Origin: Candidatus Bathyarchaeota archaeon | GTDB taxonomy: Archaea; Thermoproteota; Bathyarchaeia; Bathyarchaeales; Bathycorpusculaceae | Length of the DNA stretch: 64,000 bases | Reading direction: 5' to 3' | Assembly (NCBI GenBank): GCA_963707955.1 | Contig: OY970176.1 | Coordinates: 608,001 to 672,000 of the forward strand | Shown here: piece by piece, positions 1 through 64,000 of the stretch | How the letters are laid out: each line of letters starts with the position of its first letter | How positions within the stretch are numbered: position 1 is the first letter of the stretch | Translations under genes and position numbers: made by a program | Notes under the pieces: generated by a model | Database searches by the model: none | Seen by the model: the letters and a program-made list of their open reading frames with translations, nothing else | What the model was told of the DNA's origin: nothing

Positions 1-77
1 GGTTCTCCTTCCTCAACGCTAACGAAGCGCGCGCAAGACTTAAGCGGTGAACCCGTCCACTTGAGAGTTGTGTTGTT

Positions 78-581
78 ATGAGTGAATCAAAAGAAAGCAG
101 AGCTGTTCCTTCAGGATTCCGCACAGTCACGCCCTATCTCGTGATCAACGGAGCCGCAAAGGCGATCGAGTTCTACAAGAAGGCTTTCAACGCCAAAGAA
201 CTCTCGAGAAACCCTCTTCCAGACGGAAGAATATTGAATGCGCGAATCAAGATCGGCGACTCGATAGTAATGTTGTCTGAGGAGTTCCCAGGTTCCGACG
301 TCAAATCACCGACCTCCCTTGGAGCCAGCACCGTGACGCTTCACATTTATTCGAAAGACGCGGAGAAACTGTGGAAACAGGCCATTTCTGCAGGAGCAAA
401 GGTAACGAGGCCGATGGAAAATCAATTCTGGGGAGAGCGATACGGACAGCTTGCCGATCCGTTTGGTCACCATTGGTCAATCTCGAAACAAGTCAAAATG
501 AGTGATAGAGAGATGGAGACTAAACGAAAGGCTTCATTCGCAATGTTCAAGCAAGATCATCATCCTGGAAAAACCGAGTAG
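78..581 (+). CDS. VOC/glyoxalase (PhnB-like) family protein
   Basis: TVTPYL...AIEFYKKAF and FWGERYGQLADPFGHHW motifs typical of PhnB-like VOC proteins. Confidence 0.88.
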   Translation: MSESKESRAVPSGFRTVTPYLVINGAAKAIEFYKKAFNAKELSRNPLPDGRILNARIKIGDSIVMLSEEFPGSDVKSPTSLGASTVTLHIYSKDAEKLWKQAISAGAKVTRPMENQFWGERYGQLADPFGHHWSISKQVKMSDREMETKRKASFAMFKQDHHPGKTE

Positions 582-857
582 ATCGCCTCTAACCAAGTCA
601 ATTGCGGGAAAACTTCCTGCCCCACATCTTCGATGGCTAAGGACCTTATGCGCGTGACTCCATGAAGACTGATTCAAGATTCTTTCGCGCACGCTACAGC
701 GAAACTTTTAAACTTTCTTCCTTATTTCCGTGCCTCATTTTCGATTTCCGTTTAACCAAGTGGTTAAAATTCGCCTTCAGCCATGCAACCACTCGCACGG
801 TCAAAAAGGCGAGAATCTCTCGCTAGTTCTGAAGTGATTTTTCGATGCGAAAGATGG

Positions 858-1157
858 CTATGTCCGTATTGCCTTGAAAGTTGCCTTTGGCACGTAATCG
901 AAGAATCTTTCGGTCGTATTGCCCAAGGTCCATTCTGCGCGGATTCTGGTCTTCTTCTCGACTTTACGCATCTCTGAGAGTAGCATGCGGTTTAGGTCTC
1001 TGGCGCTTTCTCCATTGAGTTCTGCGTTGACTTCGAATCCTTCGCTCAGGGGCTTGATAGTTCCTTCATTGCCTATGATTCGTTCAAGCACTGGTTTGAT
1101 CGCTGGTGGATTGTCACTGCTTATTCGTGCAGATAATTTGAACCTCTTATCAACCAT
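858..1157 (-). CDS. hypothetical protein (99 aa)
   Basis: ATG-started ORF with globular-protein-like composition; no recognised motif. Confidence 0.55.
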   Translation of the reverse strand: MVDKRFKLSARISSDNPPAIKPVLERIIGNEGTIKPLSEGFEVNAELNGESARDLNRMLLSEMRKVEKKTRIRAEWTLGNTTERFFDYVPKATFKAIRT

Positions 1158-1406
1158 AGTGTATCCAGACCTGAAATAGAGCTGGAAGTTCCAATATAAA
1201 AATCTGCATTGTAAAGGTCATCAGCCGTAGGAGAGACTATGACTCCACTATTTTGTGTAACCGAAGCAATTTGACGCGTGCGTAATCGATAGGAGCCAAA
1301 TCGAGCAGAGTCAACTGCGCCAACTCAGCATGGCATTGAAACAACAGATGCTAAAAGAAATCCGCGAACCCCAAGACGAAAAAAGTATGAATTCAAGCTT
1401 GAGCAA

Positions 1407-1430
1407 TGGTAGCCCGGGAGAGATTCAAAT
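1407..1430 (-). pseudogene. isolated tRNA 3' fragment (tRNA-Gln-like), possible att remnant
   Basis: Minus strand reads atttgaatctctcccgggctacca: degenerate T-loop plus acceptor 3' strand plus ACCA, with no 5' half. Confidence 0.45.
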
Positions 1431-1654
1431 ATCGGTTTAAAATATCAGGGGTAAGGCAAGAATATTAACCATTTTTCAAAATTATGCAAAGAATGAGCTT
1501 AAACCGAGTTTTAAACCTAACTCCCCTGCACTAAACTTTCTAGTTGACGTTTGGATTCTCGGTTTTAGACTTGAGAACTTTGGTAGAAATGCATGTGTTG
1601 AATCGTAAAAAAAAGGGACGTGTTTGAGGAAATCGCACCTATTCAGTTTCAGAC

Positions 1655-1732
1655 TGGTGGGGCTGCCCGGATTTGAACCGGGGTCACGAGCGCCCGAGGC
1701 TCATAGCCTAGACCAAGCTAGCCGACAGCCCC
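1655..1732 (-). tRNA. tRNA-Pro(CGG)
   Basis: Minus strand GGGGCTG...CAGCCCCACCA cloverleaf; anticodon arm TGAGC-CTCGGGC-GCTCG; T-loop GGTTCAAATCC; encoded CCA. Confidence 0.96.
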
Positions 1733-1827
1733 TTGAAGCTGAAACTCTCATTTCAGGCGAGAAAAATAAGTGTTCCTCAACGCCTTTAAACCCTTACTCC
1801 TAAATAATACGCTTACGGTTTCGAGGG

Positions 1828-4050
1828 TTGGAGAGAGAGTTGTCTGTTCCCCAACGGGTCCGCGGGGTCAGGATACTGAAGGCTGTCTCGTCACCTTTGA
1901 GGCTGCAGATTTTGAACTTGCTTTTTGACGAGGGCCCGCTTTCTTACACTGAACTGATGGGTTCTCTCAAGATGAACCCCAGCAGGGATGCTGGAAGGTT
2001 TGCGTACCACCTGAAATTCTTGCTCAAGGCGGACTTGATCGAAGCGGATGTCGAGGCGAGGAAGTATCGCTTAACCGAACTGGGGAAGATGGTCATTGAC
2101 GTTGCGGACAAAATTGATAAGAAAGCTTTCAAGCCGAGAAGTGCGCTTGTTCGGACGAGCCGTCTTGCACTTGAAGAGTTTGATGCTAACAAGATTGCGA
2201 GCTCGTTGACAAGAGAAGCGAAGATGCCTGCTGAGCTTGCGCAAAGAGTGGCCAAAGAAGCAGAGAAACAGCTGATTCGGGCAAGAACGAAGTATTTGAC
2301 TGCTCCACTCGTGAGAGAAGTCGTGAACGCGATCTTGATAGAGAAAGGCTTGGAAGAGTATCGACACAAGCTTACACGGTTGGGAATACCTGTTCACGAC
2401 GTGACCAGTCTTTTAGAATCGAGGAACATAACCCCTCACGAAACGGTCTCAGCGCAGGAATCAGCTGGTGAAACAGTCTTCAAGGAGTACACGCTGCTGA
2501 ACATTCTCCCAAGAGACGTTTCAGATGCTCACTTGTCAGGTTCCTTACACCTCAACGGCTTAAGCTCATGGATCCTGAAGCCTAATGAAATAATGCACGA
2601 CCTCCGATTCTTTTTAGGAAACGGCTTAGACCTGGAGAGAATTGACCCGCTGCAACAGTCCCAACCTGCACCTCAGAACTTTCAGGCCGCGCTTTCTTTA
2701 ACTTTCAACGTTCTTCTGCACAGCGCTAAAGAAGTCGACACCATGCAGACACTCGACTACTTCAACGTGTTCCTAGCCCCATTCGCCAAGGATGCTGAAA
2801 CCTCTAAGGTCAAAGAAGCTTTGCGGTTGTTCACTGCAAGCTTGGCTCAGCACGCACATGTTTCTCTAGGCCTGGAGCTGACTGTTCCAGACTTCTTGGC
2901 TGAGAAGCAAGCCGTGGGTCCTGGTGGAAAGCCTATCGGCACTTACGCAGATTTCACTGAACAGGTCCAGCTTTTGGCATCTCTCTTGCTTGAGGTCTTC
3001 GCTGAAGAGGGTAGCCGTAAGCCGCTGACGGACCCGGAGCTTGTCCTGAAAATCCGCGCAGAAACCACCTCGAATGAAAGAGCAAAAGCGTTGCTGCTGA
3101 AAGCTCACAGCCTAGCTTCAGAAAGAGGCGTTCTATACTTTGCCAACGCGCTCAAGAAGGAGAGGAAACATTCCGTTTTTTCTTCATCAGGGCTTGTGCT
3201 CGACACAGATTTGAGCGGTGACTGGGAAATTGACACGTTGCGCACAGGGTGTCTCGGAGTCGTAACGATCAATGTTCCGCGAATCGCGTATGAATCGTGC
3301 AGAGACCAGACAAAATTCCTTGAAATCCTAAAGGAAAGGATTGAGATGGCAGACAGGGCGCTAGAAATCAAACATAGGGCCCTGACGCATCGCGGCAAGA
3401 ATCTGCTGCCGTTTATCATGCAGGGCGGCAGTGGAGACCAATACTTCAGACTTGAAAGCTGTTCTCGCATAATAAACTTGGCGGGGTTGAAACAGGGTGC
3501 TGAGATGTTCTGTGAAAAAAGTGCTGGCGACGAAAAGACATTAGCCTTCTCAGCGGAAATCGCACGAGACGTTTCAGTCTACGTTCAGAAGATCGGCAGA
3601 AGACGCGGAAAACGCTTGTCCGCTGCGATGCTTCCCAACTGCGAAGCTTCTAAGAGACTGGCCCAGATGGACATCGAAAGGTACGGAGTTGCGAAAGTGA
3701 AGTTTTCAGGCGTGAGAGAGAAGCCTTTCTACTCCACTGCCAACCGAATACCGATTACCGGCGGAAGGGTCGCAGAAGAATCGTTGACGTTTGAAGATAA
3801 GCTGGCCGAAGCGCATGTTGGTGGAAGCCTAACGGTCGTCGACCTTGGCGAGAGCAAGCATGAGCCTGAAGAGCTTATGGCAATTACTAGACAGCTCACT
3901 GAAGGTCACAACGTAGACGTCTTCACTTATGACCGCAAACTCACCTATTGCGTCAGCTGCAAGAAAAGCTGGTTTGGCCTACTGCACAAGTGCCCCTCAT
4001 GCGGAGCGGTGGGAACGTTAGCCTTCCTTGACAGGTTCATGGGCACGTGA
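1828..4050 (+). CDS. ArsR-type wHTH + ATP-cone + class III (anaerobic) ribonucleotide reductase-like fusion, probably catalytically degenerate
   Basis: N-terminal SSPLRLQILNLL...LSYTELM...FAYHLKFL HTH; ATP cone (VRTSRLALEEFDANKIASSL...TAPLVREVV); NrdD-like HDLRFF, DTLRTG, TINVPRIAY and C-terminal CxxC...CxxC. Confidence 0.85.
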   Translation: MERELSVPQRVRGVRILKAVSSPLRLQILNLLFDEGPLSYTELMGSLKMNPSRDAGRFAYHLKFLLKADLIEADVEARKYRLTELGKMVIDVADKIDKKAFKPRSALVRTSRLALEEFDANKIASSLTREAKMPAELAQRVAKEAEKQLIRARTKYLTAPLVREVVNAILIEKGLEEYRHKLTRLGIPVHDVTSLLESRNITPHETVSAQESAGETVFKEYTLLNILPRDVSDAHLSGSLHLNGLSSWILKPNEIMHDLRFFLGNGLDLERIDPLQQSQPAPQNFQAALSLTFNVLLHSAKEVDTMQTLDYFNVFLAPFAKDAETSKVKEALRLFTASLAQHAHVSLGLELTVPDFLAEKQAVGPGGKPIGTYADFTEQVQLLASLLLEVFAEEGSRKPLTDPELVLKIRAETTSNERAKALLLKAHSLASERGVLYFANALKKERKHSVFSSSGLVLDTDLSGDWEIDTLRTGCLGVVTINVPRIAYESCRDQTKFLEILKERIEMADRALEIKHRALTHRGKNLLPFIMQGGSGDQYFRLESCSRIINLAGLKQGAEMFCEKSAGDEKTLAFSAEIARDVSVYVQKIGRRRGKRLSAAMLPNCEASKRLAQMDIERYGVAKVKFSGVREKPFYSTANRIPITGGRVAEESLTFEDKLAEAHVGGSLTVVDLGESKHEPEELMAITRQLTEGHNVDVFTYDRKLTYCVSCKKSWFGLLHKCPSCGAVGTLAFLDRFMGT

Positions 4051-4072
4051 TCTGAAAAGAGAGAGCAGTCTG

Positions 4073-5020
<948 letters not shown>

Positions 5021-5224
5021 CTACTAGATAAGAATTTGTGGCACTCCTTCTAGCGTGCGCTAGCGCAAATCGACATACCCACTTCATCTTGCGGCTTCAG
5101 AAAACACGTAAAGAATTTGGCGGTTTTCTTCTCTATTCACGCAGAGAAAAGTCTCACTCTGCCAAGGATTAAAGTCTTTTATCTGCGGTTGTGGTATTAC
5201 CGTTTTCTTAGAAGGGAATTTCGA

Positions 5225-5695
5225 ATGACCGAGACTGAGCTGAGGGTTTCAAAGATCAAGGATGGCACAGTTATTGATCACATAACGAGAGGACACGCGT
5301 TGGACGTTGTCAAGATTCTGGGCATCACAGGAAACGACAAGGGCCCTATCACGATCGCCATTAATGTTCCGAGTAAACGGTTAAGGACGAAGGACATCGT
5401 CAAGATAGAGGGCAGGGAATTGAAGCCGCAGGAAGTTCACAAGATCGCTTTGATCGCGCCGCATGCTAGCATTAACATCATTCGAGGCTACAAAGTTGTA
5501 AAAAAGGAAGAGGTGAAGCTGCCAAAAGTCATTGACGACATTATCAAGTGCGCCAACCCAGCTTGCATAAGCAACAGCAATGAGCCTGTTAAAGCCAGGT
5601 TCTACGTTGAATGCGAGGAACCGCTGTTATTGAAGTGCCACTACTGTGGCTACATCGTCGAAAAGAAAGATGTGTTGCAGCAGTTTTGGTATTAG
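5225..5695 (+). CDS. pyrI: aspartate carbamoyltransferase regulatory subunit
   Basis: LRVSKIKDGTVIDHI, KDIVKIEG, Zn-binding CANPACIS...CHYC; ATG at 5225. Confidence 0.96.
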   Translation: MTETELRVSKIKDGTVIDHITRGHALDVVKILGITGNDKGPITIAINVPSKRLRTKDIVKIEGRELKPQEVHKIALIAPHASINIIRGYKVVKKEEVKLPKVIDDIIKCANPACISNSNEPVKARFYVECEEPLLLKCHYCGYIVEKKDVLQQFWY

Positions 5696-5814
5696 TGTTG
5701 AACAATTGGACTGGCGAAATGTTTATATCGTAAGATAGCATATTCTATAACTAGATATGTCCGCTCTGGGACATATTGTATCCGTGCAGAACAGAAATAC
5801 ACGTGGTGAAAAAC

Positions 5815-6153
5815 ATGATTGAAATGTTCACGTCCAACCTGTGGATAATCGCGCCCAGCCTCTGGGCGTGTTTCATAGCCTATGTAATCTGGTACTCTGC
5901 AAGAGCGAAGGATTACGCCCCCATAACGCCTACAGAAGCCAGACAACTCTGGGTCATTCATCAGCAAGACTCCCACTGCAGCAGCAAAAAATGGCGACAA
6001 CTGAGAAAACGAGGCATAACAGTAGGCTTCGAATGCGGTTGCGGCCACAAGTACACGCAGCTACGTCCGATCGTGGCCCACCTGCCTTCAACGGCGGTTC
6101 AGCTGCAGACCGCGACGCTGAACACCGCAGAGCCTCCAAACAAGACCTCGTAG
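5815..6153 (+). CDS. small membrane-anchored protein with putative Zn-binding His/Cys motif
   Basis: N-terminal hydrophobic helix, then WVIH...C...FECGCGH. Confidence 0.6.
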   Translation: MIEMFTSNLWIIAPSLWACFIAYVIWYSARAKDYAPITPTEARQLWVIHQQDSHCSSKKWRQLRKRGITVGFECGCGHKYTQLRPIVAHLPSTAVQLQTATLNTAEPPNKTS

Positions 6154-6176
6154 GACTCTGAATCGGCAACCTTGGT

Positions 6177-6617
6177 TCACTTGATTTGATTACGGGCCAA
6201 CCGAAATAGCTCTTCGAAGTAGACCTTTCCCAACAGCTTGCCTCTGCCTATTCCTGGACATTCCTTCGTGGAAGAAAAAACGAGCCTCCCGTTTCGTAGT
6301 GTTCTTAACTGGAACGGATAGTATCGGCAGACGAGCGGTCTCGAAGCGTATATGATACATGTGTCCTTTTCAAGAAATAGACACTTACCGCTTATGCTCT
6401 TTCTCATCTCATAGACGTAGGGTTCGCGGCCTTCGGTTCTGCACGCGAAATCTTCAACGGGCCTTGAGGTTGTTTCAGAGATCCTCTGCGCCTCCTTTTT
6501 CAACAAGAGAATGTGCCTAGCCCTCGCTTCTGCATCGCCGCAGCACAGCCCACATCTCGTGCATTGAAATCGGACGTTCTTCGGGTAGGCGAAGTTCGTG
6601 TGAGTTCTAGACATCAA
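6177..6617 (-). CDS. YkgJ family cysteine-cluster (CxxCxxCC) protein
   Basis: FQCTRCGLCC, CLFL...CIIYASRPLVCRYYPF, ECPGIG. Confidence 0.9.
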   Translation of the reverse strand: MMSRTHTNFAYPKNVRFQCTRCGLCCGDAEARARHILLLKKEAQRISETTSRPVEDFACRTEGREPYVYEMRKSISGKCLFLEKDTCIIYASRPLVCRYYPFQLRTLRNGRLVFSSTKECPGIGRGKLLGKVYFEELFRLARNQIK

Positions 6618-6900
6618 CCAATGATGCAGGAAGCTAGGGGTAAAAACTCTTGTGCTTTAAGCTTTGATTCTCGGTTCTAACATGTCGCATTCAGAGCTTT
6701 TTCGAACCAGGCTGGCTTTCTTTTCCTCCGAGTCCACTTTCACTGCAGCTAATTCTGAACTAATGATTCAAGCTTCTTTCGTTTTGCGGTCTCTAACGTG
6801 CTGCTTTCCTGCTTCTTTTGAGTCATTTCCAGTTCGTGTATTCGGGTCGCTATTACCCCAAATGTTATTTACTTTTTCAGCTGATTAGGATTCGCAGGAT

Positions 6901-7395
6901 GTGGGCTACGTGGATCCAAGAACCCTTATGGAATACAGCCACGTGCTTAGGAATCGATACTTGGAACAGCTCGCCACACTTCCTTGGGAGGAGGTTGTGA
7001 AGAGCCGTGGAGCCAGCTTTGATTCCTTGAGGAATATTCTTTTGCACACGCTTGACGCTGAAGATAGGATGGTCAACTACGCCATCCCTGGTCGTGTGAA
7101 AGACTGGGTTTCACGGAGCCCAGAAGATTTTCAGGACATAGCTTCCGTCCGAAAGCGCATGAAAGAGGTTGAATCAAAGACTAACGCCTATGTCGCAAAG
7201 ATAACTCCTGCCGAGCTTGAAAGAAAAGTGGAATACTCGAGGCCAGGAATGCCACCTCTAACAGTGCGAGTGGAGGACATTCTGATTCATGTTGTTCTTG
7301 AAAGCATACACCACTTCGGCGAGCTGATCGCGCTCCTGTGGCAAATCGACGCAGAACCACCTCACATGGGTTGGATAACCTACCTCCAGAGATAA
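6901..7395 (+). CDS. DinB/YfiT family protein
   Basis: SLRNILLH...E and HVVLESIHHFGEL metal-binding helical motifs. Confidence 0.85.
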   Translation: MGYVDPRTLMEYSHVLRNRYLEQLATLPWEEVVKSRGASFDSLRNILLHTLDAEDRMVNYAIPGRVKDWVSRSPEDFQDIASVRKRMKEVESKTNAYVAKITPAELERKVEYSRPGMPPLTVRVEDILIHVVLESIHHFGELIALLWQIDAEPPHMGWITYLQR

Positions 7396-7546
7396 CCTCT
7401 CCACAGCTCGTAGAATCAGCAAATTTCGCGCGGTCTAAACGAGTTTCTGAGAATCATCAAAACAATCGGTGAGAGCTTGTTGACTTGAGCGAGGCTCAAG
7501 GAATGTGAGAGTCGATGGGAGCAAAGCCACGTTTAGGTTGCTTGTG

Positions 7547-8728
7547 CTAGATTTTGTTGAAGGCCTGCTCCAAGTCGGCGATGATGTCCTCTGGGTCTTC
7601 TATTCCCAGAGCCAACCTGATCAGCTGATCCGTTATCCCTGCTTTTTTTCGGTCTTCAACGCTGACGAAGTAGTGCGACGCCGTGACGGGCTGAGTGACC
7701 AGCGTTTCGGTTCCTCCGAGGCTGGAGGCTAAAGAACAAAGTTTCAGGTTTTCCACGAACTTCGCAGTCGTCTCAAAGTCTCTGTCGATTTCGAAGCTGA
7801 CGACTCCGCCGAAGCCCGTCATCTGCCGCTTGGCAATTGCGTGCTGAGGGTGACTTTCAAGGCCTGGATAGTGCACGGTTTTGACTTTTGGATGTCCTTC
7901 AAGATACGTTGCCACTTTGATGCCGTTGGAGTTGTGCCTCTCCATTCGCAAGCCCAGAGTCTTTAATCCACGTAGTAGTAGCCAAGCGGCGAGGGGATCA
8001 AGAGTTCCGCCTAAGCTTTTGCGCGTTTTTTTCAGTTCTTGCACAAACCTTTCTGAACCGCACACGACTCCAGCGGTCACGTCGTTGTGCCCACACAGGT
8101 ATTTCGTGGCGCTGTGGACCACGACGTCGACGCCTAGCTCCGTAGGCTTCGTGTTGTACGGAGAAGCGAAGGTGCTGTCAACGACAACCGTGGCTCCTTT
8201 CTCTTTTCCGATCTTGGCGACCGCGGATAAATCCGCAACCTTAAGCGTAGGATTGGTCGGGGTTTCAGCGTAAATGACCTTTGTGTTGCTTCGAGTGGCA
8301 GATCTTATTTCATCCAGATCTGTTGCGTCCACCAAAGTCGTTTCCACGCCGAATTTCGGCAAGACCTTGTTGAAGAATTCCAAAGTTCCACCGTACAAGT
8401 CCCTAGTGGAGACAACGTGGTCACCTGACGAGACGAGCGTGAAAAACGTTGTCGCAATGGCGGCCATGCCGGAAGAGAAAACCGCTGCGTCTTCACTCTG
8501 TTCAAGCTCAGCCATCTTGTCCTCAACACTTCTAGTCGTCGGATTCCCATACCTAGTGTAAACATACCCTTCGGCCTTCTCGCCCATAACGTCCACTAGC
8601 TGCTTCGTGCTAGAAAACGCGAACACGGATGTCTCATAGATCGGCTCGACAACAGCTCCCGAGGAAGAACCTCGCTTATCCCCCGCATGAACCGCTTTGG
8701 TTGAAAAACCCATACCTTTTGAAACCAA
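7547..8728 (-). CDS. Cys/Met metabolism PLP-dependent enzyme (cystathionine gamma-synthase / methionine gamma-lyase family)
   Basis: YTRYGNPT, FSSGMAA, ETPTNPTL, DSTFASP, HSATKYLCGH (PLP lysine), SLGGTETL. Confidence 0.93.
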   Translation of the reverse strand: MVSKGMGFSTKAVHAGDKRGSSSGAVVEPIYETSVFAFSSTKQLVDVMGEKAEGYVYTRYGNPTTRSVEDKMAELEQSEDAAVFSSGMAAIATTFFTLVSSGDHVVSTRDLYGGTLEFFNKVLPKFGVETTLVDATDLDEIRSATRSNTKVIYAETPTNPTLKVADLSAVAKIGKEKGATVVVDSTFASPYNTKPTELGVDVVVHSATKYLCGHNDVTAGVVCGSERFVQELKKTRKSLGGTLDPLAAWLLLRGLKTLGLRMERHNSNGIKVATYLEGHPKVKTVHYPGLESHPQHAIAKRQMTGFGGVVSFEIDRDFETTAKFVENLKLCSLASSLGGTETLVTQPVTASHYFVSVEDRKKAGITDQLIRLALGIEDPEDIIADLEQAFNKI

Positions 8729-9028
8729 CTTATCACCTATTCAAACAATAATGAAGGAAACAATTTTACTTTTTCCCCAGCGTCCGTGTTGCCCAGATAC
8801 TCCAGTTACGCACCAAGAGATTCCGGGCCTTTGGATCGTACCGAAAACGCCAGTACATGCCGGCAACATGCGCGCCTATCGTAGACTAGTTTGGGACGCT
8901 GTTCATATTTGGCTCCAAATATTCATGGTACATTGAAACCGAGGAGGGGTACCCGACACGAGCTCACGTTCATACTCATGCAAAAAAGACTCACCGCGCG
9001 CGCTTAATTTTGGTCACGGATAGTGTTG

Positions 9029-9105
9029 TGGCGCCGCCGATAGGACTTGAACCTATGACCGACTGGTTAACAGCCAGCCGCTCTACCTAGCTGAGCTACG
9101 GCGGC
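9029..9105 (-). tRNA. tRNA-Asn(GTT)
   Basis: Minus strand GCCGCCGTAGCTCAG...CTGG-CTGTTAA-CCAG...GGTTCAAGTCC...CGGCGGCGCCA. Confidence 0.96.
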
Positions 9106-9158
9106 ACTTTTAGAGGATTACAAGTTTTGGGTTTGCAGCGGTATTTAAGGTTAGTTGT

Positions 9159-10636
9159 CTACGACTTTATGTTGATGCCGGCCTGTTTAGCCTTGTACTT
9201 TGCTATGAGCATGAAGAGCTTGTAGAATGGTCTGACGGCGTAGCCTTTCCAGCCTTCGGAAAAAGATATGCCGATCAGGTCGTCAATCCAGTGGAAGTCG
9301 TGCTGCACGCACTTCGTCAGCAGCTGTTCATGCATTTTCGTCATCTTCGTTTCTCTGAACCAGTCCTCGTCTTTCAGCCTGCCCATCGGCACAAAAAACA
9401 GTGGCACGATGAGGCTTCTGCAGTCTCTCACGTCGTCGAGCAGTTCCATCGTTTTGATGAGGTCGTCTTCGGTCTCCTCTGGAACGCCGACGATGAGTGT
9501 GCACGCTGGAACAAGCATGTTGTCATGCATCAAACCCATACCTGTGCGGGCGACTTCTGGCCATTCTTGAGGCTTGAAGGGGTGAGCTTTCGCGGGCATG
9601 ACCTTGGTTGCAAGTTCTGCTGACCCTGTTTCAAGCCCTATTTCAACTCCCCACCAACGCTGTTTCTGCCTTATGCTTCCGGCCACCTGTGCGAAAACTT
9701 CGGCTTGGCTGCCACCGCCGCGAGGGAACAGTGGCTCCAAGCTATTCCGTCACACTTTTTGAGGACTGCTTCGTGCAGTTTGAGGAGTTTCTCATCGTCT
9801 GGCAGAGCGGTTTTTGAACCGTAGAGCATGACATCGTCTTCGTGGAGAATGACTCCTCTGTTCCCAGCGTTCAGGTTCACGTCTACTTCTTCGAGTATTT
9901 TCTTGATTGGGAACCACCTCAACGGTCTCAGTGTCACGCTGCAGAACTTGCAGCCTCTGCAGCATCCGCGACCGATCTCCACTAATCCGTTGATTGAAGC
10001 GTTGACGATGTTCGGTATCTCTTCGAGGCGCGGCGTCTCTCCCACGCTGACCTCATAATTCGCTGGAAGGGTTTCACCGTTCATGGCGGCCTTGAAGATC
10101 TTTCCAACAACATTTTCAGCTTCTCCCTCGATTATGCAGTCTATACCGTATTTCTCAACGAACTTCGGCCTGTAGTTAAGCTGCCAGACACCCGGACCGC
10201 CCACGATGATTCTCAAGCCGCGCTTCTTGGCTTCCCTGACTTCAGGAAGTTCAAAAAGATGGCGGAAATACTGTGCCAGGAACGGCTCTTTCTTCAGAAC
10301 GGACGCAAGAGTGCTCGACGCGGGTCCCAGACCGAAAGGGTCCATAACGTGTATCCCAAGGACCCTCGCCTTGTGAATCCACGGGCCGAGATGGTCCGGC
10401 GTAACAGTTATCACTTTGAAGCCTTCCTTCAAGAGCTGGGCCTCGATTTTTCTCAACCCATACGGCGCGGAAACAGGCCTGCCGCCTTCCGTCTTGATTG
10501 GCGGAAAGAACAGTCGCCGATAAATGAAGTCTGGAACAAAGTTTGGTGGAGCACAGGTTCCGAAACCTAGAAACTCGTTCTCACGGTAATCGCTCATCAA
10601 CGTGCTGTCAGCAGTTAATACCACTGTGTCCTCCAA
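9159..10636 (-). CDS. radical SAM protein (B12-binding-like N-terminus), split by a 1-bp frameshift near 9697
   Basis: CCRGCKFC (CxxxCxxC), IVGGPG and GLETGS motifs lie on two overlapping ORFs; adding one C gives the continuous AAKPKLFAQV. Confidence 0.85.
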
Positions 10637-10768
10637 ACTTGCCCTCTCCAAAGTTCTCGTCACGCTTTTACTAAGATGTCTTCTTAGACCTTTAATTCTT
10701 CCGTTCCTGCCTAGAAAAGTGTATATCTTCCGTGACGCAATTAGGCTGAAAGACCATTGGAGAGAAAG

Positions 10769-11335
10769 ATGTTGCAGAAACTCTTGGAAGTCAGATGGCA
10801 CGGCAGAGGCGGCCAAGGAGCATGGACAGCGAGTGAACTCTTCGCCCGAGCGGCCATCGCTGAAGGAAAGTACATTCAATCTTTCCCAGAGTTTGGCCCT
10901 GAAAGGATGGGCGCACCCGTGACGGCCTTCACAAGAATAAGCACTGAGCCCATAAGGCTGCACTGCGCAGTCTACAACCCGGACGTTGTAGCCGTCTTAG
11001 ACCCGACGTTGCTCAAGACGGTTAAGGTTGCAGAAGGACTGAGCGACGAAGGCGGAAACATCATAGTTAACTCAAAGGAAACTCCATCCGACGTGAGAAA
11101 GGCACTGAACACAGACAGGGGAAAGGTCTGGACTGTTCCAGCATCGGAGATTTCGATGAAGATCCTGGGCTTGCCCATAACCAACACGGCGATGCTCGGA
11201 GCCGTGGCCCGCGTAACTGGGATAGTCAATTTGGAAACCGTCGAGAGAATGATCAGAGAACGTTTCAGACCAGACGTTGCTGAGAAAAACTTCGCGGTCG
11301 TAAAGGAGGCTTACCAGGAGGTAAAATCTGAATGA
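10769..11335 (+). CDS. porC: pyruvate/2-oxoacid:ferredoxin oxidoreductase gamma subunit
   Basis: EVRWHGRGGQG, FGPERMGAPV, NTAMLGA. Confidence 0.93.
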   Translation: MLQKLLEVRWHGRGGQGAWTASELFARAAIAEGKYIQSFPEFGPERMGAPVTAFTRISTEPIRLHCAVYNPDVVAVLDPTLLKTVKVAEGLSDEGGNIIVNSKETPSDVRKALNTDRGKVWTVPASEISMKILGLPITNTAMLGAVARVTGIVNLETVERMIRERFRPDVAEKNFAVVKEAYQEVKSE

Positions 11336-11610
11336 GTTCAAAGGAAAAAACGTGGAAAGAAGTTTCGCCCGCAGGGGTCTGCTGGAAGAGCAGCTTAACA
11401 TACTTAACCGGAGACTGGAAGTCTTTCACTCCGATCAGAGACGTTGAGAAATGCACCAAGTGCTTGTTGTGCACACTTTATTGCCCAGACGGTGCGATAC
11501 ATTGGAAACCCGAAAAAGGCGACATCGATTTTGACCTTGATTTCTGCAAGGGTTGCGGCATATGCGCCAACGAATGCCCAACCAAAGCGATCGTGATGAA
11601 GATGGAATAG
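11332..11610 (+). CDS. porD: pyruvate/2-oxoacid:ferredoxin oxidoreductase delta subunit (2x[4Fe-4S])
   Basis: TGDWKSFTP, CTKCLLCTLYCP, CKGCGICANECP. Confidence 0.93.
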   Translation: MSSKEKTWKEVSPAGVCWKSSLTYLTGDWKSFTPIRDVEKCTKCLLCTLYCPDGAIHWKPEKGDIDFDLDFCKGCGICANECPTKAIVMKME

Positions 11611-11616
11611 GAGGAT

Positions 11617-12855
11617 ATGACGGTGAAGAGTGTTGTTAAACAGGAAACACAAGGCCTGAACGGAGACGAAGCCGTTGCGTTAGCGGTGAAACAGGCAGAC
11701 GTCGACGTGGTTGCTGCGTACCCGATAACTCCTCAGACGATAATCGTCGAGAAGTTCAGCGAGTACGTGGCCAACGGCGAAGTTGAAACAGAGTATGTGT
11801 GCACAGAATCAGAACACAGCGCGATGGCCGCGTGTCTTGCAGCCTCAGCCACGGGCGCCAGGGTCTTTACAGCCTCAGCATCCGCAGGCTTGGCGTTGAT
11901 GCACGAAATGCTGTTCGTGACCTCAGGATGCCGTGCGCCGGTCGTTATGGCAATCGCGAACCGAGCGTTGTCAGCGCCGCTGAACATTCATGGTGACCAT
12001 TCCGACACCATGGCCGAACGCGACAGCGGCTGGATACAGATCTACGCTGAAAACGCGCAGGAAGTCTACGACTCGGTGCTTCAAGCCTTCAGGATCGCTG
12101 AACACCTGGACGTTCAACTGCCCGTGATCGTGGGCCTAGACGGGTTCACGTTGAGCCACACGCTTGAAAACGTGCGGACCTTCTCGGACCAAACGGTCAA
12201 AGGATTCGTCAAAACTCGCCAGTTTCCAGTCGTGCTCACCCATGAAGGAAAAGCCGTGCCCTTCAAGCTTGACCCAGAAACCCCCATGACGATGGGACCC
12301 ATAGCAATGCCGAACTATTACTTCGAGTTTAAACGGCAACAGGAAGAAGCCATGAAAAACGCGCTACGAGTGATCCAAGAGGTGCATGAAGAGTACGCCC
12401 AGCTTAGCAACCGATCATACGGCGATGGCCTTGTCGAAGCATACAAGCTTGAAGATGCGGACATAGCTGTTGTTTGCGTGGGCTCAACAGCCGGCACCGC
12501 TAAGACGGTGGTGGACGACCTCAGAGAGAAAAGAGTCAAAGCTGGGCTGCTTAGAATTCGAACTTTCAGACCGTTTCCAGTTGAAGAGATTGCAAAGGCA
12601 CTTGGAACTGTGAAGGCAGTTGCTGTTATGGATAAGAGCATGAGTTTCGGCGGAAGCGGCGGAGCGGTTTTCCATGAAGTCCGCCATGCACTCTACGACG
12701 GCTCAACCCGACCTTACGTTGTCAACTACATCTACGGATTAGGCGGGAGGGACACGAGCCCCGCTCAGATAGGCGCAATTTTCAAGGATCTGCAGAAGAT
12801 GTTGCAGACCAAACGTGTAGGAGACCTAGTGCGCTACGTTGGATTGAGGGAGTGA
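11617..12855 (+). CDS. porA: pyruvate/2-oxoacid:ferredoxin oxidoreductase alpha subunit
   Basis: AYPITPQT, ESEHSA, NRALSAPLNIHGDHSD, GLGGRD. Confidence 0.94.
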   Translation: MTVKSVVKQETQGLNGDEAVALAVKQADVDVVAAYPITPQTIIVEKFSEYVANGEVETEYVCTESEHSAMAACLAASATGARVFTASASAGLALMHEMLFVTSGCRAPVVMAIANRALSAPLNIHGDHSDTMAERDSGWIQIYAENAQEVYDSVLQAFRIAEHLDVQLPVIVGLDGFTLSHTLENVRTFSDQTVKGFVKTRQFPVVLTHEGKAVPFKLDPETPMTMGPIAMPNYYFEFKRQQEEAMKNALRVIQEVHEEYAQLSNRSYGDGLVEAYKLEDADIAVVCVGSTAGTAKTVVDDLREKRVKAGLLRIRTFRPFPVEEIAKALGTVKAVAVMDKSMSFGGSGGAVFHEVRHALYDGSTRPYVVNYIYGLGGRDTSPAQIGAIFKDLQKMLQTKRVGDLVRYVGLRE

Positions 12856-12870
12856 AAAGGAGGAAAAATA

Positions 12871-13854
12871 ATGGAAATAGCTGAAGGAAAATTCACGGCA
12901 AAAGACATCGCTGAAAAACCCGACTTGTTCCTTTCAGGACACAGAGCGTGCGCAGGATGCGCGCCAGCAACGGTGCTGAGGCTAATCATGAAAGCGACAA
13001 GAGGACCGACCATCGTGACGAACGCTACTGGATGCATGGAAGTCGCCTCAACCATCTACCCGTACTCTTCATGGGCAACGCCGTGGCTGCACACGGCCTT
13101 CGAGACTGCAGCCGCAAACGCGTCAGGAATCGAGGTAGCGTTGAAGATTCTCAGAAAGAAGGGAAGAATCAAGAATGAACAGGTAGACGTCGTCGCCTTA
13201 GCAGGCGATGGTGGAACGTATGACATAGGCATACAGGCACTGTCAGGAGCCGTTGAAAGGGGACACGACTTTCTGTTCGTGCTCTACGACAACGAAGCTT
13301 ACATGAACACTGGCATCCAGAGGAGCGGAGGCACACCTTACGGAGCATCAACGACCACTTCGCAAGCTGGTTCCGCCGTGCCCGGAAAATTGGAGCAGAA
13401 GAAGCCCATAGCCGACATCATGGTGGCACATGACATGCCCTACGTGGCAACAGCTTCACCATACTACTGGAAAGACCTGATTCAGAAGACCAGAAAGGGT
13501 ATCGAAGTGAACGGCCCTGCCTTTCTGCACGTGTTCGCACCGTGCCCGAGAGGGTGGCGAAGCGAGTCTTCAAAGTCGATAGAACTTTCGAGACTGGCAG
13601 TGGAAACGTGCATCTTTCCCCTATGGGAAGCAGTGAATGGCGATTACCAACTCTCAGTTCCGAGCAAACTCTTCGCACTTGCCCCCCAGAAGAAGAAGCC
13701 CGTGAAGGAGTACCTGCAGGTTCAAGGACGCTTCAGACACCTGTTCACACCGAAATACGAGAAGATGCTCGACGAAATTCAACACATCACAGACGAGAAA
13801 TGGAACCGACTGCTAAAGAAATGCGGAATCACACAGCCTGCGCAACCTAAATAA
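12871..13854 (+). CDS. porB: pyruvate/2-oxoacid:ferredoxin oxidoreductase beta subunit
   Basis: GHRACAGC, GDGGTYDIG TPP motif, DNEAYMNTGIQRS, PCPRGW. Confidence 0.94.
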   Translation: MEIAEGKFTAKDIAEKPDLFLSGHRACAGCAPATVLRLIMKATRGPTIVTNATGCMEVASTIYPYSSWATPWLHTAFETAAANASGIEVALKILRKKGRIKNEQVDVVALAGDGGTYDIGIQALSGAVERGHDFLFVLYDNEAYMNTGIQRSGGTPYGASTTTSQAGSAVPGKLEQKKPIADIMVAHDMPYVATASPYYWKDLIQKTRKGIEVNGPAFLHVFAPCPRGWRSESSKSIELSRLAVETCIFPLWEAVNGDYQLSVPSKLFALAPQKKKPVKEYLQVQGRFRHLFTPKYEKMLDEIQHITDEKWNRLLKKCGITQPAQPK

Positions 13855-13881
13855 AACCCACAGCCCTATTCGCTTATTCTT

Positions 13882-14682
13882 GTGACAGCTCAGAAGAATA
13901 ACATGAAAATAGTTACGATACGAGACGGTTTCGAAAACAGTTTCTGGAACCAAGTCAACCAGGACCCGCTGCAATACTATTTCTTCATTCTAGACTGGAA
14001 AGAACGCCCGGAACAGACGAAGATCTTCATGGCCATGGAGGGAAAGAAGGCCCAGGGACTAATGCTCGTGTTCGCAGACGCGGTCGTGCAACTGCGTGGA
14101 AACCGGCAAGCCGTGGAAAAACTTCTCGATTCTGTCAGCCTGGAAAAAGTTGAGCTACAAGCTCCGTTGGATTGCGAAGACATCGTCAACAGAAAGTACG
14201 CTCCTCAGATCAGGTACGACCTGATGCTAATGGCGCTGAAGAAGGGAGAAGAGAACATACAGGTCAGAACCCAACCTGTGAGGCTTGGACCCGAAAGCGC
14301 TGAAGAGGTTGCAGAGATAATGAGAAAGGCAGACCCTGAATGGTGGGGCGAAAGAGTGACAGTTGAGAACAGAAGAGAGTCGCTTGAAAGGAATTATTAC
14401 CTTGGAATAAAGCGCGATGGAAAAATCGTTTCGATCGGCAACACTCATTTCACAGATTTCGGCAGCAATATAGGGGTCGTGGCCACGGATGAACGCTACA
14501 GGAACATGGGCTACGCAACTTCAATCGTGTCAGCCTTAGTTCAAGAAATCCTCAAGAGGTCTCCGACAGCGTTGATTCACGTGCTCAGCAACAACGCGCC
14601 CGCCATACGAGCGTACTCGAAAGTCGGCTACAAGCCTTACAGACACTATCTTCTGATTCGGGCAGAAAGAATCAAGAGTTGA
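13882..14682 (+). CDS. GNAT family N-acetyltransferase (FR47-like)
   Basis: VATDERYRNMGYAT acetyl-CoA motif; NAPAIRAYSKVGY. Confidence 0.85.
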   Translation: MTAQKNNMKIVTIRDGFENSFWNQVNQDPLQYYFFILDWKERPEQTKIFMAMEGKKAQGLMLVFADAVVQLRGNRQAVEKLLDSVSLEKVELQAPLDCEDIVNRKYAPQIRYDLMLMALKKGEENIQVRTQPVRLGPESAEEVAEIMRKADPEWWGERVTVENRRESLERNYYLGIKRDGKIVSIGNTHFTDFGSNIGVVATDERYRNMGYATSIVSALVQEILKRSPTALIHVLSNNAPAIRAYSKVGYKPYRHYLLIRAERIKS

Positions 14683-14714
14683 GGAAGGCAACATTCAGAA
14701 CATTCGCAAGTTTC

Positions 14715-16592
14715 TTACTCTGTCCTGCTTAGATATTTTTCTACTTCGCCTTCAGCGTTGTCTGCCCTTATGAAAATCGGCACGTTTTCCATGCCTGTTG
14801 CTATGTAGCTTGAGAGGAGCCATTCTCCTGGAGCGAATTCCAGCGTTTTCTCGAGGATTCCTTTGTCTATCATGAACGTTTCGCTGATGAGTTGGCGGTC
14901 GTACGGCCGTGGCAGAGTTCCTACGAAGTACGTGTGAAGCTGCTGCAGCGCGTTCGTGTTCAGGTAGGCGATGCGCTGCGTGGCGATGCACACGCCGAGG
15001 CCGTATTTTCTGCCCTGTCTCAGCAGGGTTTCAACGTGTGCTGAACACTTGGCGTCTATGCCGCTCGCGTTGCTGGCGATAAACTCTTGCGCCTCATCGA
15101 ACACGATGAGGACGTGGGGTTTCACCTGGAATCGACGCTTTCTACGTGCGAGCAACGCTTGGGTCAGGTTTATGGCGAGGTCTTTTATGGCGTACGGGTC
15201 GGAGATGGAAATGCAGACGAGCCTCGTCGTCTTGTCTTCCAGCAGTTCGCGAATTCTTTCAACCGTTAATCCGCCCTTGACGTCGTCTTCTCTGGTCTGT
15301 CGCTTTTTTATTAGGTCGCTGAGTGAAGACCTGGTCGTTGCCCACGCATACAACCCGCTCTTGTCGCTGACCTTAAACTCCTCAACTGCTGCAGCCGCAA
15401 CTTCGCTTATATGTTCCACAAATTCTTCGTCCACTTCTTGATTTTCACTCGAACCGTGCTCCTCGACATACTCCAACGCTGCTGCATTTATCCTGTCTAT
15501 CGCGTTCATGTAGTGAGGCCTATCAACAGACAACCTTCTCTGGTCACCGAGTTCGCTCATAAACTGACCATACGTCGGAACCTGCTGCCTGAGCTTCACA
15601 TAATGGGCCAGCCTGCCATTATCGATTATGCACTGGAGACCAGACTTGGTTCGCTCATCGGTCTCGAACTCTCGTGGTTTCACGACCGAGTTGAAGAACT
15701 GCTCAAGCGAGTCAATCCTGTATTCTAGGATTACCTTCGACGAAACGTTCGGGTCGGCCAGCATGTCCAACAGGAGGAACACGTACTCGCAGTTTATGTC
15801 AAAGATCACGACCTTTGCGTCACTGTTGTGCAGGAGGAGCCTTCGCAGGATGTTCGACATCAGGTTGCTCTTTCCACCGCCCGTGAAAGCAAAAACACCG
15901 AAGTGGTAGCGAACAAGTTTCTCAAAATCCACGTATATCGGTATACTGGTCTTGCTTGCCTCAAACATTTTGATGAGGCCCAGTCTGGGGTCCGTTCGCG
16001 CATCTTCAACGGTCTTCGACGTGTCCACACCGAGCTTTTCAGCGATTTTTTGGTTGTAGATGCGGTTTATCATCTCACTGTTCAGCACGTAGGATGGGCA
16101 GCCCACAACCGGGTAGGAGAAGCCCTTCACAAACGTGAATTCACACTTACTGTCCAAGACCAGGTCGTAGTTTATGGGTATGGCGTCTATCTGAATCATC
16201 ATCGTGGTCTTGTCGTTCGTCTGCCAATCGTCTTCAGACTGTTCGATGATCTCAAACTGCATTGGGTAATAGCCGTGGTCGGAGAGGCCGCTCAGGCCGA
16301 AGTGCTCAGGCCAGACTCGGCTGAGCTCCATTAACGTGTACCTTTCCGAGCCTTTTTCAATCTGCTTGAAGTTCCTGACGGCTAGAAGCATGCCCTCTTC
16401 CAAGAGGGCCATGAGGTCTTTCTGGTACTCAACCTTGACTCGGCACTGGTACCGTGCGCTCGTGCCGGCAAGTTTCGTGTCCTCCGTTGTGGCAAAAAAC
16501 CTTGGGATGACGGCGGCAAGCCTACCGTTGAACCTGCTGTCAAAGTCTGTGAAACACGCGTCGTTAAGTCTGCTCTCTTCTTGCGGCTTCAA
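14715..16592 (-). CDS. HerA/DUF87 family ATPase
   Basis: HFGVFAFTGGGKSN Walker A, VIFDINCEY, VFDEAQEF Walker B, RQGRKYG, ATQR; N-terminal HAS-barrel-like region. Confidence 0.88.
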   Translation of the reverse strand: MKPQEESRLNDACFTDFDSRFNGRLAAVIPRFFATTEDTKLAGTSARYQCRVKVEYQKDLMALLEEGMLLAVRNFKQIEKGSERYTLMELSRVWPEHFGLSGLSDHGYYPMQFEIIEQSEDDWQTNDKTTMMIQIDAIPINYDLVLDSKCEFTFVKGFSYPVVGCPSYVLNSEMINRIYNQKIAEKLGVDTSKTVEDARTDPRLGLIKMFEASKTSIPIYVDFEKLVRYHFGVFAFTGGGKSNLMSNILRRLLLHNSDAKVVIFDINCEYVFLLLDMLADPNVSSKVILEYRIDSLEQFFNSVVKPREFETDERTKSGLQCIIDNGRLAHYVKLRQQVPTYGQFMSELGDQRRLSVDRPHYMNAIDRINAAALEYVEEHGSSENQEVDEEFVEHISEVAAAAVEEFKVSDKSGLYAWATTRSSLSDLIKKRQTREDDVKGGLTVERIRELLEDKTTRLVCISISDPYAIKDLAINLTQALLARRKRRFQVKPHVLIVFDEAQEFIASNASGIDAKCSAHVETLLRQGRKYGLGVCIATQRIAYLNTNALQQLHTYFVGTLPRPYDRQLISETFMIDKGILEKTLEFAPGEWLLSSYIATGMENVPIFIRADNAEGEVEKYLSRTE

Positions 16593-18471
16593 TAGAAGCC
16601 CTCCTTTCTCTGAAGGTGCTCATGTAGAATATGAACTTTCTCAATCTGTGATTGTTGAGTATCCAGACAGCCGTGGTGTCCACGATGAGCCTGAACTGGC
16701 CGTAGTTCCATTTTGCAATCTTGTCGGCAACGAAGAGGGGCTTGTTGTGCCCGAATGCTTCTGGAATGCTGGAAGGAGCCATCGCCGTCAGCATGGTCAT
16801 GATCATGTCTTGAAGCCTGTTGGGGACATCCTTGTCCTTGAAGAGAACGACCTCAACCGGCTCTATGGCGCCTCCGTACTCGTTCCAAAACTCCACGACG
16901 TTTTCGGGTTTGCAGTCGTACTCTGGGTAGACTAGCCTGTCTATCAGCAAGACGTTGCTGCGAAGTATCGGGTCAGTCTTCGCTTGGCTCAGTTGAACGT
17001 ACGTTTTCAGAAAGACCTTCTCTAGGCCTATTCTGTTCTTTATGGCTCCTGGGACGAAGCCCTTTCGGTTCTGGCGGTCTGGAACCATCGTTCGGAAGGC
17101 TGAGTCGTACTCTATGAGGCTCCAAGGCGGCTTGATCTTTTCCGGGTTCAGTATGCTCGTTGATTGGAGTATCATGCGGTCGGTGTTAGGGAGTTTTTCA
17201 AAATCCGCTCTTGAAACGTTGGTTTTGAGAAGACCTTCGTTGTGCATTATCGGGATCAGCTGTCGTTTGAAGTCTCTTGCCGCCGTGTCCTTCGTTATGC
17301 CGATGAGCAGGACGTGTCTTTTCCAGCACTCTTCCATGATCATGTGAAGCGTGAAAAGCGTGAGGAAAGCGATGTCGACGGTCGTGAGCCACTGTTCTTC
17401 ACCGTCCTTCAAAACCTTCATGAGGCTTGACGTCTTGGTCATTGCCGTTTCGGTGAAGAAGAATCGGTCGCCCAGGCTGACGACCAGCTTCTTGATGCGT
17501 TCAAGAACGGTGCTGTACTTTGGGTTCAAACTGTAACTCTCGTCCTTCTCGGCTAAGACATGCTCGTTTACTGAGCGCTTCAAATGTCTGGCGACCCGCT
17601 TGGCTCTTTTTTCGTCGCTTGTGCCCAGTTCGGCCAGGATCTGCTTCTCAGCTAAGGGGCCCTTCTGTCTGATCAACTCGATTATCGCATGGCTTAGGTA
17701 GTCGCCTCTCGGAGGAGGTAAGCCTAAAGCTTCGTTGCAGACGCATTGTCTTGCGATTGTCAAGTCGTTGATGTCAAGCGGCTCATCATCGCCGACTCTG
17801 TAGCCAATGAGGCTGCACCTTGTCTTCCACAACTCTCGTTTCGCCGTGTCGTAGACAAGGCTTGCCCGCTCGATTGACAGGCTTCTATCCATGAAAATTA
17901 TGCGTATCTGTTGGGTGGGGTCTGTTACAAGCTTGTAAGCCAAGTAGTATTCTGCGAAGGTCATTATCCAGTTTGCGATCGTTGCGTTGTTTATGATCGA
18001 CTGGTCGGTGAGCGGTTTGTTCGGGTTGACCTCGCCGGCCTCTTCGGCCTCAAAGAAGGCTTGATCAACCTCTGGGATTTCGTTGACGTAGACTGGCACG
18101 ACGCTTGATATTCCCGCAGCCTGTTGAATCGTTTTCGTGTCATACTTTACCAGCGGAGCCTCTTTCTCAAGAAAAGTTATGGTGCCCGTCGACGCGTACG
18201 CTCCTCCGAAGAAGATCATTAAGTCAAACAGCGGTCTCGAGTACATCGTACCGTCTATGCCCGCAAAGCGGACGCTAGAAGTGCCAAAGAAATCTTTTGC
18301 CGTTTCATACGCAGTCTCGCGGTCAAACCGCATCCTCACAAAGTTTGAAAGCAGGCCATCATAAAGATCTCTGAGCGATGAAAAACGATGCTCATAATCC
18401 GAAACCTGCGATGAAGCCCCAAGCCTCAGCACCTCACTCGTCCGTTTTATAGCACCGCTTAAAGACGACAT
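16564..18471 (-). CDS. NurA-family nuclease with inserted winged-helix
   Basis: FAGIDGT, IFMDRS, IGITKD, GHNKPLFVADKIAK; overlaps the herA-like gene start. Confidence 0.78.
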   Translation of the reverse strand: MSSLSGAIKRTSEVLRLGASSQVSDYEHRFSSLRDLYDGLLSNFVRMRFDRETAYETAKDFFGTSSVRFAGIDGTMYSRPLFDLMIFFGGAYASTGTITFLEKEAPLVKYDTKTIQQAAGISSVVPVYVNEIPEVDQAFFEAEEAGEVNPNKPLTDQSIINNATIANWIMTFAEYYLAYKLVTDPTQQIRIIFMDRSLSIERASLVYDTAKRELWKTRCSLIGYRVGDDEPLDINDLTIARQCVCNEALGLPPPRGDYLSHAIIELIRQKGPLAEKQILAELGTSDEKRAKRVARHLKRSVNEHVLAEKDESYSLNPKYSTVLERIKKLVVSLGDRFFFTETAMTKTSSLMKVLKDGEEQWLTTVDIAFLTLFTLHMIMEECWKRHVLLIGITKDTAARDFKRQLIPIMHNEGLLKTNVSRADFEKLPNTDRMILQSTSILNPEKIKPPWSLIEYDSAFRTMVPDRQNRKGFVPGAIKNRIGLEKVFLKTYVQLSQAKTDPILRSNVLLIDRLVYPEYDCKPENVVEFWNEYGGAIEPVEVVLFKDKDVPNRLQDMIMTMLTAMAPSSIPEAFGHNKPLFVADKIAKWNYGQFRLIVDTTAVWILNNHRLRKFIFYMSTFRERRASIEAARREQT

Positions 18472-18572
18472 CTCTGCATTCTCCCGCATAACATAAAGGA
18501 CTACCCTAGTCGTAAAAGCGTTGTCAATTATTGCACCTTCACATGTCGCCACGCAGCATAATTTTACAGTAT

Positions 18573-18777
18573 AGCGCGCATGCCTGTTCCTAAATTCAGT
18601 TCAAGAGCTGGCATGGCGTTTTGCGACGAGGGATTGTTACTGTCACGGTCCGAGCCGCTTGCCTTCTTGCTCTCACACCCTCCCCCCGGGTATTCTATAT
18701 GATCCAAATATGATTGAAGAGCAAAATGAGTAGCGCAAGCTGCTTCCCGAAAGAATTTAGGAACACGCTAGCGCGCT
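18573..18777. mobile_element. ~205-bp MITE-like element, copy 1
   Basis: Terminal inverted repeats AGCGCGCATGCCTGTTCCTAAATTC / GAATTTAGGAACACGCTAGCGCGCT (22/25 match); homologous to 23826-24027. Confidence 0.7.
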
Positions 18778-19114
18778 GGGGCATCCGCCATAATTGTGGG
18801 CAGAATAGTTTTCAGGCTGCTCTCTTTTGTACTTTGATTTGCACTCATTGAGTGATGACCGAGACCAGACGCGATATGTCGTCTTTCAAAAGGTCTATTT
18901 TGAGTTATGTTTTCCTGCGGTGATGGAAAGAGTAAGGTTGCTCATGCTAAGAAGAACGGTCCTAACCCATGTTGAGGAAATCGAAATCAACGTTTGGAGA
19001 TGCTGTTACCTAGGCGAAATGAGAAAACAAGTACTCAGACATCAACTTTGATTTTGCGCATGATGGAATGAAGACCCAAATATAGAACGACGAATGTTTA
19101 CAGAACAACGTACT

Positions 19115-19756
19115 TTAAGGACGCTGCACGTTTTCGAGAGAGCAAGCTGAACCTTCCACAACGTGGAAAGCCCCTTTTCTTCCAACTCTCAGTTGCTTTT
19201 CCCCTCTGAACGTGGATATGCTCCCGTTTTCAATTTGAACAGTGTCTCCTATGGAGATAGAGCTTATCTGCTCGTTCCACAGGCACAGTTTTATTCTTCC
19301 AGTTTCGTCTGATATCAAAGCGTTAGCCACGCTTGCATAGTTGCCGAACCTTGTAAATACAAGGCTAGGCTTTGCAATTTCTAGGATCTTGGCCTTCAGG
19401 TTCACCTTCTTCATGCCGGCCTTCAAATCTCTGATTTGAAACGATTGGGGTCCATTGTTCTTGTTGATTAGACGCCTTCTGAACATGCTGGTATCGCTGA
19501 GGTCTTTGATTGACCTGTTTTGTTCGACGAGAAACTCTTTAGAAACAGGGAATTGAGCGACGACCTTTGCACCGTTCGTTATCAGCAGAACCACCTTGTT
19601 CCTATGTGTTCCACGACTTTCGATTGAGAGGGTGCCACACGTGGACTCGCCGCTTTCTGCCGCTGACGTCAACGCTTCAAAGAATTTGCTGGGGCCGACA
19701 TCATACTTTGCTGAAAGAAATGCCAAGTATTCGCCCGCTGACACTTTGTTCCGCAT
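19115..19756 (-). CDS. OB-fold single-stranded DNA-binding (RPA/SSB-like) protein with extra N-terminal domain
   Basis: IRDLKAGMKKVNLKAKILE...ISDETGRIKLCLWNEQ...FRGEKQL. Confidence 0.85.
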   Translation of the reverse strand: MRNKVSAGEYLAFLSAKYDVGPSKFFEALTSAAESGESTCGTLSIESRGTHRNKVVLLITNGAKVVAQFPVSKEFLVEQNRSIKDLSDTSMFRRRLINKNNGPQSFQIRDLKAGMKKVNLKAKILEIAKPSLVFTRFGNYASVANALISDETGRIKLCLWNEQISSISIGDTVQIENGSISTFRGEKQLRVGRKGAFHVVEGSACSLENVQRP

Positions 19757-20125
19757 TAGTACTTCTCCACAGTAAGCGCCGTCTCTCTTCCTGAGACAAT
19801 GGCGCTTCTCACCTTCTCCAGATGGCATCCCCTGCCAACGATAGAAGGACACTGCAAGATAACTGCACGCTCCCTTATAAGGACAATCCAAAACTGATGC
19901 AGAAAGGCGAAACGCGCGCAAGACACTGTGGCCGCACCTGTTCTTTCAGAATTGCCTCGAGTTTTCTGGGGCTACTGTGTTGGAAACCATGTGAGAATCG
20001 GCAATTTATGGTCAGCATGACTGAAGTTGACCCATTCGTTCCCCAATCAGAAGCAACAATTGGAAAAGGCATAATTGCATCCCTCTCTGAGTTTATGGCA
20101 AGAAGTCGATGGAGTAGGTGCCCGA

Positions 20126-20701
20126 TTGGCAAGTCAAGACAGTGTGACTATTCCAATTCACAAACCTAGAGTTCAGGAGAAACTGTTCTTTCTGATTTCA
20201 GGCATGATAGTGAGCATCCCTTTGACGTTGTTTGTCTACACGTTCTCAGACTACCTGCTCTCTTTTACGTCAACAGTTTACGCTAGCGTTCTCTCAACGG
20301 TGCTTCTTGCACCATTCGTCGAAGAATTCTCTAAGGCATATCCACTTTTCTATCGTCACGCCGAGACGGAACGATCTATCTTCACACTTGGGTTTCTGGT
20401 TGGTTTAGGATTCGGGATCGTAGAATTGATAGAATACGTAGTGCTTCTTCAAGAACCAGTGCTGATTAGGTTACCGGCAGTGCTCTTCCATGCATCCGCT
20501 ACATCAATTACTGCTTTCGGAATCGCGAAGAAGCGAACTCTCCCCTTTTATCTAGTCGCCGTGGCTTTGCACTTGTTAAACAACTTGTTTGCGGTACTGG
20601 GACCCGTTTGGGATTTGACAGGCCCGGCAGTCCTAGGAGCAGCCTACCTTCTATCTTGGTTTCTCTACGGAAAAACTCAGGAACACATGATCCCTCTATA
20701 G
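20126..20701 (+). CDS. PrsW family intramembrane metalloprotease
   Basis: APFVEEFSK, GLGFGIVE, LFHA and LHLLNN motifs in a multi-TM protein; TTG start after AGGTG. Confidence 0.85.
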   Translation: MASQDSVTIPIHKPRVQEKLFFLISGMIVSIPLTLFVYTFSDYLLSFTSTVYASVLSTVLLAPFVEEFSKAYPLFYRHAETERSIFTLGFLVGLGFGIVELIEYVVLLQEPVLIRLPAVLFHASATSITAFGIAKKRTLPFYLVAVALHLLNNLFAVLGPVWDLTGPAVLGAAYLLSWFLYGKTQEHMIPL

Positions 20702-20907
20702 TTAACTTATCTGATCACTTGCAAAAACATGAGCGAGAACGCGTCAGCGGGCCCATCCAAACGCCTGAAACAGTTTCCTCAACATGAACACAGGTCAATA
20801 CGCTCAGAATGTTGTTTGCTCCTTCAAGAGAGCACAATTCGCCTGCTGCTGAGCCGCTTTTGACCTACCTTAACATACAAGTCGGTGACTCATACGGATT
20901 GTAGGGT

Positions 20908-21051
20908 CTACTTCACGAACTTCATCGGGTGTCTCTTAAACCTCTTCTTGCAGGTCACACTGCAAAAGTGATAGGTTTCACCGTCAAACGTGATCTTGAA
21001 CTTGGATGTTTTGTCGTCCAGAACTGTGCCGCAAACTGGATCCTTAGGCAT
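20908..21051 (-). CDS. YHS/TRASH metal-binding domain protein (47 aa, absent from the ORF track)
   Basis: Translated by hand: MPKDPVCGTVLDDKTSKFKITFDGETYHFCSVTCKKRFKRHPMKFVK. Confidence 0.88.
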   Translation of the reverse strand: MPKDPVCGTVLDDKTSKFKITFDGETYHFCSVTCKKRFKRHPMKFVK

Positions 21052-21180
21052 TACCCTGATCTTAACCTCAGTGAAAAGTGTGCTTTCTGCTTATTATCAT
21101 TAGTGGTGAAATAAGCTGCAAACAAAAAAAGTGATGGGAAAAAAAGGTGTGAAACGAAGATGAGATGTTAGCTAATGAGC

Positions 21181-21318
21181 TTAATATCTTCGTGGCGGTC
21201 TTCGTTTAGAATAACACTCTTGGCAGTATACTGGTCTGCTTCCGTCTGGTTTGAAGGGAACTTCGCATTCCTTTCCGCAATCAGCACAAACTGCCTTATG
21301 CATCTCTTTTCTATACAT
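21181..21318 (-). CDS. CxxC-x17-CxxC zinc-ribbon protein
   Basis: MHKAVCADCGKECEVPFKPDGSRPVYCQECY. Confidence 0.92.
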   Translation of the reverse strand: MYRKEMHKAVCADCGKECEVPFKPDGSRPVYCQECYSKRRPPRRY

Positions 21319-21458
21319 CTGCTCTTTCAACTCCTTCTGCTGTTTAGCGCAAAAAATTCTTTTTGCACAACTCTTTGATGTGTGCACGTCGTTTTAAACT
21401 TATCCATTTGTCAAGGCCATTTTCATGGTTAATTTATGAAGGGATAATGTTGGATGTC

Positions 21459-22625
21459 TCATACGAATTCTTGAATTGGAGAATCAGCCGAAGAGTCTGC
21501 TAATTTTTCTATAGTGGTTTTGGTCAAGGCCTTTATGTTGTTGAAGTCTGACAGCTCTCCATAGCTTACAAGCGTTATGGCCGTTCCTTCGCCTCCCACC
21601 CTGGCTGTTCTGCCGATTCTGTGGAAGTAGACTAAGGCATCCAGCGGGACATCGTAGTTTATTATGTGAGTTATTCCCTGAATGTCTAGGCCTCTCGCTG
21701 CAACGTCGGTGGCGATGAGCAGTTTCAGTTTTCTATTCCTGAACAGGTTGATGACAAAGTCCCTTTGGGATTGAGTGAAACCTGCGTGCAACGGTTTTGC
21801 ATCATATCCTCTGCTTCGCAATGTTTCTGCCAGCATGCTCGTCTCTGTCCGGGTTCTGCAGAATATTATGGCTCGACCTATGTGGTTCTCGTCCAAGATT
21901 TTGCAGAGAGTCTTGAGCTTGTCATGAGAGTTCACGATCGTGTAATACTGGTTCATCTGTGTAAGGGCTATCTCGTCTTTGCTTACGAGTATTTTTTCCG
22001 GGTTCTTCATGTATCTGTTACACACGTTCATGACCGTTTGGTCTATCGTCGCTGAGAAAAGGCTCGTCTGCCTGTTTGACGGTACTCTCGAAAGTATGAA
22101 TTCAATATCCTCTATGAACCCCATGTCGAGCATTCTGTCGGCCTCGTCTAGAACGACGATCTTCACTGATGCCAGATTTAGGATGTGTCTCTCAAGCAAG
22201 TCGATTATGCGGCCTGGCGTGCCGACAACTATTTGGACGCCGCTTCGCAACGCACGCACCTGCTTTTCAATCGATTCTCCACCGTAGACCGGCAACACTC
22301 TCAATCTTGCGTATTTTGCAAGTTGGCTGATGTGCTGTGCAACCTGAACGGCAAGTTCCCGGGTTGGCACTAGAACTAGACCTTGGACATTGTTGATTCC
22401 TGAGTTGACTCGTTCAATCATCGGAATTCCGAATGCCGCGGTCTTACCGGTTCCGGTTTGTGCTTGTCCGATGACGTCCCTGCCTTCAAGAAGCGGGGTT
22501 ATGGCTTGAGCCTGTATTGGAAAAAGGTTACTGAACCCAAGCTCTTCTATGCTTTTCAAGACTTGCGAACTTATCGGCAGGTCTTTAAAGTGCTCCATTT
22601 GCATATATTTCATTTCTCCTGCCAC
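21459..22625 (-). CDS. DEAD-box RNA helicase (DeaD/CshA-like)
   Basis: Q motif, AQTGTGKT, PTRELA, TPGR, DEAD, SAT, ARGLD, HRIGRTAR. Confidence 0.95.
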   Translation of the reverse strand: MAGEMKYMQMEHFKDLPISSQVLKSIEELGFSNLFPIQAQAITPLLEGRDVIGQAQTGTGKTAAFGIPMIERVNSGINNVQGLVLVPTRELAVQVAQHISQLAKYARLRVLPVYGGESIEKQVRALRSGVQIVVGTPGRIIDLLERHILNLASVKIVVLDEADRMLDMGFIEDIEFILSRVPSNRQTSLFSATIDQTVMNVCNRYMKNPEKILVSKDEIALTQMNQYYTIVNSHDKLKTLCKILDENHIGRAIIFCRTRTETSMLAETLRSRGYDAKPLHAGFTQSQRDFVINLFRNRKLKLLIATDVAARGLDIQGITHIINYDVPLDALVYFHRIGRTARVGGEGTAITLVSYGELSDFNNIKALTKTTIEKLADSSADSPIQEFV

Positions 22626-22770
22626 AAAATTTTACATGCATTTCCAAAAGCTTTCAGAAGCTTCGTTAATTACATGAATTAATGTGACAAGCTCAGTAGA
22701 CACCGATTCTCATATAAAAAGGTTTAGCAACCATAAGAAAGAAAAGAACCAGACAAAACTCGTGAGCAAT

Positions 22771-22842
22771 GAAGAAAACCTCAATAAGTTGGTCAAATTC
22801 GGTTTTGAGTATATTGTCAGAAGGATGACGTACTGTGCTTTG
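22771..22842 (+). pseudogene. relic of a tyrosine-integrase C-terminal tail
   Basis: EENLNKLVKFGFEYI then, after a shift, QKDDVLCF; resembles LLEVGFEYVLQKDNLIFL at 46.5 kb. Confidence 0.4.
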
Positions 22843-23011
22843 GTGCATGTTCAGTGTTTGAATACATCAAGACATAACTCCGTTGTTGCCTTATTTGTTA
22901 TTCTGGTCAATCCTTTGGCTTCACCGATAAACTTTCCAGTTCTTGCAAGCTAAATTTGAGAAGTGCATGGACTGCACTTGCCGAGCCCTGCTCCCAATCA
23001 GCGTAAACTAG

Positions 23012-23677
23012 CTACAATGCGCCTTCGTAGACCGAGTCAGGCATGGGTCTCCGCCATGCATCCGGATTCTTATACCTAACGGCAGGCGCCGTGTCCACGT
23101 TCTTCACCTGCTGCCCCGCTAGAAACTTCTTCATCTTTGCCAAAAGCTCCAAATGAATCTCCTCATCCTTGATGATCGTCTCGAAAACATCCTTCAAGTA
23201 TTTTAAATCCACGTTGTAGCTCTCACGAATCAACTCGGTCATACGCTGAAGTGTCTTCATCCGAGCAAGTGCATAATACTCCTCACCCATGGCGCTCTCT
23301 AACAGCGAAAGCTTCTTCGCTAGAGAAGACAGACTCTCAACCACCGCCTTCTTCTCATTGGCAATTTCATGTGAAATGTCATCAATCACCGTCCAAGAGA
23401 TGCTTAGCCTCTTCTCACAATCCTTTGCCTTCACCCTCGACCCTCCGATGCTCTGACTTATACCGTTAAGAATCGCCGAGTGCTTCCGAGAATCATAAGC
23501 TATGTGAAGCAAAAGAGATTTGATAAACGGGGGATCCATCCTATCAGCTAAATTCTTGTAAAGCAGATAAGTCCCCTCCTCAAAAACACTGTCACACCAC
23601 AGAGAATCTGTAATGTTATCCCTCTTACTCTTCTTCAAGCTAGCCACCTGTGAAGAATAGCAAGATGACAAGCTCAT
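23012..23677 (-). CDS. ferritin-like (rubrerythrin-fold) protein
   Basis: Two helical repeats with E...Y and (D/E)xxH motifs (YDSRKHS, KDEEIHL). Confidence 0.65.
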   Translation of the reverse strand: MSLSSCYSSQVASLKKSKRDNITDSLWCDSVFEEGTYLLYKNLADRMDPPFIKSLLLHIAYDSRKHSAILNGISQSIGGSRVKAKDCEKRLSISWTVIDDISHEIANEKKAVVESLSSLAKKLSLLESAMGEEYYALARMKTLQRMTELIRESYNVDLKYLKDVFETIIKDEEIHLELLAKMKKFLAGQQVKNVDTAPAVRYKNPDAWRRPMPDSVYEGAL

Positions 23678-23825
23678 AAACGGTTTATGAATCTAAGATC
23701 CGCGTTTATTCGTTTAATGGGAGAACCTCCAAGCGATTACGCTAGAATTGGGAGTGCGAGTCAAGTCGCCTTCAACTGGGTCTTAATCAAAGATGAACAT
23801 ATGACGCCCCTTCTGGGTGCCACCA

Positions 23826-24027
23826 AGCGCGCATGCTTGTTCCTGAATTCCTAGATTCCGTCCAAGAGGGAGGCATGACGTTTCTCGATGGTTACCGTCA
23901 CGGTTCGGCTGGGTTCTTGCGTGCTCACACCCTCCCCCCCCGGGGTATCCTATATGATCCAAATATGATTGAAGAGCAGAATGAGCAGCGCAAGCCACTT
24001 CCCGAAAGAATTCAGGAACACGCTAGC
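23826..24027. mobile_element. ~200-bp MITE-like element, copy 2
   Basis: TIR core TGTTCCTGAATTC / GAATTCAGGAACA; shares CTATATGATCCAAATATGATTGAAGAGCA core with copy 1. Confidence 0.7.
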
Positions 24028-24240
24028 CTGCTGTATACTGTGTACTGTAGACTGAATATGAAATCGTGCGACAGAAGATATTTATAACCAAGTGCACAAG
24101 TGTTTGCAGTGATGAGTTGGCAAAACAGTACCTGCGACAACCAATCCTAGTCACAGCCTTCAGACTAACATGTGAAAAGAGCCGTTACGAGGCTACCGAC
24201 TCGTCTGGGAGACCACATCAGTAGGAGGTGAAAGCGAGCA

Positions 24241-24849
24241 ATGATCAAATTTCTCAAGAACCGACGTGCACTCAGCACAACCGTAACGACACTCATAATC
24301 CTGGTCGTAGCAGTGCTTCTGGCAACCGTCGTAACGTACTTCGCAATCAACGTTGTAAGCACGAGAGTGCAAGAAGAAAGCCTGAGTGTGGTCAAGCAAC
24401 ACGTTTGGTGCAACGCCACCGGCATCATAGGATCACCGTCATATGCCCTAGCATCTCTCATGGTGACCAACACGGGCGGCAGAGACGTTGTGATTAACAC
24501 AATCGAGGTCAGAGGCCAAGTTTGCCCATGGAACGACACGGGAGGCGCGACTGACAAGTTCATCCTATACTGTACCACTGAAAACCCCATATCCAATGAC
24601 CTTAGCTACACGCCCAACTTCAACTCCACAGGAGGCATCAACTACGTGATGGTCGGAGCGACACAGTACAACTTCACCGTGGCCACGAACCCGTTGATCT
24701 TGAAGTCGGGTGACACGATGCTCGTATACATAGTGAACCCTGACAGCATATCAGTGAACGACGTAGGATTGTCAGTAGGCATCACGATATTTTCAGCTCA
24801 AGCGGCATACTACCGAGAAACCAACGTACAAGCAGTATCTTCCTCTTAA
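24241..24849 (+). CDS. type IV pilin (class III signal peptide), paralog 1
   Basis: KNRRA|LSTTVTTLIILVV signal; TNTGGRDVV core. Confidence 0.85.
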   Translation: MIKFLKNRRALSTTVTTLIILVVAVLLATVVTYFAINVVSTRVQEESLSVVKQHVWCNATGIIGSPSYALASLMVTNTGGRDVVINTIEVRGQVCPWNDTGGATDKFILYCTTENPISNDLSYTPNFNSTGGINYVMVGATQYNFTVATNPLILKSGDTMLVYIVNPDSISVNDVGLSVGITIFSAQAAYYRETNVQAVSSS

Positions 24850-24917
24850 ACTCCTACTCCTACATTTTTTATTATATCCAGTTTTTCGTTGTAAACGCAT
24901 TAATTTTATCAAACGTA

Positions 24918-24940
24918 TGTGTATCTCTGTTCTACGCACA
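24918..24940. promoter_or_regulatory. candidate operator TGTGTA-N9-TACGCACA upstream of pilin 2
   Basis: Imperfect inverted repeat recurring at 25776 and 26491. Confidence 0.4.
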
Positions 24941-24988
24941 AATTGACATATTCGGAATTGTTGTTAGTCGTTGGTCGAGGAAACATAA

Positions 24989-25579
24989 ATGAAGAATATA
25001 CTAAAGAATCGTAGAGCTCTGAGCACAGTTGTCACAACGCTGATCATACTCGTCGTTTCAGTGCTATTAGCAGGAGTCGTAACGTACTTCGCAATCAACG
25101 TCGTAAGCACGAGAGTACAAGAAGAAAGCTTGAACCTGCAATATCAGCACGTATGGTTTAGCACCACGGACAGTAAAGCAGAGGCAGCCATAATGATAAC
25201 CAACACGGGCGGCAGAGACGTTGTCTTACAAAGCATCGCAGTTCGGGGACAGACCATTCCAACAGCCGATCTTTTCTGGTTCCCGGTAACAACAATAGCC
25301 GACTTGAAATATGTTAGCCAAACGACAAATATTAGCACTTCAACTCTCATTCCTGCGGCTTTCCAGAACGCAGGAAACAACCTCACCTTCACCGCAACCA
25401 CGACCTCTATAACTCTGAAATCTGGCAGCACCATAGCAGTTTACTTGTGTGCAGGAACGACACCGCCATTTGCACCCGGCAGTGTCACAGTGAATGACGT
25501 AGGCTTGACAATCGCAATATCAGTGTTCTCAGCGCAAGCAACGTACATCAAAGAAACCAACGTCAACGCAGCCAGCTAA
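24989..25579 (+). CDS. type IV pilin, paralog 2
   Basis: KNRRA|LSTVVTTLIILVV; followed by a T-rich terminator-like tract. Confidence 0.87.
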   Translation: MKNILKNRRALSTVVTTLIILVVSVLLAGVVTYFAINVVSTRVQEESLNLQYQHVWFSTTDSKAEAAIMITNTGGRDVVLQSIAVRGQTIPTADLFWFPVTTIADLKYVSQTTNISTSTLIPAAFQNAGNNLTFTATTTSITLKSGSTIAVYLCAGTTPPFAPGSVTVNDVGLTIAISVFSAQATYIKETNVNAAS

Positions 25580-25775
25580 ATCAGAGTTCCTCTTTTTCTT
25601 TTTTATTTTCATGTTTTTGAGGTTCTCCACAATTTGTTGCGTATCTGCGGTTCGTGGGGATGATGTGATGTTCTTCTACGCGGATGTATGTGTTTCGCGT
25701 AGGCATGTGGCTATCCGTGTTCCCTATTTACTATGAGTTGTTTGTCAGGTGCGCATCTCCAGATCGTCCGTGCTA

Positions 25776-25798
25776 TGTGTAGCTGTGTTCTACGCACA
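25776..25798. promoter_or_regulatory. candidate operator TGTGTA-N9-TACGCACA upstream of pilin 3
   Basis: Same motif as 24918; part of the duplicated leader. Confidence 0.4.
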
Positions 25799-25846
25799 AA
25801 TTGACATATCGAGAACTGCTGTTAGTCGTTGGTCGAGGAAACATAA

Positions 25847-26416
25847 ATGAAGAATATACTAAAGAATCGTAGAGCTCTGAGCACAGTTGTCACAACGCTG
25901 ATCATACTCGTCGTTTCAGTGCTATTAGCAGGAGTCGTAACCTACTTCGCAATCAACGTCGTAAGCACAAGAGTACAAGACGAAAGCCTGAACCTGCAAT
26001 ATCAGCACGTATGGTTCAGCACCACCGACAATAAAGCAGAAGCAGCCATAATGATAACCAACACGGGCGGCAGAGACGTAGTCTTACAAAACATCGCAGT
26101 CCGGGGACAGACCATTCCGGCAAGCGAAGTTTTCTACTTCACGGTGACTACAATAGGCGACTTGCCATATTATAGCCAAGCGAACACGATTAGCACTACT
26201 AACACCACTGTTCCTACTGGTTTCGGCGCCTCAGGCGACTTCAAACAAGCCACGACCATAACTCTGACATCTGGCAGCACCATAGCAGTTTACATGTTTG
26301 CGGCAACGACAGCACCCGGCAGCGTCACAGTGAATGACGTAGGCTTGACAATCGCAATATCAGTGTTCTCAGCGCAAGCAACGTACATCAAAGAAACCAA
26401 CGTCAACGCAACTTAA
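25847..26416 (+). CDS. type IV pilin, paralog 3 (recent duplicate of paralog 2)
   Basis: Near-identical leader, N-terminal half and C-terminus to paralog 2; divergent middle. Confidence 0.87.
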   Translation: MKNILKNRRALSTVVTTLIILVVSVLLAGVVTYFAINVVSTRVQDESLNLQYQHVWFSTTDNKAEAAIMITNTGGRDVVLQNIAVRGQTIPASEVFYFTVTTIGDLPYYSQANTISTTNTTVPTGFGASGDFKQATTITLTSGSTIAVYMFAATTAPGSVTVNDVGLTIAISVFSAQATYIKETNVNAT

Positions 26417-26490
26417 GACAACAACACCTTTTTTTTCTATTTTTCTCCTTATGTTTTTTTGATTTCATTTCTCAAGTGACCCGCATGTCA

Positions 26491-26512
26491 TGTGTAGTTT
26501 TGCGTACGCACA
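26491..26512. promoter_or_regulatory. candidate operator TGTGTA-N8-TACGCACA upstream of the pilus assembly operon
   Basis: Same motif in an otherwise non-homologous leader. Confidence 0.4.
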
Positions 26513-26582
26513 CATGCTCTCATACTTCTTACAACAGAATTGAGTCTGTGAGGAACAAAACGGCTGGAAAGAAGGCAGCAAA

Positions 26583-27422
26583 TTGAAATCAAGCCCACTT
26601 GTCCGTGAACTTGCAAAACTCTATCACTCTAAGAAAGCTTTGGCCATTCCAGTCACTTTTCTCATTCTCTTCGTTTCCACTTTGTTTTTGGTAGCTGTAA
26701 CTTACGACCTTGCGATTGAAAGAATCAACGCAAACAGCCAGGACTTGAAGGTTTCCACGGCACAAGGAAACATGATGACTCTTGACGAGGACTTATCATC
26801 AGTTCTGTGGCAGTCAGGCTCTTCGAAAACATTCGACTTCACCGATTCCGGCGGACAACTGAACATCGAACCAACAGCCAATCCCTTGTCAATAAGCATA
26901 ACGGACAACAACAGCATCTCTGCAACCGTCTTCAACGACTCAGTGGGCTGGGTCGTGTATGAACTACCCTATTCAGAAACAGCCGACACAGGACTCTTCC
27001 TAAGAGGAGACGAACGCGCGATAGTGAATCAAAGCGGTTTTTCCATGACCCAGTTATACATTCGGGAAGGTGCTGAACACACCGAAATCTTGCTTAGATA
27101 CCGCCCAATCGTATCGTGCGTTGCCGCTGAGACCCAAGACAACAAGACCGTCAACGACGTGCGCATCTACGTCGTCGATTTGAACTCTTCTCAACTGATC
27201 GAACTGATGGGAGAAGTCCCGTTGAAAATAACGTGCGAATCCACGGAAACCTCAGTCACATCCTTCGACGTTCCATATCAGCCAGGAACATTACTCGTCA
27301 CTGCAAACTTCGACAATATCAACGGGCAAGTATCGGTTCCCATATCGAGCACGAGTTATGGCGCGATAGTGAACGTCGAACTCGTCCTCTGTGAAGTCCA
27401 AATCGAAAGGTGGGTGATGTAA
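26583..27422 (+). CDS. minor pilin-like protein
   Basis: SKKA|LAIPVTFLILFV class III-like signal, then beta-rich secreted domain. Confidence 0.7.
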   Translation: MKSSPLVRELAKLYHSKKALAIPVTFLILFVSTLFLVAVTYDLAIERINANSQDLKVSTAQGNMMTLDEDLSSVLWQSGSSKTFDFTDSGGQLNIEPTANPLSISITDNNSISATVFNDSVGWVVYELPYSETADTGLFLRGDERAIVNQSGFSMTQLYIREGAEHTEILLRYRPIVSCVAAETQDNKTVNDVRIYVVDLNSSQLIELMGEVPLKITCESTETSVTSFDVPYQPGTLLVTANFDNINGQVSVPISSTSYGAIVNVELVLCEVQIERWVM

Positions 27423-27426
27423 TACT

Positions 27427-27873
27427 TTGCCTTCGATAATTCCCAGTTACGTTTACACGCTTTTCGCGTGCATCGCAGTGGGCGCACTTCTCATTTACGC
27501 TTCAAGTCTATCCAGTATCAGCGTGAAAAACGAAGCAGACCTGCAGGAATTGAAAAACATAGCAGACTACGTCGCAGCGACAAGTTTCGAACTCGTTTCG
27601 TCAACTCAGACGAACAACCTAACGGCAAATCTCATGTTGAGCATCCCTTCAACGGTTGGAAATCAAAGATACTGGGTTCAGCTGGACAACGACTCATTCA
27701 GAAGCTGGGTCAACATCGGGTTCGGAACAACTCCACAAACAAGCGGGCAGCGAACGTACATACCGTCCGAAGTCTCGGCGTTCGGAGATTACGTCAGCGG
27801 TGCGGGAATACCTGTTTTGAGATGTTACTCAGACGGGTCTGCGACCTATCTAGAAATTTCGGAAGGTGCGTGA
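27427..27873 (+). CDS. membrane-anchored pilus-associated protein
   Basis: N-terminal TM helix; in operon with the assembly ATPase. Confidence 0.65.
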   Translation: MPSIIPSYVYTLFACIAVGALLIYASSLSSISVKNEADLQELKNIADYVAATSFELVSSTQTNNLTANLMLSIPSTVGNQRYWVQLDNDSFRSWVNIGFGTTPQTSGQRTYIPSEVSAFGDYVSGAGIPVLRCYSDGSATYLEISEGA

Positions 27874-27874
27874 A

Positions 27875-29448
27875 ATGAAACTCGGAAAGAAGAAAGAACT
27901 GGTTGAAGAAAAGGAAGAGACCTCTGAAGAGGATTTGATGGGATACTTGGGCATTCAGGGCTGTCGAGTCCCCGAAGGTTATACACAAGTGGAAAGCTAC
28001 CCCTTGAAGCCTCCTTACTCTTACGCGTGGATCTTCCAGAATGAAAGCGAGGGCGGCTACCTGTACGTCGTCGATGAACTGTCAATGACCAAAGAGGAAA
28101 GAGACACCTGCAAGAGGCTCAGGAACATCCTTGAGTATGAGCTAAAGGCACCGATGGCTGAAGAAACGTTGATAGAATCATTCCACAGACAGCTCCCCGG
28201 AATAATGGAAAATCACGCAAAGATTCTCGACGGAATCAACGAGGTTGGCAAGAGGAAGATTCTGTACTACATCGAAAGGGACATGATCGGATACGGCAAG
28301 ATAGACGGCCTGATGGCAGATCCTTTTATCGAAGACATCAGCTGCCTCGGCGTGAACAAGCCAATCTACCTGTGGCACAGAAAATACGAGAACATACGAA
28401 CAAACATCGCTATCGAAGACGAAGAAGAGCTAGACGACTTCATCACCAGAATAGTGCACAGACAAGGAAAACACGTCAGCATAGCCCACCCCATTGTCGA
28501 CCTGACCCTTCCAGGAAAACACAGACTCGCAGTATCCTTTGGAAAGGAAACAACACCGGCGGGAACGAGCTTCACGATCAGAAAATTCAGAGAAGACCCA
28601 CTAACCATAGTGGACCTACTCATGAACGAAACCATCGACGAGACTATCGCAGCATACCTTTGGATTTTGATGGAAAACAAGATTTCAGTCATGATTGTCG
28701 GTCCCACAGGAGCCGGAAAAACAACGGCACTTAACGCCATAGCCTGTCTGATAAAACCGGACTTCAAAATAATATCAGTCGAAGAAGTCGCCGAAATAAA
28801 CCTGCCACAAGAAAACTGGATCTCCACAATCGCTAGGCCAGGCTTCGGCAGCGACAGCGAAGGAGAAGTGACACTCTACGACCTTATCAAATCAGCCGTC
28901 AGACATCGACCTGCCCTGATCCTCGTAGGCGAGGTCAGAGGAGAAGAACCTACGTGCTCTTCCAAGCGCTGGCCACTGGCCACGGTGGGCTCTGCACGAT
29001 GCACGCTGAAGACGTCGAAACAGCCGTCAAACGTTTAACTCAACCGCCGATGAACATTCCGCCCTCCATAATCTCCCTGATGAACTGCGTCATAGTCGTC
29101 AAACAGGTCAAAGTCCCAGACTTCTTATCCCTCGAAAGAAAGGTCTCAACGAGAAAATTCGTGAGAATATCAGAACTTGACGCGGCTGGCGTGTTACACG
29201 AGGTTTTCTCGTGGAACCCTTCGGTTGACTCCTTCCAACAGAACCTTGAACAGAGCTACTTGCTCCCAAAGATCGCTAAAAACCTTGACGTCCCAACGAG
29301 CGTCATACTGCAAGAGGTTGAGAAACGCAAACAGATACTGCTGAAAATGGTTGAGAAGAACCTTCGAGACTTCAGAAGCGTACACAAAGCTCTGACCAAC
29401 TCCCTCAACGTGTCAGAAGTGATCAACAAAGAAGCAACAAGGGAGTAA
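27875..29448 (+). CDS. type IV pilus assembly ATPase (TadA/ArlI family), split by a 1-bp frameshift at ~28948
   Basis: FTIRKF, GPTGAGKTT, SVEEVAE, VGEVRGEE; adding one G restores EAYVLFQALATGHGGLCTMHA. Confidence 0.92.
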
Positions 29449-29454
29449 CGGCAA

Positions 29455-30954
29455 ATGTCAATATTCAACGGAATCTTCGGCAAAATCTTCGGCTCCGTAA
29501 CCAGAGCCACAAGTGAGGAGAGAGAAAAAGTAGATCACGAGTTGCCCTTCCTCGTGATGATGTTCACGCTTATGGCTGCTTGCGGCATATCTCCATACGA
29601 CGGTTGGAAAAGAATACGAAAACTCACTTTCCTCCCGTTCTTCAAGAAAGAGGCAGATGAAGTCATAAGGCAAGTGGAAGTTCTGGGAAAAGACCCCCTT
29701 ACAGTAATGCGTCAGAGAGGCGAAAAAACAACTTCAAAACCCTACCGCAACTTTCTAGGCGGTTTCGTCTCGTCCGTCAGAAGCGGAGGAAAACTAGTCG
29801 ACTACATGAGAAGTGAACTCAAATCAATCTTCGAGATTCGAAACAACGCCATTACACGTTCAATAGAGAAAATCGCGACTCTAGTCGAAGTTTACTCAGT
29901 CATGTTGATCGTCGTGCTCTGCTCGTACATACTCTTCGTCGTATTCTCGGCCTCAAACACGTTGCAGATGCTGGCCCAGACTTCAATCTCCATTTCGCCT
30001 ACTCTTGCTTACCTCCTTGCGTTCATCCTTATGCCAGTGCTCTCCTTAGTTTTCATCCTCATAGCTCACAACATGCAGAGAAGCGCCTTCGAGGACCTCG
30101 GAGACATCTACAAACGAGCCCTGATACTCCTCATAGGAATTGGAGCCGCACTGGCAATAATCGTAACCGTTCCAAGCGTGTCCAACCTTATACAACCAAT
30201 AGGCCTCGCGGAAGTGTTCACTATAGGGTTGATCGCGATCTCTCTGCCTCCAGCGATTCAGTACTACAGACTTGCGAAGATTAACTACAACGCTGAAGAC
30301 GCCATCCCAAGTTTCATCCGGGAAGTCACTGAATCGCAGAAAATCGGTCTGTCCCCAGAAAAGAGCATAGTGCAGGCAACGAAACGCAAGGACTACGGAT
30401 ATTTTTCACGTTTTCTAGAATTGATTCAAAGCCAGATCGAATGGGGCGTTCCACTCAGAAGAACATTTGAAAACATACGCCAAAAGATCCGAAGCTGGTT
30501 CGTGGTAGCAAACTTCGCTATGATGGTTGAGACCATAGAAATCGGTGGAAACTCGACCGACGCCCTAGAGATACTCGCAGAATACAGTGAAAAAGAACGT
30601 GAACTGCAGATCAACAGGCGCGCATTGCTGAAACCCTACATCATACTTGCCTTCGTCTGGAGCATACTCATCGCAGTGACAACCACTATAGTCGCCTTAA
30701 CAACCTATCTGATGACCAACGTCGTCAGCTCGACCCTTGCGCCCGTAGCAATCACGGGAATTCAAGATCAGATGAAACTATTCTCAATCGGCATCATCCT
30801 GCAATGCTGGATCTCAGGCTTCTTCATAGGCAAAATAAGCGAAGGCAACTTCGCCGCAGGCTTCAAACACTCAGCTATGCTTGCCGCGACAGCCTACATA
30901 TCACTCGTCCTTTCGCAGCTGTTCCTCGCCGGAGCGTTCGCAATCCCAGCATAG
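29455..30954 (+). CDS. type IV pilus membrane platform protein (TadC/ArlJ, T2SSF domains)
   Basis: Two T2SSF-like domains (ELPFLV...GKDPL; IPSFIREV...G), multiple TM helices, GKISEGN C-terminus. Confidence 0.9.
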   Translation: MSIFNGIFGKIFGSVTRATSEEREKVDHELPFLVMMFTLMAACGISPYDGWKRIRKLTFLPFFKKEADEVIRQVEVLGKDPLTVMRQRGEKTTSKPYRNFLGGFVSSVRSGGKLVDYMRSELKSIFEIRNNAITRSIEKIATLVEVYSVMLIVVLCSYILFVVFSASNTLQMLAQTSISISPTLAYLLAFILMPVLSLVFILIAHNMQRSAFEDLGDIYKRALILLIGIGAALAIIVTVPSVSNLIQPIGLAEVFTIGLIAISLPPAIQYYRLAKINYNAEDAIPSFIREVTESQKIGLSPEKSIVQATKRKDYGYFSRFLELIQSQIEWGVPLRRTFENIRQKIRSWFVVANFAMMVETIEIGGNSTDALEILAEYSEKERELQINRRALLKPYIILAFVWSILIAVTTTIVALTTYLMTNVVSSTLAPVAITGIQDQMKLFSIGIILQCWISGFFIGKISEGNFAAGFKHSAMLAATAYISLVLSQLFLAGAFAIPA

Positions 30955-30965
30955 GAGACTAGCAC

Positions 30966-32012
30966 ATGCCCTCCATTTCAATCGACACGTTCTTCGCGTG
31001 CACATTTATGGTCTCCGTTGTGATCATAGCCACAGTCTCAGTCACGGGAACGATGGTGACCCGCATAGACAGCTGGAAGAACCTGAACGAAGAAAGCTAC
31101 CTCAAAGCAATCGCCGACAGCATACTGTCCAGCGCAGGCACGCCGTCCAACTGGGGTTCCGACCCAAACGTAAAACCTGAAGAATTCGGGCTCGCAGCAG
31201 AAAATCTTGCAAGCCCAGGTGAACTCGACTTGGACAAAGTTTGCAGATTAAACCCCCAGAACGACTTCGCCCTATCCTACATGGACATTCTTAACGCGTC
31301 AAGACTGACAGACCTTGCTATGGGAATCTCGATCTCACAGATGATGAACATCGACGTCTCGCTATTTTCAAACAGTAGCCAAGGAGACTCAACAACGTAT
31401 GTTTTCAGAATCTCAGTCAGCCAAGATTCGGGGCCAACCGCATCAACGTTGCATTGCTACGTGGTTGCAAGAGATTTCCTGCAGGACCAGTACAGTAATA
31501 CTTCAACCGACGGGACAGGTTACGCAAGCTTTCAAGTACCCAACGACTCAAATGGAGCAGCTGCGCTCGTGGTTTTCGCGAGGGCTGACCAAGATCCTAT
31601 GATGACCGCGTACACCGTTCAACTCTTCGCACATTTATCCGATGAACCCTTGCCTGACAACACTTTTCTCGATTTGAGCCCATTGAACAACACTTTGCAT
31701 CTGGCCATGAAGTTCCCCAACATGACCGTTGGAGACGGGTACGCTTTCTCATACGCTTATCAAGCTAACCTCGTCGAAGATTCAAATACATCATGCACAA
31801 TACCAGGAATCTTGGATAGCAGCCCAATCGTGCTTGTCGTAACTGGCCTAAACGGCTCGGACTTCTTCGCAGAATGGACGGCTTATCCTCAGATTCCTTT
31901 TCAAACAGGCGCCGACTTCAACGACTCAGAAAGCCATGCCTTCAGCTATCTAGTGATAATCAGAGACACGCTTTACAAACTGACCCTGAGCTTTGGAGGT
32001 GTTAACCCGTGA
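30966..32012 (+). CDS. pilus-associated secreted protein (minor pilin/adhesin-like)
   Basis: SIDTFFACTFMV N-terminal TM; GTPSNW motif. Confidence 0.7.
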   Translation: MPSISIDTFFACTFMVSVVIIATVSVTGTMVTRIDSWKNLNEESYLKAIADSILSSAGTPSNWGSDPNVKPEEFGLAAENLASPGELDLDKVCRLNPQNDFALSYMDILNASRLTDLAMGISISQMMNIDVSLFSNSSQGDSTTYVFRISVSQDSGPTASTLHCYVVARDFLQDQYSNTSTDGTGYASFQVPNDSNGAAALVVFARADQDPMMTAYTVQLFAHLSDEPLPDNTFLDLSPLNNTLHLAMKFPNMTVGDGYAFSYAYQANLVEDSNTSCTIPGILDSSPIVLVVTGLNGSDFFAEWTAYPQIPFQTGADFNDSESHAFSYLVIIRDTLYKLTLSFGGVNP

Positions 32013-32434
32013 GGCTTCTCAAAGACAACAAGGGACAAATGCGCGTCATAGAAGCCTTTTTCGCTTCGATACTTCTGTTTTCAATCTTGACCCTAGTACC
32101 GGCACCGAGAAACGCCGGAGACACGAGCGACCAGACCCTTATTTCGATGGGGCAAAATGCTCTGATGACCCTGGACAACAATGGCTACCTGTCAAGATTA
32201 ATAGAGAACCAGAGTTGGATCACGCTCAGAGAGTGCATACAATCAGCCTTTCCTCCAACCGTCTGGTTCAACCTTACAGTTTTCGACGAAAACAACACGG
32301 CTCTGAACAACATTCCTATAAGCAGCGGTAGCCCTGTCAATGAAGAAATCGTATCTCTGGACTACGTTTGCGTCAGTCAAAGCCCAAACTACAGCATCTA
32401 CCTAATTCGCTTGCAACTGGCGGTGGTGAGTTGA
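32009..32434 (+). CDS. minor pilin
   Basis: KDNKG|QMRVIEAFFASILL class III signal. Confidence 0.78.
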   Translation: MRLLKDNKGQMRVIEAFFASILLFSILTLVPAPRNAGDTSDQTLISMGQNALMTLDNNGYLSRLIENQSWITLRECIQSAFPPTVWFNLTVFDENNTALNNIPISSGSPVNEEIVSLDYVCVSQSPNYSIYLIRLQLAVVS

Positions 32435-32435
32435 C

Positions 32436-33200
32436 ATGAATGACAGGAATGGGAACCGACGGAACAGGGGCCAAGCCTTGATAATAACCGCCCTCATCAT
32501 AACCCTGATGCTGATGTCAACAGTGTACTACGTCCTTGAAACTGAGAACGAAACGATAAGCATACAGAGCACTGCAGACTCTTACTTCTCAGTCGCAAAG
32601 ATCAGCACCAGAAATACGGTCATAAGCGCGCTGGCAAACGTCTCCAACGGCGGAGACACGGAAGCTTTGACGACGAGCCTGGAAGAACTGTCCTCCATGC
32701 TGCACGCTCATTCCTACGATGCCGAGTTTGACCTTTCATTTACACCCCTGAACGCCACGCCCTACCAAGACGGAACGTGGATTTCCTCGGGAGAAGACGG
32801 TTCCGGAGTGTCAAGTGCATACGCTTCCTTCGTCATTAACGTCTTAGGGTCCTCCGAAAACTACTCCTCAACGTACGAAACGAACGTAACCACGTCCCTG
32901 TACGTCAACGGAACGTACACGGTGGAAGGCAGCGAGGAAACCGTGAACGTGACGTGCACGGTCTACGACGAAAACGGGCCGACCCTCGCGAACAGAATTG
33001 CGATATTCTATCAGAACCAGACGGATGAATCATGGTTGAGCGTTGATCAGCAAAACAACCTTACAACAGTCGACTTTGGTAACGGCACGTACGACATTTC
33101 CTTCTCAGCTTATTCTCAAGGACCAGTGAACGTTTCAGTCCAGATCAACGATCTGCGAGACATATTCGTCATGGCAAACGCAACGTGCGTTCAAGTCTAG
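32436..33200 (+). CDS. minor pilin
   Basis: RRNRG|QALIITALII class III signal. Confidence 0.78.
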   Translation: MNDRNGNRRNRGQALIITALIITLMLMSTVYYVLETENETISIQSTADSYFSVAKISTRNTVISALANVSNGGDTEALTTSLEELSSMLHAHSYDAEFDLSFTPLNATPYQDGTWISSGEDGSGVSSAYASFVINVLGSSENYSSTYETNVTTSLYVNGTYTVEGSEETVNVTCTVYDENGPTLANRIAIFYQNQTDESWLSVDQQNNLTTVDFGNGTYDISFSAYSQGPVNVSVQINDLRDIFVMANATCVQV

Positions 33201-33256
33201 ATCAGAAAGACCGCCGATTACCGCGCGCGCTAACTCGACGGTAGAAGGAGAATGCG

Positions 33257-33900
33257 AATTCTGGCTCTTCAAAATAGACAAAGAAGGAACCTAGCTGTGG
33301 AATAAAACATACGGCGAGTCAGAAAGCAAGAAAGCCCTCGCACTGGCAAAAGCAGGTGACGGGTATCTAATCGTCGGCGACACGTATCTATCCTCAGGAG
33401 CTGTCAACGCTCTAATGGTCAAGACAGATCTGGATGGGAACCGCCTATGGCAGAAGACTTTTGGTGGAGACGTATTCGACAGCCCCACCGACGTGATTCG
33501 TCTAAGTTCAGGCGGATACGCCATCACGGGGTTCACGTTCTCTTGGGGCAATGGCCAAAGAGATTTTTGGCTGTTCAAAAATGACGAGTCTGGAAACATT
33601 CTGTGGAGTTGCACCCAAGGTAGAGAAAACTTTGAAGAAACCTACTACGTTTACGAAGTTGGCGAATCAGAATTTGTCTTGATTGGATGGACAAACTCGA
33701 TTGGGAATGGTCTTTACGACGTTTACGCCGTGAAAATCAAAGTCGAACCACAAAGCAACGATTTTCTGACAAACGTCCTCCCCTACGCAGTCGGTGGGTA
33801 AGTTGCAATCGCCATTTTATCCGTGGGGTTTCTAGGGCTACGTTTCAATAGGAGGAGAAAGGTTAAGGCCGACAGGAAAACACGCAAAAAGCAGTGGGAT
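33257..33900 (+). pseudogene. fragment of a secreted beta-propeller repeat protein
   Basis: Repeats FWLFKxDxxG.xLWxKTxGG; in-frame stops at 33292 and 33799 (the latter inside the C-terminal TM); no 5' end. Confidence 0.7.
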
Positions 33901-33909
33901 CGAGATCTG

Positions 33910-34836
33910 TCAATTTGACCGTCTTACGCAGATTTCGTGGACTGTTTTTCCTGTTTCAAGAAGTTTTGACAGAAGTGTCTGCAAAGTCAAGACGAAAGCG
34001 TTGTAGTTTGTCCACAGAGCCACTGTCTTCGATTTCTTCTTGTCGGAATCCTCGCCAGACACGTCGTTCTCTTCAACCGCTATCAACAGTTCTTTCCTGT
34101 CTGAAATCATGAAGCAAGGCAAGTCTTCAGCGTCTACTATACGATAATTCTGTTGTGGCCACTTCATCTGTTCAAGGAAGAATTTGCTTTTCGGCGAGTT
34201 CTCTGTCAGCAACGTGACGTTCAATTTGCTTAAATGCTTCGCGAGTTTGTCAGTGAAGTCGCCGTGATACAACTGTGACAAATAATCGCTGGGAACGAAG
34301 ATCTGAAACTCGTTTTTTGACCTCTCCAAGAGTTCGTTGGCCTTGAGGAGTATCTGCTGCCCGCCCTCAAGGATCTGGAAGATCTGTTTCTTGACTTTTT
34401 CAACTTTCGGCTGTGGCATTGACTGCCAGATGTTGACGAGTCCCGCCTTTTCCTTTTCTAGAAGTTGAATTTTCATTTTCTCTGCTTCAATCAGAAGATC
34501 AATCGCCTTGTCCAAAGGAACCGCTGTGAACTTCAAAGGTTTTTCGAAGACTGAGAATACGATGCCCTTCTTTTCCAAGTCCCGCAGTATCCTGTAAGTC
34601 TCGGTTCTGTGAAGAGAAATAGATTCTGCGACCTCTCCTGCTTTTCTTTCCCCGAAGCGTGCAAGGTAAAGGTACACTCGGATCTCGTTCTTCAGGAGTC
34701 CATATCTTGAAAGCGTTTCCTCAATCATCATCAACTGTCCGCTGACGCCCTTGTCTCTTTTTATGAACTTCCATACCTCGCTCTTGTCGTCATAGACTCT
34801 AACGAGATCGTCGGTTTGTTCCAATGCCAATTTCAT
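33910..34836 (-). CDS. TrmB family transcriptional regulator
   Basis: YGLLKNEIRVYLYL...HRTETYRILRDLEKKGIV HTH plus C-terminal effector domain (FMISDRKELL...ALWTN). Confidence 0.88.
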   Translation of the reverse strand: MKLALEQTDDLVRVYDDKSEVWKFIKRDKGVSGQLMMIEETLSRYGLLKNEIRVYLYLARFGERKAGEVAESISLHRTETYRILRDLEKKGIVFSVFEKPLKFTAVPLDKAIDLLIEAEKMKIQLLEKEKAGLVNIWQSMPQPKVEKVKKQIFQILEGGQQILLKANELLERSKNEFQIFVPSDYLSQLYHGDFTDKLAKHLSKLNVTLLTENSPKSKFFLEQMKWPQQNYRIVDAEDLPCFMISDRKELLIAVEENDVSGEDSDKKKSKTVALWTNYNAFVLTLQTLLSKLLETGKTVHEICVRRSN

Positions 34837-34968
34837 TCAAGTGTTCTCCTGTCGGCCTTCTCGGGGGAACCGAGGCTTCCGAATTTGGATTGACTATATA
34901 TTTCATCGTTACGACTTCAAAATCTGAATTAGTAATTCAGGTTCCAGCCACGGCGACAAGACTAAATC

Positions 34969-36690
34969 CTACCTTTCAAGCGCCGACGCTGAAGCATCAG
35001 TGTAAATCTTTGAAAACCGGTTTATCAGATCCTTCTGGGAATAAACCGGAGAACTCAACCTAAACAAGTCGCCCATTCTCTCGGTCTCGACTCCTATTCC
35101 AATAACGATTATTCCTTTCTTCTGCACCGACTCGATACTTTCCTTCAAGGCATCCGACATGTTCTCATAGCCGTAAGGCCAACCGTCAGAAATGACGATT
35201 AGGAATCGTTGTTCGTCATACCTTTTTGTCAATATCTGACCGCCAACTTGGATAGCGTCAGGCATGTACGTCAGTCCCTCAAACCTGAGCCCGCCGATTC
35301 TAGCCCTTACCTTCTGAGTGTAAGCTTCTGAAGCATCTTTCAACACGTAGAAACGGTCACTAAAAGCAGACAGTGTCCAAGAACCAGGATCCATTAAGAG
35401 CTCCTTCGTAGCTTCTGCCACAACTATCGCGAGCGCTCTGGCGAAATCGGCCTTCAGTTTCATGCTTGCGCTCGCATCAAACAGTATGGACCAAGCAAAA
35501 CTCTTGCTTAAATATTCGTCTTTAAAGAAGACGTCTGTGGCCGGCTTTTTGCTCAAGATTGCCTGAATGACCGAAGTGAGATCCAGCTGACCCATTTCTT
35601 TTCCAGGGTCCTCGTCCAACGCGTCCTGAGCAACCCTCAGACTGTCCAAGAGTCGTCGACTTCCCCCCGCTAGCAGAGTTCGTGTCCTCAGATACTGCGT
35701 GTAATCTTCCTCGGGAAAACTGATGGACTTGAAGTTTGTTCCTGCCGCGTACGGATTGAGTTTCAGCAGGATCTTTTCCTCTCGATCTCTCTCGTGAACC
35801 TCTGAATCAAAAGCCTGCAAGGCTTCAATGTCCGTTTCTTTCTTCCAATACGATTCCATCGATCCCTCCACGGGATGCGTGCAGCCGAGATTCTCAAGAG
35901 ATTTTCTGAATATGCTTTCCGTCTCAGTTTCAGATGGCATTTCACGATTGAGAAAGACGCTGCACGGGCCTATGTTTTCAGTGTAGGGCAGCGAGGGAGC
36001 CTCGAGAAAAGGACCATATGGCTCTAGCTCTTCGGCGATGTTCTGAGCAGCTTCAGTCATTGCTGCTGTAAGATCAATCTGCTTGTCTGAAAATGAAGTG
36101 AATATGGTTTTTTTCAATGCGCCGAGAATCATGTTGAGGCGATTCAGTGTCTTCTTCTCGTCAAATGAAACATCGCCCTTAACGATTCCTATGCTGAATC
36201 TAGCCAAAAGAGCAGCCATTATCTTCGTCGCGGGACTGAAAATTCTTTCAACAGACTTCATTCTAGCAAATGCGAGTGAATTGGCATAGGCAAGGTCAGG
36301 CAGTCTGTCTGGATAGAGTGCAGAGATGTACGCGTTCACGAAGAGATCGCCAACAATAGATTCTGAGAAGCAATCCAGAATTGGCCCGTTCGATGCGAGT
36401 AGCGCTATTTTTCCGCTGGATATTGGGGCCAAAGTGTGCGTCGTCAAGTGAAAAGCAGAGGCCCTGAACAGACGTCCAACCTTGGTTTTTCCCAGTTGGT
36501 CTCTTGGGAATTCGTAGTTCAGAAAGGACATCTTCTCTTCGTCGATTATGCGTGGCACTGGTAGGTTGATTGTGAACCCTGCCGTGTCCAACGTGAACCT
36601 GGGCTGTTCAAGGCTTGTGTCCATGTGAAGTCTTACTTTCAGATCATCTTTTTGAACAGACAGAGTCCAGGCGTATTCTTGGAAACCCAT
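34969..36690 (-). CDS. vWA-domain protein (NorD/CbbO-like)
   Basis: C-terminal MIDAS: LFDASASM, GLTYMPDA, VISDGWP. Confidence 0.85.
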   Translation of the reverse strand: MGFQEYAWTLSVQKDDLKVRLHMDTSLEQPRFTLDTAGFTINLPVPRIIDEEKMSFLNYEFPRDQLGKTKVGRLFRASAFHLTTHTLAPISSGKIALLASNGPILDCFSESIVGDLFVNAYISALYPDRLPDLAYANSLAFARMKSVERIFSPATKIMAALLARFSIGIVKGDVSFDEKKTLNRLNMILGALKKTIFTSFSDKQIDLTAAMTEAAQNIAEELEPYGPFLEAPSLPYTENIGPCSVFLNREMPSETETESIFRKSLENLGCTHPVEGSMESYWKKETDIEALQAFDSEVHERDREEKILLKLNPYAAGTNFKSISFPEEDYTQYLRTRTLLAGGSRRLLDSLRVAQDALDEDPGKEMGQLDLTSVIQAILSKKPATDVFFKDEYLSKSFAWSILFDASASMKLKADFARALAIVVAEATKELLMDPGSWTLSAFSDRFYVLKDASEAYTQKVRARIGGLRFEGLTYMPDAIQVGGQILTKRYDEQRFLIVISDGWPYGYENMSDALKESIESVQKKGIIVIGIGVETERMGDLFRLSSPVYSQKDLINRFSKIYTDASASALER

Positions 36691-36722
36691 AAGCAGATCA
36701 CTAATGTTTCCATTCCCTCAAG

Positions 36723-37748
36723 TCACTGAGACCTAGGAAAGACCGATTCAATGATCCTTCTGACATCGTTCTGAACCTCAACGTTGTCGCTCGTCAAGGC
36801 GATTATCGTCTCTTCAGCAGCAACGTTAGCCGTGTTCCCATCGTGCATTATCGTGGCCCAGTTTATCAGGTCACCGAGAGACGGGCCGTACGGGAGATCG
36901 CCTGCTTTGTATTGTCTTCGCAGTTCAGCACCCACTTGGACAACTTTGTAAGCAATGTCTTCATCAACCTTGGCTCTTTTCATGAGCATCTTCACCTCAA
37001 GAGGGGATATTTTTTCACCTACACTGGTATAATCAAAGTTTATCCAAACTGCCATTCTCCGTCTCATGGCAGCGTTCAAAGGTTTGGTTCCCGCGAACTC
37101 GGCTGAGTATGGGTTCATGCTGATGATCAAGTACCCGTATTTATGCCTCTCAATCACCTCGTTGTCTTTCTCGTTCAGAACGAGGTGACCTCTCGTGTCG
37201 AGCACCGGGTTAAGCCTCGTAGCAACATCCTGTTTCATCATGTTTGCCTCGTCAAGGTACATTATTCCGCCGAGTCTAAGCCACTGTGTGAGTAATCCGT
37301 CAATCCAGTTCTCCTTTCCTAAACCAATGAAGCGTCCAATTAGGTCATAAGAGGACGTTTGGAGACCGCAGTTCACTTCCCATATGGGCAACCCGCAGAG
37401 TTCGGCGACGAGGTAGACTATGTGTGTCTTGCCGGTTCCTGAGGGTCCGATTAAGGAACATTGTTTAAAGTAGTAAAGTGCACGCACTATGCGTTCCACG
37501 TAGTGTTGCCCACTGTCAATGAATTCGGGAGTATTCTTGGGAATCATGTCGTCCAGATGTTGGAAACTGTAATTCGGATGAAGATCGTACCTTTGAATCT
37601 CGTACTTGTCATAAAGCGGAGACTTGGACATCGAACGCTCCTTGTTCAGAGACACTGTAACTCTGAACCTGTCACGCCTGAGAGACGTTACCTCTTGTTC
37701 TCTACTGGCTTCTGCCTCGTCCTTTAGGCCCTGATGTCCATAACTCAA
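36723..37748 (-). CDS. MoxR-type AAA+ ATPase (CbbQ/NirQ/NorQ family)
   Basis: GPSGTGKT, DLIGRF, YLDEAN, SMNP, LNAAMRRR; start uncertain (37748 TTG or 37631 ATG). Confidence 0.88.
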   Translation of the reverse strand: MSYGHQGLKDEAEASREQEVTSLRRDRFRVTVSLNKERSMSKSPLYDKYEIQRYDLHPNYSFQHLDDMIPKNTPEFIDSGQHYVERIVRALYYFKQCSLIGPSGTGKTHIVYLVAELCGLPIWEVNCGLQTSSYDLIGRFIGLGKENWIDGLLTQWLRLGGIMYLDEANMMKQDVATRLNPVLDTRGHLVLNEKDNEVIERHKYGYLIISMNPYSAEFAGTKPLNAAMRRRMAVWINFDYTSVGEKISPLEVKMLMKRAKVDEDIAYKVVQVGAELRRQYKAGDLPYGPSLGDLINWATIMHDGNTANVAAEETIIALTSDNVEVQNDVRRIIESVFPRSQ

Positions 37749-37946
37749 GAGAAGGTCGCCCTTGCAATAGTATAGATTTGGGAACAAGATATAAATATTA
37801 CGTATTAAGACTTGCGATAGTCTCTCCTATTGCAAACACGTTTTTGCATCAAAGCATGTTGGACGCCTAAATAATGAGTGTGTGTCACAGTCTTCAACAT
37901 ACAAGTACTTTTCTTTTCCAAGCGTGCTAAGCATCGTTTGACCAAC

Positions 37947-38477
37947 ATGAGCGAAGGAACTAGCACTGCTGAGCAAGAATTGGGCGTTCAGATCAAAGCA
38001 GACGCTAAATCAGGCAAGAAGCCCCAAGTCTCCATCCAAGACTTAGTTGACTCGCTCAAGAGCGTGCAAGATGACATTGGCCAAATCAGTGAACTGACAT
38101 CTGAAGAAGAACTGCTAACCGCCGAGTTCTTCGCTTCACTCTTAAGACTCATGCGGCCGTTTACTTCATCAATACAGGTCTCAACCTCTATTCTCCCAGA
38201 AGAAATGGGAACGGTTGCTCAAGCAAGCCTCGATGAGACGGGCCAACTTACTCTGTTGTACGAGGATGGACGAATGGAACTGAAGAACCTGAGTGAACAG
38301 AGATATCGTGACCTGATGATCACTGTCATCGAAGACGTAATGCCAAAATTCAAACAGCTGACTGGCGCTCAGAAACGAAAAGTCGAGAGCAGAATCAAAT
38401 TCCTATCTGCAATCACGAAAGAGATGCAGAAAATATCCAAAGTGCTCTTGCCTACGTCGTCAGGATCGCAGAAATGA
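37947..38477 (+). CDS. hypothetical coiled-coil protein
   Basis: Long ORF divergent from the AAA gene; helical heptad pattern. Confidence 0.7.
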   Translation: MSEGTSTAEQELGVQIKADAKSGKKPQVSIQDLVDSLKSVQDDIGQISELTSEEELLTAEFFASLLRLMRPFTSSIQVSTSILPEEMGTVAQASLDETGQLTLLYEDGRMELKNLSEQRYRDLMITVIEDVMPKFKQLTGAQKRKVESRIKFLSAITKEMQKISKVLLPTSSGSQK

Positions 38478-38783
38478 AGCCTCATTGTTCGCGATTCAAG
38501 AATGAAATCATTGTTAATCAACCTTTTCTTCTATCGAATTTTCATCGAACTTCAACGGCCCCGTGCTCAAGAATAGATAGGCCTTCTGGCGAGAACTATG
38601 AGCGAGCTGTTTCGAGTGTCAAATCCGTACGTAGCAAATATGATATACAAATTCTATTATGGCAAGAAGCATCTCATTTCTCATGGAGAAGCAGTGCAAG
38701 ACTTAGAAGCAGCCATCCTGTCGAGTCGCACCCTCGGGAAATTCAGGCTGGCTGCATGAGAAGCACTAGTGAGGTGTAACGTG

Positions 38784-39356
38784 ATGGGAACAGAGATCAG
38801 AACATTCAGCACTCTGAAGGAAATGAATGATTACGTGACAGACCAGATCAGTCAGTACCGAGCCTTGTTCGAAGACTACAGTCAATGGCTCGGCTCCTTG
38901 CTTCGCAGTTGCGAGGACAACTGTAAGAGTGAAGAGTGGTATCAGAAATCTGCGGCCATGCAAAAGAACCTTCGAGCAGGTCCGAAGAAGATGACAGAAG
39001 CTCAAAACGGTAGGAAAGGTGGAGGTGGAAAAGGCAAGAACTCTACAGATTCTTGCTGGGTTCATTCCGGAGACATACTGCTCTGTTCGACTGAGCAAGG
39101 TCAGGCTGAAATTCTCTTTGAAGCCGTTGAGCAGATCGGCATTGCAATCCAGGGTTTAGAGAAGTTCAAGGCTGGAATCCAGCAGCTTGAACGAATTGGA
39201 TTTGGAAAGAACGTCAACTACATAACCCTGATCAAAGATGACATCCCAACTAAAATAGTCGTCCGGGAAAAGAGCAACACTCAAGGCAACGAAAGCTTCA
39301 GTTTTGCGACGGACATTTCGGTTTCAGCCTTGTTCAGCGAGGTAGACGCGGAATAA
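38784..39356 (+). CDS. hypothetical protein
   Basis: ATG after GAGGTG SD; helical N-terminus, Gly/Lys linker. Confidence 0.7.
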   Translation: MGTEIRTFSTLKEMNDYVTDQISQYRALFEDYSQWLGSLLRSCEDNCKSEEWYQKSAAMQKNLRAGPKKMTEAQNGRKGGGGKGKNSTDSCWVHSGDILLCSTEQGQAEILFEAVEQIGIAIQGLEKFKAGIQQLERIGFGKNVNYITLIKDDIPTKIVVREKSNTQGNESFSFATDISVSALFSEVDAE

Positions 39357-39482
39357 GACAAACGCTTGGACTATTTGCCGTTGAAAGCACAGGTACATCT
39401 GGAAAAGTTATATACGAAGAACAGCTGAAAAAGTGTAGGGGAATTAACCATCTGCCCGAAATATTCTGTTTCCGGCGTAATA

Positions 39483-39959
39483 GTGACAATTCGCCTGGAT
39501 AGTGTACAAGCAGAAAGAACAGCTCAGCGTGTCTCATCTGAAGAACTCTTTTTCGATATCAACGCGAAACTTGAGGAACAGAAGAAGGGCAGTGATCAAG
39601 CCGTGCTGTCTTTTGAGCTTACCATAACGACGAAGCCCAATGTCGTGAAGTACACTGTGATGGGCACTGTCACTTTGGAAGGCAGCACGCTGGACATTAA
39701 GAAAAGACTGGAAGTAAACCCCAAGACCAAGATTCCCCAAATTCTGTTCACAGTCTACCAGCACGTTTTCAGCTCCATCTACATACTCTCCTCGATACTG
39801 AACACGCCTTATCCGCCCCCGGATCTTCTTCATCCCATGCAAGAAAAGATTCAGATCCTCCCTGCAACCAGCAAGAATGAAGACATGCAAGCGGCGAAAG
39901 TGCAGGAGACGCCCGCGGAGAAGCCACCTGCGCAGACAACGACCGCTCCCCCCGCATAA
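39483..39959 (+). CDS. hypothetical protein, possibly SecB-like fold
   Basis: Four beta-strand pattern, then an amphipathic helix ending LNTPYPPP. Confidence 0.6.
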   Translation: MTIRLDSVQAERTAQRVSSEELFFDINAKLEEQKKGSDQAVLSFELTITTKPNVVKYTVMGTVTLEGSTLDIKKRLEVNPKTKIPQILFTVYQHVFSSIYILSSILNTPYPPPDLLHPMQEKIQILPATSKNEDMQAAKVQETPAEKPPAQTTTAPPA

Positions 39960-40141
39960 ACGTGGAAAAGAGTTTTGACTCATGAAGAGAAGGGCAGGAC
40001 AAACTTAGTTCTGGTTTTGATTGAGAATTCATAACTGATTTATTCGGCGAGCACTCAGCGTTAGCCAAGAGGAACCTTGTTGCAAGCGCACTCCGAGTTA
40101 ACGTGCAGAGACAAGAGACGTTCCTTTGAAGATGATGATGA

Positions 40142-41440
40142 TTGAGAATTGCCTTCTTCGTTTGGGAATATCCTCCGGCGCTCGTCGGTGGACTAGGCAC
40201 CTACGCAGAGTACATAACTCGCGAATATGTTTCTATGGGCAACGACGTGACTGTTTTCACCCTCAACCCTGGAAACCTGAAAACGAGAGAGATCATGAAG
40301 GGCGTTGAAGTTCATCGGCCTTTGGTTGCAGATGCGAGTAACGTGTTTCCAATGTTTGTCGTTGACGACTTGAAGAAATGGGGCACAAACATCCGCTTGT
40401 TTAACAACATATTCATCTACAACGTCCTCAGTGCTTCAAAATTCATCAATAGCATGTTGAAAAAAGAAGGGTTGAACTACGATGTCGTCTGCGTTCACGA
40501 CTGGTTAAGCAGCGTTTCAGGATTAATGGTCAAGAACGAAACACAGATACCCGTTGCTTTCCATGTCCACAGCACAGAATGGGGAAGAACCGGGGGACCT
40601 GGCTCAGAAGTGGTATCTCACCTCGAGTGGGCTACATCAGAAAAAGTCGACAAAATAGTGACCGTGAGCCACGCAATGCAGGAAGACCTCGCAAGACATG
40701 GATGGCCAAAATCAAAGATAAGCGTCGTTTGGAACGGTGTAGACCCCGACGAGTACAGCGCGAGCAAGTGCGAACCAGTGGAAGTCGAAGAAATACGCAG
40801 AAAATACGACATAAAACCCGAAGAAAAAATGATCCTTTTCCTGGGAAGACTGACGTGGGTAAAAGGGGTCACGAACCTGGTTCAGGCGATGCCCACCGTG
40901 TTGAGCGAATATCCAAGCGCGAAGCTGGTGATCCTAGGTAAAGGCGAGCAACAGAACGACATACTTGAAACTGCCAGCAGACTCGGAATAAGTGAACGCG
41001 TGGCCTGTCGATTCGAATTCGTTCCTGAAAGGGAGCGCATTCTGCATTACGCCGCTTCAGACGTGTGCATCTTTCCATCGGTCTACGAACCTTTCGGAAT
41101 AGTAAGCTTGGAAGCCATGTCTATGGGCAAACCCATAATCGTCGGAGCTCAAGGCGTAGTGGGATTCAGAGAACAGGTTGTCCCCTTCGGACCAGATCAG
41201 AACGGTGTCCACGTCAACGGTGGAAGTGCAGCTGACATCGCATGGGGAATCAAAGAGGTTCTCTGCGATTCCAACAGGGCCAAGAGATGGGGAGAGAACG
41301 GCAGAAAAAGAGTTCTTCAGTATTTCACGTGGAGAGAAGCCGCAAAACAGACACTGCAGATCTATGAAACTCTTAAACATCCAGAAGAGCAGCAGGAACT
41401 CAGAGTTCTAGACATGGTCGAAAAACTGTCAAAATCGTAA
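40142..41440 (+). CDS. GT4 family glycosyltransferase (glycogen-synthase-like)
   Basis: WEYPP...GGLG, HDW, HSTEWGR, FLGRL...KG, PSVYEPFGIVSLEAM. Confidence 0.92.
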   Translation: MRIAFFVWEYPPALVGGLGTYAEYITREYVSMGNDVTVFTLNPGNLKTREIMKGVEVHRPLVADASNVFPMFVVDDLKKWGTNIRLFNNIFIYNVLSASKFINSMLKKEGLNYDVVCVHDWLSSVSGLMVKNETQIPVAFHVHSTEWGRTGGPGSEVVSHLEWATSEKVDKIVTVSHAMQEDLARHGWPKSKISVVWNGVDPDEYSASKCEPVEVEEIRRKYDIKPEEKMILFLGRLTWVKGVTNLVQAMPTVLSEYPSAKLVILGKGEQQNDILETASRLGISERVACRFEFVPERERILHYAASDVCIFPSVYEPFGIVSLEAMSMGKPIIVGAQGVVGFREQVVPFGPDQNGVHVNGGSAADIAWGIKEVLCDSNRAKRWGENGRKRVLQYFTWREAAKQTLQIYETLKHPEEQQELRVLDMVEKLSKS

Positions 41441-41497
41441 CACGAACAACTAATGTTTTGTGGTGCACGCCCAAGAAACAGACTCTTTGTTGGCCGT

Positions 41498-41872
41498 CTA
41501 GAATCCGACCATTTTTAGAACGAAAGTCAAGAGCACGTGAACGGCCGCTGCAATACCGAATATGATTAGTACGAGCTTGGGAGAAATCGTGGCAGAGGAG
41601 GACTCTTCGGCCTTTGGTTGGATCTCGTATCCTCTGATTTCATGAGACGTTGAGTCCACTCGGACGACTGCTGAAAACTTTCTCATTTCCACTTCGACAA
41701 CGTACGAGTTTTCTTCGAGTGTGACTCTCTTGGGTTTGAGACCGCTTTTGTTTCCGATCCTCTTGAGAAAGCTGAGCGCTATGTTGGTCACGTTCTCGGC
41801 GTTCAGTGCTTTCGCTTGAGCAGAAGCAGATATGATGGGTCTGATATTCCTGTTCTCCAGCGTTTCGGCCAA
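41498..41872 (-). CDS. PepSY-like protein with C-terminal TM helix
   Basis: IALSFL...YVVEV...VRVDSTSHEIRGY pattern plus hydrophobic tail. Confidence 0.55.
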   Translation of the reverse strand: MAETLENRNIRPIISASAQAKALNAENVTNIALSFLKRIGNKSGLKPKRVTLEENSYVVEVEMRKFSAVVRVDSTSHEIRGYEIQPKAEESSSATISPKLVLIIFGIAAAVHVLLTFVLKMVGF

Positions 41873-42147
41873 CTATTCTTTCTCCTCTGACTGTGTGAAG
41901 CAACCTTCATCCATCGAACGTGAGAGAGATGGATGCCAATTCTTCTAGGTTGTTTCTTTTTCAGATGTTGCTACTTACTTCTTGTTGGCATAGAATCGGA
42001 AGCTTAGGTTTATAGTCTTAATGAATCCAGAATAAGTATCACAAATATCTGTTACCATTGGGTGTAAGAAAAGGCGCAGCTTTCGAGAAGAGCCATTGCA
42101 GAGGTGCCACTCGAGTTTTCAATGTGCCTCATCATCTTGTCGGCCAA

Positions 42148-44880
42148 TTATGTTCTCAACTTTCTGACGTAGAAGACTATTCCCACCGTAGCCACTGCGC
42201 CGATTCCTCCGAGAATGTAGAGTAAAAACTTTGCAAGTAGTGTTTCCTCCACTTGGACCGTTACCATCGACGTATTGGATTCATATATGGTTGCGGTGCC
42301 GTTAAAGCTCGCGTAGACCATCCAGGTTCCTGTCGTGCTGAACTTGAAGCTTCCTGAAAAAGTCCCATCATCGAGGGTTGTGCACACAGCCTCCTCCGTG
42401 TCGTTTGCCGAGACAAAATAAATCGTGACAAGCATGTCTTTCGCCTTTGGTGCCAACACTCCTGTTATTGTTACGTTATCTCCGGGTTTTGCTCCTGTTG
42501 GAATGGACGTGAAGTTCAGAGTAGAAGGATACTTCACTGTGTAGCTTCCATTGGCGCCCAGAGCGTTCTCAAGCGCATCAACAGCCGTGACCGAGTACTG
42601 AACCGTTGTGCCCGCTTCCTGTCCCGGTATGATCGCCGTGCAGGTTCTGTTGGAGATCTCCATCGGCGTAGTGTTAATGCTTGCCCAGTTGTCGATCGAG
42701 TACTGAAGAGTGGCGTTCTGCAGGTTGGCCATCGTTGAAACGTACGCGACAGTCGCGTTACTGCCTGGATACACCCTTGAAGGAATTAAACTGGGTGCCA
42801 GAGAGCTCTCGTTGAAATCTGTTTTGATCAGGAATTGGATAGTTCCGTTGCCGACTTCGCCTATGAAGACTAGTTGATACAGTGTTGTCTGGTTCGTAGG
42901 CGAAGTGAAGCTGAGGTGCATTTCCTGTCCGTAGAATTCGCAGTTTGCCCACGAAACACCACGATATTCTGTGGTCTCAAGGTTATAGCCTCCTACGACC
43001 GGGTCTCCTTCGGTCAAGTTGCCATACAGCCCTGGTTCCCATGCAAGAGGAACGCCGTTCAAGAGCGTCTGGTTGTTAGAGGTTGGATCAGTCATCAGGT
43101 AAAGCCTTGCTTCGTACATGTCCAGCGTTTCGGGGACCTTCACGTACACGTCTACCTGAGGGCTGTCAGTCACAAATTCGTAAGCCCAAGACGTGTTTAG
43201 ACTCTGCGTGTATTGGCTGTTCATTCCTTCTAAGTAGCGTTGATTCCAAACGTTGCACTCTATATCTTCGATTATCATGAACGTGGCCTGTTGTGCGCCT
43301 TTGCTAGCAAACGGGTTGTTTGAAATGACGAAAGTGTAGTTTCCCGTTAGTTTCGGAACGAAGAAAGGGTCACCGACCGTCACTCCGAGGTGCTCAGGCA
43401 TACCACTCGACTGGGTGTGATAACCCACCATTTGTCCATTGGGGTCGTAGACGTAAATGTCATAATCTGTCGTTGGCTCGCTGCCAGTATCGATCCATTG
43501 ACCGTAACAGTAAACATGGTAGCTGTGATCAGCTTCGAGTGGGCAGATCACGCTCCATTCTCTTCCTATTGCGATCTGAGATTCATTGAAATATACTGGC
43601 AACATCGGTTTGTCCAGAATGGTTACCTCGAGCTGTCCGACGCTATACGTTCCGTTGGCGACCAGAATTTGGCCGAGAACGTCCGTTGCCTCAACCGTGT
43701 AGTAAACCTGTGAGCCTGGTTCTTGAGCAGGAATTGTTGCTTTGCACGTTCTGTTATCGGGCAAAATGGCCATTGTCAAAGTGGCGTTGTTTTCCCAATC
43801 ATCGATTGAGTAATACAGCGCCGCATTCACCAAGTCCGTGGATGTGGAAACATACGAGATGTTTGCGCAGTCCCCTGGAAAGATTCTGTCTGGATTTCCA
43901 GCGGGCGATAGGCCTTCGTTGAAAGAGGTTTTAACCAAGAAACTGATCGTGCCTGTCCCCTTTTCGCCTATGAAGACGAGGTGGTAAAGACTCTGTCCAG
44001 ACGTTGCGTTGAGGCTGATTAGCATGTCCTGGCCGAAGTTATCGCACGTAGCGTAGGCTATTCCTTCATATCCTTGGCTGTCGGTGTCGTAGCCGCCTAT
44101 GTTGCCCATCTTGTTTCCGTAAAGCCCAGGCTCCCAGGCCAGTGGGACACCGCCCAAGGTCATATAGCCTGCGGAGGCATTGTTGGCCATCAGGAAGAGT
44201 CTGGCTTCATACATGTTCAACGAGTCTGGAACCTTAACTTGAACTTCAACGCGAGAACTGTTCGTCATGAACTCGTACGCCCAACTGGTCTGGTATTGGG
44301 GCAGATCGTTGCTGTCTTTTCCTTCAATCTGACAGTCATACCAAGCGTTGGGTTCGACGTTTTCTATTATCATGAAGGTTGCCTGATCAGCTCCGTTGCT
44401 TTCTCCGGCGTCATTGGATATCGTGAAGGTGTAGTTTCCTGTTTGTTGGGGGATGAAGAAAGGCTGGTTTGGGCTTGATCCCAGGTCTATAGGCGATGCC
44501 GTGTGGTAGCCTTCAATCGTGCCGTTGGGGCCGTAAATGTACATGTCGTAGTCCGTTCTGTTCACCGAGTCGGTGAGCCACTCGCCGTAGAGGTAGGCAT
44601 GATACTCATGGTCTGCTTGAAGAGGAACGACTATGCTATAGTTTTCACCTATGGGTATTTGTGATGCGTTTAGAAAGACGGGGAAAAAGGGTTTTTCCAT
44701 GTAGGTCCAGTTTCCGAGTGGTCCCGTGTTGATGAAGTTGTGCACGTACATCTGATTTTCAGGCGTGTATTCAGCATTGACTTTGATCATGGGATTGGCG
44801 AGCAGGGCATAAGCTATGGTGATCATGACTAGAACTAAGAGTAATCTCTCCGCCTTTGGAGCAATTCTCAAGTGCATCAC
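42148..44880 (-). CDS. large cell-surface protein with internal duplication
   Basis: Signal peptide, two copies of a ~360-aa module (KPxxPVxxNxSQI...YEARLxLM...PLAWEPGLYG), Ig-like domains, C-terminal TM plus RKLR. Confidence 0.85.
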   Translation of the reverse strand: MMHLRIAPKAERLLLVLVMITIAYALLANPMIKVNAEYTPENQMYVHNFINTGPLGNWTYMEKPFFPVFLNASQIPIGENYSIVVPLQADHEYHAYLYGEWLTDSVNRTDYDMYIYGPNGTIEGYHTASPIDLGSSPNQPFFIPQQTGNYTFTISNDAGESNGADQATFMIIENVEPNAWYDCQIEGKDSNDLPQYQTSWAYEFMTNSSRVEVQVKVPDSLNMYEARLFLMANNASAGYMTLGGVPLAWEPGLYGNKMGNIGGYDTDSQGYEGIAYATCDNFGQDMLISLNATSGQSLYHLVFIGEKGTGTISFLVKTSFNEGLSPAGNPDRIFPGDCANISYVSTSTDLVNAALYYSIDDWENNATLTMAILPDNRTCKATIPAQEPGSQVYYTVEATDVLGQILVANGTYSVGQLEVTILDKPMLPVYFNESQIAIGREWSVICPLEADHSYHVYCYGQWIDTGSEPTTDYDIYVYDPNGQMVGYHTQSSGMPEHLGVTVGDPFFVPKLTGNYTFVISNNPFASKGAQQATFMIIEDIECNVWNQRYLEGMNSQYTQSLNTSWAYEFVTDSPQVDVYVKVPETLDMYEARLYLMTDPTSNNQTLLNGVPLAWEPGLYGNLTEGDPVVGGYNLETTEYRGVSWANCEFYGQEMHLSFTSPTNQTTLYQLVFIGEVGNGTIQFLIKTDFNESSLAPSLIPSRVYPGSNATVAYVSTMANLQNATLQYSIDNWASINTTPMEISNRTCTAIIPGQEAGTTVQYSVTAVDALENALGANGSYTVKYPSTLNFTSIPTGAKPGDNVTITGVLAPKAKDMLVTIYFVSANDTEEAVCTTLDDGTFSGSFKFSTTGTWMVYASFNGTATIYESNTSMVTVQVEETLLAKFLLYILGGIGAVATVGIVFYVRKLRT

Positions 44881-45518
44881 TGTTATGTGTTAGTTTGTTT
44901 GGATTCTTGGAGAGATATCTGTTATGAACAGGGGGTCATGATCGAGAATTAGGATGATAGTTCATGTTATAGATGCCAAAATCGCAGGACACCCTTGCGC
45001 GTGCTGCAGGCGAATGAGAAAAAGAGTCTGAACAGAATTGAAGTCACTTTTTTATGACGTGGAACAAAGAGCAAGGAATAGTGTTTTTCTAACATGCGCG
45101 CGCACAAATTCCTAGCTTTTTTACAAATGCTGAAGACGGAGCGCCTTCATTAGACATGCATACTAGTCCATCCATCTTGTGATTTCGCTTACGCTCGACC
45201 GTTTAGGGGAAGCGAGCGCTAGCGCCAGACGAGGGTTACAGAGGCCTCTGTCTCATTCCAAGAACGGACTCAACAATGTTTTTTCTCGACCATTCGCCTT
45301 CGCTCATTTCCTCCATCAAAAAACTTTTTTCGGCACCTCTGCAAAAATTCTTCCAACTATCTGCTCAGTATCTAGCCCCATGTCCCAAAGCATACCTATT
45401 CTCTCCTTCAGTTTCAACATGTTGCGCGCGCGTCACTTGAATCTGCGCCAGCCTGAATGCTTATTCAGGGAAGGTCTTAAATATCCGTTGAAAACATACG
45501 CTTAAACGGTCGTTTGCG

Positions 45519-46100
45519 TTGAAGGAAAAAATTCTGATACTCTTAGTGGTTTTGGCTGCCGCATCATTGGCTTTCTCACCTCTTTGTAGGGCAACCGCAA
45601 GCCTTGAGATCACCGGCTATACGGACCAGACTTACTACAAGCCTGGTGACACTGGGACGCTCAAATTCTGGGTATACAATAGCGGAACTGAGGATCTGAT
45701 TCTGAAGAACGTCACCATATACTATCCATGGTATAACTCCGTGGGACTATGGGGAGGAAACGAAACCATCACACCTTCAACTTCCACGGTAATCGCAGCG
45801 GGTGGAAACTGGAGCGGCACGTCTTCCTTCACGGTGCCGAATGACGGAAGGGTCGTTGGAGTAAGCAGTTCAATCAGCATCAATGTTGTCACCGATAAGA
45901 CCACGGGGTTCTCATCTATTTCGATCAGCTTGGCAAGCGTGCCTCTCTACTTCTCTCTTCAAAACATAGACCAGCTTATGACGTGGCTCATGGTTCTAGT
46001 GGTTGTAATCGTAGTTTGCACTTTGATAATAGCAGGAGCAATATTCCTCTCATTGCGTAGACGACAGATGATGTGGAAACAAGAAGTGAAAGCGCCGTAA
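45519..46100 (+). CDS. secreted Ig-like protein with C-terminal TM anchor
   Basis: Signal peptide, YKPGDTGTL...NSG Ig-like domain, TM then RRR. Confidence 0.75.
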   Translation: MKEKILILLVVLAAASLAFSPLCRATASLEITGYTDQTYYKPGDTGTLKFWVYNSGTEDLILKNVTIYYPWYNSVGLWGGNETITPSTSTVIAAGGNWSGTSSFTVPNDGRVVGVSSSISINVVTDKTTGFSSISISLASVPLYFSLQNIDQLMTWLMVLVVVIVVCTLIIAGAIFLSLRRRQMMWKQEVKAP

Positions 46101-46389
46101 GCCGAAACCTCCAATCCCACTTTTTCTATCCAAATTAACAAGAAATTTCCCTGATGGCGTGCGAGCCTCCTGCGACAAAAGTCTCTATTTCTCGACTTAA
46201 AAAACCTCCCATGCTTTCATCTTTCGAAAACACAGTATGCAATGGAGGCGTATACTCGATTCGTATACTACCCCCTACAATGCTCTCACTTTCCACTATG
46301 GTCTGAATCCCGTATACGCCCTGCCAAGCTCATTTTTCCAAAGCAGGGCATAGTCGTTTTTGGTTGGTTGGACAAAACTTTACCCGCAT

Positions 46390-46594
46390 ATGCAACACTT
46401 CCTGGGCCACAAGAAACTCATTTTCAACCAAGATTTACACAAACATCGAACACACCCTATTCGAAGCAGGAGCCAACGATGAATTCACAGTGAAAGTAGC
46501 AGAAAAACCCAATGAAGTTAAAGCGCTGCTAGAAGTCGGGTTCGAATACGTCCTTCAAAAAGATAACCTAATATTCCTGAGGAAACGCAAATGA
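46390..46594 (+). pseudogene. frameshifted C-terminal fragment of a tyrosine integrase
   Basis: MQHFLGHKK then, in a shifted frame, STKIYT...LLEVGFEYV...RKRK (LGH and catalytic Tyr region). Confidence 0.65.
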
Positions 46595-46664
46595 CTAGGA
46601 AAGCTTCGCTCGCCAGAAACATCGCCAGGCACCAAGAAAAAATACCAAGTCAGTCAAAATCAGG

Positions 46665-46753
46665 GCGGGGTTGCCCTAACCTGGTAGGGGGCAGGCCTGC
46701 TAAGTCTGTGGCTGGAAACGGCCGCGTGGGTTCAAATCCCACACCCCGCGCCA
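46665..46753 (+). tRNA. tRNA-Ser(GCT)
   Basis: GCGGGGT/ACCCCGC acceptor, CAGGC-CTGCTAA-GTCTG anticodon arm, long variable arm, G discriminator, CCA. Confidence 0.93.
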
Positions 46754-46804
46754 ACAAAAACTTCAAATCGGGAAGACCTCCCAACATGTTTTAAGGAGAC
46801 AACT

Positions 46805-48136
46805 TTGGGAATCTACCGCTACGAAAGGCGCCTATGGCTCGCCGTTGAAGGACCTGAAGGAATCAAGAAGTCAAAGACGATCATCCCCCAGAACAAGAAG
46901 CTGCTGCTTAATTATGCTGAGTATCTCAAGGCCACCGGAAAGAGCCTTCCACGTCGAGACAAGCTAGTCAGAACCCTGAAGATCTTCGCAACTCTTCTAG
47001 GCCCAATACCCTTCAAACTTGCAACTAAAGAGAACATGATTCAGATCCTGGCGAAAGCTGAAGATCACTGGATGTCCGAGTTAAGCAAGAAGGGCAGACC
47101 TGGACCAGCTTCAGACTACACGCGCAGAGACTTCCAGGAAATAATCAAACAGTTCTACGCATGGCTCTTTGATGTCGAGGATCCACGCCACGAGGGATAT
47201 CCCAAGGTTGTTAGCTGGATACGCTCCAAGGCGCCGAAACAGAAGCTCAAGGCCTCCGATCTACTCACTCCCGCAGAAGTGAAGAAACTAATCAGCGTCA
47301 CACTGGACATGCGGCTCAAGGCTCTGATAGCCGTGTGCTATGAATGCGGTCTAAGGGTTGGCGAGGCTCTTCAGATGCACATAGGAGACGTCGAGTTACA
47401 AGAACAGTGCGGAACACTGACGGTGAGCGGAAAAACAGGACCGCGCGTAGCCTACTCAATCGAATCGTTACCATTGCTCATGCAGTGGTTAGATCAGCAC
47501 CCAACCCGAAACAACCGTGAAGCCTGGCTCTGGACAGATGACACGGAACCCTTAACCTACGATAGGGCCCGCTTCAAACTTCTAGAATGCAAACGAAAGG
47601 CAAACATACACAAAAGAATATTCTTCCATCTTTTCAGACACAGCTCGGCCACTTCTAACGCACAATTAGGCGAGTCCATGCTGCGTAGCATCTACGGCTG
47701 GAGCAAAAACAGCGATGAACCGAGCACCTACGTCCATCTCTCAGGAGAGACAGTTAAGAAAGCCTTACTCGAGAAAGCCGGCCTGAAGCAGAAAGCCCAA
47801 GAGGAGCCGGCAGTCATCATGTGCCCTCGCTGTGGAAATCCTAACCAACCGAACGCAAGTCTATGCATAAAATGCAAGGGTGTCTTGAAAATCCAGGATG
47901 CGGTTTCAATGAGCGGGCTCCTGGAGCAGGTTCAAAGACTGAATGAGAAAATCGAGAGAATGACTCCGGAATTCGCTCGGCATGAAGAACTATTCAGGAT
48001 CATGAAGAAGAAAGGTCTCGTCACAGAGATTAAGGACAAACCGGCTTCAGGGTCGGGCCAACTCTACACACCTTTTCGAATTCGCAGAGATACTAAAGAT
48101 GGAAAGAAGCAAGGTTTCTGCATCACTTTAGGTTAG
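46805..48136 (+). CDS. tyrosine recombinase/integrase with C-terminal Zn ribbon
   Basis: GLRVGE, GKTG, HLFRHS, YGWS, TYVH catalytic set; CPRC...CIKC. Confidence 0.93.
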   Translation: MGIYRYERRLWLAVEGPEGIKKSKTIIPQNKKLLLNYAEYLKATGKSLPRRDKLVRTLKIFATLLGPIPFKLATKENMIQILAKAEDHWMSELSKKGRPGPASDYTRRDFQEIIKQFYAWLFDVEDPRHEGYPKVVSWIRSKAPKQKLKASDLLTPAEVKKLISVTLDMRLKALIAVCYECGLRVGEALQMHIGDVELQEQCGTLTVSGKTGPRVAYSIESLPLLMQWLDQHPTRNNREAWLWTDDTEPLTYDRARFKLLECKRKANIHKRIFFHLFRHSSATSNAQLGESMLRSIYGWSKNSDEPSTYVHLSGETVKKALLEKAGLKQKAQEEPAVIMCPRCGNPNQPNASLCIKCKGVLKIQDAVSMSGLLEQVQRLNEKIERMTPEFARHEELFRIMKKKGLVTEIKDKPASGSGQLYTPFRIRRDTKDGKKQGFCITLG

Positions 48137-48334
48137 GGCTAAACCCTTGAAACTAGGCCTCTTCTCTTCTATAGGCCTCGTTCTTTGATTCTGCATTCTG
48201 CCACCTTGGCAGATTCGCTGAAAAGAAGACTTCACAGAACCCTTAGGGATAAAACTTATACTATCAAAGACGCCTATTAGCGAGGCAGAATATCTCCAGT
48301 ATTTTCACTGGCCATTGAAAAAGGAGGTTATGGA

Positions 48335-50896
48335 ATGGTCGATTTCAACAAGTTGCTCGGTAAGAAGAAACTGAGCAAAGTCTTGGATCCAATATTGATT
48401 TTCAAGGATCTCGATAAGGAAATTGGCAAGGAGGATCTCAGACTCCCCCAGGCTGCAGTTCTGAAAGACTGGCATGAGAAATGGAGAAGTAAGCGTGATA
48501 TCATTGTGAAACTGCATACAGGTCAAGGGAAGACTCTCATAGGATTGCTCATTCTCCAGTCATCCTTGAATGAAGGGTTTGGACCAGCTCTTTATGTCTG
48601 CCCAAATAAGTATCTCGTGAATCAAACCATCGAACAAGCTCGAGAATTTGGAATTCATACAGTTCAGTTCGCTCCAGACGTAACAAGGCCTCCCCAAACC
48701 TTCCTCAATTCGAACTCTATCTTGGTAACAAACTGCAAGAAACTTTTCAATGGAAAGTCAGTATTTGGAATTGCTGGGTCAGGCAGAGAGCCGATAAGCC
48801 TCGGCGCGATTGTGATGGATGACGCTCACAAGTGTCTTGACATAATTCGCGAGGCATTTTCAGTAACGGTTGATAGAACAGATGCTGATGGAAAACCCAA
48901 TCCGATGTACTCAGAGATTTGGGATTTGTTTAGGGAGTCTCTGGGAAGGCAGGCACCTGGAACCTGTTCAGATATTGAATCTGGCGAACCGAATAGCTTG
49001 ATGGCTGTTCCATTCTGGGCATGGCATAACAAACAAAAAGAAGTGCTGCAGACGCTTCGAACGCATAAAGAAGGAAAAGAACTACTATTCGTCTGGGATC
49101 TACTCAAAAACAGAATCGAACAATCGCTTTGTCTTTTCTCCGGAACGAGGCTTGAAATCGCTCCCCGAATTCTTCCAATTGATCTTGTACCAAGTTTTTC
49201 TCAGGCAAAGAGGCGCATCTTTCTTTCTGCAACGTTGACTGAAGATTCATTCCTAGTGAGAGATCTATTGATAGACCCAGAGAGCGTTTCTGAGCCATTG
49301 TCATCTGGTGACGTCAGCTATTGCGGAGAGCGGTTGATAATCATACCCTCTTTGGTTGATCTAAACCTCAGACGCGAACAGCTGATAAGATGGGTTTCCG
49401 CAATCGCAAGAAAACATGGGAGTTTTGGTGTAGCAGCAATAACCCCCTCCTTTGAGCACGCAAAGCATTGGGAAAAATACGGTGCCAAGGTGACGAATGT
49501 AGAGAATCTTGAGGAGGAAATAAGCAATCTTCAGGGAAGGATCAAGAAAAGGGAAGCTAAGGAAGTAATGATAATCGTAAACGAGTACGACGGCGTGGAC
49601 CTGCCAGACAACACTTGCAGGATTCTGACACTGGATTCTCTTCCGACCTATAGCTCTCTTATCGAAAGATTTGCTCAAGAAATGAGACCGACATCAGGGA
49701 TAATCAGAAGACATCTTGCGCAAAGAGTCGAACAAGGGATGGGTCGAGCGATTCGTGGGAGTAGCGATTGGTGTATAGTAGTCGTTGTTGGAAACAACCT
49801 GACTAATTTCCTGTCCGAGCATTCAAAGAGACAATTCCTCTCGAAGGAAGCCCAGATGCAGATCAAGATAGGAGAGGAACTCGCAAGTGAAATGAAACAA
49901 GAGGGAGCGGAAGTGGGAGTTGTCGAGAGACTCATTAATCAGGTTTTGAACAGGGAACCTGGGTGGAAGGAGTACTACAAGAAAGGAATGTCAGAAATTG
50001 GTGTCGAAACCATAAGCTCTGAAAATCTCAAACGTGCCATTTTGGAAAGAGATGCAGAGACATTCTACATTCAAGGGAATTTCAAAAAGGCAAAAGATAC
50101 AATTCAAGAACTAATCCAAATGTCGGAACAGACCGACAAAGGCTGGTATTTCCAGCTTATGGCTACCTACTTGTTCCCAATAGACAGCACAACCTCCATG
50201 GATATTCAGGTCAAAGCTCACAGCGAAAACAACCGACTTTTCCGCCCTGAAGCTGGGATAACCTACTCTAAGGTGACGGCAACTGGAAGCAACCGCGCTT
50301 CACTTATCCTAAGCTGGATGCGCACGTATGACTCCTACAATGCGCTCTTGATTAATCTTGGGAGTATTCTGGATAGAGTAGCGTTTACGGCACCTTCTGA
50401 GTCTTTCGAAGAAGGGATGAATGAATTAGGCAAAGCTCTTGGATTCTTGACTGATCGACCAGAGAAGGCTTCTGGAAGCGGACCCGACGATCTATGGAAC
50501 ATAGACGGTAAGAGATACTGGATAATCGAATGCAAAAACATGATTTCGTCGCAACGCAAAGAAATCACTAAGAAAGAAGCTGGGCAACTTGGCAATGCTA
50601 TCGGATGGTTCAAAACTAACTACAAGGATTGTGATGGAACCTATGTCTTTGTTCATCCAGCAGATGTGTACGCAAAAGATGCATATCCGCCGGAGCAGAT
50701 ATGGTGTCTAAACCCTCAAGGTCTTGACAAATTGAAGAAGAACGTTATGGCCTTCTATGTTTCCATGCAAAGTACGCCTCTTGCAGATGTCTCCGAAAAT
50801 TTGATTCGCAAAAAGCTGACCGAGTTTAGTCTGGAAACGAGTGTTGTGGCGACATCCTACCTAAAACGTGCAGAAAAGGGTCAGGCTTCAAAATAG
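48335..50896 (+). CDS. SF2 (DinG/XPD-like) helicase fused to C-terminal PD-(D/E)xK nuclease; Hna-like defence protein
   Basis: LHTGQGKT, DDAH, SAT, QGMGRAIR; GPDDLW...IIECKN. Confidence 0.8.
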   Translation: MVDFNKLLGKKKLSKVLDPILIFKDLDKEIGKEDLRLPQAAVLKDWHEKWRSKRDIIVKLHTGQGKTLIGLLILQSSLNEGFGPALYVCPNKYLVNQTIEQAREFGIHTVQFAPDVTRPPQTFLNSNSILVTNCKKLFNGKSVFGIAGSGREPISLGAIVMDDAHKCLDIIREAFSVTVDRTDADGKPNPMYSEIWDLFRESLGRQAPGTCSDIESGEPNSLMAVPFWAWHNKQKEVLQTLRTHKEGKELLFVWDLLKNRIEQSLCLFSGTRLEIAPRILPIDLVPSFSQAKRRIFLSATLTEDSFLVRDLLIDPESVSEPLSSGDVSYCGERLIIIPSLVDLNLRREQLIRWVSAIARKHGSFGVAAITPSFEHAKHWEKYGAKVTNVENLEEEISNLQGRIKKREAKEVMIIVNEYDGVDLPDNTCRILTLDSLPTYSSLIERFAQEMRPTSGIIRRHLAQRVEQGMGRAIRGSSDWCIVVVVGNNLTNFLSEHSKRQFLSKEAQMQIKIGEELASEMKQEGAEVGVVERLINQVLNREPGWKEYYKKGMSEIGVETISSENLKRAILERDAETFYIQGNFKKAKDTIQELIQMSEQTDKGWYFQLMATYLFPIDSTTSMDIQVKAHSENNRLFRPEAGITYSKVTATGSNRASLILSWMRTYDSYNALLINLGSILDRVAFTAPSESFEEGMNELGKALGFLTDRPEKASGSGPDDLWNIDGKRYWIIECKNMISSQRKEITKKEAGQLGNAIGWFKTNYKDCDGTYVFVHPADVYAKDAYPPEQIWCLNPQGLDKLKKNVMAFYVSMQSTPLADVSENLIRKKLTEFSLETSVVATSYLKRAEKGQASK

Positions 50897-51141
50897 CCGG
50901 TCTCGTGTGCGAGCCCTCTGGATAGACATGTCTAGATACGTCAATAGTAGTATCGCTATTCCTTAAACCCGAAGCGAATTGGTATTTATGGGAGATATCC
51001 GTTTGAGTGTAAATACGTCACCTCAACCAGGGTCCATTTGCAGCCAAGCTGGCTGCAATAGGCATGGTTTCCTCAGGCTAGCGGCACTATTCATTTTATC
51101 TGAGAAAGACTCTTACATAAGATCGTATATACGGTTACTCG

Positions 51142-51224
51142 GAGGGGGTTCCCCAGTGGTCACGGGGGCTCGCTTGTCAACCGAGTGCCGTAGGGCTGCG
51201 CGGGTTCGACTCCCGCCTCCTATT
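51142..51224 (+). tRNA. atypical tRNA-like gene: long variable arm with GTC anticodon
   Basis: D-arm CCCC-AGTGGTCAC-GGGG, anticodon arm CTCGC-TTGTCAA-CCGAG (C:C mismatch), V-arm GCC-GTAG-GGC, T-arm GCGGG-TTCGACT-CCCGC; weak acceptor stem, no CCA. Confidence 0.65.
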
Positions 51225-51864
51225 TTGTATATTTTGGTCAGGCTATGAAGAGAGTACGCGCGCTAGATGGTTATAAGCAAAATTCGTGAACCAAATTAGG
51301 AAGGTTAGCCTCTTCATGCAAACAATGCTTTGCCTCTTTTTTTCAGTCACAGAGGTCACTCTCATTTTTCGAGGACATTTCAACTCGTGACTGCGGGCTG
51401 ACAAATGAGTTGACACGATGTATATATAATACTCGAAGACTCCATCCCCTTGAACAGCCTCTATGTCAAAGCAGTGACAATTCTGGAGAACATCAGGCCA
51501 GCTCTCGAGAGTTCATGGGTTTCTAGCGTCTTTAGGCCTCTAGAGCCTCGAGGACTTGCGAGCGCCCCCGAGACATCTCGAGATGATTCTCACATATTTC
51601 GAAAGCGTCGAGTTCTGCATACCCTCTGATACAGAGGTTTCCCCGAGCCTTTTTTGCTTCGAGAATTCTGCAGGCCTTCTGCAGGAGGTCTCGTCAAGTC
51701 CTCTTGATGTCGGGAGTGATACTCAAGATGTCTCGACAGTCTGGAACAAGAATGCCTTGCTTCGTTTTCTTTGCATAAAACGAAAGTAGACTTTAGCTAA
51801 TCTGTGTGCTCTGAGAACCTGCTTTCCATGGTGACACCACGGTATCAGTGACCCCCATTCTTCT

Positions 51865-51904
51865 AGGGGTCCAAACGTGGGCATTGACCCGAGCGACCCC
51901 ACCA
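51865..51904 (+). repeat. degenerate direct repeat A ending in tRNA-Pro-like 3' end
   Basis: aggggtccaaacgtgggcattgacccgagcgaccccacca. Confidence 0.65.
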
Positions 51905-52240
51905 ATAGCTTATTATACAGAATAAAGCTAGATCAGCCGACTATTTTTAAGAAGCAACGTCGGACACGGGTTTGTTCCTGAGGGTCGGGTGGCGTTGCCT
52001 TCACAGGTTCATGCAATGCGTTTTTTCGCATCGTGATGCAGCGGATGAAGTTGGCACTATTATCGTCTTAAGTTGTAGACCTGGTTGGTTCTGTCGGAGT
52101 TTGAACGCAGCTTTGTTACCGCATTCTGAATCGTTCTCGCATTATGCCAGAGTACCTCGATCTGATATTGTGCTGCCGATTTCTCAACTGCGGCCATTTT
52201 CGAACGAGGCGTATGAACTCTCGATGTACGCTTATGCCAT

Positions 52241-53176
52241 CTAGGGATTCAGTGTGGGAGTCAGAGACAACTTCAGGTTTCTAAGGAACTCATTTACCTC
52301 CTTGATTAGGCCAGTGCTTGCTAATGAAGGGAGAGACACTATTCCAGTAAGAAAGGAGACAATCTGTATCAAGTCGGCCGCCGTACTGATGGTCTTGTTC
52401 AAATAACGTTTTGCTTCTTTCGCTTTGGTTGAACCCTGTTCTTCCAGTCTTGTTGCGACAGCTGCCACTATTTGTCTGATTTCGTCCTGCCTATTCAATA
52501 TTGTCTTAATCTGTCCTGGAGTCTTGGAAATTTCCGCCAGGATAGCACTCCCCATTTCCTTGATTTCTCTGATGCCTTCTTCTGCTCTCCCTGCGCTTCC
52601 AGCGAGTACCTTCTGTTTTTCAGAGACGTCTTCGATTACGTCTATTATTCTGTCTAGTCTTTCTAATATCAGTAAATCGTTGGCACGAGTCATATTCAAT
52701 AGATGCAATTCACGCTTGGTTTCATTGAAAGATGTCTGTTGCCCAACCAGTACATAGCATTTGCAGCCTGAAATGTCAAATGCATACTTGTCAGTAGATT
52801 TTTCCGAGACAATTCTATCTTCACAATCCATCAGGCTTCGCGACTTATCATCGCTGATGATCTCTCTTTTCAGAAACGTCAGATAGGTGTCCATCTGAAG
52901 TCTTTCTTCTGTGCTGAGATCCTCGAGTTCTCCAAAGTAGATGTTAGCTTCTGTGGCAGATAGCACGCTATGAAGGCCACTTGCGAGATGAACTACAGGC
53001 TTGTTGCGTTTGATTACTGGATCTGACCATATTAGGAAGCAGAAGTCTTGGAACATGCTGAAAACTATCGGCTTGTAACCTGATCTTTGTTTGATCTGGA
53101 TAGGTGCGATAGTTAGTGATTCGTCCACTGCCGATCGAAAGATGAAGTATTGGGTCCCCTTTAAACCGACAACCAC
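52241..53176 (-). CDS. hypothetical protein with coiled coil and C-terminal hydrophobic helix (possibly C-terminal part of a fused gene)
   Basis: 311-aa ORF whose frame stays open upstream across the end of the preceding ORF. Confidence 0.65.
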   Translation of the reverse strand: MVVGLKGTQYFIFRSAVDESLTIAPIQIKQRSGYKPIVFSMFQDFCFLIWSDPVIKRNKPVVHLASGLHSVLSATEANIYFGELEDLSTEERLQMDTYLTFLKREIISDDKSRSLMDCEDRIVSEKSTDKYAFDISGCKCYVLVGQQTSFNETKRELHLLNMTRANDLLILERLDRIIDVIEDVSEKQKVLAGSAGRAEEGIREIKEMGSAILAEISKTPGQIKTILNRQDEIRQIVAAVATRLEEQGSTKAKEAKRYLNKTISTAADLIQIVSFLTGIVSLPSLASTGLIKEVNEFLRNLKLSLTPTLNP

Positions 53177-53205
53177 TTTCTCTGGACTATTCCCAGTTAT
53201 CCAAA

Positions 53206-53886
53206 CTATCTCACGCGATATATTGGTTGCCCCCTCTCGTCTTTTCCGAGTTCTTCAAGATCCAGTGGCGTTTTGTGCAGACCTTCCTGCGCGATTATTC
53301 TGTTCGTCTTCTGCATTGATCTTAACAAATCACAAGCTCTTTGGAGAAGTTTCTTTCCCGCATCTCGAGTTTGTTTGAATGGTGAAAAGAATAGAGACGT
53401 CCCAGTCCTGAGTAGAGATGCTAGTTCACTGAAGACTCTGTGTTCAACAGTTCCCTCAAAATATCTGTTTGTAGCGGTTGTGAACGCATCAGCCAATGCT
53501 TGGAGTCTGGAGTAGGACGGTTGTGTGTCACTTTCTATGGTTCCTACCAGTCCCTCAAAATACTCGTCTGGGTCAACGTTGCCATCAAGAACATGGTTGG
53601 TGGCAGCCACCATCACTTCCTGAATTTGATCGCCAATAGGCTGAAGATCCGCATGCAATATCATGAGGTACATTTTAGCTTTTGGAGTTAAGTTGAATCT
53701 CTCACTGCGTCCCTCGAAGGAAATGTTCGCAAGACCGTAACTGACACACGACTTGAGTATGGCGGACGCAACATTTCGGCTAATACCAGTGCTATTCACG
53801 ACTTCGGTTATGTTCCGAGGCTCTTTCTCGTCGAGCGCACCAAGACATTCAACGAACTCGTCAAGCCATGGTTTTGTTCGACTCAT
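53206..53886 (-). CDS. N-terminal winged-HTH protein
   Basis: PRNITEVVNSTGISRNVASAIL...FNLTPKA; GGAGGTG SD upstream. Confidence 0.65.
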   Translation of the reverse strand: MSRTKPWLDEFVECLGALDEKEPRNITEVVNSTGISRNVASAILKSCVSYGLANISFEGRSERFNLTPKAKMYLMILHADLQPIGDQIQEVMVAATNHVLDGNVDPDEYFEGLVGTIESDTQPSYSRLQALADAFTTATNRYFEGTVEHRVFSELASLLRTGTSLFFSPFKQTRDAGKKLLQRACDLLRSMQKTNRIIAQEGLHKTPLDLEELGKDERGQPIYRVR

Positions 53887-54074
53887 CTGCCATTTCACCT
53901 CCTGATTTGTATTACTTGAACGCAAGCATTCGCAAAGGGCAAATGCAATGCATGCATTGTATGCATTGCGCCCATAAATATAAATGTTTCCCTCACCCAA
54001 AAGCACAGTATGTTACAATGAGCTACTTCTCACCAATTGCTTCAAGTTGAAGTCTCGCCAGAACCCCAACCCGA

Positions 54075-55604
54075 TTAGTTTTGATAGTAATTGAACGCTA
54101 ATGAGTACAATGCTCCAGGACTGGAAGCGCTTTGGTCTGTTCTTATCAGTTTGCATGCGCTGTCTAATATTTTCCTCGGTTCAGCTTTGACAGTAACCTT
54201 ATTTTGAGAGAGTGTATCCATGGTTTCCGTGTCTGTTGGAAACGATGGGTTTCTTTCTTTTTTGAAGATTCCCCCGAGAATTCGGTCATTATTCTCTGCT
54301 ATTCGAGTCCCAATGTGAAGAGCAGCATTTGAGATGCAGTCCATGCACTGTATGTGTGATTCGTAGATGTCCTCTTCTACTCGTTTATGTTCAAGAAGAT
54401 ACTTCAGTAACGATGTGCTTTCATTTTCGATTTCGGAAAAACAGCTAGCTGCCTCTTCGGCATATTCTCTAGGAAGACTCGACAACTTCTGAATGGAGTT
54501 GTCTGAGTTAGCGTTTACGTAGGCGAGGACAATTGAGATTCTCAAGAGAACACCTGTGAAAAATCTCGAATTCCATCTCAGCCTCTGCGAATCGGGCCGC
54601 ACTCTGGCAACTGCTGGTTCAAATACATAGTCTTTCATAGCTCGAATATATGAGGTGCCTGCAATTCGCAAGGCGATAATATCCATAAGCGATTCGTAGA
54701 GGTGTCTCGTAAAAGGTTTGTTTGTTGCATATTCAACAAAACTCTGTGGGGTTGGGGCGTTCAGAGTATCCTGCCATTTCTTGAAAGGACAGAAACTCAT
54801 GTTTTTGTTGAGTTTGGTATTGCAGCCTCCCATTATTTCCAACAACTTCTGTCGCAGACCAAAGATACATTCGAGTGTATCACTTAGTACAGTCACAGAC
54901 TCTGGAGCGAGCGAGCGTGGTCTTCCAAGCTCATCAAAGCTTGTCTGACATGCTGCGTGCGAGATCTCATGTGCGAGTATTAAAAGTCCCTGAAGATTAT
55001 ATTTAACATCCATAGCAAGATTCAGATGAAAAGTCTTGTGAAGAAGTGTGTACCGGCCCCCCGGAAGTGATTGTTGCAGTTGAAGTTCAGACCAGGAAAC
55101 AAACTTGTCCCATCTCACTCCTGACATGTTCAGGTATGAGAGATAGTTGTTAACTAGTTTATCAGCAGCTACCAAGTAGAGTTCGTTTCCGCAACTTCTT
55201 TCAGGGCTGAATGGAATGCCAGCTATTATGTACGGAAGCTCCACACTATCTGTTCTCTGGAAAAAGCCCGATTTTATGAACGACACGATTCTTGCTATTT
55301 TCTCTATTGCATATTTTGCATCTGCGATGGCGATCATTTTATCGCTGTCGCTTTGTTCAGATTCATTCTCCTCGCTTCCTGCGTATCTTGTAACCTGACT
55401 TGAGAAAAATCTAATCTCGTCATCCAACCCTCCCTGACCAAAAATATCAGGGAGGATATCGCTATTTTCAAATGCCTTGCTGGCGAATTTCCATCGGTCT
55501 TTAAGTGTTAGATATTCACTCAGAAGACCTCTGTACTTGCGGAGAACGTCTCGGAAGACTTCATCAGAGCATGCATATCTGTCAGTCTTTATCAAGGATC
55601 TCAT
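54075..55604 (-). CDS. HEXXH-motif (zincin-like) protein
   Basis: ILAHEISHA plus downstream YESLMDIIA (ExxxD). Confidence 0.65.
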   Translation of the reverse strand: MRSLIKTDRYACSDEVFRDVLRKYRGLLSEYLTLKDRWKFASKAFENSDILPDIFGQGGLDDEIRFFSSQVTRYAGSEENESEQSDSDKMIAIADAKYAIEKIARIVSFIKSGFFQRTDSVELPYIIAGIPFSPERSCGNELYLVAADKLVNNYLSYLNMSGVRWDKFVSWSELQLQQSLPGGRYTLLHKTFHLNLAMDVKYNLQGLLILAHEISHAACQTSFDELGRPRSLAPESVTVLSDTLECIFGLRQKLLEIMGGCNTKLNKNMSFCPFKKWQDTLNAPTPQSFVEYATNKPFTRHLYESLMDIIALRIAGTSYIRAMKDYVFEPAVARVRPDSQRLRWNSRFFTGVLLRISIVLAYVNANSDNSIQKLSSLPREYAEEAASCFSEIENESTSLLKYLLEHKRVEEDIYESHIQCMDCISNAALHIGTRIAENNDRILGGIFKKERNPSFPTDTETMDTLSQNKVTVKAEPRKILDSACKLIRTDQSASSPGALYSLAFNYYQN

Positions 55605-56451
55605 CCAAAACTATCTGTTTTTCGAACTTCAATACAGTCCCAGTCCAATTGGGTGGTCCCGAAGATCTGAAGTTCTTTCGCATTTGCTTTATTACTTTTA
55701 GCAGGGCTTGTGGCGAGGATCTTTTGGTGTCTCTTGCGAGATCAAAGTATCCAAGCCGATATCTTGTGCCGCGATATCGAATCATTTTTTTAAGTAGCGC
55801 ATTGTCACCAAGCTTTACGTTAATGGTTCCAGAAACAACATCCTTTTTAGGTGCCTCTGTATGCTGATTACATATTATCATGAAAGTGCAAAAATCTCTT
55901 GCAAACTTGGTTCTCGCCCTGACAGCGATAATAGACCTAGATAGAGCGTCATAACTTTCACCCTCGAGTTTCAACAGGTAGGATACAAAACTCGGATTCC
56001 ACATGAAATGATAGCCGATGTTTGGATGCTTCTTCTCTATATGTTTCAGTGCTTCCAGAATGTCTGAGAGGTCGTTATTAGCAATCCTAAAAACCGAATA
56101 CGCTCTATATGGCGGGAGAGATTTCGGCCTTTCTCCTGACCATTTATGGCTTCGCATCGGAAAACAAAGCAGTGATAGAAAGGAGCCTTCGAAAGAACGA
56201 GCCCTGAAGAATTCTTTCCGAATCGTATTTAGTAACTCAAAACCGGCTTCAGGGGACGCAGGTTGGATGTCAAAAACGTAGTCAAATCTTCCAAAGCATA
56301 CGCCAAAAAAGCTGGGCACACTAGAATTCTCTTCTAGGATTCTTAAAATCCTTGACTCCACCATGCGCAAATTCCTAGTGAGAACGAAGGTGACTATTTC
56401 TGGGACTGGCGAGATTAGAAGTTCTTGCGTACCTTCTTGCGCGTTGCTCAA
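55582..56451 (-). CDS. hypothetical protein with Lrp/AsnC-like ferredoxin-fold repeats
   Basis: CFGRFDYV and RLGYFDL (GxxD) motifs; overlaps the HEXXH gene start. Confidence 0.55.
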   Translation of the reverse strand: MSNAQEGTQELLISPVPEIVTFVLTRNLRMVESRILRILEENSSVPSFFGVCFGRFDYVFDIQPASPEAGFELLNTIRKEFFRARSFEGSFLSLLCFPMRSHKWSGERPKSLPPYRAYSVFRIANNDLSDILEALKHIEKKHPNIGYHFMWNPSFVSYLLKLEGESYDALSRSIIAVRARTKFARDFCTFMIICNQHTEAPKKDVVSGTINVKLGDNALLKKMIRYRGTRYRLGYFDLARDTKRSSPQALLKVIKQMRKNFRSSGPPNWTGTVLKFEKQIVLDEILDKD

Positions 56452-56964
56452 GAGACATGCACCATGCCAAAAACTCGAGATAGCTCAGTTCCTCTTACTT
56501 GCGGTTTCTTACAGATCGACGTGGTCTATCAAAATCCCCTCATTCACCTTCATATGAAGGAGAGAAAAACGACTCGCCTATCCGTGGATCCCTTGATTTT
56601 GCCACGAGTCTTGTACGCCTATCCAGCTCACCCTTGGGAGGGGGTAGAGTGACCACATACTCACGGATGCGTTCAAGACGAATTCTTAGTTTGCGATCCA
56701 CGCATAGTCCCACGGCTCCCTTATCCGGTGATACTGTATTATGTCTTGTGAAACCAGAATAATGATTCCTGACCATCTCTAGCACCAAAGAGCTGTTTTC
56801 TTACTAGAAAACTAGCAAGTTAACTTAAAGCTTTCTACGACGCGGTCACCTCGGTCATCTACTCCACAGCCACTGTTCCAGTTCGGGCACCAACACAGCG
56901 CCGATTAATAGGATTTTCCGGAACGCGTAACGGAGTAATCTTCAAGGAGCCCTATAGCATAATG

Positions 56965-57005
56965 AGGGTTCAAACGCGGGCTCTGGACGCCAAGCGACCC
57001 CACCA
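56965..57005 (+). repeat. degenerate direct repeat B ending in tRNA-Pro-like 3' end
   Basis: agggttcaaacgcgggctctggacgccaagcgaccccacca. Confidence 0.65.
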
Positions 57006-57233
57006 TAACTACAAAGGTTTTGTCACAGCTACTTCTGCGTTTTATGTTTATAAAACGAAGCTCAACAGGTTGTCCTAGAAAGTCCAAAATGAGAAAAAGT
57101 ACTGAAGAGAATACTTCGAAGTTGTCCTTCAGAATGGTTGATGGGAAGACGCGAAATCTTCAGACCTTTCGCTCTGAAGCTTTCCTGCTTCCTCATGTGC
57201 AAAGTAGCGTTTCCGTTTTCTGACAAGATTAAT

Positions 57234-58292
57234 CTATGACAAGGTTCGTTGTTCCAGAAAACCCAAGACGCGTCCAATGGTTTCACTGTAGGAAAGAGTT
57301 GTCCTCGCACCTGCCGCTCTGGAATTAGGACCTCCGCCTCCGAGGAATTTCGCAAGAGGTCTAACATCGTATGGAGCAAAAAGACATCGAAAAACGACTT
57401 TCCCGTTTTTATAAGCAACATAGAGAGCATGGTCTTTTTCTCGTTCGCATACGTCACTAATGAAATTGATACTTGAAAAATAGAGATTGCAAAACTTGAC
57501 TTTCAACCCGCTTCTGAAAAACACATCATACTTATCCTTGAGGAACTCCTCTATTCTTGAAAGGTCTTCTTGATATTTTTGTAAAGCGAACGATAACTTG
57601 GTATCTTCGTGCAATAGTTTGTTTATGTTGTTTGCCAGACATGCATCAAGAAAAGAGTCATAGGTATATTCAGGGCCTGCTGTAGCAATCGAAGCTCTAA
57701 CAACCTTGGCTAAGGACATTAGCTTTGATGTTATTACGGATTCCAAATCGAATCGGTCAATTAATCCCATTTTCTTTATGAGATCGAACATCTCAAAGCT
57801 ATCTTCTATGCAGTAATCTTGGGCAGCGCCTATTCCTCCCACCCAGCACCTTTGACTAAAAAAGTCGCGGTCGATATTCATGAGGATTTTCCATACTAGA
57901 GCTGAGGAGTTGAGGAAGTCAACATTGTCTAAGTGGGGATTGCAATCAATGAAATTCCTATCATTAATATGGAGAATATCATGGTGATCAAGATTCATTA
58001 TTCTTGTTTCTTTTAAGATATCTGAAAGATAGTTTGTATACTGCTGCAAGGGGCTGTCTACTATAATCAAGTACTTAGGTTGGCGGTCCTTGATGGACTT
58101 TAGAATTTCATAGTATTGACAAAATCTAGATGGATATGAAATCTCTGCACGAACACCATATTTCGATACAAAATAGGCATTCAATAAAACGCTCGCACTG
58201 AACCCGTCGTGGTCAGCATGTGACATTATCATGCAATCACGAGGCGAGATTTCCTGCAAAATAGCAACAACATTTTTGAGATTTTCAGTCAT
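57234..58292 (-). CDS. DHH/DHHA1 family phosphoesterase
   Basis: HADHDG, IIVD, LDHHD, GGGGPNSRAAG. Confidence 0.88.
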   Translation of the reverse strand: MTENLKNVVAILQEISPRDCMIMSHADHDGFSASVLLNAYFVSKYGVRAEISYPSRFCQYYEILKSIKDRQPKYLIIVDSPLQQYTNYLSDILKETRIMNLDHHDILHINDRNFIDCNPHLDNVDFLNSSALVWKILMNIDRDFFSQRCWVGGIGAAQDYCIEDSFEMFDLIKKMGLIDRFDLESVITSKLMSLAKVVRASIATAGPEYTYDSFLDACLANNINKLLHEDTKLSFALQKYQEDLSRIEEFLKDKYDVFFRSGLKVKFCNLYFSSINFISDVCEREKDHALYVAYKNGKVVFRCLFAPYDVRPLAKFLGGGGPNSRAAGARTTLSYSETIGRVLGFLEQRTLS

Positions 58293-58307
58293 AAGACAAG
58301 CCTCGCA

Positions 58308-59993
58308 TTAGAAGGCATCGTCCACACACGCGAAGTTCGATGCACTTACTTGTCGATGCAAACCTAGTCTGGCAACATAAGAATAATGAGCCATTCGTTT
58401 TTCAACTTTAGTCATTAGAACCTCTTTTTTGAATTCGTTGGGATTTCTAATGAGATCAATGATTTCTGGAAGTGTTAAAAAGTATATGTCTTTCTCATGG
58501 ATCAGTTTACTTGAGGTAAATTGCTTGCCTGCTAGAGTGAAGAAAGGTCGAATAATAGACAGGTTACGGATCCAATGGTGATGATGATTATCTCTTTCCT
58601 GAGAAAGTTTCCTAGCTGCATTCAACGTGAACGTAAAGCTTTCATTATCAGAAACACCAAGTTTACCCTCAACAAAATCAACTGTTTGTCCAAACTTAAG
58701 CTTGTTCTCCTTAAGAGATACATGTTCTTTAGTTTCGTGATCAGACTTTCTAATTGCAGAAAGCATACCAATTGCATTCGATATGGGATCGAAATAAGGA
58801 TCTCTTGTCCGTATCCACCACCAATTGTTAGTGTGGTTTTGTAACCGCTCTAGCCAATCGCGACCATCTGGTATTTTGGCAATGCTACCCATTATTGTTC
58901 TTTCATCCTGCGCTGAAAAGATCTGATCCTTGATTTCCTCTGAAGCACTTTCAAGCAGGCGTGACGTTTCGATTGCAAACCTATTAGAAATTACTATCTC
59001 CTTCACGTCAACTGGCCTTAATAGAATGCTCATGCAATCGGCAACAGTTGCATTATCCCTACAAGCCTTTGCTACCAGTTCACGTAGACGCGGACCGACG
59101 ATGTCATCGCCCATTGATTGTATTAGATATGTGTGGGAAAAGAACTCGTTATGTACTGCCCACCAAGAGATAAAATGCTCAACAAGCTCAGGAGAGACTG
59201 CCTGTTCGCTGGTTAATACACTCTCAAATCTTGCGGTCGCCTTGTCGAAGCTTTCGTATACTTCTTGAAGCCGGTGCAGAAACCAACCCCAGTAAAGGCT
59301 ATCATTTTGGATAAATTTCTGAGAAAGTCGCTTAAGTAACCGGCTTGTCGTTTGAAACTCGATACAAACATTTTGGTGATACCTGACATACAGGGGCGAC
59401 AAATCTTCGAAGCCAAGAGCATGGGGAACCCTTTCAATTCCGCCTCCTATCAGAGAGCGCTGAACAAAAGATCCGTATATCTCTGGCCTTGGCGTAATCC
59501 ACTGGTACTCTTTTTCCTTGTCCGGGGCTTTCCAAGCATAATCTATCCGTTCACACAAAGGCAGAGTGAGGAACACTTTCTGTGCAAAAACTGGGACGCT
59601 ATTTCCAAATATCGTAAACCTGGTAAGAGCGTCATTTTTGTTTTCCGTGCTCAAGAGTCCTTCCAAAATATGTACCTGGCCGTTTGTTCCATCTACTTTG
59701 ACCAACATACCATCTTTCAGCAATATCGTAGCATTTTGCGTTCCTGTGACACAGGGAATAGCTCTCTCCCTCGAAATAACAGCCGCATGGCAAGTAAGAC
59801 CACCACTGTCAGTAATGATTGCTGAGCATTTTCCCATAGCAAGGACCATATCGGGATTTGTCATTCGAGCGACAATGATATCTCCCCTTTCAACCTTTTT
59901 CAAGTCAGCATTGCTAAAAACTATTCTTACTCTTCCCTCCGCACTCCCACCACTTGCCGGAATGCCTGTTATGATTTGCGTTGGTTTGCTCAT
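58308..59993 (-). CDS. PEP-utilising phosphohistidine swivel domain fused to a helical substrate-binding domain
   Basis: GIPASGGSAEGRV, GGLTCHAAVISRE, VDGTNG at the N-terminus; C-terminal DIYFLTLPEI reminiscent of rifampin-phosphotransferase-like proteins. Confidence 0.8.
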   Translation of the reverse strand: MSKPTQIITGIPASGGSAEGRVRIVFSNADLKKVERGDIIVARMTNPDMVLAMGKCSAIITDSGGLTCHAAVISRERAIPCVTGTQNATILLKDGMLVKVDGTNGQVHILEGLLSTENKNDALTRFTIFGNSVPVFAQKVFLTLPLCERIDYAWKAPDKEKEYQWITPRPEIYGSFVQRSLIGGGIERVPHALGFEDLSPLYVRYHQNVCIEFQTTSRLLKRLSQKFIQNDSLYWGWFLHRLQEVYESFDKATARFESVLTSEQAVSPELVEHFISWWAVHNEFFSHTYLIQSMGDDIVGPRLRELVAKACRDNATVADCMSILLRPVDVKEIVISNRFAIETSRLLESASEEIKDQIFSAQDERTIMGSIAKIPDGRDWLERLQNHTNNWWWIRTRDPYFDPISNAIGMLSAIRKSDHETKEHVSLKENKLKFGQTVDFVEGKLGVSDNESFTFTLNAARKLSQERDNHHHHWIRNLSIIRPFFTLAGKQFTSSKLIHEKDIYFLTLPEIIDLIRNPNEFKKEVLMTKVEKRMAHYSYVARLGLHRQVSASNFACVDDAF

Positions 59994-60117
59994 GTGGATG
60001 ATTCCAATTGATCTATTAGTTTATTTGCAAGAAGCTAATATTTGTATTTTGCCTGGTCACTTACGTGAGGCAGATTCTAGGATTAACATATAAGGCACAG
60101 ATAATCCTTCATTATTT

Positions 60118-60861
60118 ATGGCATTTCCAGTGGAGTTTGAAAGCTATGAAGTTTTCAGGATTATTCTACCTGGATATTTAGCATTGGGTGCTATCTTGCT
60201 CTCTTTGTACAGCTTCTCAATTACTCAACCGTTTTTAATTGACTTCTCAATAGCCTTAGGTCCGACTGTATTATTAGCGTCTATGATTGGATTGGGCTTG
60301 TTCCTGGGTCTAGTACTGTATGATTATGATCACCCACGACGCACCGGTTTCTATAAGACTCGTATAAGGACATCTCTGCCTTCCTTGCATTTGAAAAATA
60401 TCCTTTGTGATTCGTGCAATCACAAATGTAGGAATGCAATTGGGGATTCAGATACTGCAAGCTCGACGTATTTCTATTTATTCTACGGCTATTTTGATTC
60501 TAGTTCGCAAAAGACTGCGAATTTCTTTGGATCCATTTATAGAATATTCGCAGACATGCGGGCTATATTTGGATTAATATGGGTAACTCAGCTGTCATTT
60601 GGTCTTTTTGATTTGGTTCCGCTGATTATGAATGGTGCAATTGTGAGTCCTTCTCTCACTGCGGTTAATCTGACACTCTTTGTGGTTTTCCTACCATTGT
60701 GGCTACGTTTACATCCTGAATTCTATTCTAACCGATTGAGCAAAGGTGACCAATATATGCTCAATGCGATTAATTTCCAGAAGAGGTATCTCGATTTGAA
60801 GATTAACGATTTTAGAGGCTTGATATGTCTTCCGCCGACAAACAAGATGGCGGAGTATTAG
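60118..60861 (+). CDS. integral membrane protein (about 4 TM)
   Basis: Hydrophobic segments; YEVFRIILPG N-terminus; CxxCxxxC in the loop. Confidence 0.7.
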   Translation: MAFPVEFESYEVFRIILPGYLALGAILLSLYSFSITQPFLIDFSIALGPTVLLASMIGLGLFLGLVLYDYDHPRRTGFYKTRIRTSLPSLHLKNILCDSCNHKCRNAIGDSDTASSTYFYLFYGYFDSSSQKTANFFGSIYRIFADMRAIFGLIWVTQLSFGLFDLVPLIMNGAIVSPSLTAVNLTLFVVFLPLWLRLHPEFYSNRLSKGDQYMLNAINFQKRYLDLKINDFRGLICLPPTNKMAEY

Positions 60862-61034
60862 AGATCTTAACACCACGATATCTCCAGCGTGCGCTAAATG
60901 AGGATTTGTCTTGGTAAGCTATTGATATTGAAGTCTCAAATAGTTCGTAATCCAGCCTTAATCATGTTGCCATCTACACTGGTTTTTACTGCGTGCGCAT
61001 GCGAGAGAACGCTGGTAACGCGCTTTTGATTTGT

Positions 61035-61214
61035 CTTTCGTTTTATTGGAAAAAAACGAAAGCTTCAGTTTCTTCGCATAAAACGAAAAGATACCAAGGA
61101 AGTACAGAAAAACAGAACTTGAGAAGAAAAACACGCTTCGCCCCTCTCTCGTTTCTTTTGATTTCTGGACAAACATATATGTTTGTCATGTTCGTTTTAT
61201 GTAAATAAAACGAA
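61035..61214. repeat. cluster of palindromic sites CGTTTTAT-N4-A(T/A)AAAACG plus a perfect 20-bp palindrome
   Basis: Sites at 61039-61058 and 61193-61212 (also 57038-57057); GACAAACATATATGTTTGTC at 61168-61187. Confidence 0.7.
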
Positions 61215-61751
61215 AACGTTATAACTACTTATCGGCGACAAAAATCGTTTTCACAGAAGAAAATCCAGATTTGGAGATTGGACAAAATCTCACACCCCGC
61301 GCCAATTCCGCGTGTTATTTGAAATCTTTCTTTAGCGCGCTGCCTTGTCGCTTTATTATGCGTGCACACTTGAACAGCCACGTAGCCCCGCATCCAACAT
61401 GAACGGCTTCATCGTTTTCAACGATGCTCGTCGACTGTATATGCAAAATGTATATGCTTTTTGTATATGCTCTTACGTGCGCGCTATTGGCGAATTCAGG
61501 GACAAGCCAGCGCGCGGGCTAAACAGCTAGAAGAGGAAATGCCAGAAGAAGAGGAATGAAAGTGAAAGATTGGGAAAAGCGAACTATTCGCAAATATGCT
61601 AATATGGGAGTCCTTGACCACCGCGTTGACTGTGATTATTTTGTAACGGGAAAGTCTGATATACATTACGGTCATTTCATATTCAGAATTAGCGCGCGCG
61701 ACAACAACCGCGTAGATGAATCAAACAGTGATTTAGGAAAGTGAGAGCATC

Positions 61752-63026
61752 ATGGAAGGAAAATCGATTGATGTTGACAAGACCGTGATGGAACTGGTTA
61801 TGACCGATGATCCAGCGAAGAAGAAGCAACTAGCCAAAACAATCTTTGACATCGCGTACGAAGAAGGGAGTTACCCATCGAGCATCCATGAATTCTACAT
61901 GGCCCGCGGCAGAGGCGAATTCGGCGGTTTCACAGTCCCCGCGATAAACCTGAGAAGCCTGACTTATGATCTGGCTCGCAGAATATTCAGAGTAGCCAAA
62001 AGAAACAACTCTGGCGCATTCATCTTTGAGATAGCCAGGTCCGAGGTGGGCTACACAAATCAGTCGCCGACAGAATATGCAGCCATGGTCATGGCGGCTG
62101 CGGTAAAGGAAGGCTATTCCGGTCCGATCTTCATCCAAGGAGACCATTTTCAGGTCAACGCCGCCAAATACAGAGAGAAGCCAGATAAAGAGATAGAAAG
62201 CTTGCAAGCTTTGATCACCGACGCAATCAGCTCAGGCTTCTACAACATCGACATCGACTCGTCGACGCTAGTGGACCTGTCCAAGCCTGACCCGAAAGAA
62301 CAACAGCTTCTCAATTTTGAGATCTGCGCAAAATTGACACAGTTCATTCGCCACATTGAGCCAAAGGGGATTACAGTTTCCGTGGGTGGCGAGATTGGGG
62401 AAATTGGACATCAGAATTCAACGCCCGAAGACCTGAGTACATTCATGGCAGGCCTAAAAGACATGTTACCCAGGGGACTGGCTGGAATAAGCAAAATCTC
62501 AGTCCAGACTGGAACAACTCACGGAGGAGTAGTACTCCCCGACGGCTCAATCGCGCAAATAGACCTCGACTTCAACGCTCTAAGGACCCTTTCGGAGATC
62601 GCCCGCAAAGAGTACGGGTTGGCAGGGGCCGTGCAGCACGGCGCATCAACCCTTCCGCTTCAGGCATTCCACAATTTCGTTGAGTGCGAGACAGCTGAAG
62701 TCCATCTGGCGACAGAGTTCCAGAACATGATCTATGAATCAAAACACTTTCCGGCTGATCTAAAGAAGAAAATCTACGAATGGCTGAAAACCAACGCCGC
62801 AAACGAAGCCAAACAAGGCGAAACAGAGGAGCAATTCCTCTATAAAACCCGAAAAAAAGCCCTTGGACCATTCAAGAAAGAGTTCAACGGTCTGCCACAA
62901 GAGACGCGAGATGTAATCGCAGCAGAAATAGAGAACAAATTCGACCTGCTCTTCAGACAACTTAACGCCGTAAACAAAACGGACTTAGTCAACAAGTACG
63001 CGCATGCGCGCTCTTCCCTTGCATAG
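61752..63026 (+). CDS. class II fructose-bisphosphate aldolase family protein
   Basis: VPAINLR, IQGDH, DIDSS, GGEIGEIG, GTTHGG, VQHGAST. Confidence 0.9.
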   Translation: MEGKSIDVDKTVMELVMTDDPAKKKQLAKTIFDIAYEEGSYPSSIHEFYMARGRGEFGGFTVPAINLRSLTYDLARRIFRVAKRNNSGAFIFEIARSEVGYTNQSPTEYAAMVMAAAVKEGYSGPIFIQGDHFQVNAAKYREKPDKEIESLQALITDAISSGFYNIDIDSSTLVDLSKPDPKEQQLLNFEICAKLTQFIRHIEPKGITVSVGGEIGEIGHQNSTPEDLSTFMAGLKDMLPRGLAGISKISVQTGTTHGGVVLPDGSIAQIDLDFNALRTLSEIARKEYGLAGAVQHGASTLPLQAFHNFVECETAEVHLATEFQNMIYESKHFPADLKKKIYEWLKTNAANEAKQGETEEQFLYKTRKKALGPFKKEFNGLPQETRDVIAAEIENKFDLLFRQLNAVNKTDLVNKYAHARSSLA

Positions 63027-63352
63027 TGCACGCTGGAACCCGTCAGTTGACAAGTATAAGACAACGCGGCCGCTCGTCAAGAGTATCTTCGTGTACTTAC
63101 TTCTTTTCAGCATCTACGGTTCTCCAACACTACACTTTGCCATGATGTGACAGTGATCGTGGTCACCATGCAACCACAAGCCACAGCGTTCTCTGAATAT
63201 TATCCCGCGCGCACTATTGAATGGTCTGTGAACCGTGGGAGTTGCAGAAGCGTACAAACCTTCCAAGAAACGCAGATAAAAGAGGAGCACAATCTTCTAG
63301 CACAGAACGCGGTATTGGCGCGTGGTGCCGACCTGAATGAGGTAGGAGTGAG

Positions 63353-64000
63353 ATGAGCAGAAGAACAGTCTATTTCCCTCACAGCATGCTGGTTCTCGCA
63401 ATCCTTTTGTTGATACTGGTCGCCGTCGTCGGATTAGTTTTTGTCGGGGTGGTAGGGGTTGCCTTCGCAGACGTCGGGTTCAGCCCCATCGTCATAGTTC
63501 TCATCCTTGTTGCCACTTTCGTCGGAAGTTTTCTCAACATCCCAATTCTGAAACTCAAAGCCTCGGTGCCAATCGTAACGGAAGAATACGTAAGCTTTTT
63601 TGGAGTTATGTACCGAATCCCACAAGTCGAGTACGGTCAAACTGTTACCCTGGTCGCCGTCAACGCTGGAGGGGCTTTGATACCTGCTGCCGTCTCCATT
63701 TACCTGCTCAGCAGAACAGCGCCTGCAACAATTTTGTACAGCATAGTCGGCGTAGCCATCGTCGGATTGATAACTCATGCAGTAGCCAGACCCGTGAAAG
63801 GAGTAGGCATAGTTACTCCAGCGTTCATTCCGCCAATAGCCGCAGCTATAATAGCCATCATTCTCCAACCAGGTTCCGCACGAACAATCGCGTACGTTGC
63901 CGGCGTCCTCGGAACCCTGATAGGCGCAGATCTTACAAACCTCCACGTTATTCCGAAACTCGGCGCGCCCGTCGCCAGCATAGGCGGAGCAGGAACCTTC
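63353..64000 (+). CDS. DUF1614 family membrane protein (runs off window end)
   Basis: Translated by hand: GSFLNIPI, VAVNAGGALIP, GTLIGADL, SIGGAGTF. Confidence 0.88.
   Translation, partial: MSRRTVYFPHSMLVLAILLLILVAVVGLVFVGVVGVAFADVGFSPIVIVLILVATFVGSFLNIPILKLKASVPIVTEEYVSFFGVMYRIPQVEYGQTVTLVAVNAGGALIPAAVSIYLLSRTAPATILYSIVGVAIVGLITHAVARPVKGVGIVTPAFIPPIAAAIIAIILQPGSARTIAYVAGVLGTLIGADLTNLHVIPKLGAPVASIGGAGTF

Follow-up and report, generated by a model that had tools for sequence, protein, structure and literature searches.

A class III ribonucleotide reductase paralog with an ArsR-type winged helix, probably a nucleotide-responsive gene switch, in Thermoproteota

The closest described counterpart of the protein reported here is the bacterial regulator NrdR, which senses ATP and dATP via its ATP-cone and binds boxes at the promoters of ribonucleotide reductase (RNR) genes, and which is called "rare in archaea" (PMC9110341, in the part of that article available). 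A second relevant system is GlyXL, presented in the available part of PMC13759103 as a relative of the anaerobic RNR that has lost the radical residues and is nevertheless conserved and functional, with an NrdD-like fold (PDB 2HA9) and a role in glycine synthesis together with the ACT protein GlyXS (PF13740); that part of the article describes no helix-turn-helix (HTH) or ATP-cone for GlyXL. The literature searched yielded no account of an NrdD that is catalytically dead or fused to an HTH. The available parts of PMC9669993 and PMC9531940 make no mention of helix-turn-helix, winged or DNA-binding, and the supplementary sets of these articles may hold members of the family as class III enzymes.

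The gene studied here lies in the window, that is, in the whole 64,000-nucleotide stretch of a Candidatus Bathyarchaeota archaeon genome that was analysed. Its product is homologous to class III RNR over its whole length (cone, connector, barrel and Zn ribbon), and probably acts as a gene switch that senses nucleotides, a so far undescribed one which databases mislabel as an active enzyme.

Comparison of this paralog with NrdR showed that both carry an ATP-cone and a DNA-binding domain, and that the gene of the paralog often lies directly before RNR genes and is probably under its own control. The paralog differs from NrdR in having an ArsR-type winged helix rather than a Zn ribbon as its DNA-binding domain, in having no match to TIGR00244 (NCBIfam, E up to 1), in carrying an apparently dead NrdD barrel of ~530 residues with a C-terminal Zn ribbon of its own, and in its cone, a variant type shared with a subgroup of archaeal NrdDs. 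Comparison with the class III RNR NrdD (PF13597; structures 9d3x, 4coi, 1h78 and 8p23), which it resembles from end to end, showed that the paralog lacks the thiyl Cys, the bottom Cys, the glycyl-radical domain, the HxHD motif and the NxN flap, while it has an extra N-terminal winged HTH (wHTH) and remains under the cut-off of the equivalog model. GlyXL, which we take to be DUF711/PF05167, is a separate family: the paralog has no PF05167 match, and neither PF05167 nor the GlyXS partner PF13740 is present in the genome. Finally, a stretch of 75 residues at the N-terminal end scores over the cut-off of HTH_5 and is similar to the chains of ArsR and HlyU; however, the paralog differs from the ArsR/SmtB proteins in scoring 31.3 bits on the metalloregulator model NF033788, under the cut-off of 55, and in the fusion of its wHTH to ~650 residues of RNR origin.

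Gene, start codon and domains of the paralog

An earlier reading of the letters alone (the sequence-only reading) had placed an open reading frame at 1828-4050 of the forward strand. This frame was borne out as real, and its start codon is likely to be TTG 1840 instead of TTG 1828, as judged from related loci: a start codon stands at the position of 1840 in 12/12 same-family loci and at the position of 1828 in only 4, a GGAG is found at 1830-1833, ahead of TTG 1840, and the database records of the protein start at 1840 (P0002, 736 aa). Residues are numbered from the codon at 1828. The gene and its domains are as follows:

1840..4050, plus strand: gene for the protein with HTH, ATP-cone and NrdD-like barrel, 736 aa (740 aa from the alternative TTG 1828)
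1876..2100, plus strand: ArsR-type winged helix-turn-helix, residues 17-91, HTH_5 and DUF7347, both above cut-off
2161..2361, plus strand: ATP-cone, residues 112-178, hairpin VRTSR replacing KRDG
2443..4041, plus strand: NrdD-like barrel, predicted to be catalytically dead, residues 206-738, PF13597 (NRDD) 211 bits

The domains named in the sequence-only reading, an ArsR-like wHTH, an ATP cone and an NrdD barrel, were all recovered, since HTH_5, DUF7347, ATP-cone and NRDD each scored above the Pfam cut-off. Residues 17-91 gave 28 bits on HTH_5 (cut-off 22) and 32.3 bits on DUF7347 (cut-off 27.6), and the solved structures closest to the wHTH by sequence were ArsR 6j05 (E 0.006) and HlyU. The ATP-cone, at residues 112-178, was a marginal pass on PF03477 (26.6 bits for a cut-off of 25.8) and was strongly conserved in the family alignment, in which R109 and I123 are invariant among 71 family members. 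The score on TIGR02487, the NrdD equivalog, was 232.5 bits, under the cut-off of 326.35.

The paralog is under purifying selection, which is strongest on the HTH and the cone: in three ortholog pairs, dN/dS was 0.01-0.05 on the HTH, 0.03-0.11 on the cone and 0.19-0.24 on the barrel. The N-terminal ~245 residues could be aligned to the Nitrosopumilaceae ortholog and the barrel hardly so, and few columns of the barrel were invariant among the 71 family members. Since the barrel too is under purifying selection, it does more than nothing.

In a quick tree the HTH-bearing proteins grouped as a single clade with an SH-aLRT of 97, and the same variant of the cone hairpin (there VRTSK) was also present in the intact NrdD encoded beside the paralog in genome G031. 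The paralog probably derives from a QCC-type NrdD that is still its neighbour in some lineages.

Residues lost and kept in the NrdD-like barrel

Residue losses were read from an alignment of the paralog with the intact NrdD that this genome also encodes. The family counts refer to 184 HTH-bearing relatives and to intact reference NrdDs numbering 7 or 13, depending on the feature. The stretches concerned are the following:

2389..2472, plus strand: Asn-x-Asn (NxN) flap stretch, NxN missing
2548..2559, plus strand: HLNG replacing HxHD, the substrate-triphosphate-binding motif
2587..2589, plus strand: E254 replacing the bottom-face catalytic Cys (AYC174VGWD in the intact NrdD of the genome)
3181..3195, plus strand: finger loop S452-S-S-G-L456 replacing SMC379C380RL, with the thiyl-radical Cys
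3949..4002, plus strand: Zn ribbon CxxC-N10-CxxC, C708, C711, C722 and C725, four Cys kept
4033..4050, plus strand: C-terminal end, RFMGT and the stop, one residue beyond the radical-Gly position

Three replacements that the sequence-only reading had listed against archaeal NrdD motifs (PxNC to PNE, MGCR to SSGL and YYTNS to FYSTA) reappeared in the alignment as E254, SSSGL and FYSTA, the last of these facing FYTNS in the intact NrdD. The bottom-face column contained a Cys in 0/184 relatives (E in 127, T in 20, S in 12 and other residues in the rest) and in 7/7 intact references. The conserved Cys of the finger loop was absent from the 184 relatives, 24 of which have a shifted, unconserved Cys in the loop window. 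The losses extended beyond those listed earlier, to the change of HxHD to HLNG and to the NxN flap. An Asp was found at the fourth position of HxHD in 13/184 relatives as against 12/13 intact NrdDs, and a regular expression for NxN matched the flap stretch of 3/184 relatives as against 7/7 intact reference NrdDs; the two motifs, including the role of the flap, are treated in the available parts of PMC11226230 and PMC12662201.

At the C-terminal end, the sequence-only reading had RITGY replaced by RFMGT with an immediate stop. The stop is indeed located one residue past the Gly, while the Gly itself is kept in the window protein, where G739 sits at the radical-Gly position. This column is a Gly in only 33/184 relatives, the glycyl-radical motif RxxG[YFW], which the intact reference NrdDs retain, was found in 0/184, and deeper members of the family have a longer, degenerate C-terminal tail, e.g. 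YSRSLAKYLPL. Because the paralog ends one residue after this Gly, it has no glycyl-radical domain. The change of RTGN to RTGC is likewise present here (C475), with a Cys in only 107/184 relatives, and the earlier caveat that RTGC might be an alternative thiyl site fails because this Cys is unconserved and the glycyl-radical domain is missing. The Zn site and the ATP-cone had been described as kept, and are: besides the cone already mentioned, the four Cys of the Zn ribbon were invariant in alignments A1 and A2, and the corresponding positions were Cys in 176-177 of the 184 relatives. The residues of the P. copri specificity site (s-site) fall in a stretch for which phmmer gave no alignment to the canonical NrdD of this genome.

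The homologs were searched for a Gly/Cys pair that is both conserved and in the correct place, and none was found. The consistent loss of the radical residues across the 184 relatives firmly supports the assignment of the paralog, by alignment, as a catalytically dead NrdD. This agrees with the pseudoenzyme proposed earlier, as does the presence in the genome of a separate, intact nrdD-nrdG operon and of another RNR. The operon, located elsewhere in the genome, is a complete nrdR-nrdD-nrdG. Its canonical NrdD scored 651 bits on PF13597, the single NrdG2 above cut-off in the genome sits after this nrdD, and the true NrdR is a separate gene (166.8 bits). The second RNR is of class II type (PF02867), without a beta subunit. 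NrdR-box palindromes were found at the nrdR-nrdD genes and none at the promoter of the paralog.

Neighbouring genes, promoter and distribution

The promoter elements and the neighbours of the paralog in the window are listed below:

1655-1732, minus strand: tRNA-Pro(CGG), neighbour of the paralog
1768..1793, plus strand: conserved promoter block AAGTGTTCCTCAACGCCTTTAAACCC, candidate auto-operator
1772-1781, plus strand: GTT-N4-AAC element, directly upstream of the TATA box
1785-1790, plus strand: TATA box TTTAAA
4073..5020, minus strand: pyrB (aspartate carbamoyltransferase), convergent, 22 bp past the paralog stop, context only
5222..5695, plus strand: pyrI, divergent from pyrB, context only

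No NrdG gene is next to the paralog in the window, as had been noticed from the letters, and its neighbours are the tRNA and pyrB; the gene does abut the latter, as was also claimed. A bacterial-type scan, which is ill-suited to archaea, returned no terminator-like site between the paralog and pyrB. Among the 57 related loci with at least 3 kb of downstream flank, pyrB was convergent and 7-439 bp downstream in 55, and pyrI was present in 22. The adjacency is convergent and not that of an operon, and it may be what is left of an older paralog-nrdH-nrdD-pyrB cluster.

The GTT-N4-AAC element is a candidate operator for the paralog's own gene, as its conservation suggests. The promoter core was found with at most one mismatch in 11/18 scanned loci, which were 10/12 same-family loci (L012-L023) and one locus of another family (L029). 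A position weight matrix (PWM) made from those 11 sites gave 38.1 bits at the paralog's own promoter versus 17.2 bits at the next-best site of the genome, and the own promoter was the sole site found when the genome was scanned with it. The 10-mer GTTCCYYAAC occurred in 28 copies genome-wide for ~18 expected from a simple uniform-base estimate, which is no enrichment. Elements similar to that of the paralog were found at none of the nrdR, pyrB/pyrI and class II RNR promoters of the genome, and the words common to the promoters of the paralog and of the adjacent nrdH/nrdD in six loci were not above shuffles, except for A/T-rich words in locus L024. A second copy of the element, at 1846-1855 inside the open reading frame, was dropped as an operator because only the four closest loci keep it and because it encodes Val-Pro-Gln. 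The promoter fragment 1733-1845 contains GTTCCTCAAC. A 9-mer is common to the paralog promoter and to the region upstream of nrdR in this genome, and by a rough estimate it is within chance. Parts of the gene are covered by RNA-library contigs of a ~92-93% identical relative, at small word shares, in two metatranscriptome runs from peat; they are a weak hint of transcription that is silent on start, strand and level, and the uncovered parts carry no meaning.

A strong match to the paralog was obtained in 39/41 genomes of the order, the two others being 64-65% complete, and matches were obtained in 191/301 sampled genomes of the phylum; the paralog is present in at least 599 species genomes. 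Orthologs were found in 44/44 sampled Nitrosopumilaceae genomes. In lineages where NrdR was not found, the paralog stands immediately before the RNR gene of its host, which is of class III in Bathyarchaeia and of class I/II type in Nitrosopumilaceae. An intact nrdD follows it directly, on the same strand, in 6/6 examined loci, with an nrdH-like gene alongside nrdD in two of those six, and also in L146; a class I/II-type RNR follows it directly in L143, in L144 and in 6/7 Nitrosopumilaceae genomes. A search for NrdR in the genomes with the paralog upstream of an RNR gave 0/10 above cut-off, the positive control having passed. In five closed Nitrosopumilaceae genomes the paralog itself was the only NRDD match, and NrdG2 was above cut-off in 0/5 closed genomes of this family with an ortholog, in a search with the NrdG2 model. 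No RNR or pyr gene was nearby in 7/20 further sampled loci.

Proposed regulatory role and rival readings

We favour, with a rough probability of 0.6, the reading of the paralog as a nucleotide-responsive transcription factor made from a duplicated class III RNR. The NrdR-like transcription factor imagined in the sequence-only reading gained indirect support, in that the HTH is the most constrained part of the protein, the gene is found upstream of RNR genes where NrdR was not found, and a conserved element lies right against the TATA box of the gene. An ancestral QCC-type NrdD, in which the variant ATP-cone was already present, would have been duplicated; one copy would have acquired an N-terminal ArsR-type winged helix, and this HTH-bearing copy would then have lost the thiyl Cys, the bottom Cys, the glycyl-radical domain, HxHD and the NxN flap. 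The barrel would serve as a dimer scaffold offering two wHTH domains to a promoter site, and the presence of ATP or dATP in the cone would move the HTH domains, as cones move in active NrdD, so that this repositioning toggles DNA binding on or off. The paralog would control its own promoter via the GTT-N4-AAC element beside the TATA box and, in lineages without NrdR, also the RNR gene that directly follows it. Candidate targets in this genome, where the nrdD operon has NrdR boxes instead, would be pyrB/pyrI and the class II-type RNR, neither of which carries a supporting motif.

The whole RNR fold had been proposed earlier as the (d)NTP sensor. Sensing by the active site is unsupported because the substrate-binding HxHD motif and the NxN flap are gone, and nucleotides would more plausibly be sensed through the ATP-cone. 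The Lys-Arg of the cone hairpin touches the nucleotide phosphates in the RNRs of E. coli and S. thermophilus, according to the available part of PMC12662201, and, as this pair is replaced by Thr-Ser in the paralog, the cone may bind something other than ATP or dATP.

A broader proposal, which we put forward tentatively and would sooner bet against than for, is that the supply of deoxyribonucleotides and pyrimidines in Thermoproteota is governed at the transcriptional level mainly by this family, which would be the ancestral regulator, a functional counterpart of the bacterial NrdR built by duplicating the enzyme that it controls and still sensing through the allosteric ATP-cone of that enzyme. 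In genomes that have a bacterial-type nrdR-nrdD-nrdG operon, such as this one, the old regulator would survive via other targets. A widespread protein with an HTH and an RNR-type cone, encoded ahead of the RNR of its host whichever the class, makes the regulation of archaeal RNR directly testable, and the cultivated ammonia-oxidising archaea are one place for testing it. If true, the paralog would clearly exemplify the conversion of an enzyme into a regulator of its own pathway.

The paralog could instead be a DNA-binding regulator whose signal or regulon has no specific link to nucleotide supply, the cone and the barrel being only an oligomerisation body and the adjacency to RNR and pyr genes being inherited synteny. 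The lack of a common operator at the nrd, pyr and class II RNR promoters of this genome, the replaced Lys-Arg of the cone hairpin and the 7/20 sampled loci without a nucleotide-metabolism neighbour all fit such a regulator. We nevertheless consider it unlikely: two RNR classes adjoin the paralog in separate lineages, which is hard to obtain from inherited synteny alone, and the cone comes second only to the HTH in constraint.

It is distinctly unlikely that the protein is a trigger enzyme, with a new, non-radical activity in the barrel, as proposed for GlyXL, and an HTH coupling that activity to gene control. The protein matched neither Pfam DUF711 (E up to 1) nor the GlyXL entry 2HA9 of the PDB, and the genome contains neither DUF711 nor the ACT_6 partner, while SHMT is present. 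The barrel is also almost unalignable between classes and has few invariant columns, unlike a conserved active site, although its dN/dS of 0.19-0.24 is that of a domain under purifying selection and the case of GlyXL shows that enzymatic activity is possible in an NrdD-like fold that lacks the Cys (PMC13759103, part available).

An action at the protein level and not on DNA, as a decoy or an allosteric partner of active NrdD or NrdG, is very improbable. NrdD enzymes are dimeric and the paralog is encoded beside an intact NrdD in several lineages; however, its orthologs are found throughout the 44 sampled Nitrosopumilaceae genomes, five closed genomes of this family lack any NRDD match besides the paralog and any NrdG2 above cut-off, and the constraint is highest on the HTH. 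The chance that the paralog is an active class III RNR with a displaced Cys (e.g. that of RTGC) and a terminal Gly is negligible, for although the NrdD of Thermotoga has an unusually placed Cys and both C475 and G739 are present in the window protein, these positions are Cys and Gly in just 107 and 33 of the 184 relatives, respectively, a glycyl-radical domain is lacking, the losses extend to the HxHD motif, the NxN flap and the bottom Cys, TIGR02487 is under cut-off, and orthologs occur in genomes where NrdG2 was not found.

Members of the family carry the database label "anaerobic ribonucleoside-triphosphate reductase", a label that can mislead metabolic reconstructions on anaerobic DNA synthesis; it was found even in Nitrosotenuis, which we take to be aerobic.

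Reading frame and loss of catalytic residues

A single open frame of 740 codons spans positions 1828 to 4050 of the window on the forward strand, and its true start is probably the conserved TTG at 1840. A start codon is found at the position of 1840 in all 12 same-family loci and at that of 1828 in only 4; database records, P0002 (736 aa) among them, start at the position of TTG 1840, and a GGAG lies 7-10 nt 5' of it. Numbered from the alternative TTG 1828, the paralog comprises three domains:

Residues 17-91, + strand: ArsR-type winged helix (Pfam HTH_5, 28 bits; DUF7347, 32.3 bits)
Residues 112-178, + strand: ATP-cone (Pfam, 26.6 bits, barely above the cut-off of 25.8)
Residues 206-738, + strand: NRDD barrel (Pfam, 211 bits)

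The protein scored below the cut-off of the curated NrdD equivalog model (232.5 vs 326.35). The solved structures related to it by sequence are class III RNRs only (9d3x, 4coi, 4u3e and 1h78), and a sequence search showed that its first 102 residues are similar to ArsR and HlyU chains.

Alignment to the genome's own NrdD showed that the bottom-face Cys is replaced by E254 and the finger loop SMCCR by SSSGL, and that the stop codon comes one residue past the position of the radical Gly. The HxHD motif, which binds the substrate triphosphate, is changed to HLNG and the Asn-x-Asn flap, which covers the substrate, is missing (functions as described in PMC11226230 and PMC12662201).

These residues were counted in 184 HTH-bearing relatives out of 219 full-length ones, the 35 left out for want of a recognisable HTH including six true NrdDs and a two-cone group. 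A Cys at the bottom position and RxxG[YFW] were each found in 0/184, an NxN regex match in 3/184 and the HxHD Asp in 13/184, and it is near certain that the paralog is a pseudoenzyme, as the sequence-only reading held. The finger-loop window holds a Cys, displaced and unconserved, in 24 relatives, the terminal Gly position is a Gly in 33, and all four Zn-ribbon Cys are retained in 176-177. In co-aligned intact NrdDs the features were present in 7/7 and HxHD in 12/13. The Cys of RTGC, put forward as an alternative thiyl site, did not hold up, being a Cys in just 107 of the 184. A longer, degenerate glycyl-radical tail persists in deeper branches of the paralog family, which means that this domain first decayed and was then removed by truncation within the clade of the window protein.

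Ribonucleotide reductase and pyrimidine genes around the paralog

The genome of the window is a single contig of 2.35 Mb and, going by the names attached to close homologs, belongs to the Bathyarchaeia. The separate intact RNR and NrdG expected from the sequence-only reading are present, since a second, canonical NrdD (651 bits) is encoded in an nrdR-nrdD-nrdG operon (NrdG2, 167.6 bits; NrdR, 166.8 bits), together with a PF02867 RNR elsewhere. No class I small subunit was found in this genome, from which we infer that the PF02867 RNR is of class II. The organism therefore has no need of the paralog for ribonucleotide reduction.

In six loci of other families in the order, the paralog lies directly 5' of an NrdD on the same strand, with an nrdH-like gene between them in two; the NrdDs are intact in 6/6 and the paralogs lack catalytic residues in 6/6. 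Locus L146 is a further case. A cone-bearing class I/II-type RNR is located 201-265 bp downstream of the paralog in L143, L144 and six of seven Nitrosopumilaceae genomes, and is divergent and 746 bp away in the seventh. Five closed Nitrosopumilaceae genomes gave no further NRDD match and no NrdG2 above cut-off, and NrdR was above cut-off in 0/10 genomes with paralog-RNR adjacency (the positive control passed). Among 20 further genomes of other families, 13 have the paralog next to an RNR, to a second NrdD-like gene or to pyrB/pyrI, and 7 have none of these beside it. Locus L158 of genome G044 carries a gene for a 635-aa cone + NrdD-like protein (4176-6083, -) after the HTH paralog (6112-8427, -); a motif search found neither HxHD nor NxN, the Cys pair or RxxGY in this protein either, and the two make up a tandem pair of dead NrdD copies.

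The abutment of the paralog and pyrB stood: in the window's family the genes are convergent, as seen in 55 of 57 related loci having enough flank (in one of the exceptions pyrB lies 3 kb upstream, and the other lacks it). The order paralog - (nrdH) - nrdD - pyrB - pyrI in L025, L026 and L029 suggests that the window came by its arrangement when the genes in between were lost. In the window (4073-5695), pyrB (-) is divergent from pyrI (+), with no pyrBI operon; pyrI adjoins pyrB in 22 of the 57 loci, and the flanks of the others gave no pyrI. A tRNA-Pro(CGG) gene (1655-1732, -) lies about 100 bp 5' of the paralog, divergent from it, and the same tRNA sequence was seen by eye upstream in 7/12 same-family loci.

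The promoter of the paralog contains a conserved element:

1768-1793, + strand: conserved 26-bp promoter block (GTTCCTCAAC, three bases, then TTTAAA)

Of the 18 loci scanned, 11 retain its core with no more than one mismatch, and 10 of these 11 belong to the window's own family. The block is unique genome-wide (PWM 38.1 bits vs 17.2 at the runner-up site). No related sites were found at the other promoters examined. A site overlapping the BRE/TATA region would fit an archaeal repressor.

An NrdR-like ORF, called by Zn-ribbon pattern and eye with model confirmation for the window's genome only, precedes nrdD in 18/21 genomes of the window's family, and NrdR-box-like palindromes lie just 3' of the TATA box at nrdR-nrdD. 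A bacterial-type repressor system seems to operate on an archaeal promoter. The palindromes are at about 560-700 of L001 (G000:C1, about 423.6-423.8 kb, beyond the window) and in the same region of 17 relatives (L030-L046), for example ACGCTAGATACAGCGT in G000 (the window's genome), ACACTATATGTAGTGT in G027 and GCGCTATATATAGCGC in G024, and are followed by the half-site AAACACTA.

GATC words are 4-6 times denser in the 260 nt 5' of the Nitrosopumilaceae orthologs than in the rest of the locus in 7/7 genomes (5-8 words each; L130, L131 and L138-L142), a signal that coincides in part with the end of a conserved ORF lying upstream. These regions hold AAAACTGATCTAAA repeats and TGATC-N7-GATCA, and TGATCGATCA occurs 5' of the RNR gene in L130. 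In L024, L028 and L029, from three families, the intergenic region before nrdH/nrdD holds TGTCAA(AC) words repeated at 16-bp spacing and a conserved block ACTACAGATTTTATAC...TTCTAAAAATT, both 5' of nrdD of the QCC type, the subtype proposed as the paralog's ancestor.

Selection and candidate function

Comparison with three orthologs (90-92% identical) gave dN/dS values of 0.01-0.05 (HTH), 0.03-0.11 (cone) and 0.19-0.24 (barrel), those of the 40-codon Zn + tail segment being noisy (0.07-1.4). The paralog is not decaying as a gene. In the HTH, cone and connector the protein still aligns clearly with an ortholog from Nitrosopumilaceae, in the barrel barely. The cone hairpin VRTSR, which replaces KRDG, also occurs in an intact NrdD adjoining the paralog in another family and so is an inherited variant rather than a mark of decay. 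The ligand of the cone is uncertain because the Lys-Arg pair touches the phosphates in cones that have been studied (PMC12662201).

The paralog most likely functions, with a probability of about 0.6, as a transcription factor that responds to nucleotides and is linked to RNR and pyrimidine genes; its binding to DNA, its ligand, its oligomeric state and its targets are inferred. Sensing of (d)NTPs by the whole RNR fold, as first proposed, is unsupported as regards the active site, given HLNG and the absent flap. A regulator answering to an unrelated signal is a main rival of the nucleotide-responsive factor. Another is a trigger enzyme, after the GlyXL precedent (PMC13759103), and the tests modelled on it came out against it. 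The third is a partner that acts on NrdD at the protein level, which the occurrence of orthologs in genomes lacking NrdD contradicts.

Distribution and related proteins

Of 41 genomes in the order, 39 have a strong match to the paralog, the remaining two being 64-65% complete, and 191 of 301 genomes of a phylum sample match at E <= 1e-45. Among the matches listed in this sample, nearly all begin at query residues 2-16 and therefore take in the HTH. Relatives are encoded on at least 599 species-representative genome contigs. Source names of family members include Bathyarchaeota, Conexivisphaerales, Nitrososphaerota and several Candidatus Nitrosotenuis species; Promethearchaeota and Nanobdellota clusters with the same architecture (Atlas search) are leads only. 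Database labels differ ('ArsR family regulator', 'anaerobic ribonucleoside-triphosphate reductase', 'hypothetical protein'). A full-text literature search and term look-ups in the main text of two RNR-family phylogeny papers found no prior description of the family.

A quick 56-row tree (LG+G4, SH-aLRT as sole support measure) placed the HTH proteins in one clade (SH-aLRT 97), which took in two rows without HTH as well. A second NrdD-like type without finger-loop Cys (P0186, P0187, P0213, P0219, P0221, P0227, P0244, P0251-P0253 and P0267) formed separate clades, and Pfam showed two ATP-cones and no HTH in the six of its proteins that were run. Its few available source names are 'archaeon BMS3Abin16' and 'Euryarchaeota archaeon', and it may represent an independent loss of catalysis. 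Genome G008 seemingly has two paralog copies (contigs C16 and C2), each broken into two adjacent open frames (matching residues 34-525 + 524-740 and 4-403 + 401-739), which could be frameshifts or assembly errors.

What the first reader, a model, noticed from the sequence alone, without database searches (positions are those of the whole stretch)
51142..51224. Chimeric tRNA: Ser/Leu-type body with an Asp (GTC) anticodon inside a defence island
Seen: complete D, anticodon, long variable and T arms, a TATA-like CTTACATAA about 25-30 nt upstream and a T-rich tract downstream. Established: tRNA-Asp has a short variable loop, and SerRS recognises the long arm rather than the anticodon. If charged, this RNA could insert Ser (or Leu) at Asp codons. 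However, the acceptor stem is weak (G-U pairs, an A-A mismatch, no CCA) and 31:39 is C-C. It may instead be an uncharged decoy or sensor RNA acting with the adjacent helicase-nuclease, or a decaying pseudogene.
Basis: partly seen in the sequence, partly recalled or inferred. Interest (0 to 1): 0.72.

Follow-up and report, generated by a model that had tools for sequence, protein, structure and literature searches.

The report
Mobile archaeal tRNA-like gene, swappable anticodon
This is a real, strongly conserved tRNA-like gene built on a leucine-tRNA body, whose relatives in other sediment archaea are identical except in the anticodon loop, so it resembles the odd 'wrong-anticodon' tRNAs known from bacteria and nematodes and has not been described in archaea.

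Summary
Window 51141/2-51224 (+) is a tRNA-shaped gene with anticodon GTC, a long variable arm, a weak acceptor stem, U73 and no CCA. It scores 29.5 bits on Rfam tRNA, against a cut-off of 29.

It is not the host's tRNA-Asp. A normal intron-bearing tRNA-Asp(GTC) lies elsewhere in the genome. The body descends from class-II tRNA-Leu.

Two metagenome contigs, and contigs from three further runs, carry a copy that is identical at 75 of 75 body positions. They differ at 5 of the 9 positions of the anticodon loop plus the 31:39 pair, reading AGC, while the flanks are 35-43% diverged. One low-depth contig suggests a third version, GGA.

No close copy turned up in four searches of 100, 400, 331 and 350 other species genomes of the host's lineage (sets overlap). 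In the host the gene is cargo of a 14.5-kb element integrated at tRNA-Ser(GCT), next to a PDC-S28 helicase gene. No linkage to that helicase was found: 0 of 4 homologous loci have such an RNA, and the metagenome copies lie beside Elp3.

My best reading is a selected, accessory, remodelled class-II tRNA. It would be an archaeal analogue of bacterial allo-tRNAs and nematode nev-tRNAs, possibly charged through G3:U70 or the long arm. Expression, charging and decoding are untested. Random decay and sequencing error are disfavoured.

The parts
51141..51224 (+). tRNA-like gene. Rfam register 51142-51224. G51141 is also conserved and could form an eighth acceptor pair.
   Evidence: ARAGORN; Rfam 29.5 bits; identical body in L030/L031
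51174..51180 (+). 7-nt anticodon loop TTGTCAA. The anticodon GTC is at 51176-51178. The flanking 31:39 pair (51173/51181) is C x C.
   Evidence: cmscan alignment. This is the only part that differs from the metagenome homologs.
51187..51196 (+). Long variable-arm hairpin (3 bp plus a 4-nt loop), identical to that of tRNA-Leu(TAG) in related families.
   Evidence: alignment A1
51099..51120 (+). Promoter-like region: a purine-rich stretch followed by the TATA-like CTTACATAA (51112-51120). It is partly conserved upstream of the metagenome homolog.
   Evidence: alignment A2; comparison with 33 host tRNA upstream regions
51223..51235 (+). T-rich terminator-like tract. The first 4-7 bases after the gene are conserved in the homologs.
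46665..46753 (+). Context: tRNA-Ser(GCT). Its 3' 21 nt (46734-46754) form the left attachment-site repeat of the island.
   Evidence: (family D3)
61285..61305 (+). Context: right attachment-site repeat, 20 of 21 bases identical to the 3' end of tRNA-Ser.
   Evidence: D3
46805..48136 (+). Context: tyrosine-recombinase integrase of the island.
   Evidence: Pfam Phage_integrase, E 1e-18
48335..50896 (+). Context: 853-aa SF2 helicase, PADLOC candidate defence gene PDC-S28. It ends 246 nt upstream of the tRNA-like gene. No conserved linkage was found.
   Evidence: Pfam; PADLOC E 9.5e-288; homolog loci

Best explanation
The feature is a functional, selectively maintained, accessory tRNA-like gene. 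It derives from a class-II tRNA-Leu whose identity-bearing parts have been remodelled.

- **Core kept.** D loop, variable arm, T arm and the tertiary-contact bases are all intact.
- **Top of the acceptor stem changed.** It now reads G1.U72, A2xA71, G3.U70 with U73. Equally well it could be a shifted 8/4 arrangement.
- **Anticodon loop differs between family members.** GTC in this genome, AGC in metagenome relatives, and probably GGA in one further contig.

In this genome it is cargo of a 14.5-kb element integrated at tRNA-Ser(GCT), and it has its own archaeal-type promoter and terminator.

**Most likely mechanism (inferred, not shown).** The RNA is transcribed, trimmed by RNase P and RNase Z, and given CCA. 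It is then charged weakly or conditionally by a synthetase that ignores the anticodon. AlaRS via G3:U70 or SerRS via the long arm plus U73 are more likely than LeuRS, because A73 is lost. It would then read GAC/GAU as a non-Asp residue. That makes it an archaeal counterpart of bacterial allo-tRNAs and nematode nev-tRNAs.

**Confidence.** About 0.8 for the descriptive part (a conserved, Leu-derived, mobile family with a variable anticodon; not tRNA-Asp, not decay, not a helicase partner). About 0.35-0.4 for the decoding mechanism.
For: **Descent from tRNA-Leu.**
- The best full-length matches in 100 relatives are tRNA-Leu(TAG) at 74-76% identity, with the same D loop and an identical variable arm (alignment A1).
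- A tRNA-Leu(TAA) in another family shares the U8-U9, CCC and GCGGG stem features.

**Selection on the body.**
- Against L030/L031 the body is identical at 75 of 75 positions. The loop plus 31:39 is identical at 4 of 9.
- The proximal upstream region is identical at 33 of 51, and downstream homology is lost.
- The AGC form recurs with a second, roughly 20%-diverged 3' flank in runs X8 and X9 with no body change.

**Variable anticodon.** AGC is seen. A 151-nt contig of depth 2 reads GGA with the odd 3' acceptor strand unchanged.

**Gene-like signals.** The TATA-like box resembles those of host tRNA genes, and T runs follow the gene. An archaeal RNase P RNA is present in the genome.

**Identity features.** Among 33 other host tRNA genes, G3.U70 occurs only in the 3 tRNA-Ala, and U73 only in 3 tRNA-Thr and tRNA-Cys.

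**Accessory or mobile nature.**
- It lies inside the att-bounded island.
- No close copy was found in 331 other genomes of the host's family, including 10 of its genus.
- None was found in 400 class, 100 relative or 350 phylum genomes.
- It is absent downstream of Elp3 in 12 of 12 nearest sampled relatives of the L031 organism, and in the host itself.

**Precedent (PMC5389517, sections read).** Bacterial allo-tRNAs have a long arm, G73 or U73, and anticodons for 35 codons, with GUC among the commonest. Some carry G3:U70 and insert Ala in E. coli. Many sit near toxin-antitoxin or transposon genes.
Against: - No RNA data. No listed sequencing run is RNA, so expression, end processing and CCA addition are unknown.
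- The acceptor stem is far weaker than in any of the 33 other host tRNA genes, all of which have 7 of 7 positions paired. Position 2:71 is a mismatch in either register.
- The cloverleaf is not the predicted minimum-energy fold: -25.5 to -26.1 against -33.4 to -36.7 kcal/mol, with z-scores of -0.5 and 0.05. A genuine relative's tRNA-Leu also misses its cloverleaf, by 5 kcal/mol.
- 31:39 is C x C in this copy only.
- A34, as in the AGC form, is not among the Ala anticodons of the host.
- The loop divergence of 5 of 9 is statistically no greater than the flank divergence (p = 0.34). The loop may therefore simply be unconstrained.
- Mukai et al. found that allo-tRNAs with destabilised stems were inactive in translation.
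- Only one divergent sequence pair, plus contig tables, is available, so there is no covariation test.
- No extra AlaRS or SerRS gene is present.
Confidence: 0.4

Rival explanations
1. It is a non-decoding tRNA-like RNA. The L-shaped body is what matters, and the anticodon loop is free to drift. Some tRNA-binding factor would recognise the body, for example as a regulator, a decoy, a processing signal or a preferred landing site for mobile elements.
For: - Loop divergence of 5 of 9 is compatible with the neutral flank rate (p = 0.34).
- The acceptor stem is weak, with a mismatch, U73 and no CCA.
- C31xC39 occurs in this copy.
- A34 in the AGC form is unused by the host.
- Homology with the L031 locus stops a few bases after the 3' end, and different accessory DNA follows in each genome. 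This is what is seen at tRNA insertion hot-spots.
- Mukai et al. suggest a non-translational role for destabilised allo-tRNAs.
Against: - All versions keep a 7-nt loop with Y32, U33 and A37.
- The AGC loop is unchanged between two lineages whose 3' flanks differ by about 20%.
- No second copy of the gene's 3' end exists in the window, so there is no att pair here.
- No conserved protein partner was found: two different neighbours in two contexts.
Confidence: 0.3
2. It is a relic carried along by mobile DNA. The identical body would reflect recent lateral spread of an element-borne attachment sequence or captured tRNA gene, with no present function in this cell.
For: - It lies in a 1.35-kb stretch with no convincing ORF (50897-52240).
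- That stretch sits inside a mosaic island that also holds two remnants of another tRNA's 3' end (51889-51904 and 56990-57005) and five copies of a palindromic 27-nt repeat.
- Distribution is sporadic: no close copy in 331 family genomes.
Against: - The upstream 50-100 nt are homologous but 35-43% diverged, while the body has 0 changes in 75 positions. Recent transfer of the block would leave the flanks identical too.
- The changes are confined to the loop. Five random changes all landing in 9 of 84 positions has a probability of about 1e-5 (own arithmetic from the counts).
- There is no attR-type repeat.
Confidence: 0.12
3. It is an ordinary decaying pseudogene of a host tRNA, or the GTC anticodon is an assembly or sequencing error.
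For: - The Rfam score is borderline at 29.5 against a cut-off of 29.
- The acceptor and anticodon stems contain mismatches.
- The fold z-scores are not significant.
Against: - The host's own tRNA-Leu(TAG), at G000:1126018-1126135 with an intron, and its tRNA-Asp, around G000:599000-599115 with a D-loop intron, are different genes and intact.
- The body is perfectly conserved in other organisms.
- The GTC loop is reproduced in a contig from another sample, X4.
Confidence: 0.05
4. It is an RNA component (sensor, decoy or guide) of the adjacent PDC-S28 helicase-nuclease defence gene.
For: It lies 246 nt downstream on the same strand, inside a mobile island.
Against: - PDC-S28 is modelled as a single-gene system.
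- 0 of 4 homolog loci (2 archaeal, 2 bacterial plasmids) have a tRNA or tRNA-like gene within about 1.5-2 kb.
- The closest full-length relatives of the helicase, at 37% identity, are on bacterial plasmids.
- The AGC homologs lie beside Elp3 and a membrane protein, not a helicase.
- The RNA has its own promoter.
Confidence: 0.05

Closest known systems
Bacterial allo-tRNAs (Mukai et al. 2017, Nucleic Acids Res, PMC5389517; sections 13-16 read)
   Same: - A class-II body with a long variable arm.
- U73 (the paper says G73 or U73).
- Anticodons unrelated to the body's identity, with GUC among the commonest.
- Some members carry G3:U70.
- Stem-destabilising changes occur in many members.
- Found in soil and sediment metagenomes near mobile or toxin-antitoxin genes.
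   Different: - Allo-tRNAs were reported only from bacteria (Clostridia, Proteobacteria, Acidobacteria). This one is archaeal.
- Allo-tRNAs have a Sec-like D arm (long stem, tetraloop) and a defining 8/4 or 9/3 acceptor branch.
- This RNA has a standard 4-bp D stem with a 9-nt loop. It descends from a 7/5 tRNA-Leu, and an 8/4 fold is only an equal-energy alternative.
Nematode nev-tRNAs (Hamashima et al. 2012; seen through the review PMC4033280, passages, and the search listing)
   Same: A Leu-type class-II body carrying class-I anticodons. The gene family is conserved yet poorly fitted to normal decoding.
   Different: - nev-tRNAs are eukaryotic and nematode-specific.
- By the review they keep Leu identity elements and are charged with Leu.
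- This RNA has lost A73. The role of A73 for archaeal LeuRS is recalled, not tested here.
Archaeal tRNA-Leu(UAG)/(UAA)
   Same: Same length class, same D loop, identical variable arm and near-identical T arm. All tertiary-contact bases are kept.
   Different: - Six changes in the acceptor stem and discriminator: C2A, C67U, C70U, G71A, C72U and A73U.
- A different anticodon stem.
- A non-Leu anticodon.
- No intron and no encoded CCA, whereas the host's own tRNA-Leu(UAG) has both.
tRNA-Ala identity (G3:U70)
   Same: In the Rfam register the RNA has G3.U70. In the host this occurs only in the three tRNA-Ala genes. The commonest family member carries an Ala anticodon, AGC.
   Different: - tRNA-Ala is class I, with A73 and G1-C72/G2-C71. 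This RNA has U73, G1.U72 and A2xA71.
- In the shifted register the 3:70 pair is A-U.
Genuine tRNA-Asp(GUC) of the host
   Same: The anticodon GTC.
   Different: The host gene (around G000:599000-599115) is class I. It has a D-loop intron, a fully paired GC-rich acceptor stem, G73 and an encoded CCA. Its anticodon arm is unrelated.

Membership tests
Canonical tRNA (Rfam RF00005) | Cloverleaf scoring at or above the curated gathering score | tested here: met
   29.5 bits against 29, which is borderline. The AGC homolog scores 31.7 bits.
Canonical tRNA (Rfam RF00005) | Seven paired positions in the acceptor stem | tested here: not met
   3 Watson-Crick pairs, 3 G.U pairs and 1 A x A mismatch. All 33 other host tRNA genes have 7 of 7 paired.
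Canonical tRNA (Rfam RF00005) | Conserved tertiary-contact bases (U8, A14, G18G19, G15-C48, T-loop UUCGA, G53-C61) | tested here: met
   Read from the cmscan alignment and sequence. The list of positions is recalled textbook knowledge.
tRNA-Asp | Class-I body (short variable loop) with GUC | tested here: not met
   GUC is present, but the variable region is 14 nt with a hairpin. The host's real tRNA-Asp is a different gene.
Archaeal tRNA-Leu | Long variable arm of Leu type | tested here: met
   Identical to the arm of tRNA-Leu(TAG) in 9 relatives.
Archaeal tRNA-Leu | Discriminator A73 and a Leu anticodon | tested here: not met
   U73 and GTC. Host and relatives' tRNA-Leu have A73. That A73 is required by archaeal LeuRS is recalled.
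tRNA-Ser | Long arm of Ser type, G73, Ser anticodon | tested here: not met
   The arm is Leu type. U73 is present, whereas the host tRNA-Ser(GCT) and (CGA) genes have G73 and the (TGA) call has A73. The anticodon is GTC. A GGA version exists only in one low-depth contig.
allo-tRNA (Mukai 2017) | 8/4 or 9/3 acceptor branch | tested here: inconclusive
   An 8/4 fold (51141-51148 paired with 51216-51223, T stem of 4 bp) costs -25.5 kcal/mol against -26.1 for 7/5. No sequence variation is available to decide.
allo-tRNA (Mukai 2017) | Sec-like D arm (long stem, tetraloop) | tested here: not met
   4-bp stem with a 9-nt loop containing G18G19. The feature is as described in PMC5389517, section 13.
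allo-tRNA (Mukai 2017) | Long arm, G73/U73, and anticodons unrelated to identity across members | tested here: met
   U73 and the long arm. GTC, AGC and probably GGA occur on one body.
tRNA-Ala identity set | G3:U70 wobble pair | tested here: inconclusive
   Present in the Rfam/homology register. In the equal-energy shifted register the pair is A-U. Charging cannot be tested with these tools.
PDC-S28 / Hna-type helicase-nuclease system with an RNA partner | Recurrent linkage of the RNA with the helicase gene | tested here: not met
   0 of 4 homolog loci hold such an RNA. The RNA homologs lie next to Elp3. No PADLOC Hna model matched at E <= 0.01.

The most novel reading that the evidence does not exclude
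Archaea carry, on mobile DNA, a family of 'programmable' missense tRNAs. One invariant, Leu-derived class-II scaffold would be charged regardless of anticodon (Ala through G3:U70, or Ser through the long arm). Different anticodons would be swapped in: Asp in this genome, Ala and Ser elsewhere. Expression would then deliberately mistranslate chosen codons, for example as a toxin, an addiction function or an abortive-infection function of integrative elements. This would be the first such system in the archaeal domain and would have arisen independently of bacterial allo-tRNAs.
Probability: 0.15. Interest if true: 0.85.

Novelty: new variant of a known kind. Interest (0 to 1): 0.62.

Why it matters
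Class-II tRNAs carrying the 'wrong' anticodon are known from bacteria (allo-tRNAs) and nematodes (nev-tRNAs), and their biological role remains unsettled. I found none reported for archaea. The 2014 review's table lists such tRNAs for nematodes only. A 2022 review of archaeal genetic-code oddities has no hit for 'variable arm', 'allo-tRNA' or 'missense'. The literature searches listed none.

This family gives an unusually clean natural experiment. The body is invariant, three anticodon versions exist, and the acceptor stem is remodelled in exactly the positions that set amino-acid identity.

If it is charged, it bears on how the genetic code is kept or bent in archaea, and on whether mobile elements use mistranslation as a weapon. 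If it is not charged, it is a new conserved tRNA-like RNA whose partner remains to be found. It also warns annotators that the only 'tRNA-Asp' ARAGORN reports in this genome is not the real one.

Tried and rejected
**Homologs with GTC plus the same long arm.**
- A pattern scan of genome contigs gave 17 hits, about the number expected by chance. 0 of 17 coincide with a tRNA call.
- Four pattern scans of viral contigs gave 0 hits each.

**DNA searches of species-representative genomes.**
- 100 relatives, 400 of the class, all 331 others of the family and 350 of the phylum were searched.
- They found only ordinary tRNA-Leu genes at 74-76% identity, or partial matches to the variable arm and T arm (checked).

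**RNA evidence.** No RNA holder is listed among the 9 runs, so nothing can be said on expression.

**Other readings tested.**
- An intron hidden in the 'long arm' was rejected. The arm is base-for-base that of tRNA-Leu and there is no bulge-helix-bulge motif.
- tRNA-Sec, tRNA-His and tRNA-Thr readings were considered and dropped. The anticodon is not UCA, G-1 faces U73 rather than C73, and the acceptor pairs are unlike host tRNA-Thr.
- An attachment-site role in this genome was tested. No second copy of the 3' end exists in the window.
- A dedicated synthetase paralog was sought. The host has a single AlaRS and a single SerRS. Four class-I synthetase anticodon-binding domains were found, as expected for Ile, Val, Leu and Met.

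**Neighbourhood and folding.**
- Other Rfam families in 51000-52300 gave only chance-level hits.
- Thermodynamic folding did not favour the cloverleaf and could not choose between the 7/5 and 8/4 registers.
- The 278-aa neighbour in L030 has no homolog in the host and no similarity to the 311-aa gene downstream in the window.
- The 22-nt repeat of the promoter region at 59318-59339 (family D4) lies inside a coding region, and I treat it as chance.

**Earlier notes of this scan.** Nothing was found by place, by sequence or by words.
Full report

Yes. ARAGORN reports four tRNA genes in the window. One is tRNA-Asp(gtc) at 51141-51224. Rfam's tRNA model matches 51142-51224 at 29.5 bits, just above the curated 29.

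The cmscan alignment marks two non-standard pairs, A2xA71 and C31xC39. The acceptor stem also holds three G.U pairs (1:72, 3:70, 6:67). The discriminator is U and no CCA is encoded.

The long arm is a 3-bp hairpin with a 4-nt loop (51187-51196) inside a 14-nt variable region. CTTACATAA sits at -30 to -22, and T runs follow the gene.

**2. The host and its real tRNAs**

The window lies at 608001-672000 of a single-contig 2.35-Mb genome. The genome has an archaeal RNase P RNA at 187 bits. Many of its tRNA genes are interrupted by introns. By run records the sequence occurs in freshwater-sediment metagenomes.

ARAGORN finds no other tRNA-Asp, with or without its intron option. That is a detection gap. 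A scan for GTC anticodon arms found a normal class-I tRNA-Asp at about G000:599000-599115. It has an intron in the D loop, a fully paired acceptor stem, G73 and CCA.

The host's own tRNA-Leu(TAG) is at G000:1126018-1126135 with a canonical intron. ARAGORN mis-calls it Pro(agg). A tRNA-Ser(GGA) and a tRNA-Leu(TAA) with introns were also seen by eye. The candidate is therefore an extra gene and fills no gap.

**3. What the body is**

In 100 related genomes the only full-length matches, at 74-76% identity, are tRNA-Leu(TAG) genes. ARAGORN of the 11 fetched loci as tRNA-Leu(TAG). The other two are intron-bearing tRNA-Leu genes, read by eye.

The alignment (A1) shows the same D loop, an identical variable arm and a near-identical T arm. 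A tRNA-Leu(TAA) of another family shares the candidate's U8-U9, CCC and GCGGG stem features. So the stem differences from tRNA-Leu(TAG) need not be recent compensatory changes.

Relative to tRNA-Leu, three parts are altered:
- the top of the acceptor stem and the discriminator (C2A, C67U, C70U, G71A, C72U, A73U);
- the anticodon stem;
- the anticodon loop.

The bases that build the L-shape are all kept (U8, A14, G18G19, G15-C48, T loop).

Against 33 other host tRNA genes the acceptor stem is a clear outlier. All 33 have 7 of 7 positions paired, and 26 of 33 encode CCA. G3.U70 occurs only in the three tRNA-Ala. U73 occurs only in three tRNA-Thr and tRNA-Cys.

**4. Relatives: the key result**

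A scan of metagenome contigs for the candidate's D arm plus T loop found two contigs, L030 and L031. Their gene is identical to the candidate from G51141 to four bases beyond the 3' end, except in the anticodon loop. There the loop reads CTAGCAC closed by a G-C pair, instead of TTGTCAA closed by C x C. ARAGORN calls it Ala(agc). Its Rfam score is 31.7 bits.

The counts from alignment A2 are:

| Region | Identical positions |
|---|---|
| Body outside the loop | 75 of 75 |
| Loop plus 31:39 | 4 of 9 |
| Proximal 51 nt upstream | 33 of 51 |
| 101 nt upstream | 58 of 102 columns |
| Downstream | homology lost |

With flanks this diverged, 75 unchanged body positions are not expected without selection (about 4e-19 at the upstream rate). 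Five random changes all landing in 9 of 84 positions would have a probability of about 1e-5 (my arithmetic from those counts).

Contigs from four further runs were laid on the region:
- X4 (same study, another sample) reproduces the GTC loop exactly.
- X5 holds the L031 type.
- X8 and X9 hold the AGC form with a different, roughly 20%-diverged 3' flank and no body change.
- One 151-nt contig of X8 (depth 2, 11 differences in 78 bases) reads GGA at the anticodon. It has changes in the 3' anticodon stem and one in the long arm, and is identical from 51190 to 51224, including the odd acceptor strand. This third form rests on a single low-depth contig, and up to six of its differences were not itemised.

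**5. Distribution**

No homolog with GTC plus this long arm was found in the collection of one genome per species. The 17 pattern hits are about the chance number, and none lies on a tRNA call. Four scans of viral contigs also found none.

No close copy was found in all 331 other genomes of the host's family, including 10 of its genus. None was found in 400 genomes of the class, 100 relatives or 350 of the phylum (the sets overlap).

The L031 organism belongs near this family. Its Elp3 is 70% identical to the host's and at most 81% identical to any sampled genome. Its tRNA-like gene lies 243 nt downstream of Elp3. That position is empty in the host and in 12 of 12 nearest sampled Elp3 loci.

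Next to the gene in L030 is a 278-aa membrane protein. It has no Pfam hit, but it matches PADLOC's reverse-transcriptase-associated membrane protein model (E 2e-10).

The gene is therefore accessory and patchily distributed in both settings.

**6. Setting in this genome**

The 3' 21 nt of tRNA-Ser(GCT) (46734-46754) recur at 61285-61305, with 20 of 21 bases identical. A tyrosine-recombinase gene follows the tRNA. GC content falls to 41-45% in 52-62 kb. This is a 14.5-kb integrated element.

The 853-aa protein upstream of the candidate is an SF2 helicase (Pfam DEAD, ResIII, Helicase_C_2). It matches PADLOC PDC-S28 over its full length (E 9.5e-288), and no Hna model matched. Its best full-length relatives, at 37% identity, are on bacterial plasmids. 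Only two distant homologs, at 25-27% identity, exist in 400 genomes of the phylum.

None of four homolog loci examined has a tRNA or tRNA-like gene nearby. The candidate has its own promoter-like box, which resembles those of host tRNA genes. I therefore see no support for an RNA-helicase partnership.

The candidate sits in a 1.35-kb stretch without a convincing ORF. That stretch also holds a remnant of another tRNA's 3' end.

**7. How it most likely works**

*Shown:*
- Descent from class-II tRNA-Leu.
- An intact L-shape core.
- Remodelled identity positions.
- Strong conservation of the body.
- A variable anticodon loop.
- Plausible promoter and terminator.
- Accessory, mobile distribution.

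*Inferred:* transcription, end processing, CCA addition, charging and decoding.

Loss of A73 should weaken leucylation. The role of A73 for archaeal LeuRS is recalled, not tested here. G3.U70 is the main AlaRS determinant. A long arm with G73 or U73 was taken as Ser identity for allo-tRNAs. Allo-tRNAs with G3:U70 inserted Ala in E. coli (PMC5389517, sections 13 and 15).

If this RNA is charged, Ala or Ser at GAC/GAU is the likeliest outcome. Strong activity would be toxic, as Mukai et al. saw on inducing allo-tRNAs. So weak, conditional or element-controlled expression would be expected.

The acceptor region can also be drawn as 8/4: 51141-51148 paired with 51216-51223, with a 4-bp T stem. There A51143 pairs with T51221, and the helix has 5 Watson-Crick pairs, 2 G.U pairs and one G x A. 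The energy is the same (-25.5 against -26.1 kcal/mol). The conserved extra G51141 fits this arrangement but cannot prove it.

**8. The main rival**

The main rival is a non-decoding tRNA-like RNA.

*For the rival:*
- The loop's divergence (5 of 9) is no greater than that of the flanks (p = 0.34).
- The acceptor stem is poor.
- This copy has C31xC39.
- A34 is foreign to the host's Ala anticodons.
- Mukai et al. found destabilised allo-tRNAs inactive.

*Against the rival:*
- Every version keeps a 7-nt loop with Y32, U33 and A37.
- The AGC loop is unchanged between two lineages with diverged flanks.

I put the decoding reading slightly ahead, at about 0.4 against 0.3. Relic, pseudogene or error, and helicase-partner readings share the rest.

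**9. Comparison with what is known**

The RNA works most like bacterial allo-tRNAs and nematode nev-tRNAs. It is not a member of either family:
- The D arm is standard rather than Sec-like.
- The 8/4 branch is unproven.
- The lineage is archaeal.
- It descends from a 7/5 tRNA-Leu.

It fails defining features of tRNA-Asp (class I), tRNA-Leu (A73 and anticodon) and tRNA-Ser (arm type, discriminator, anticodon).

I found no report of such tRNAs in archaea. The searches were those. Passages of PMC4033280 and PMC9499178 were read. Supplements were not consulted.

**10. Verdict**

This is a genuine and unusual gene. It is a new archaeal variant of a known kind of oddity, with a striking pattern of invariant body and variable anticodon. 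No functional data exist yet.

Noticed in passing
window 46665-61305: A 14.5-kb integrated element at tRNA-Ser(GCT). The 3' 21 nt of the tRNA (46734-46754) are repeated at 61285-61305, with 20 of 21 bases identical. The integrase (46805-48136) has a C-terminal zinc-ribbon-like stretch. GC falls to 41-45% in 52-62 kb.
   Followed up: partly
window 48335-50896: The 853-aa helicase matches PADLOC PDC-S28 end to end. Its nearest full-length relatives (37% identity) are on bacterial plasmids (Rhizobium, Klebsiella, Salmonella), while only 2 distant homologs were found in 400 genomes of the host's phylum. This looks like transfer between domains. A D...ExK-like stretch near residue 730 suggests a C-terminal nuclease (read by eye only).
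   Followed up: partly
window 51845-51905 and 56950-57005: Two direct, degenerate copies of the 3' end of another host tRNA gene (the one near G000:550540-550660, minus strand), 5.1 kb apart. They are probably remnants of attachment sites of other elements nested in the island.
   Followed up: partly
window 51759-51785, 57034-57060, 61035-61061, 61062-61088, 61189-61215: Five copies of a 27-nt partly palindromic repeat (TTCGTTTT...AAAACGAA type). Each lies within about 30-250 nt of an attachment-site repeat or remnant. They may be recombinase or regulator binding sites.
   Followed up: no
window 52241-59993 (minus strand): A run of six genes. Four have no Pfam family (311, 266, 509 and 289 aa). 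The other two are a DHH-family protein (352 aa) and a 561-aa protein with only a PEP-utilising 'mobile' domain. None matches a PADLOC model. This may be an uncharacterised cargo module.
   Followed up: no
G000:599000-599115; 1126018-1126135; 1526864-1526990; 595140-595250: Host tRNA genes with introns at unusual places are missed or mis-named by ARAGORN. tRNA-Asp has a D-loop intron. tRNA-Leu(TAG) is called Pro(agg). tRNA-Leu(TAA) and tRNA-Ser(GGA) are not called. Automatic annotation would leave the tRNA-like gene as the only 'tRNA-Asp'.
   Followed up: partly
L030 532-1368 (minus strand): The 278-aa membrane and coiled-coil protein convergent with the AGC homolog matches PADLOC's reverse-transcriptase-associated membrane protein model (E 2e-10). 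No reverse-transcriptase gene is visible on the short contig.
   Followed up: no
L031 849-2441 (minus strand): The AGC homolog lies 243 nt downstream of an Elp3 homolog, a tRNA U34-modifying enzyme family. The adjacency is absent in 12 of 12 nearest sampled relatives, so it is probably coincidental.
   Followed up: yes
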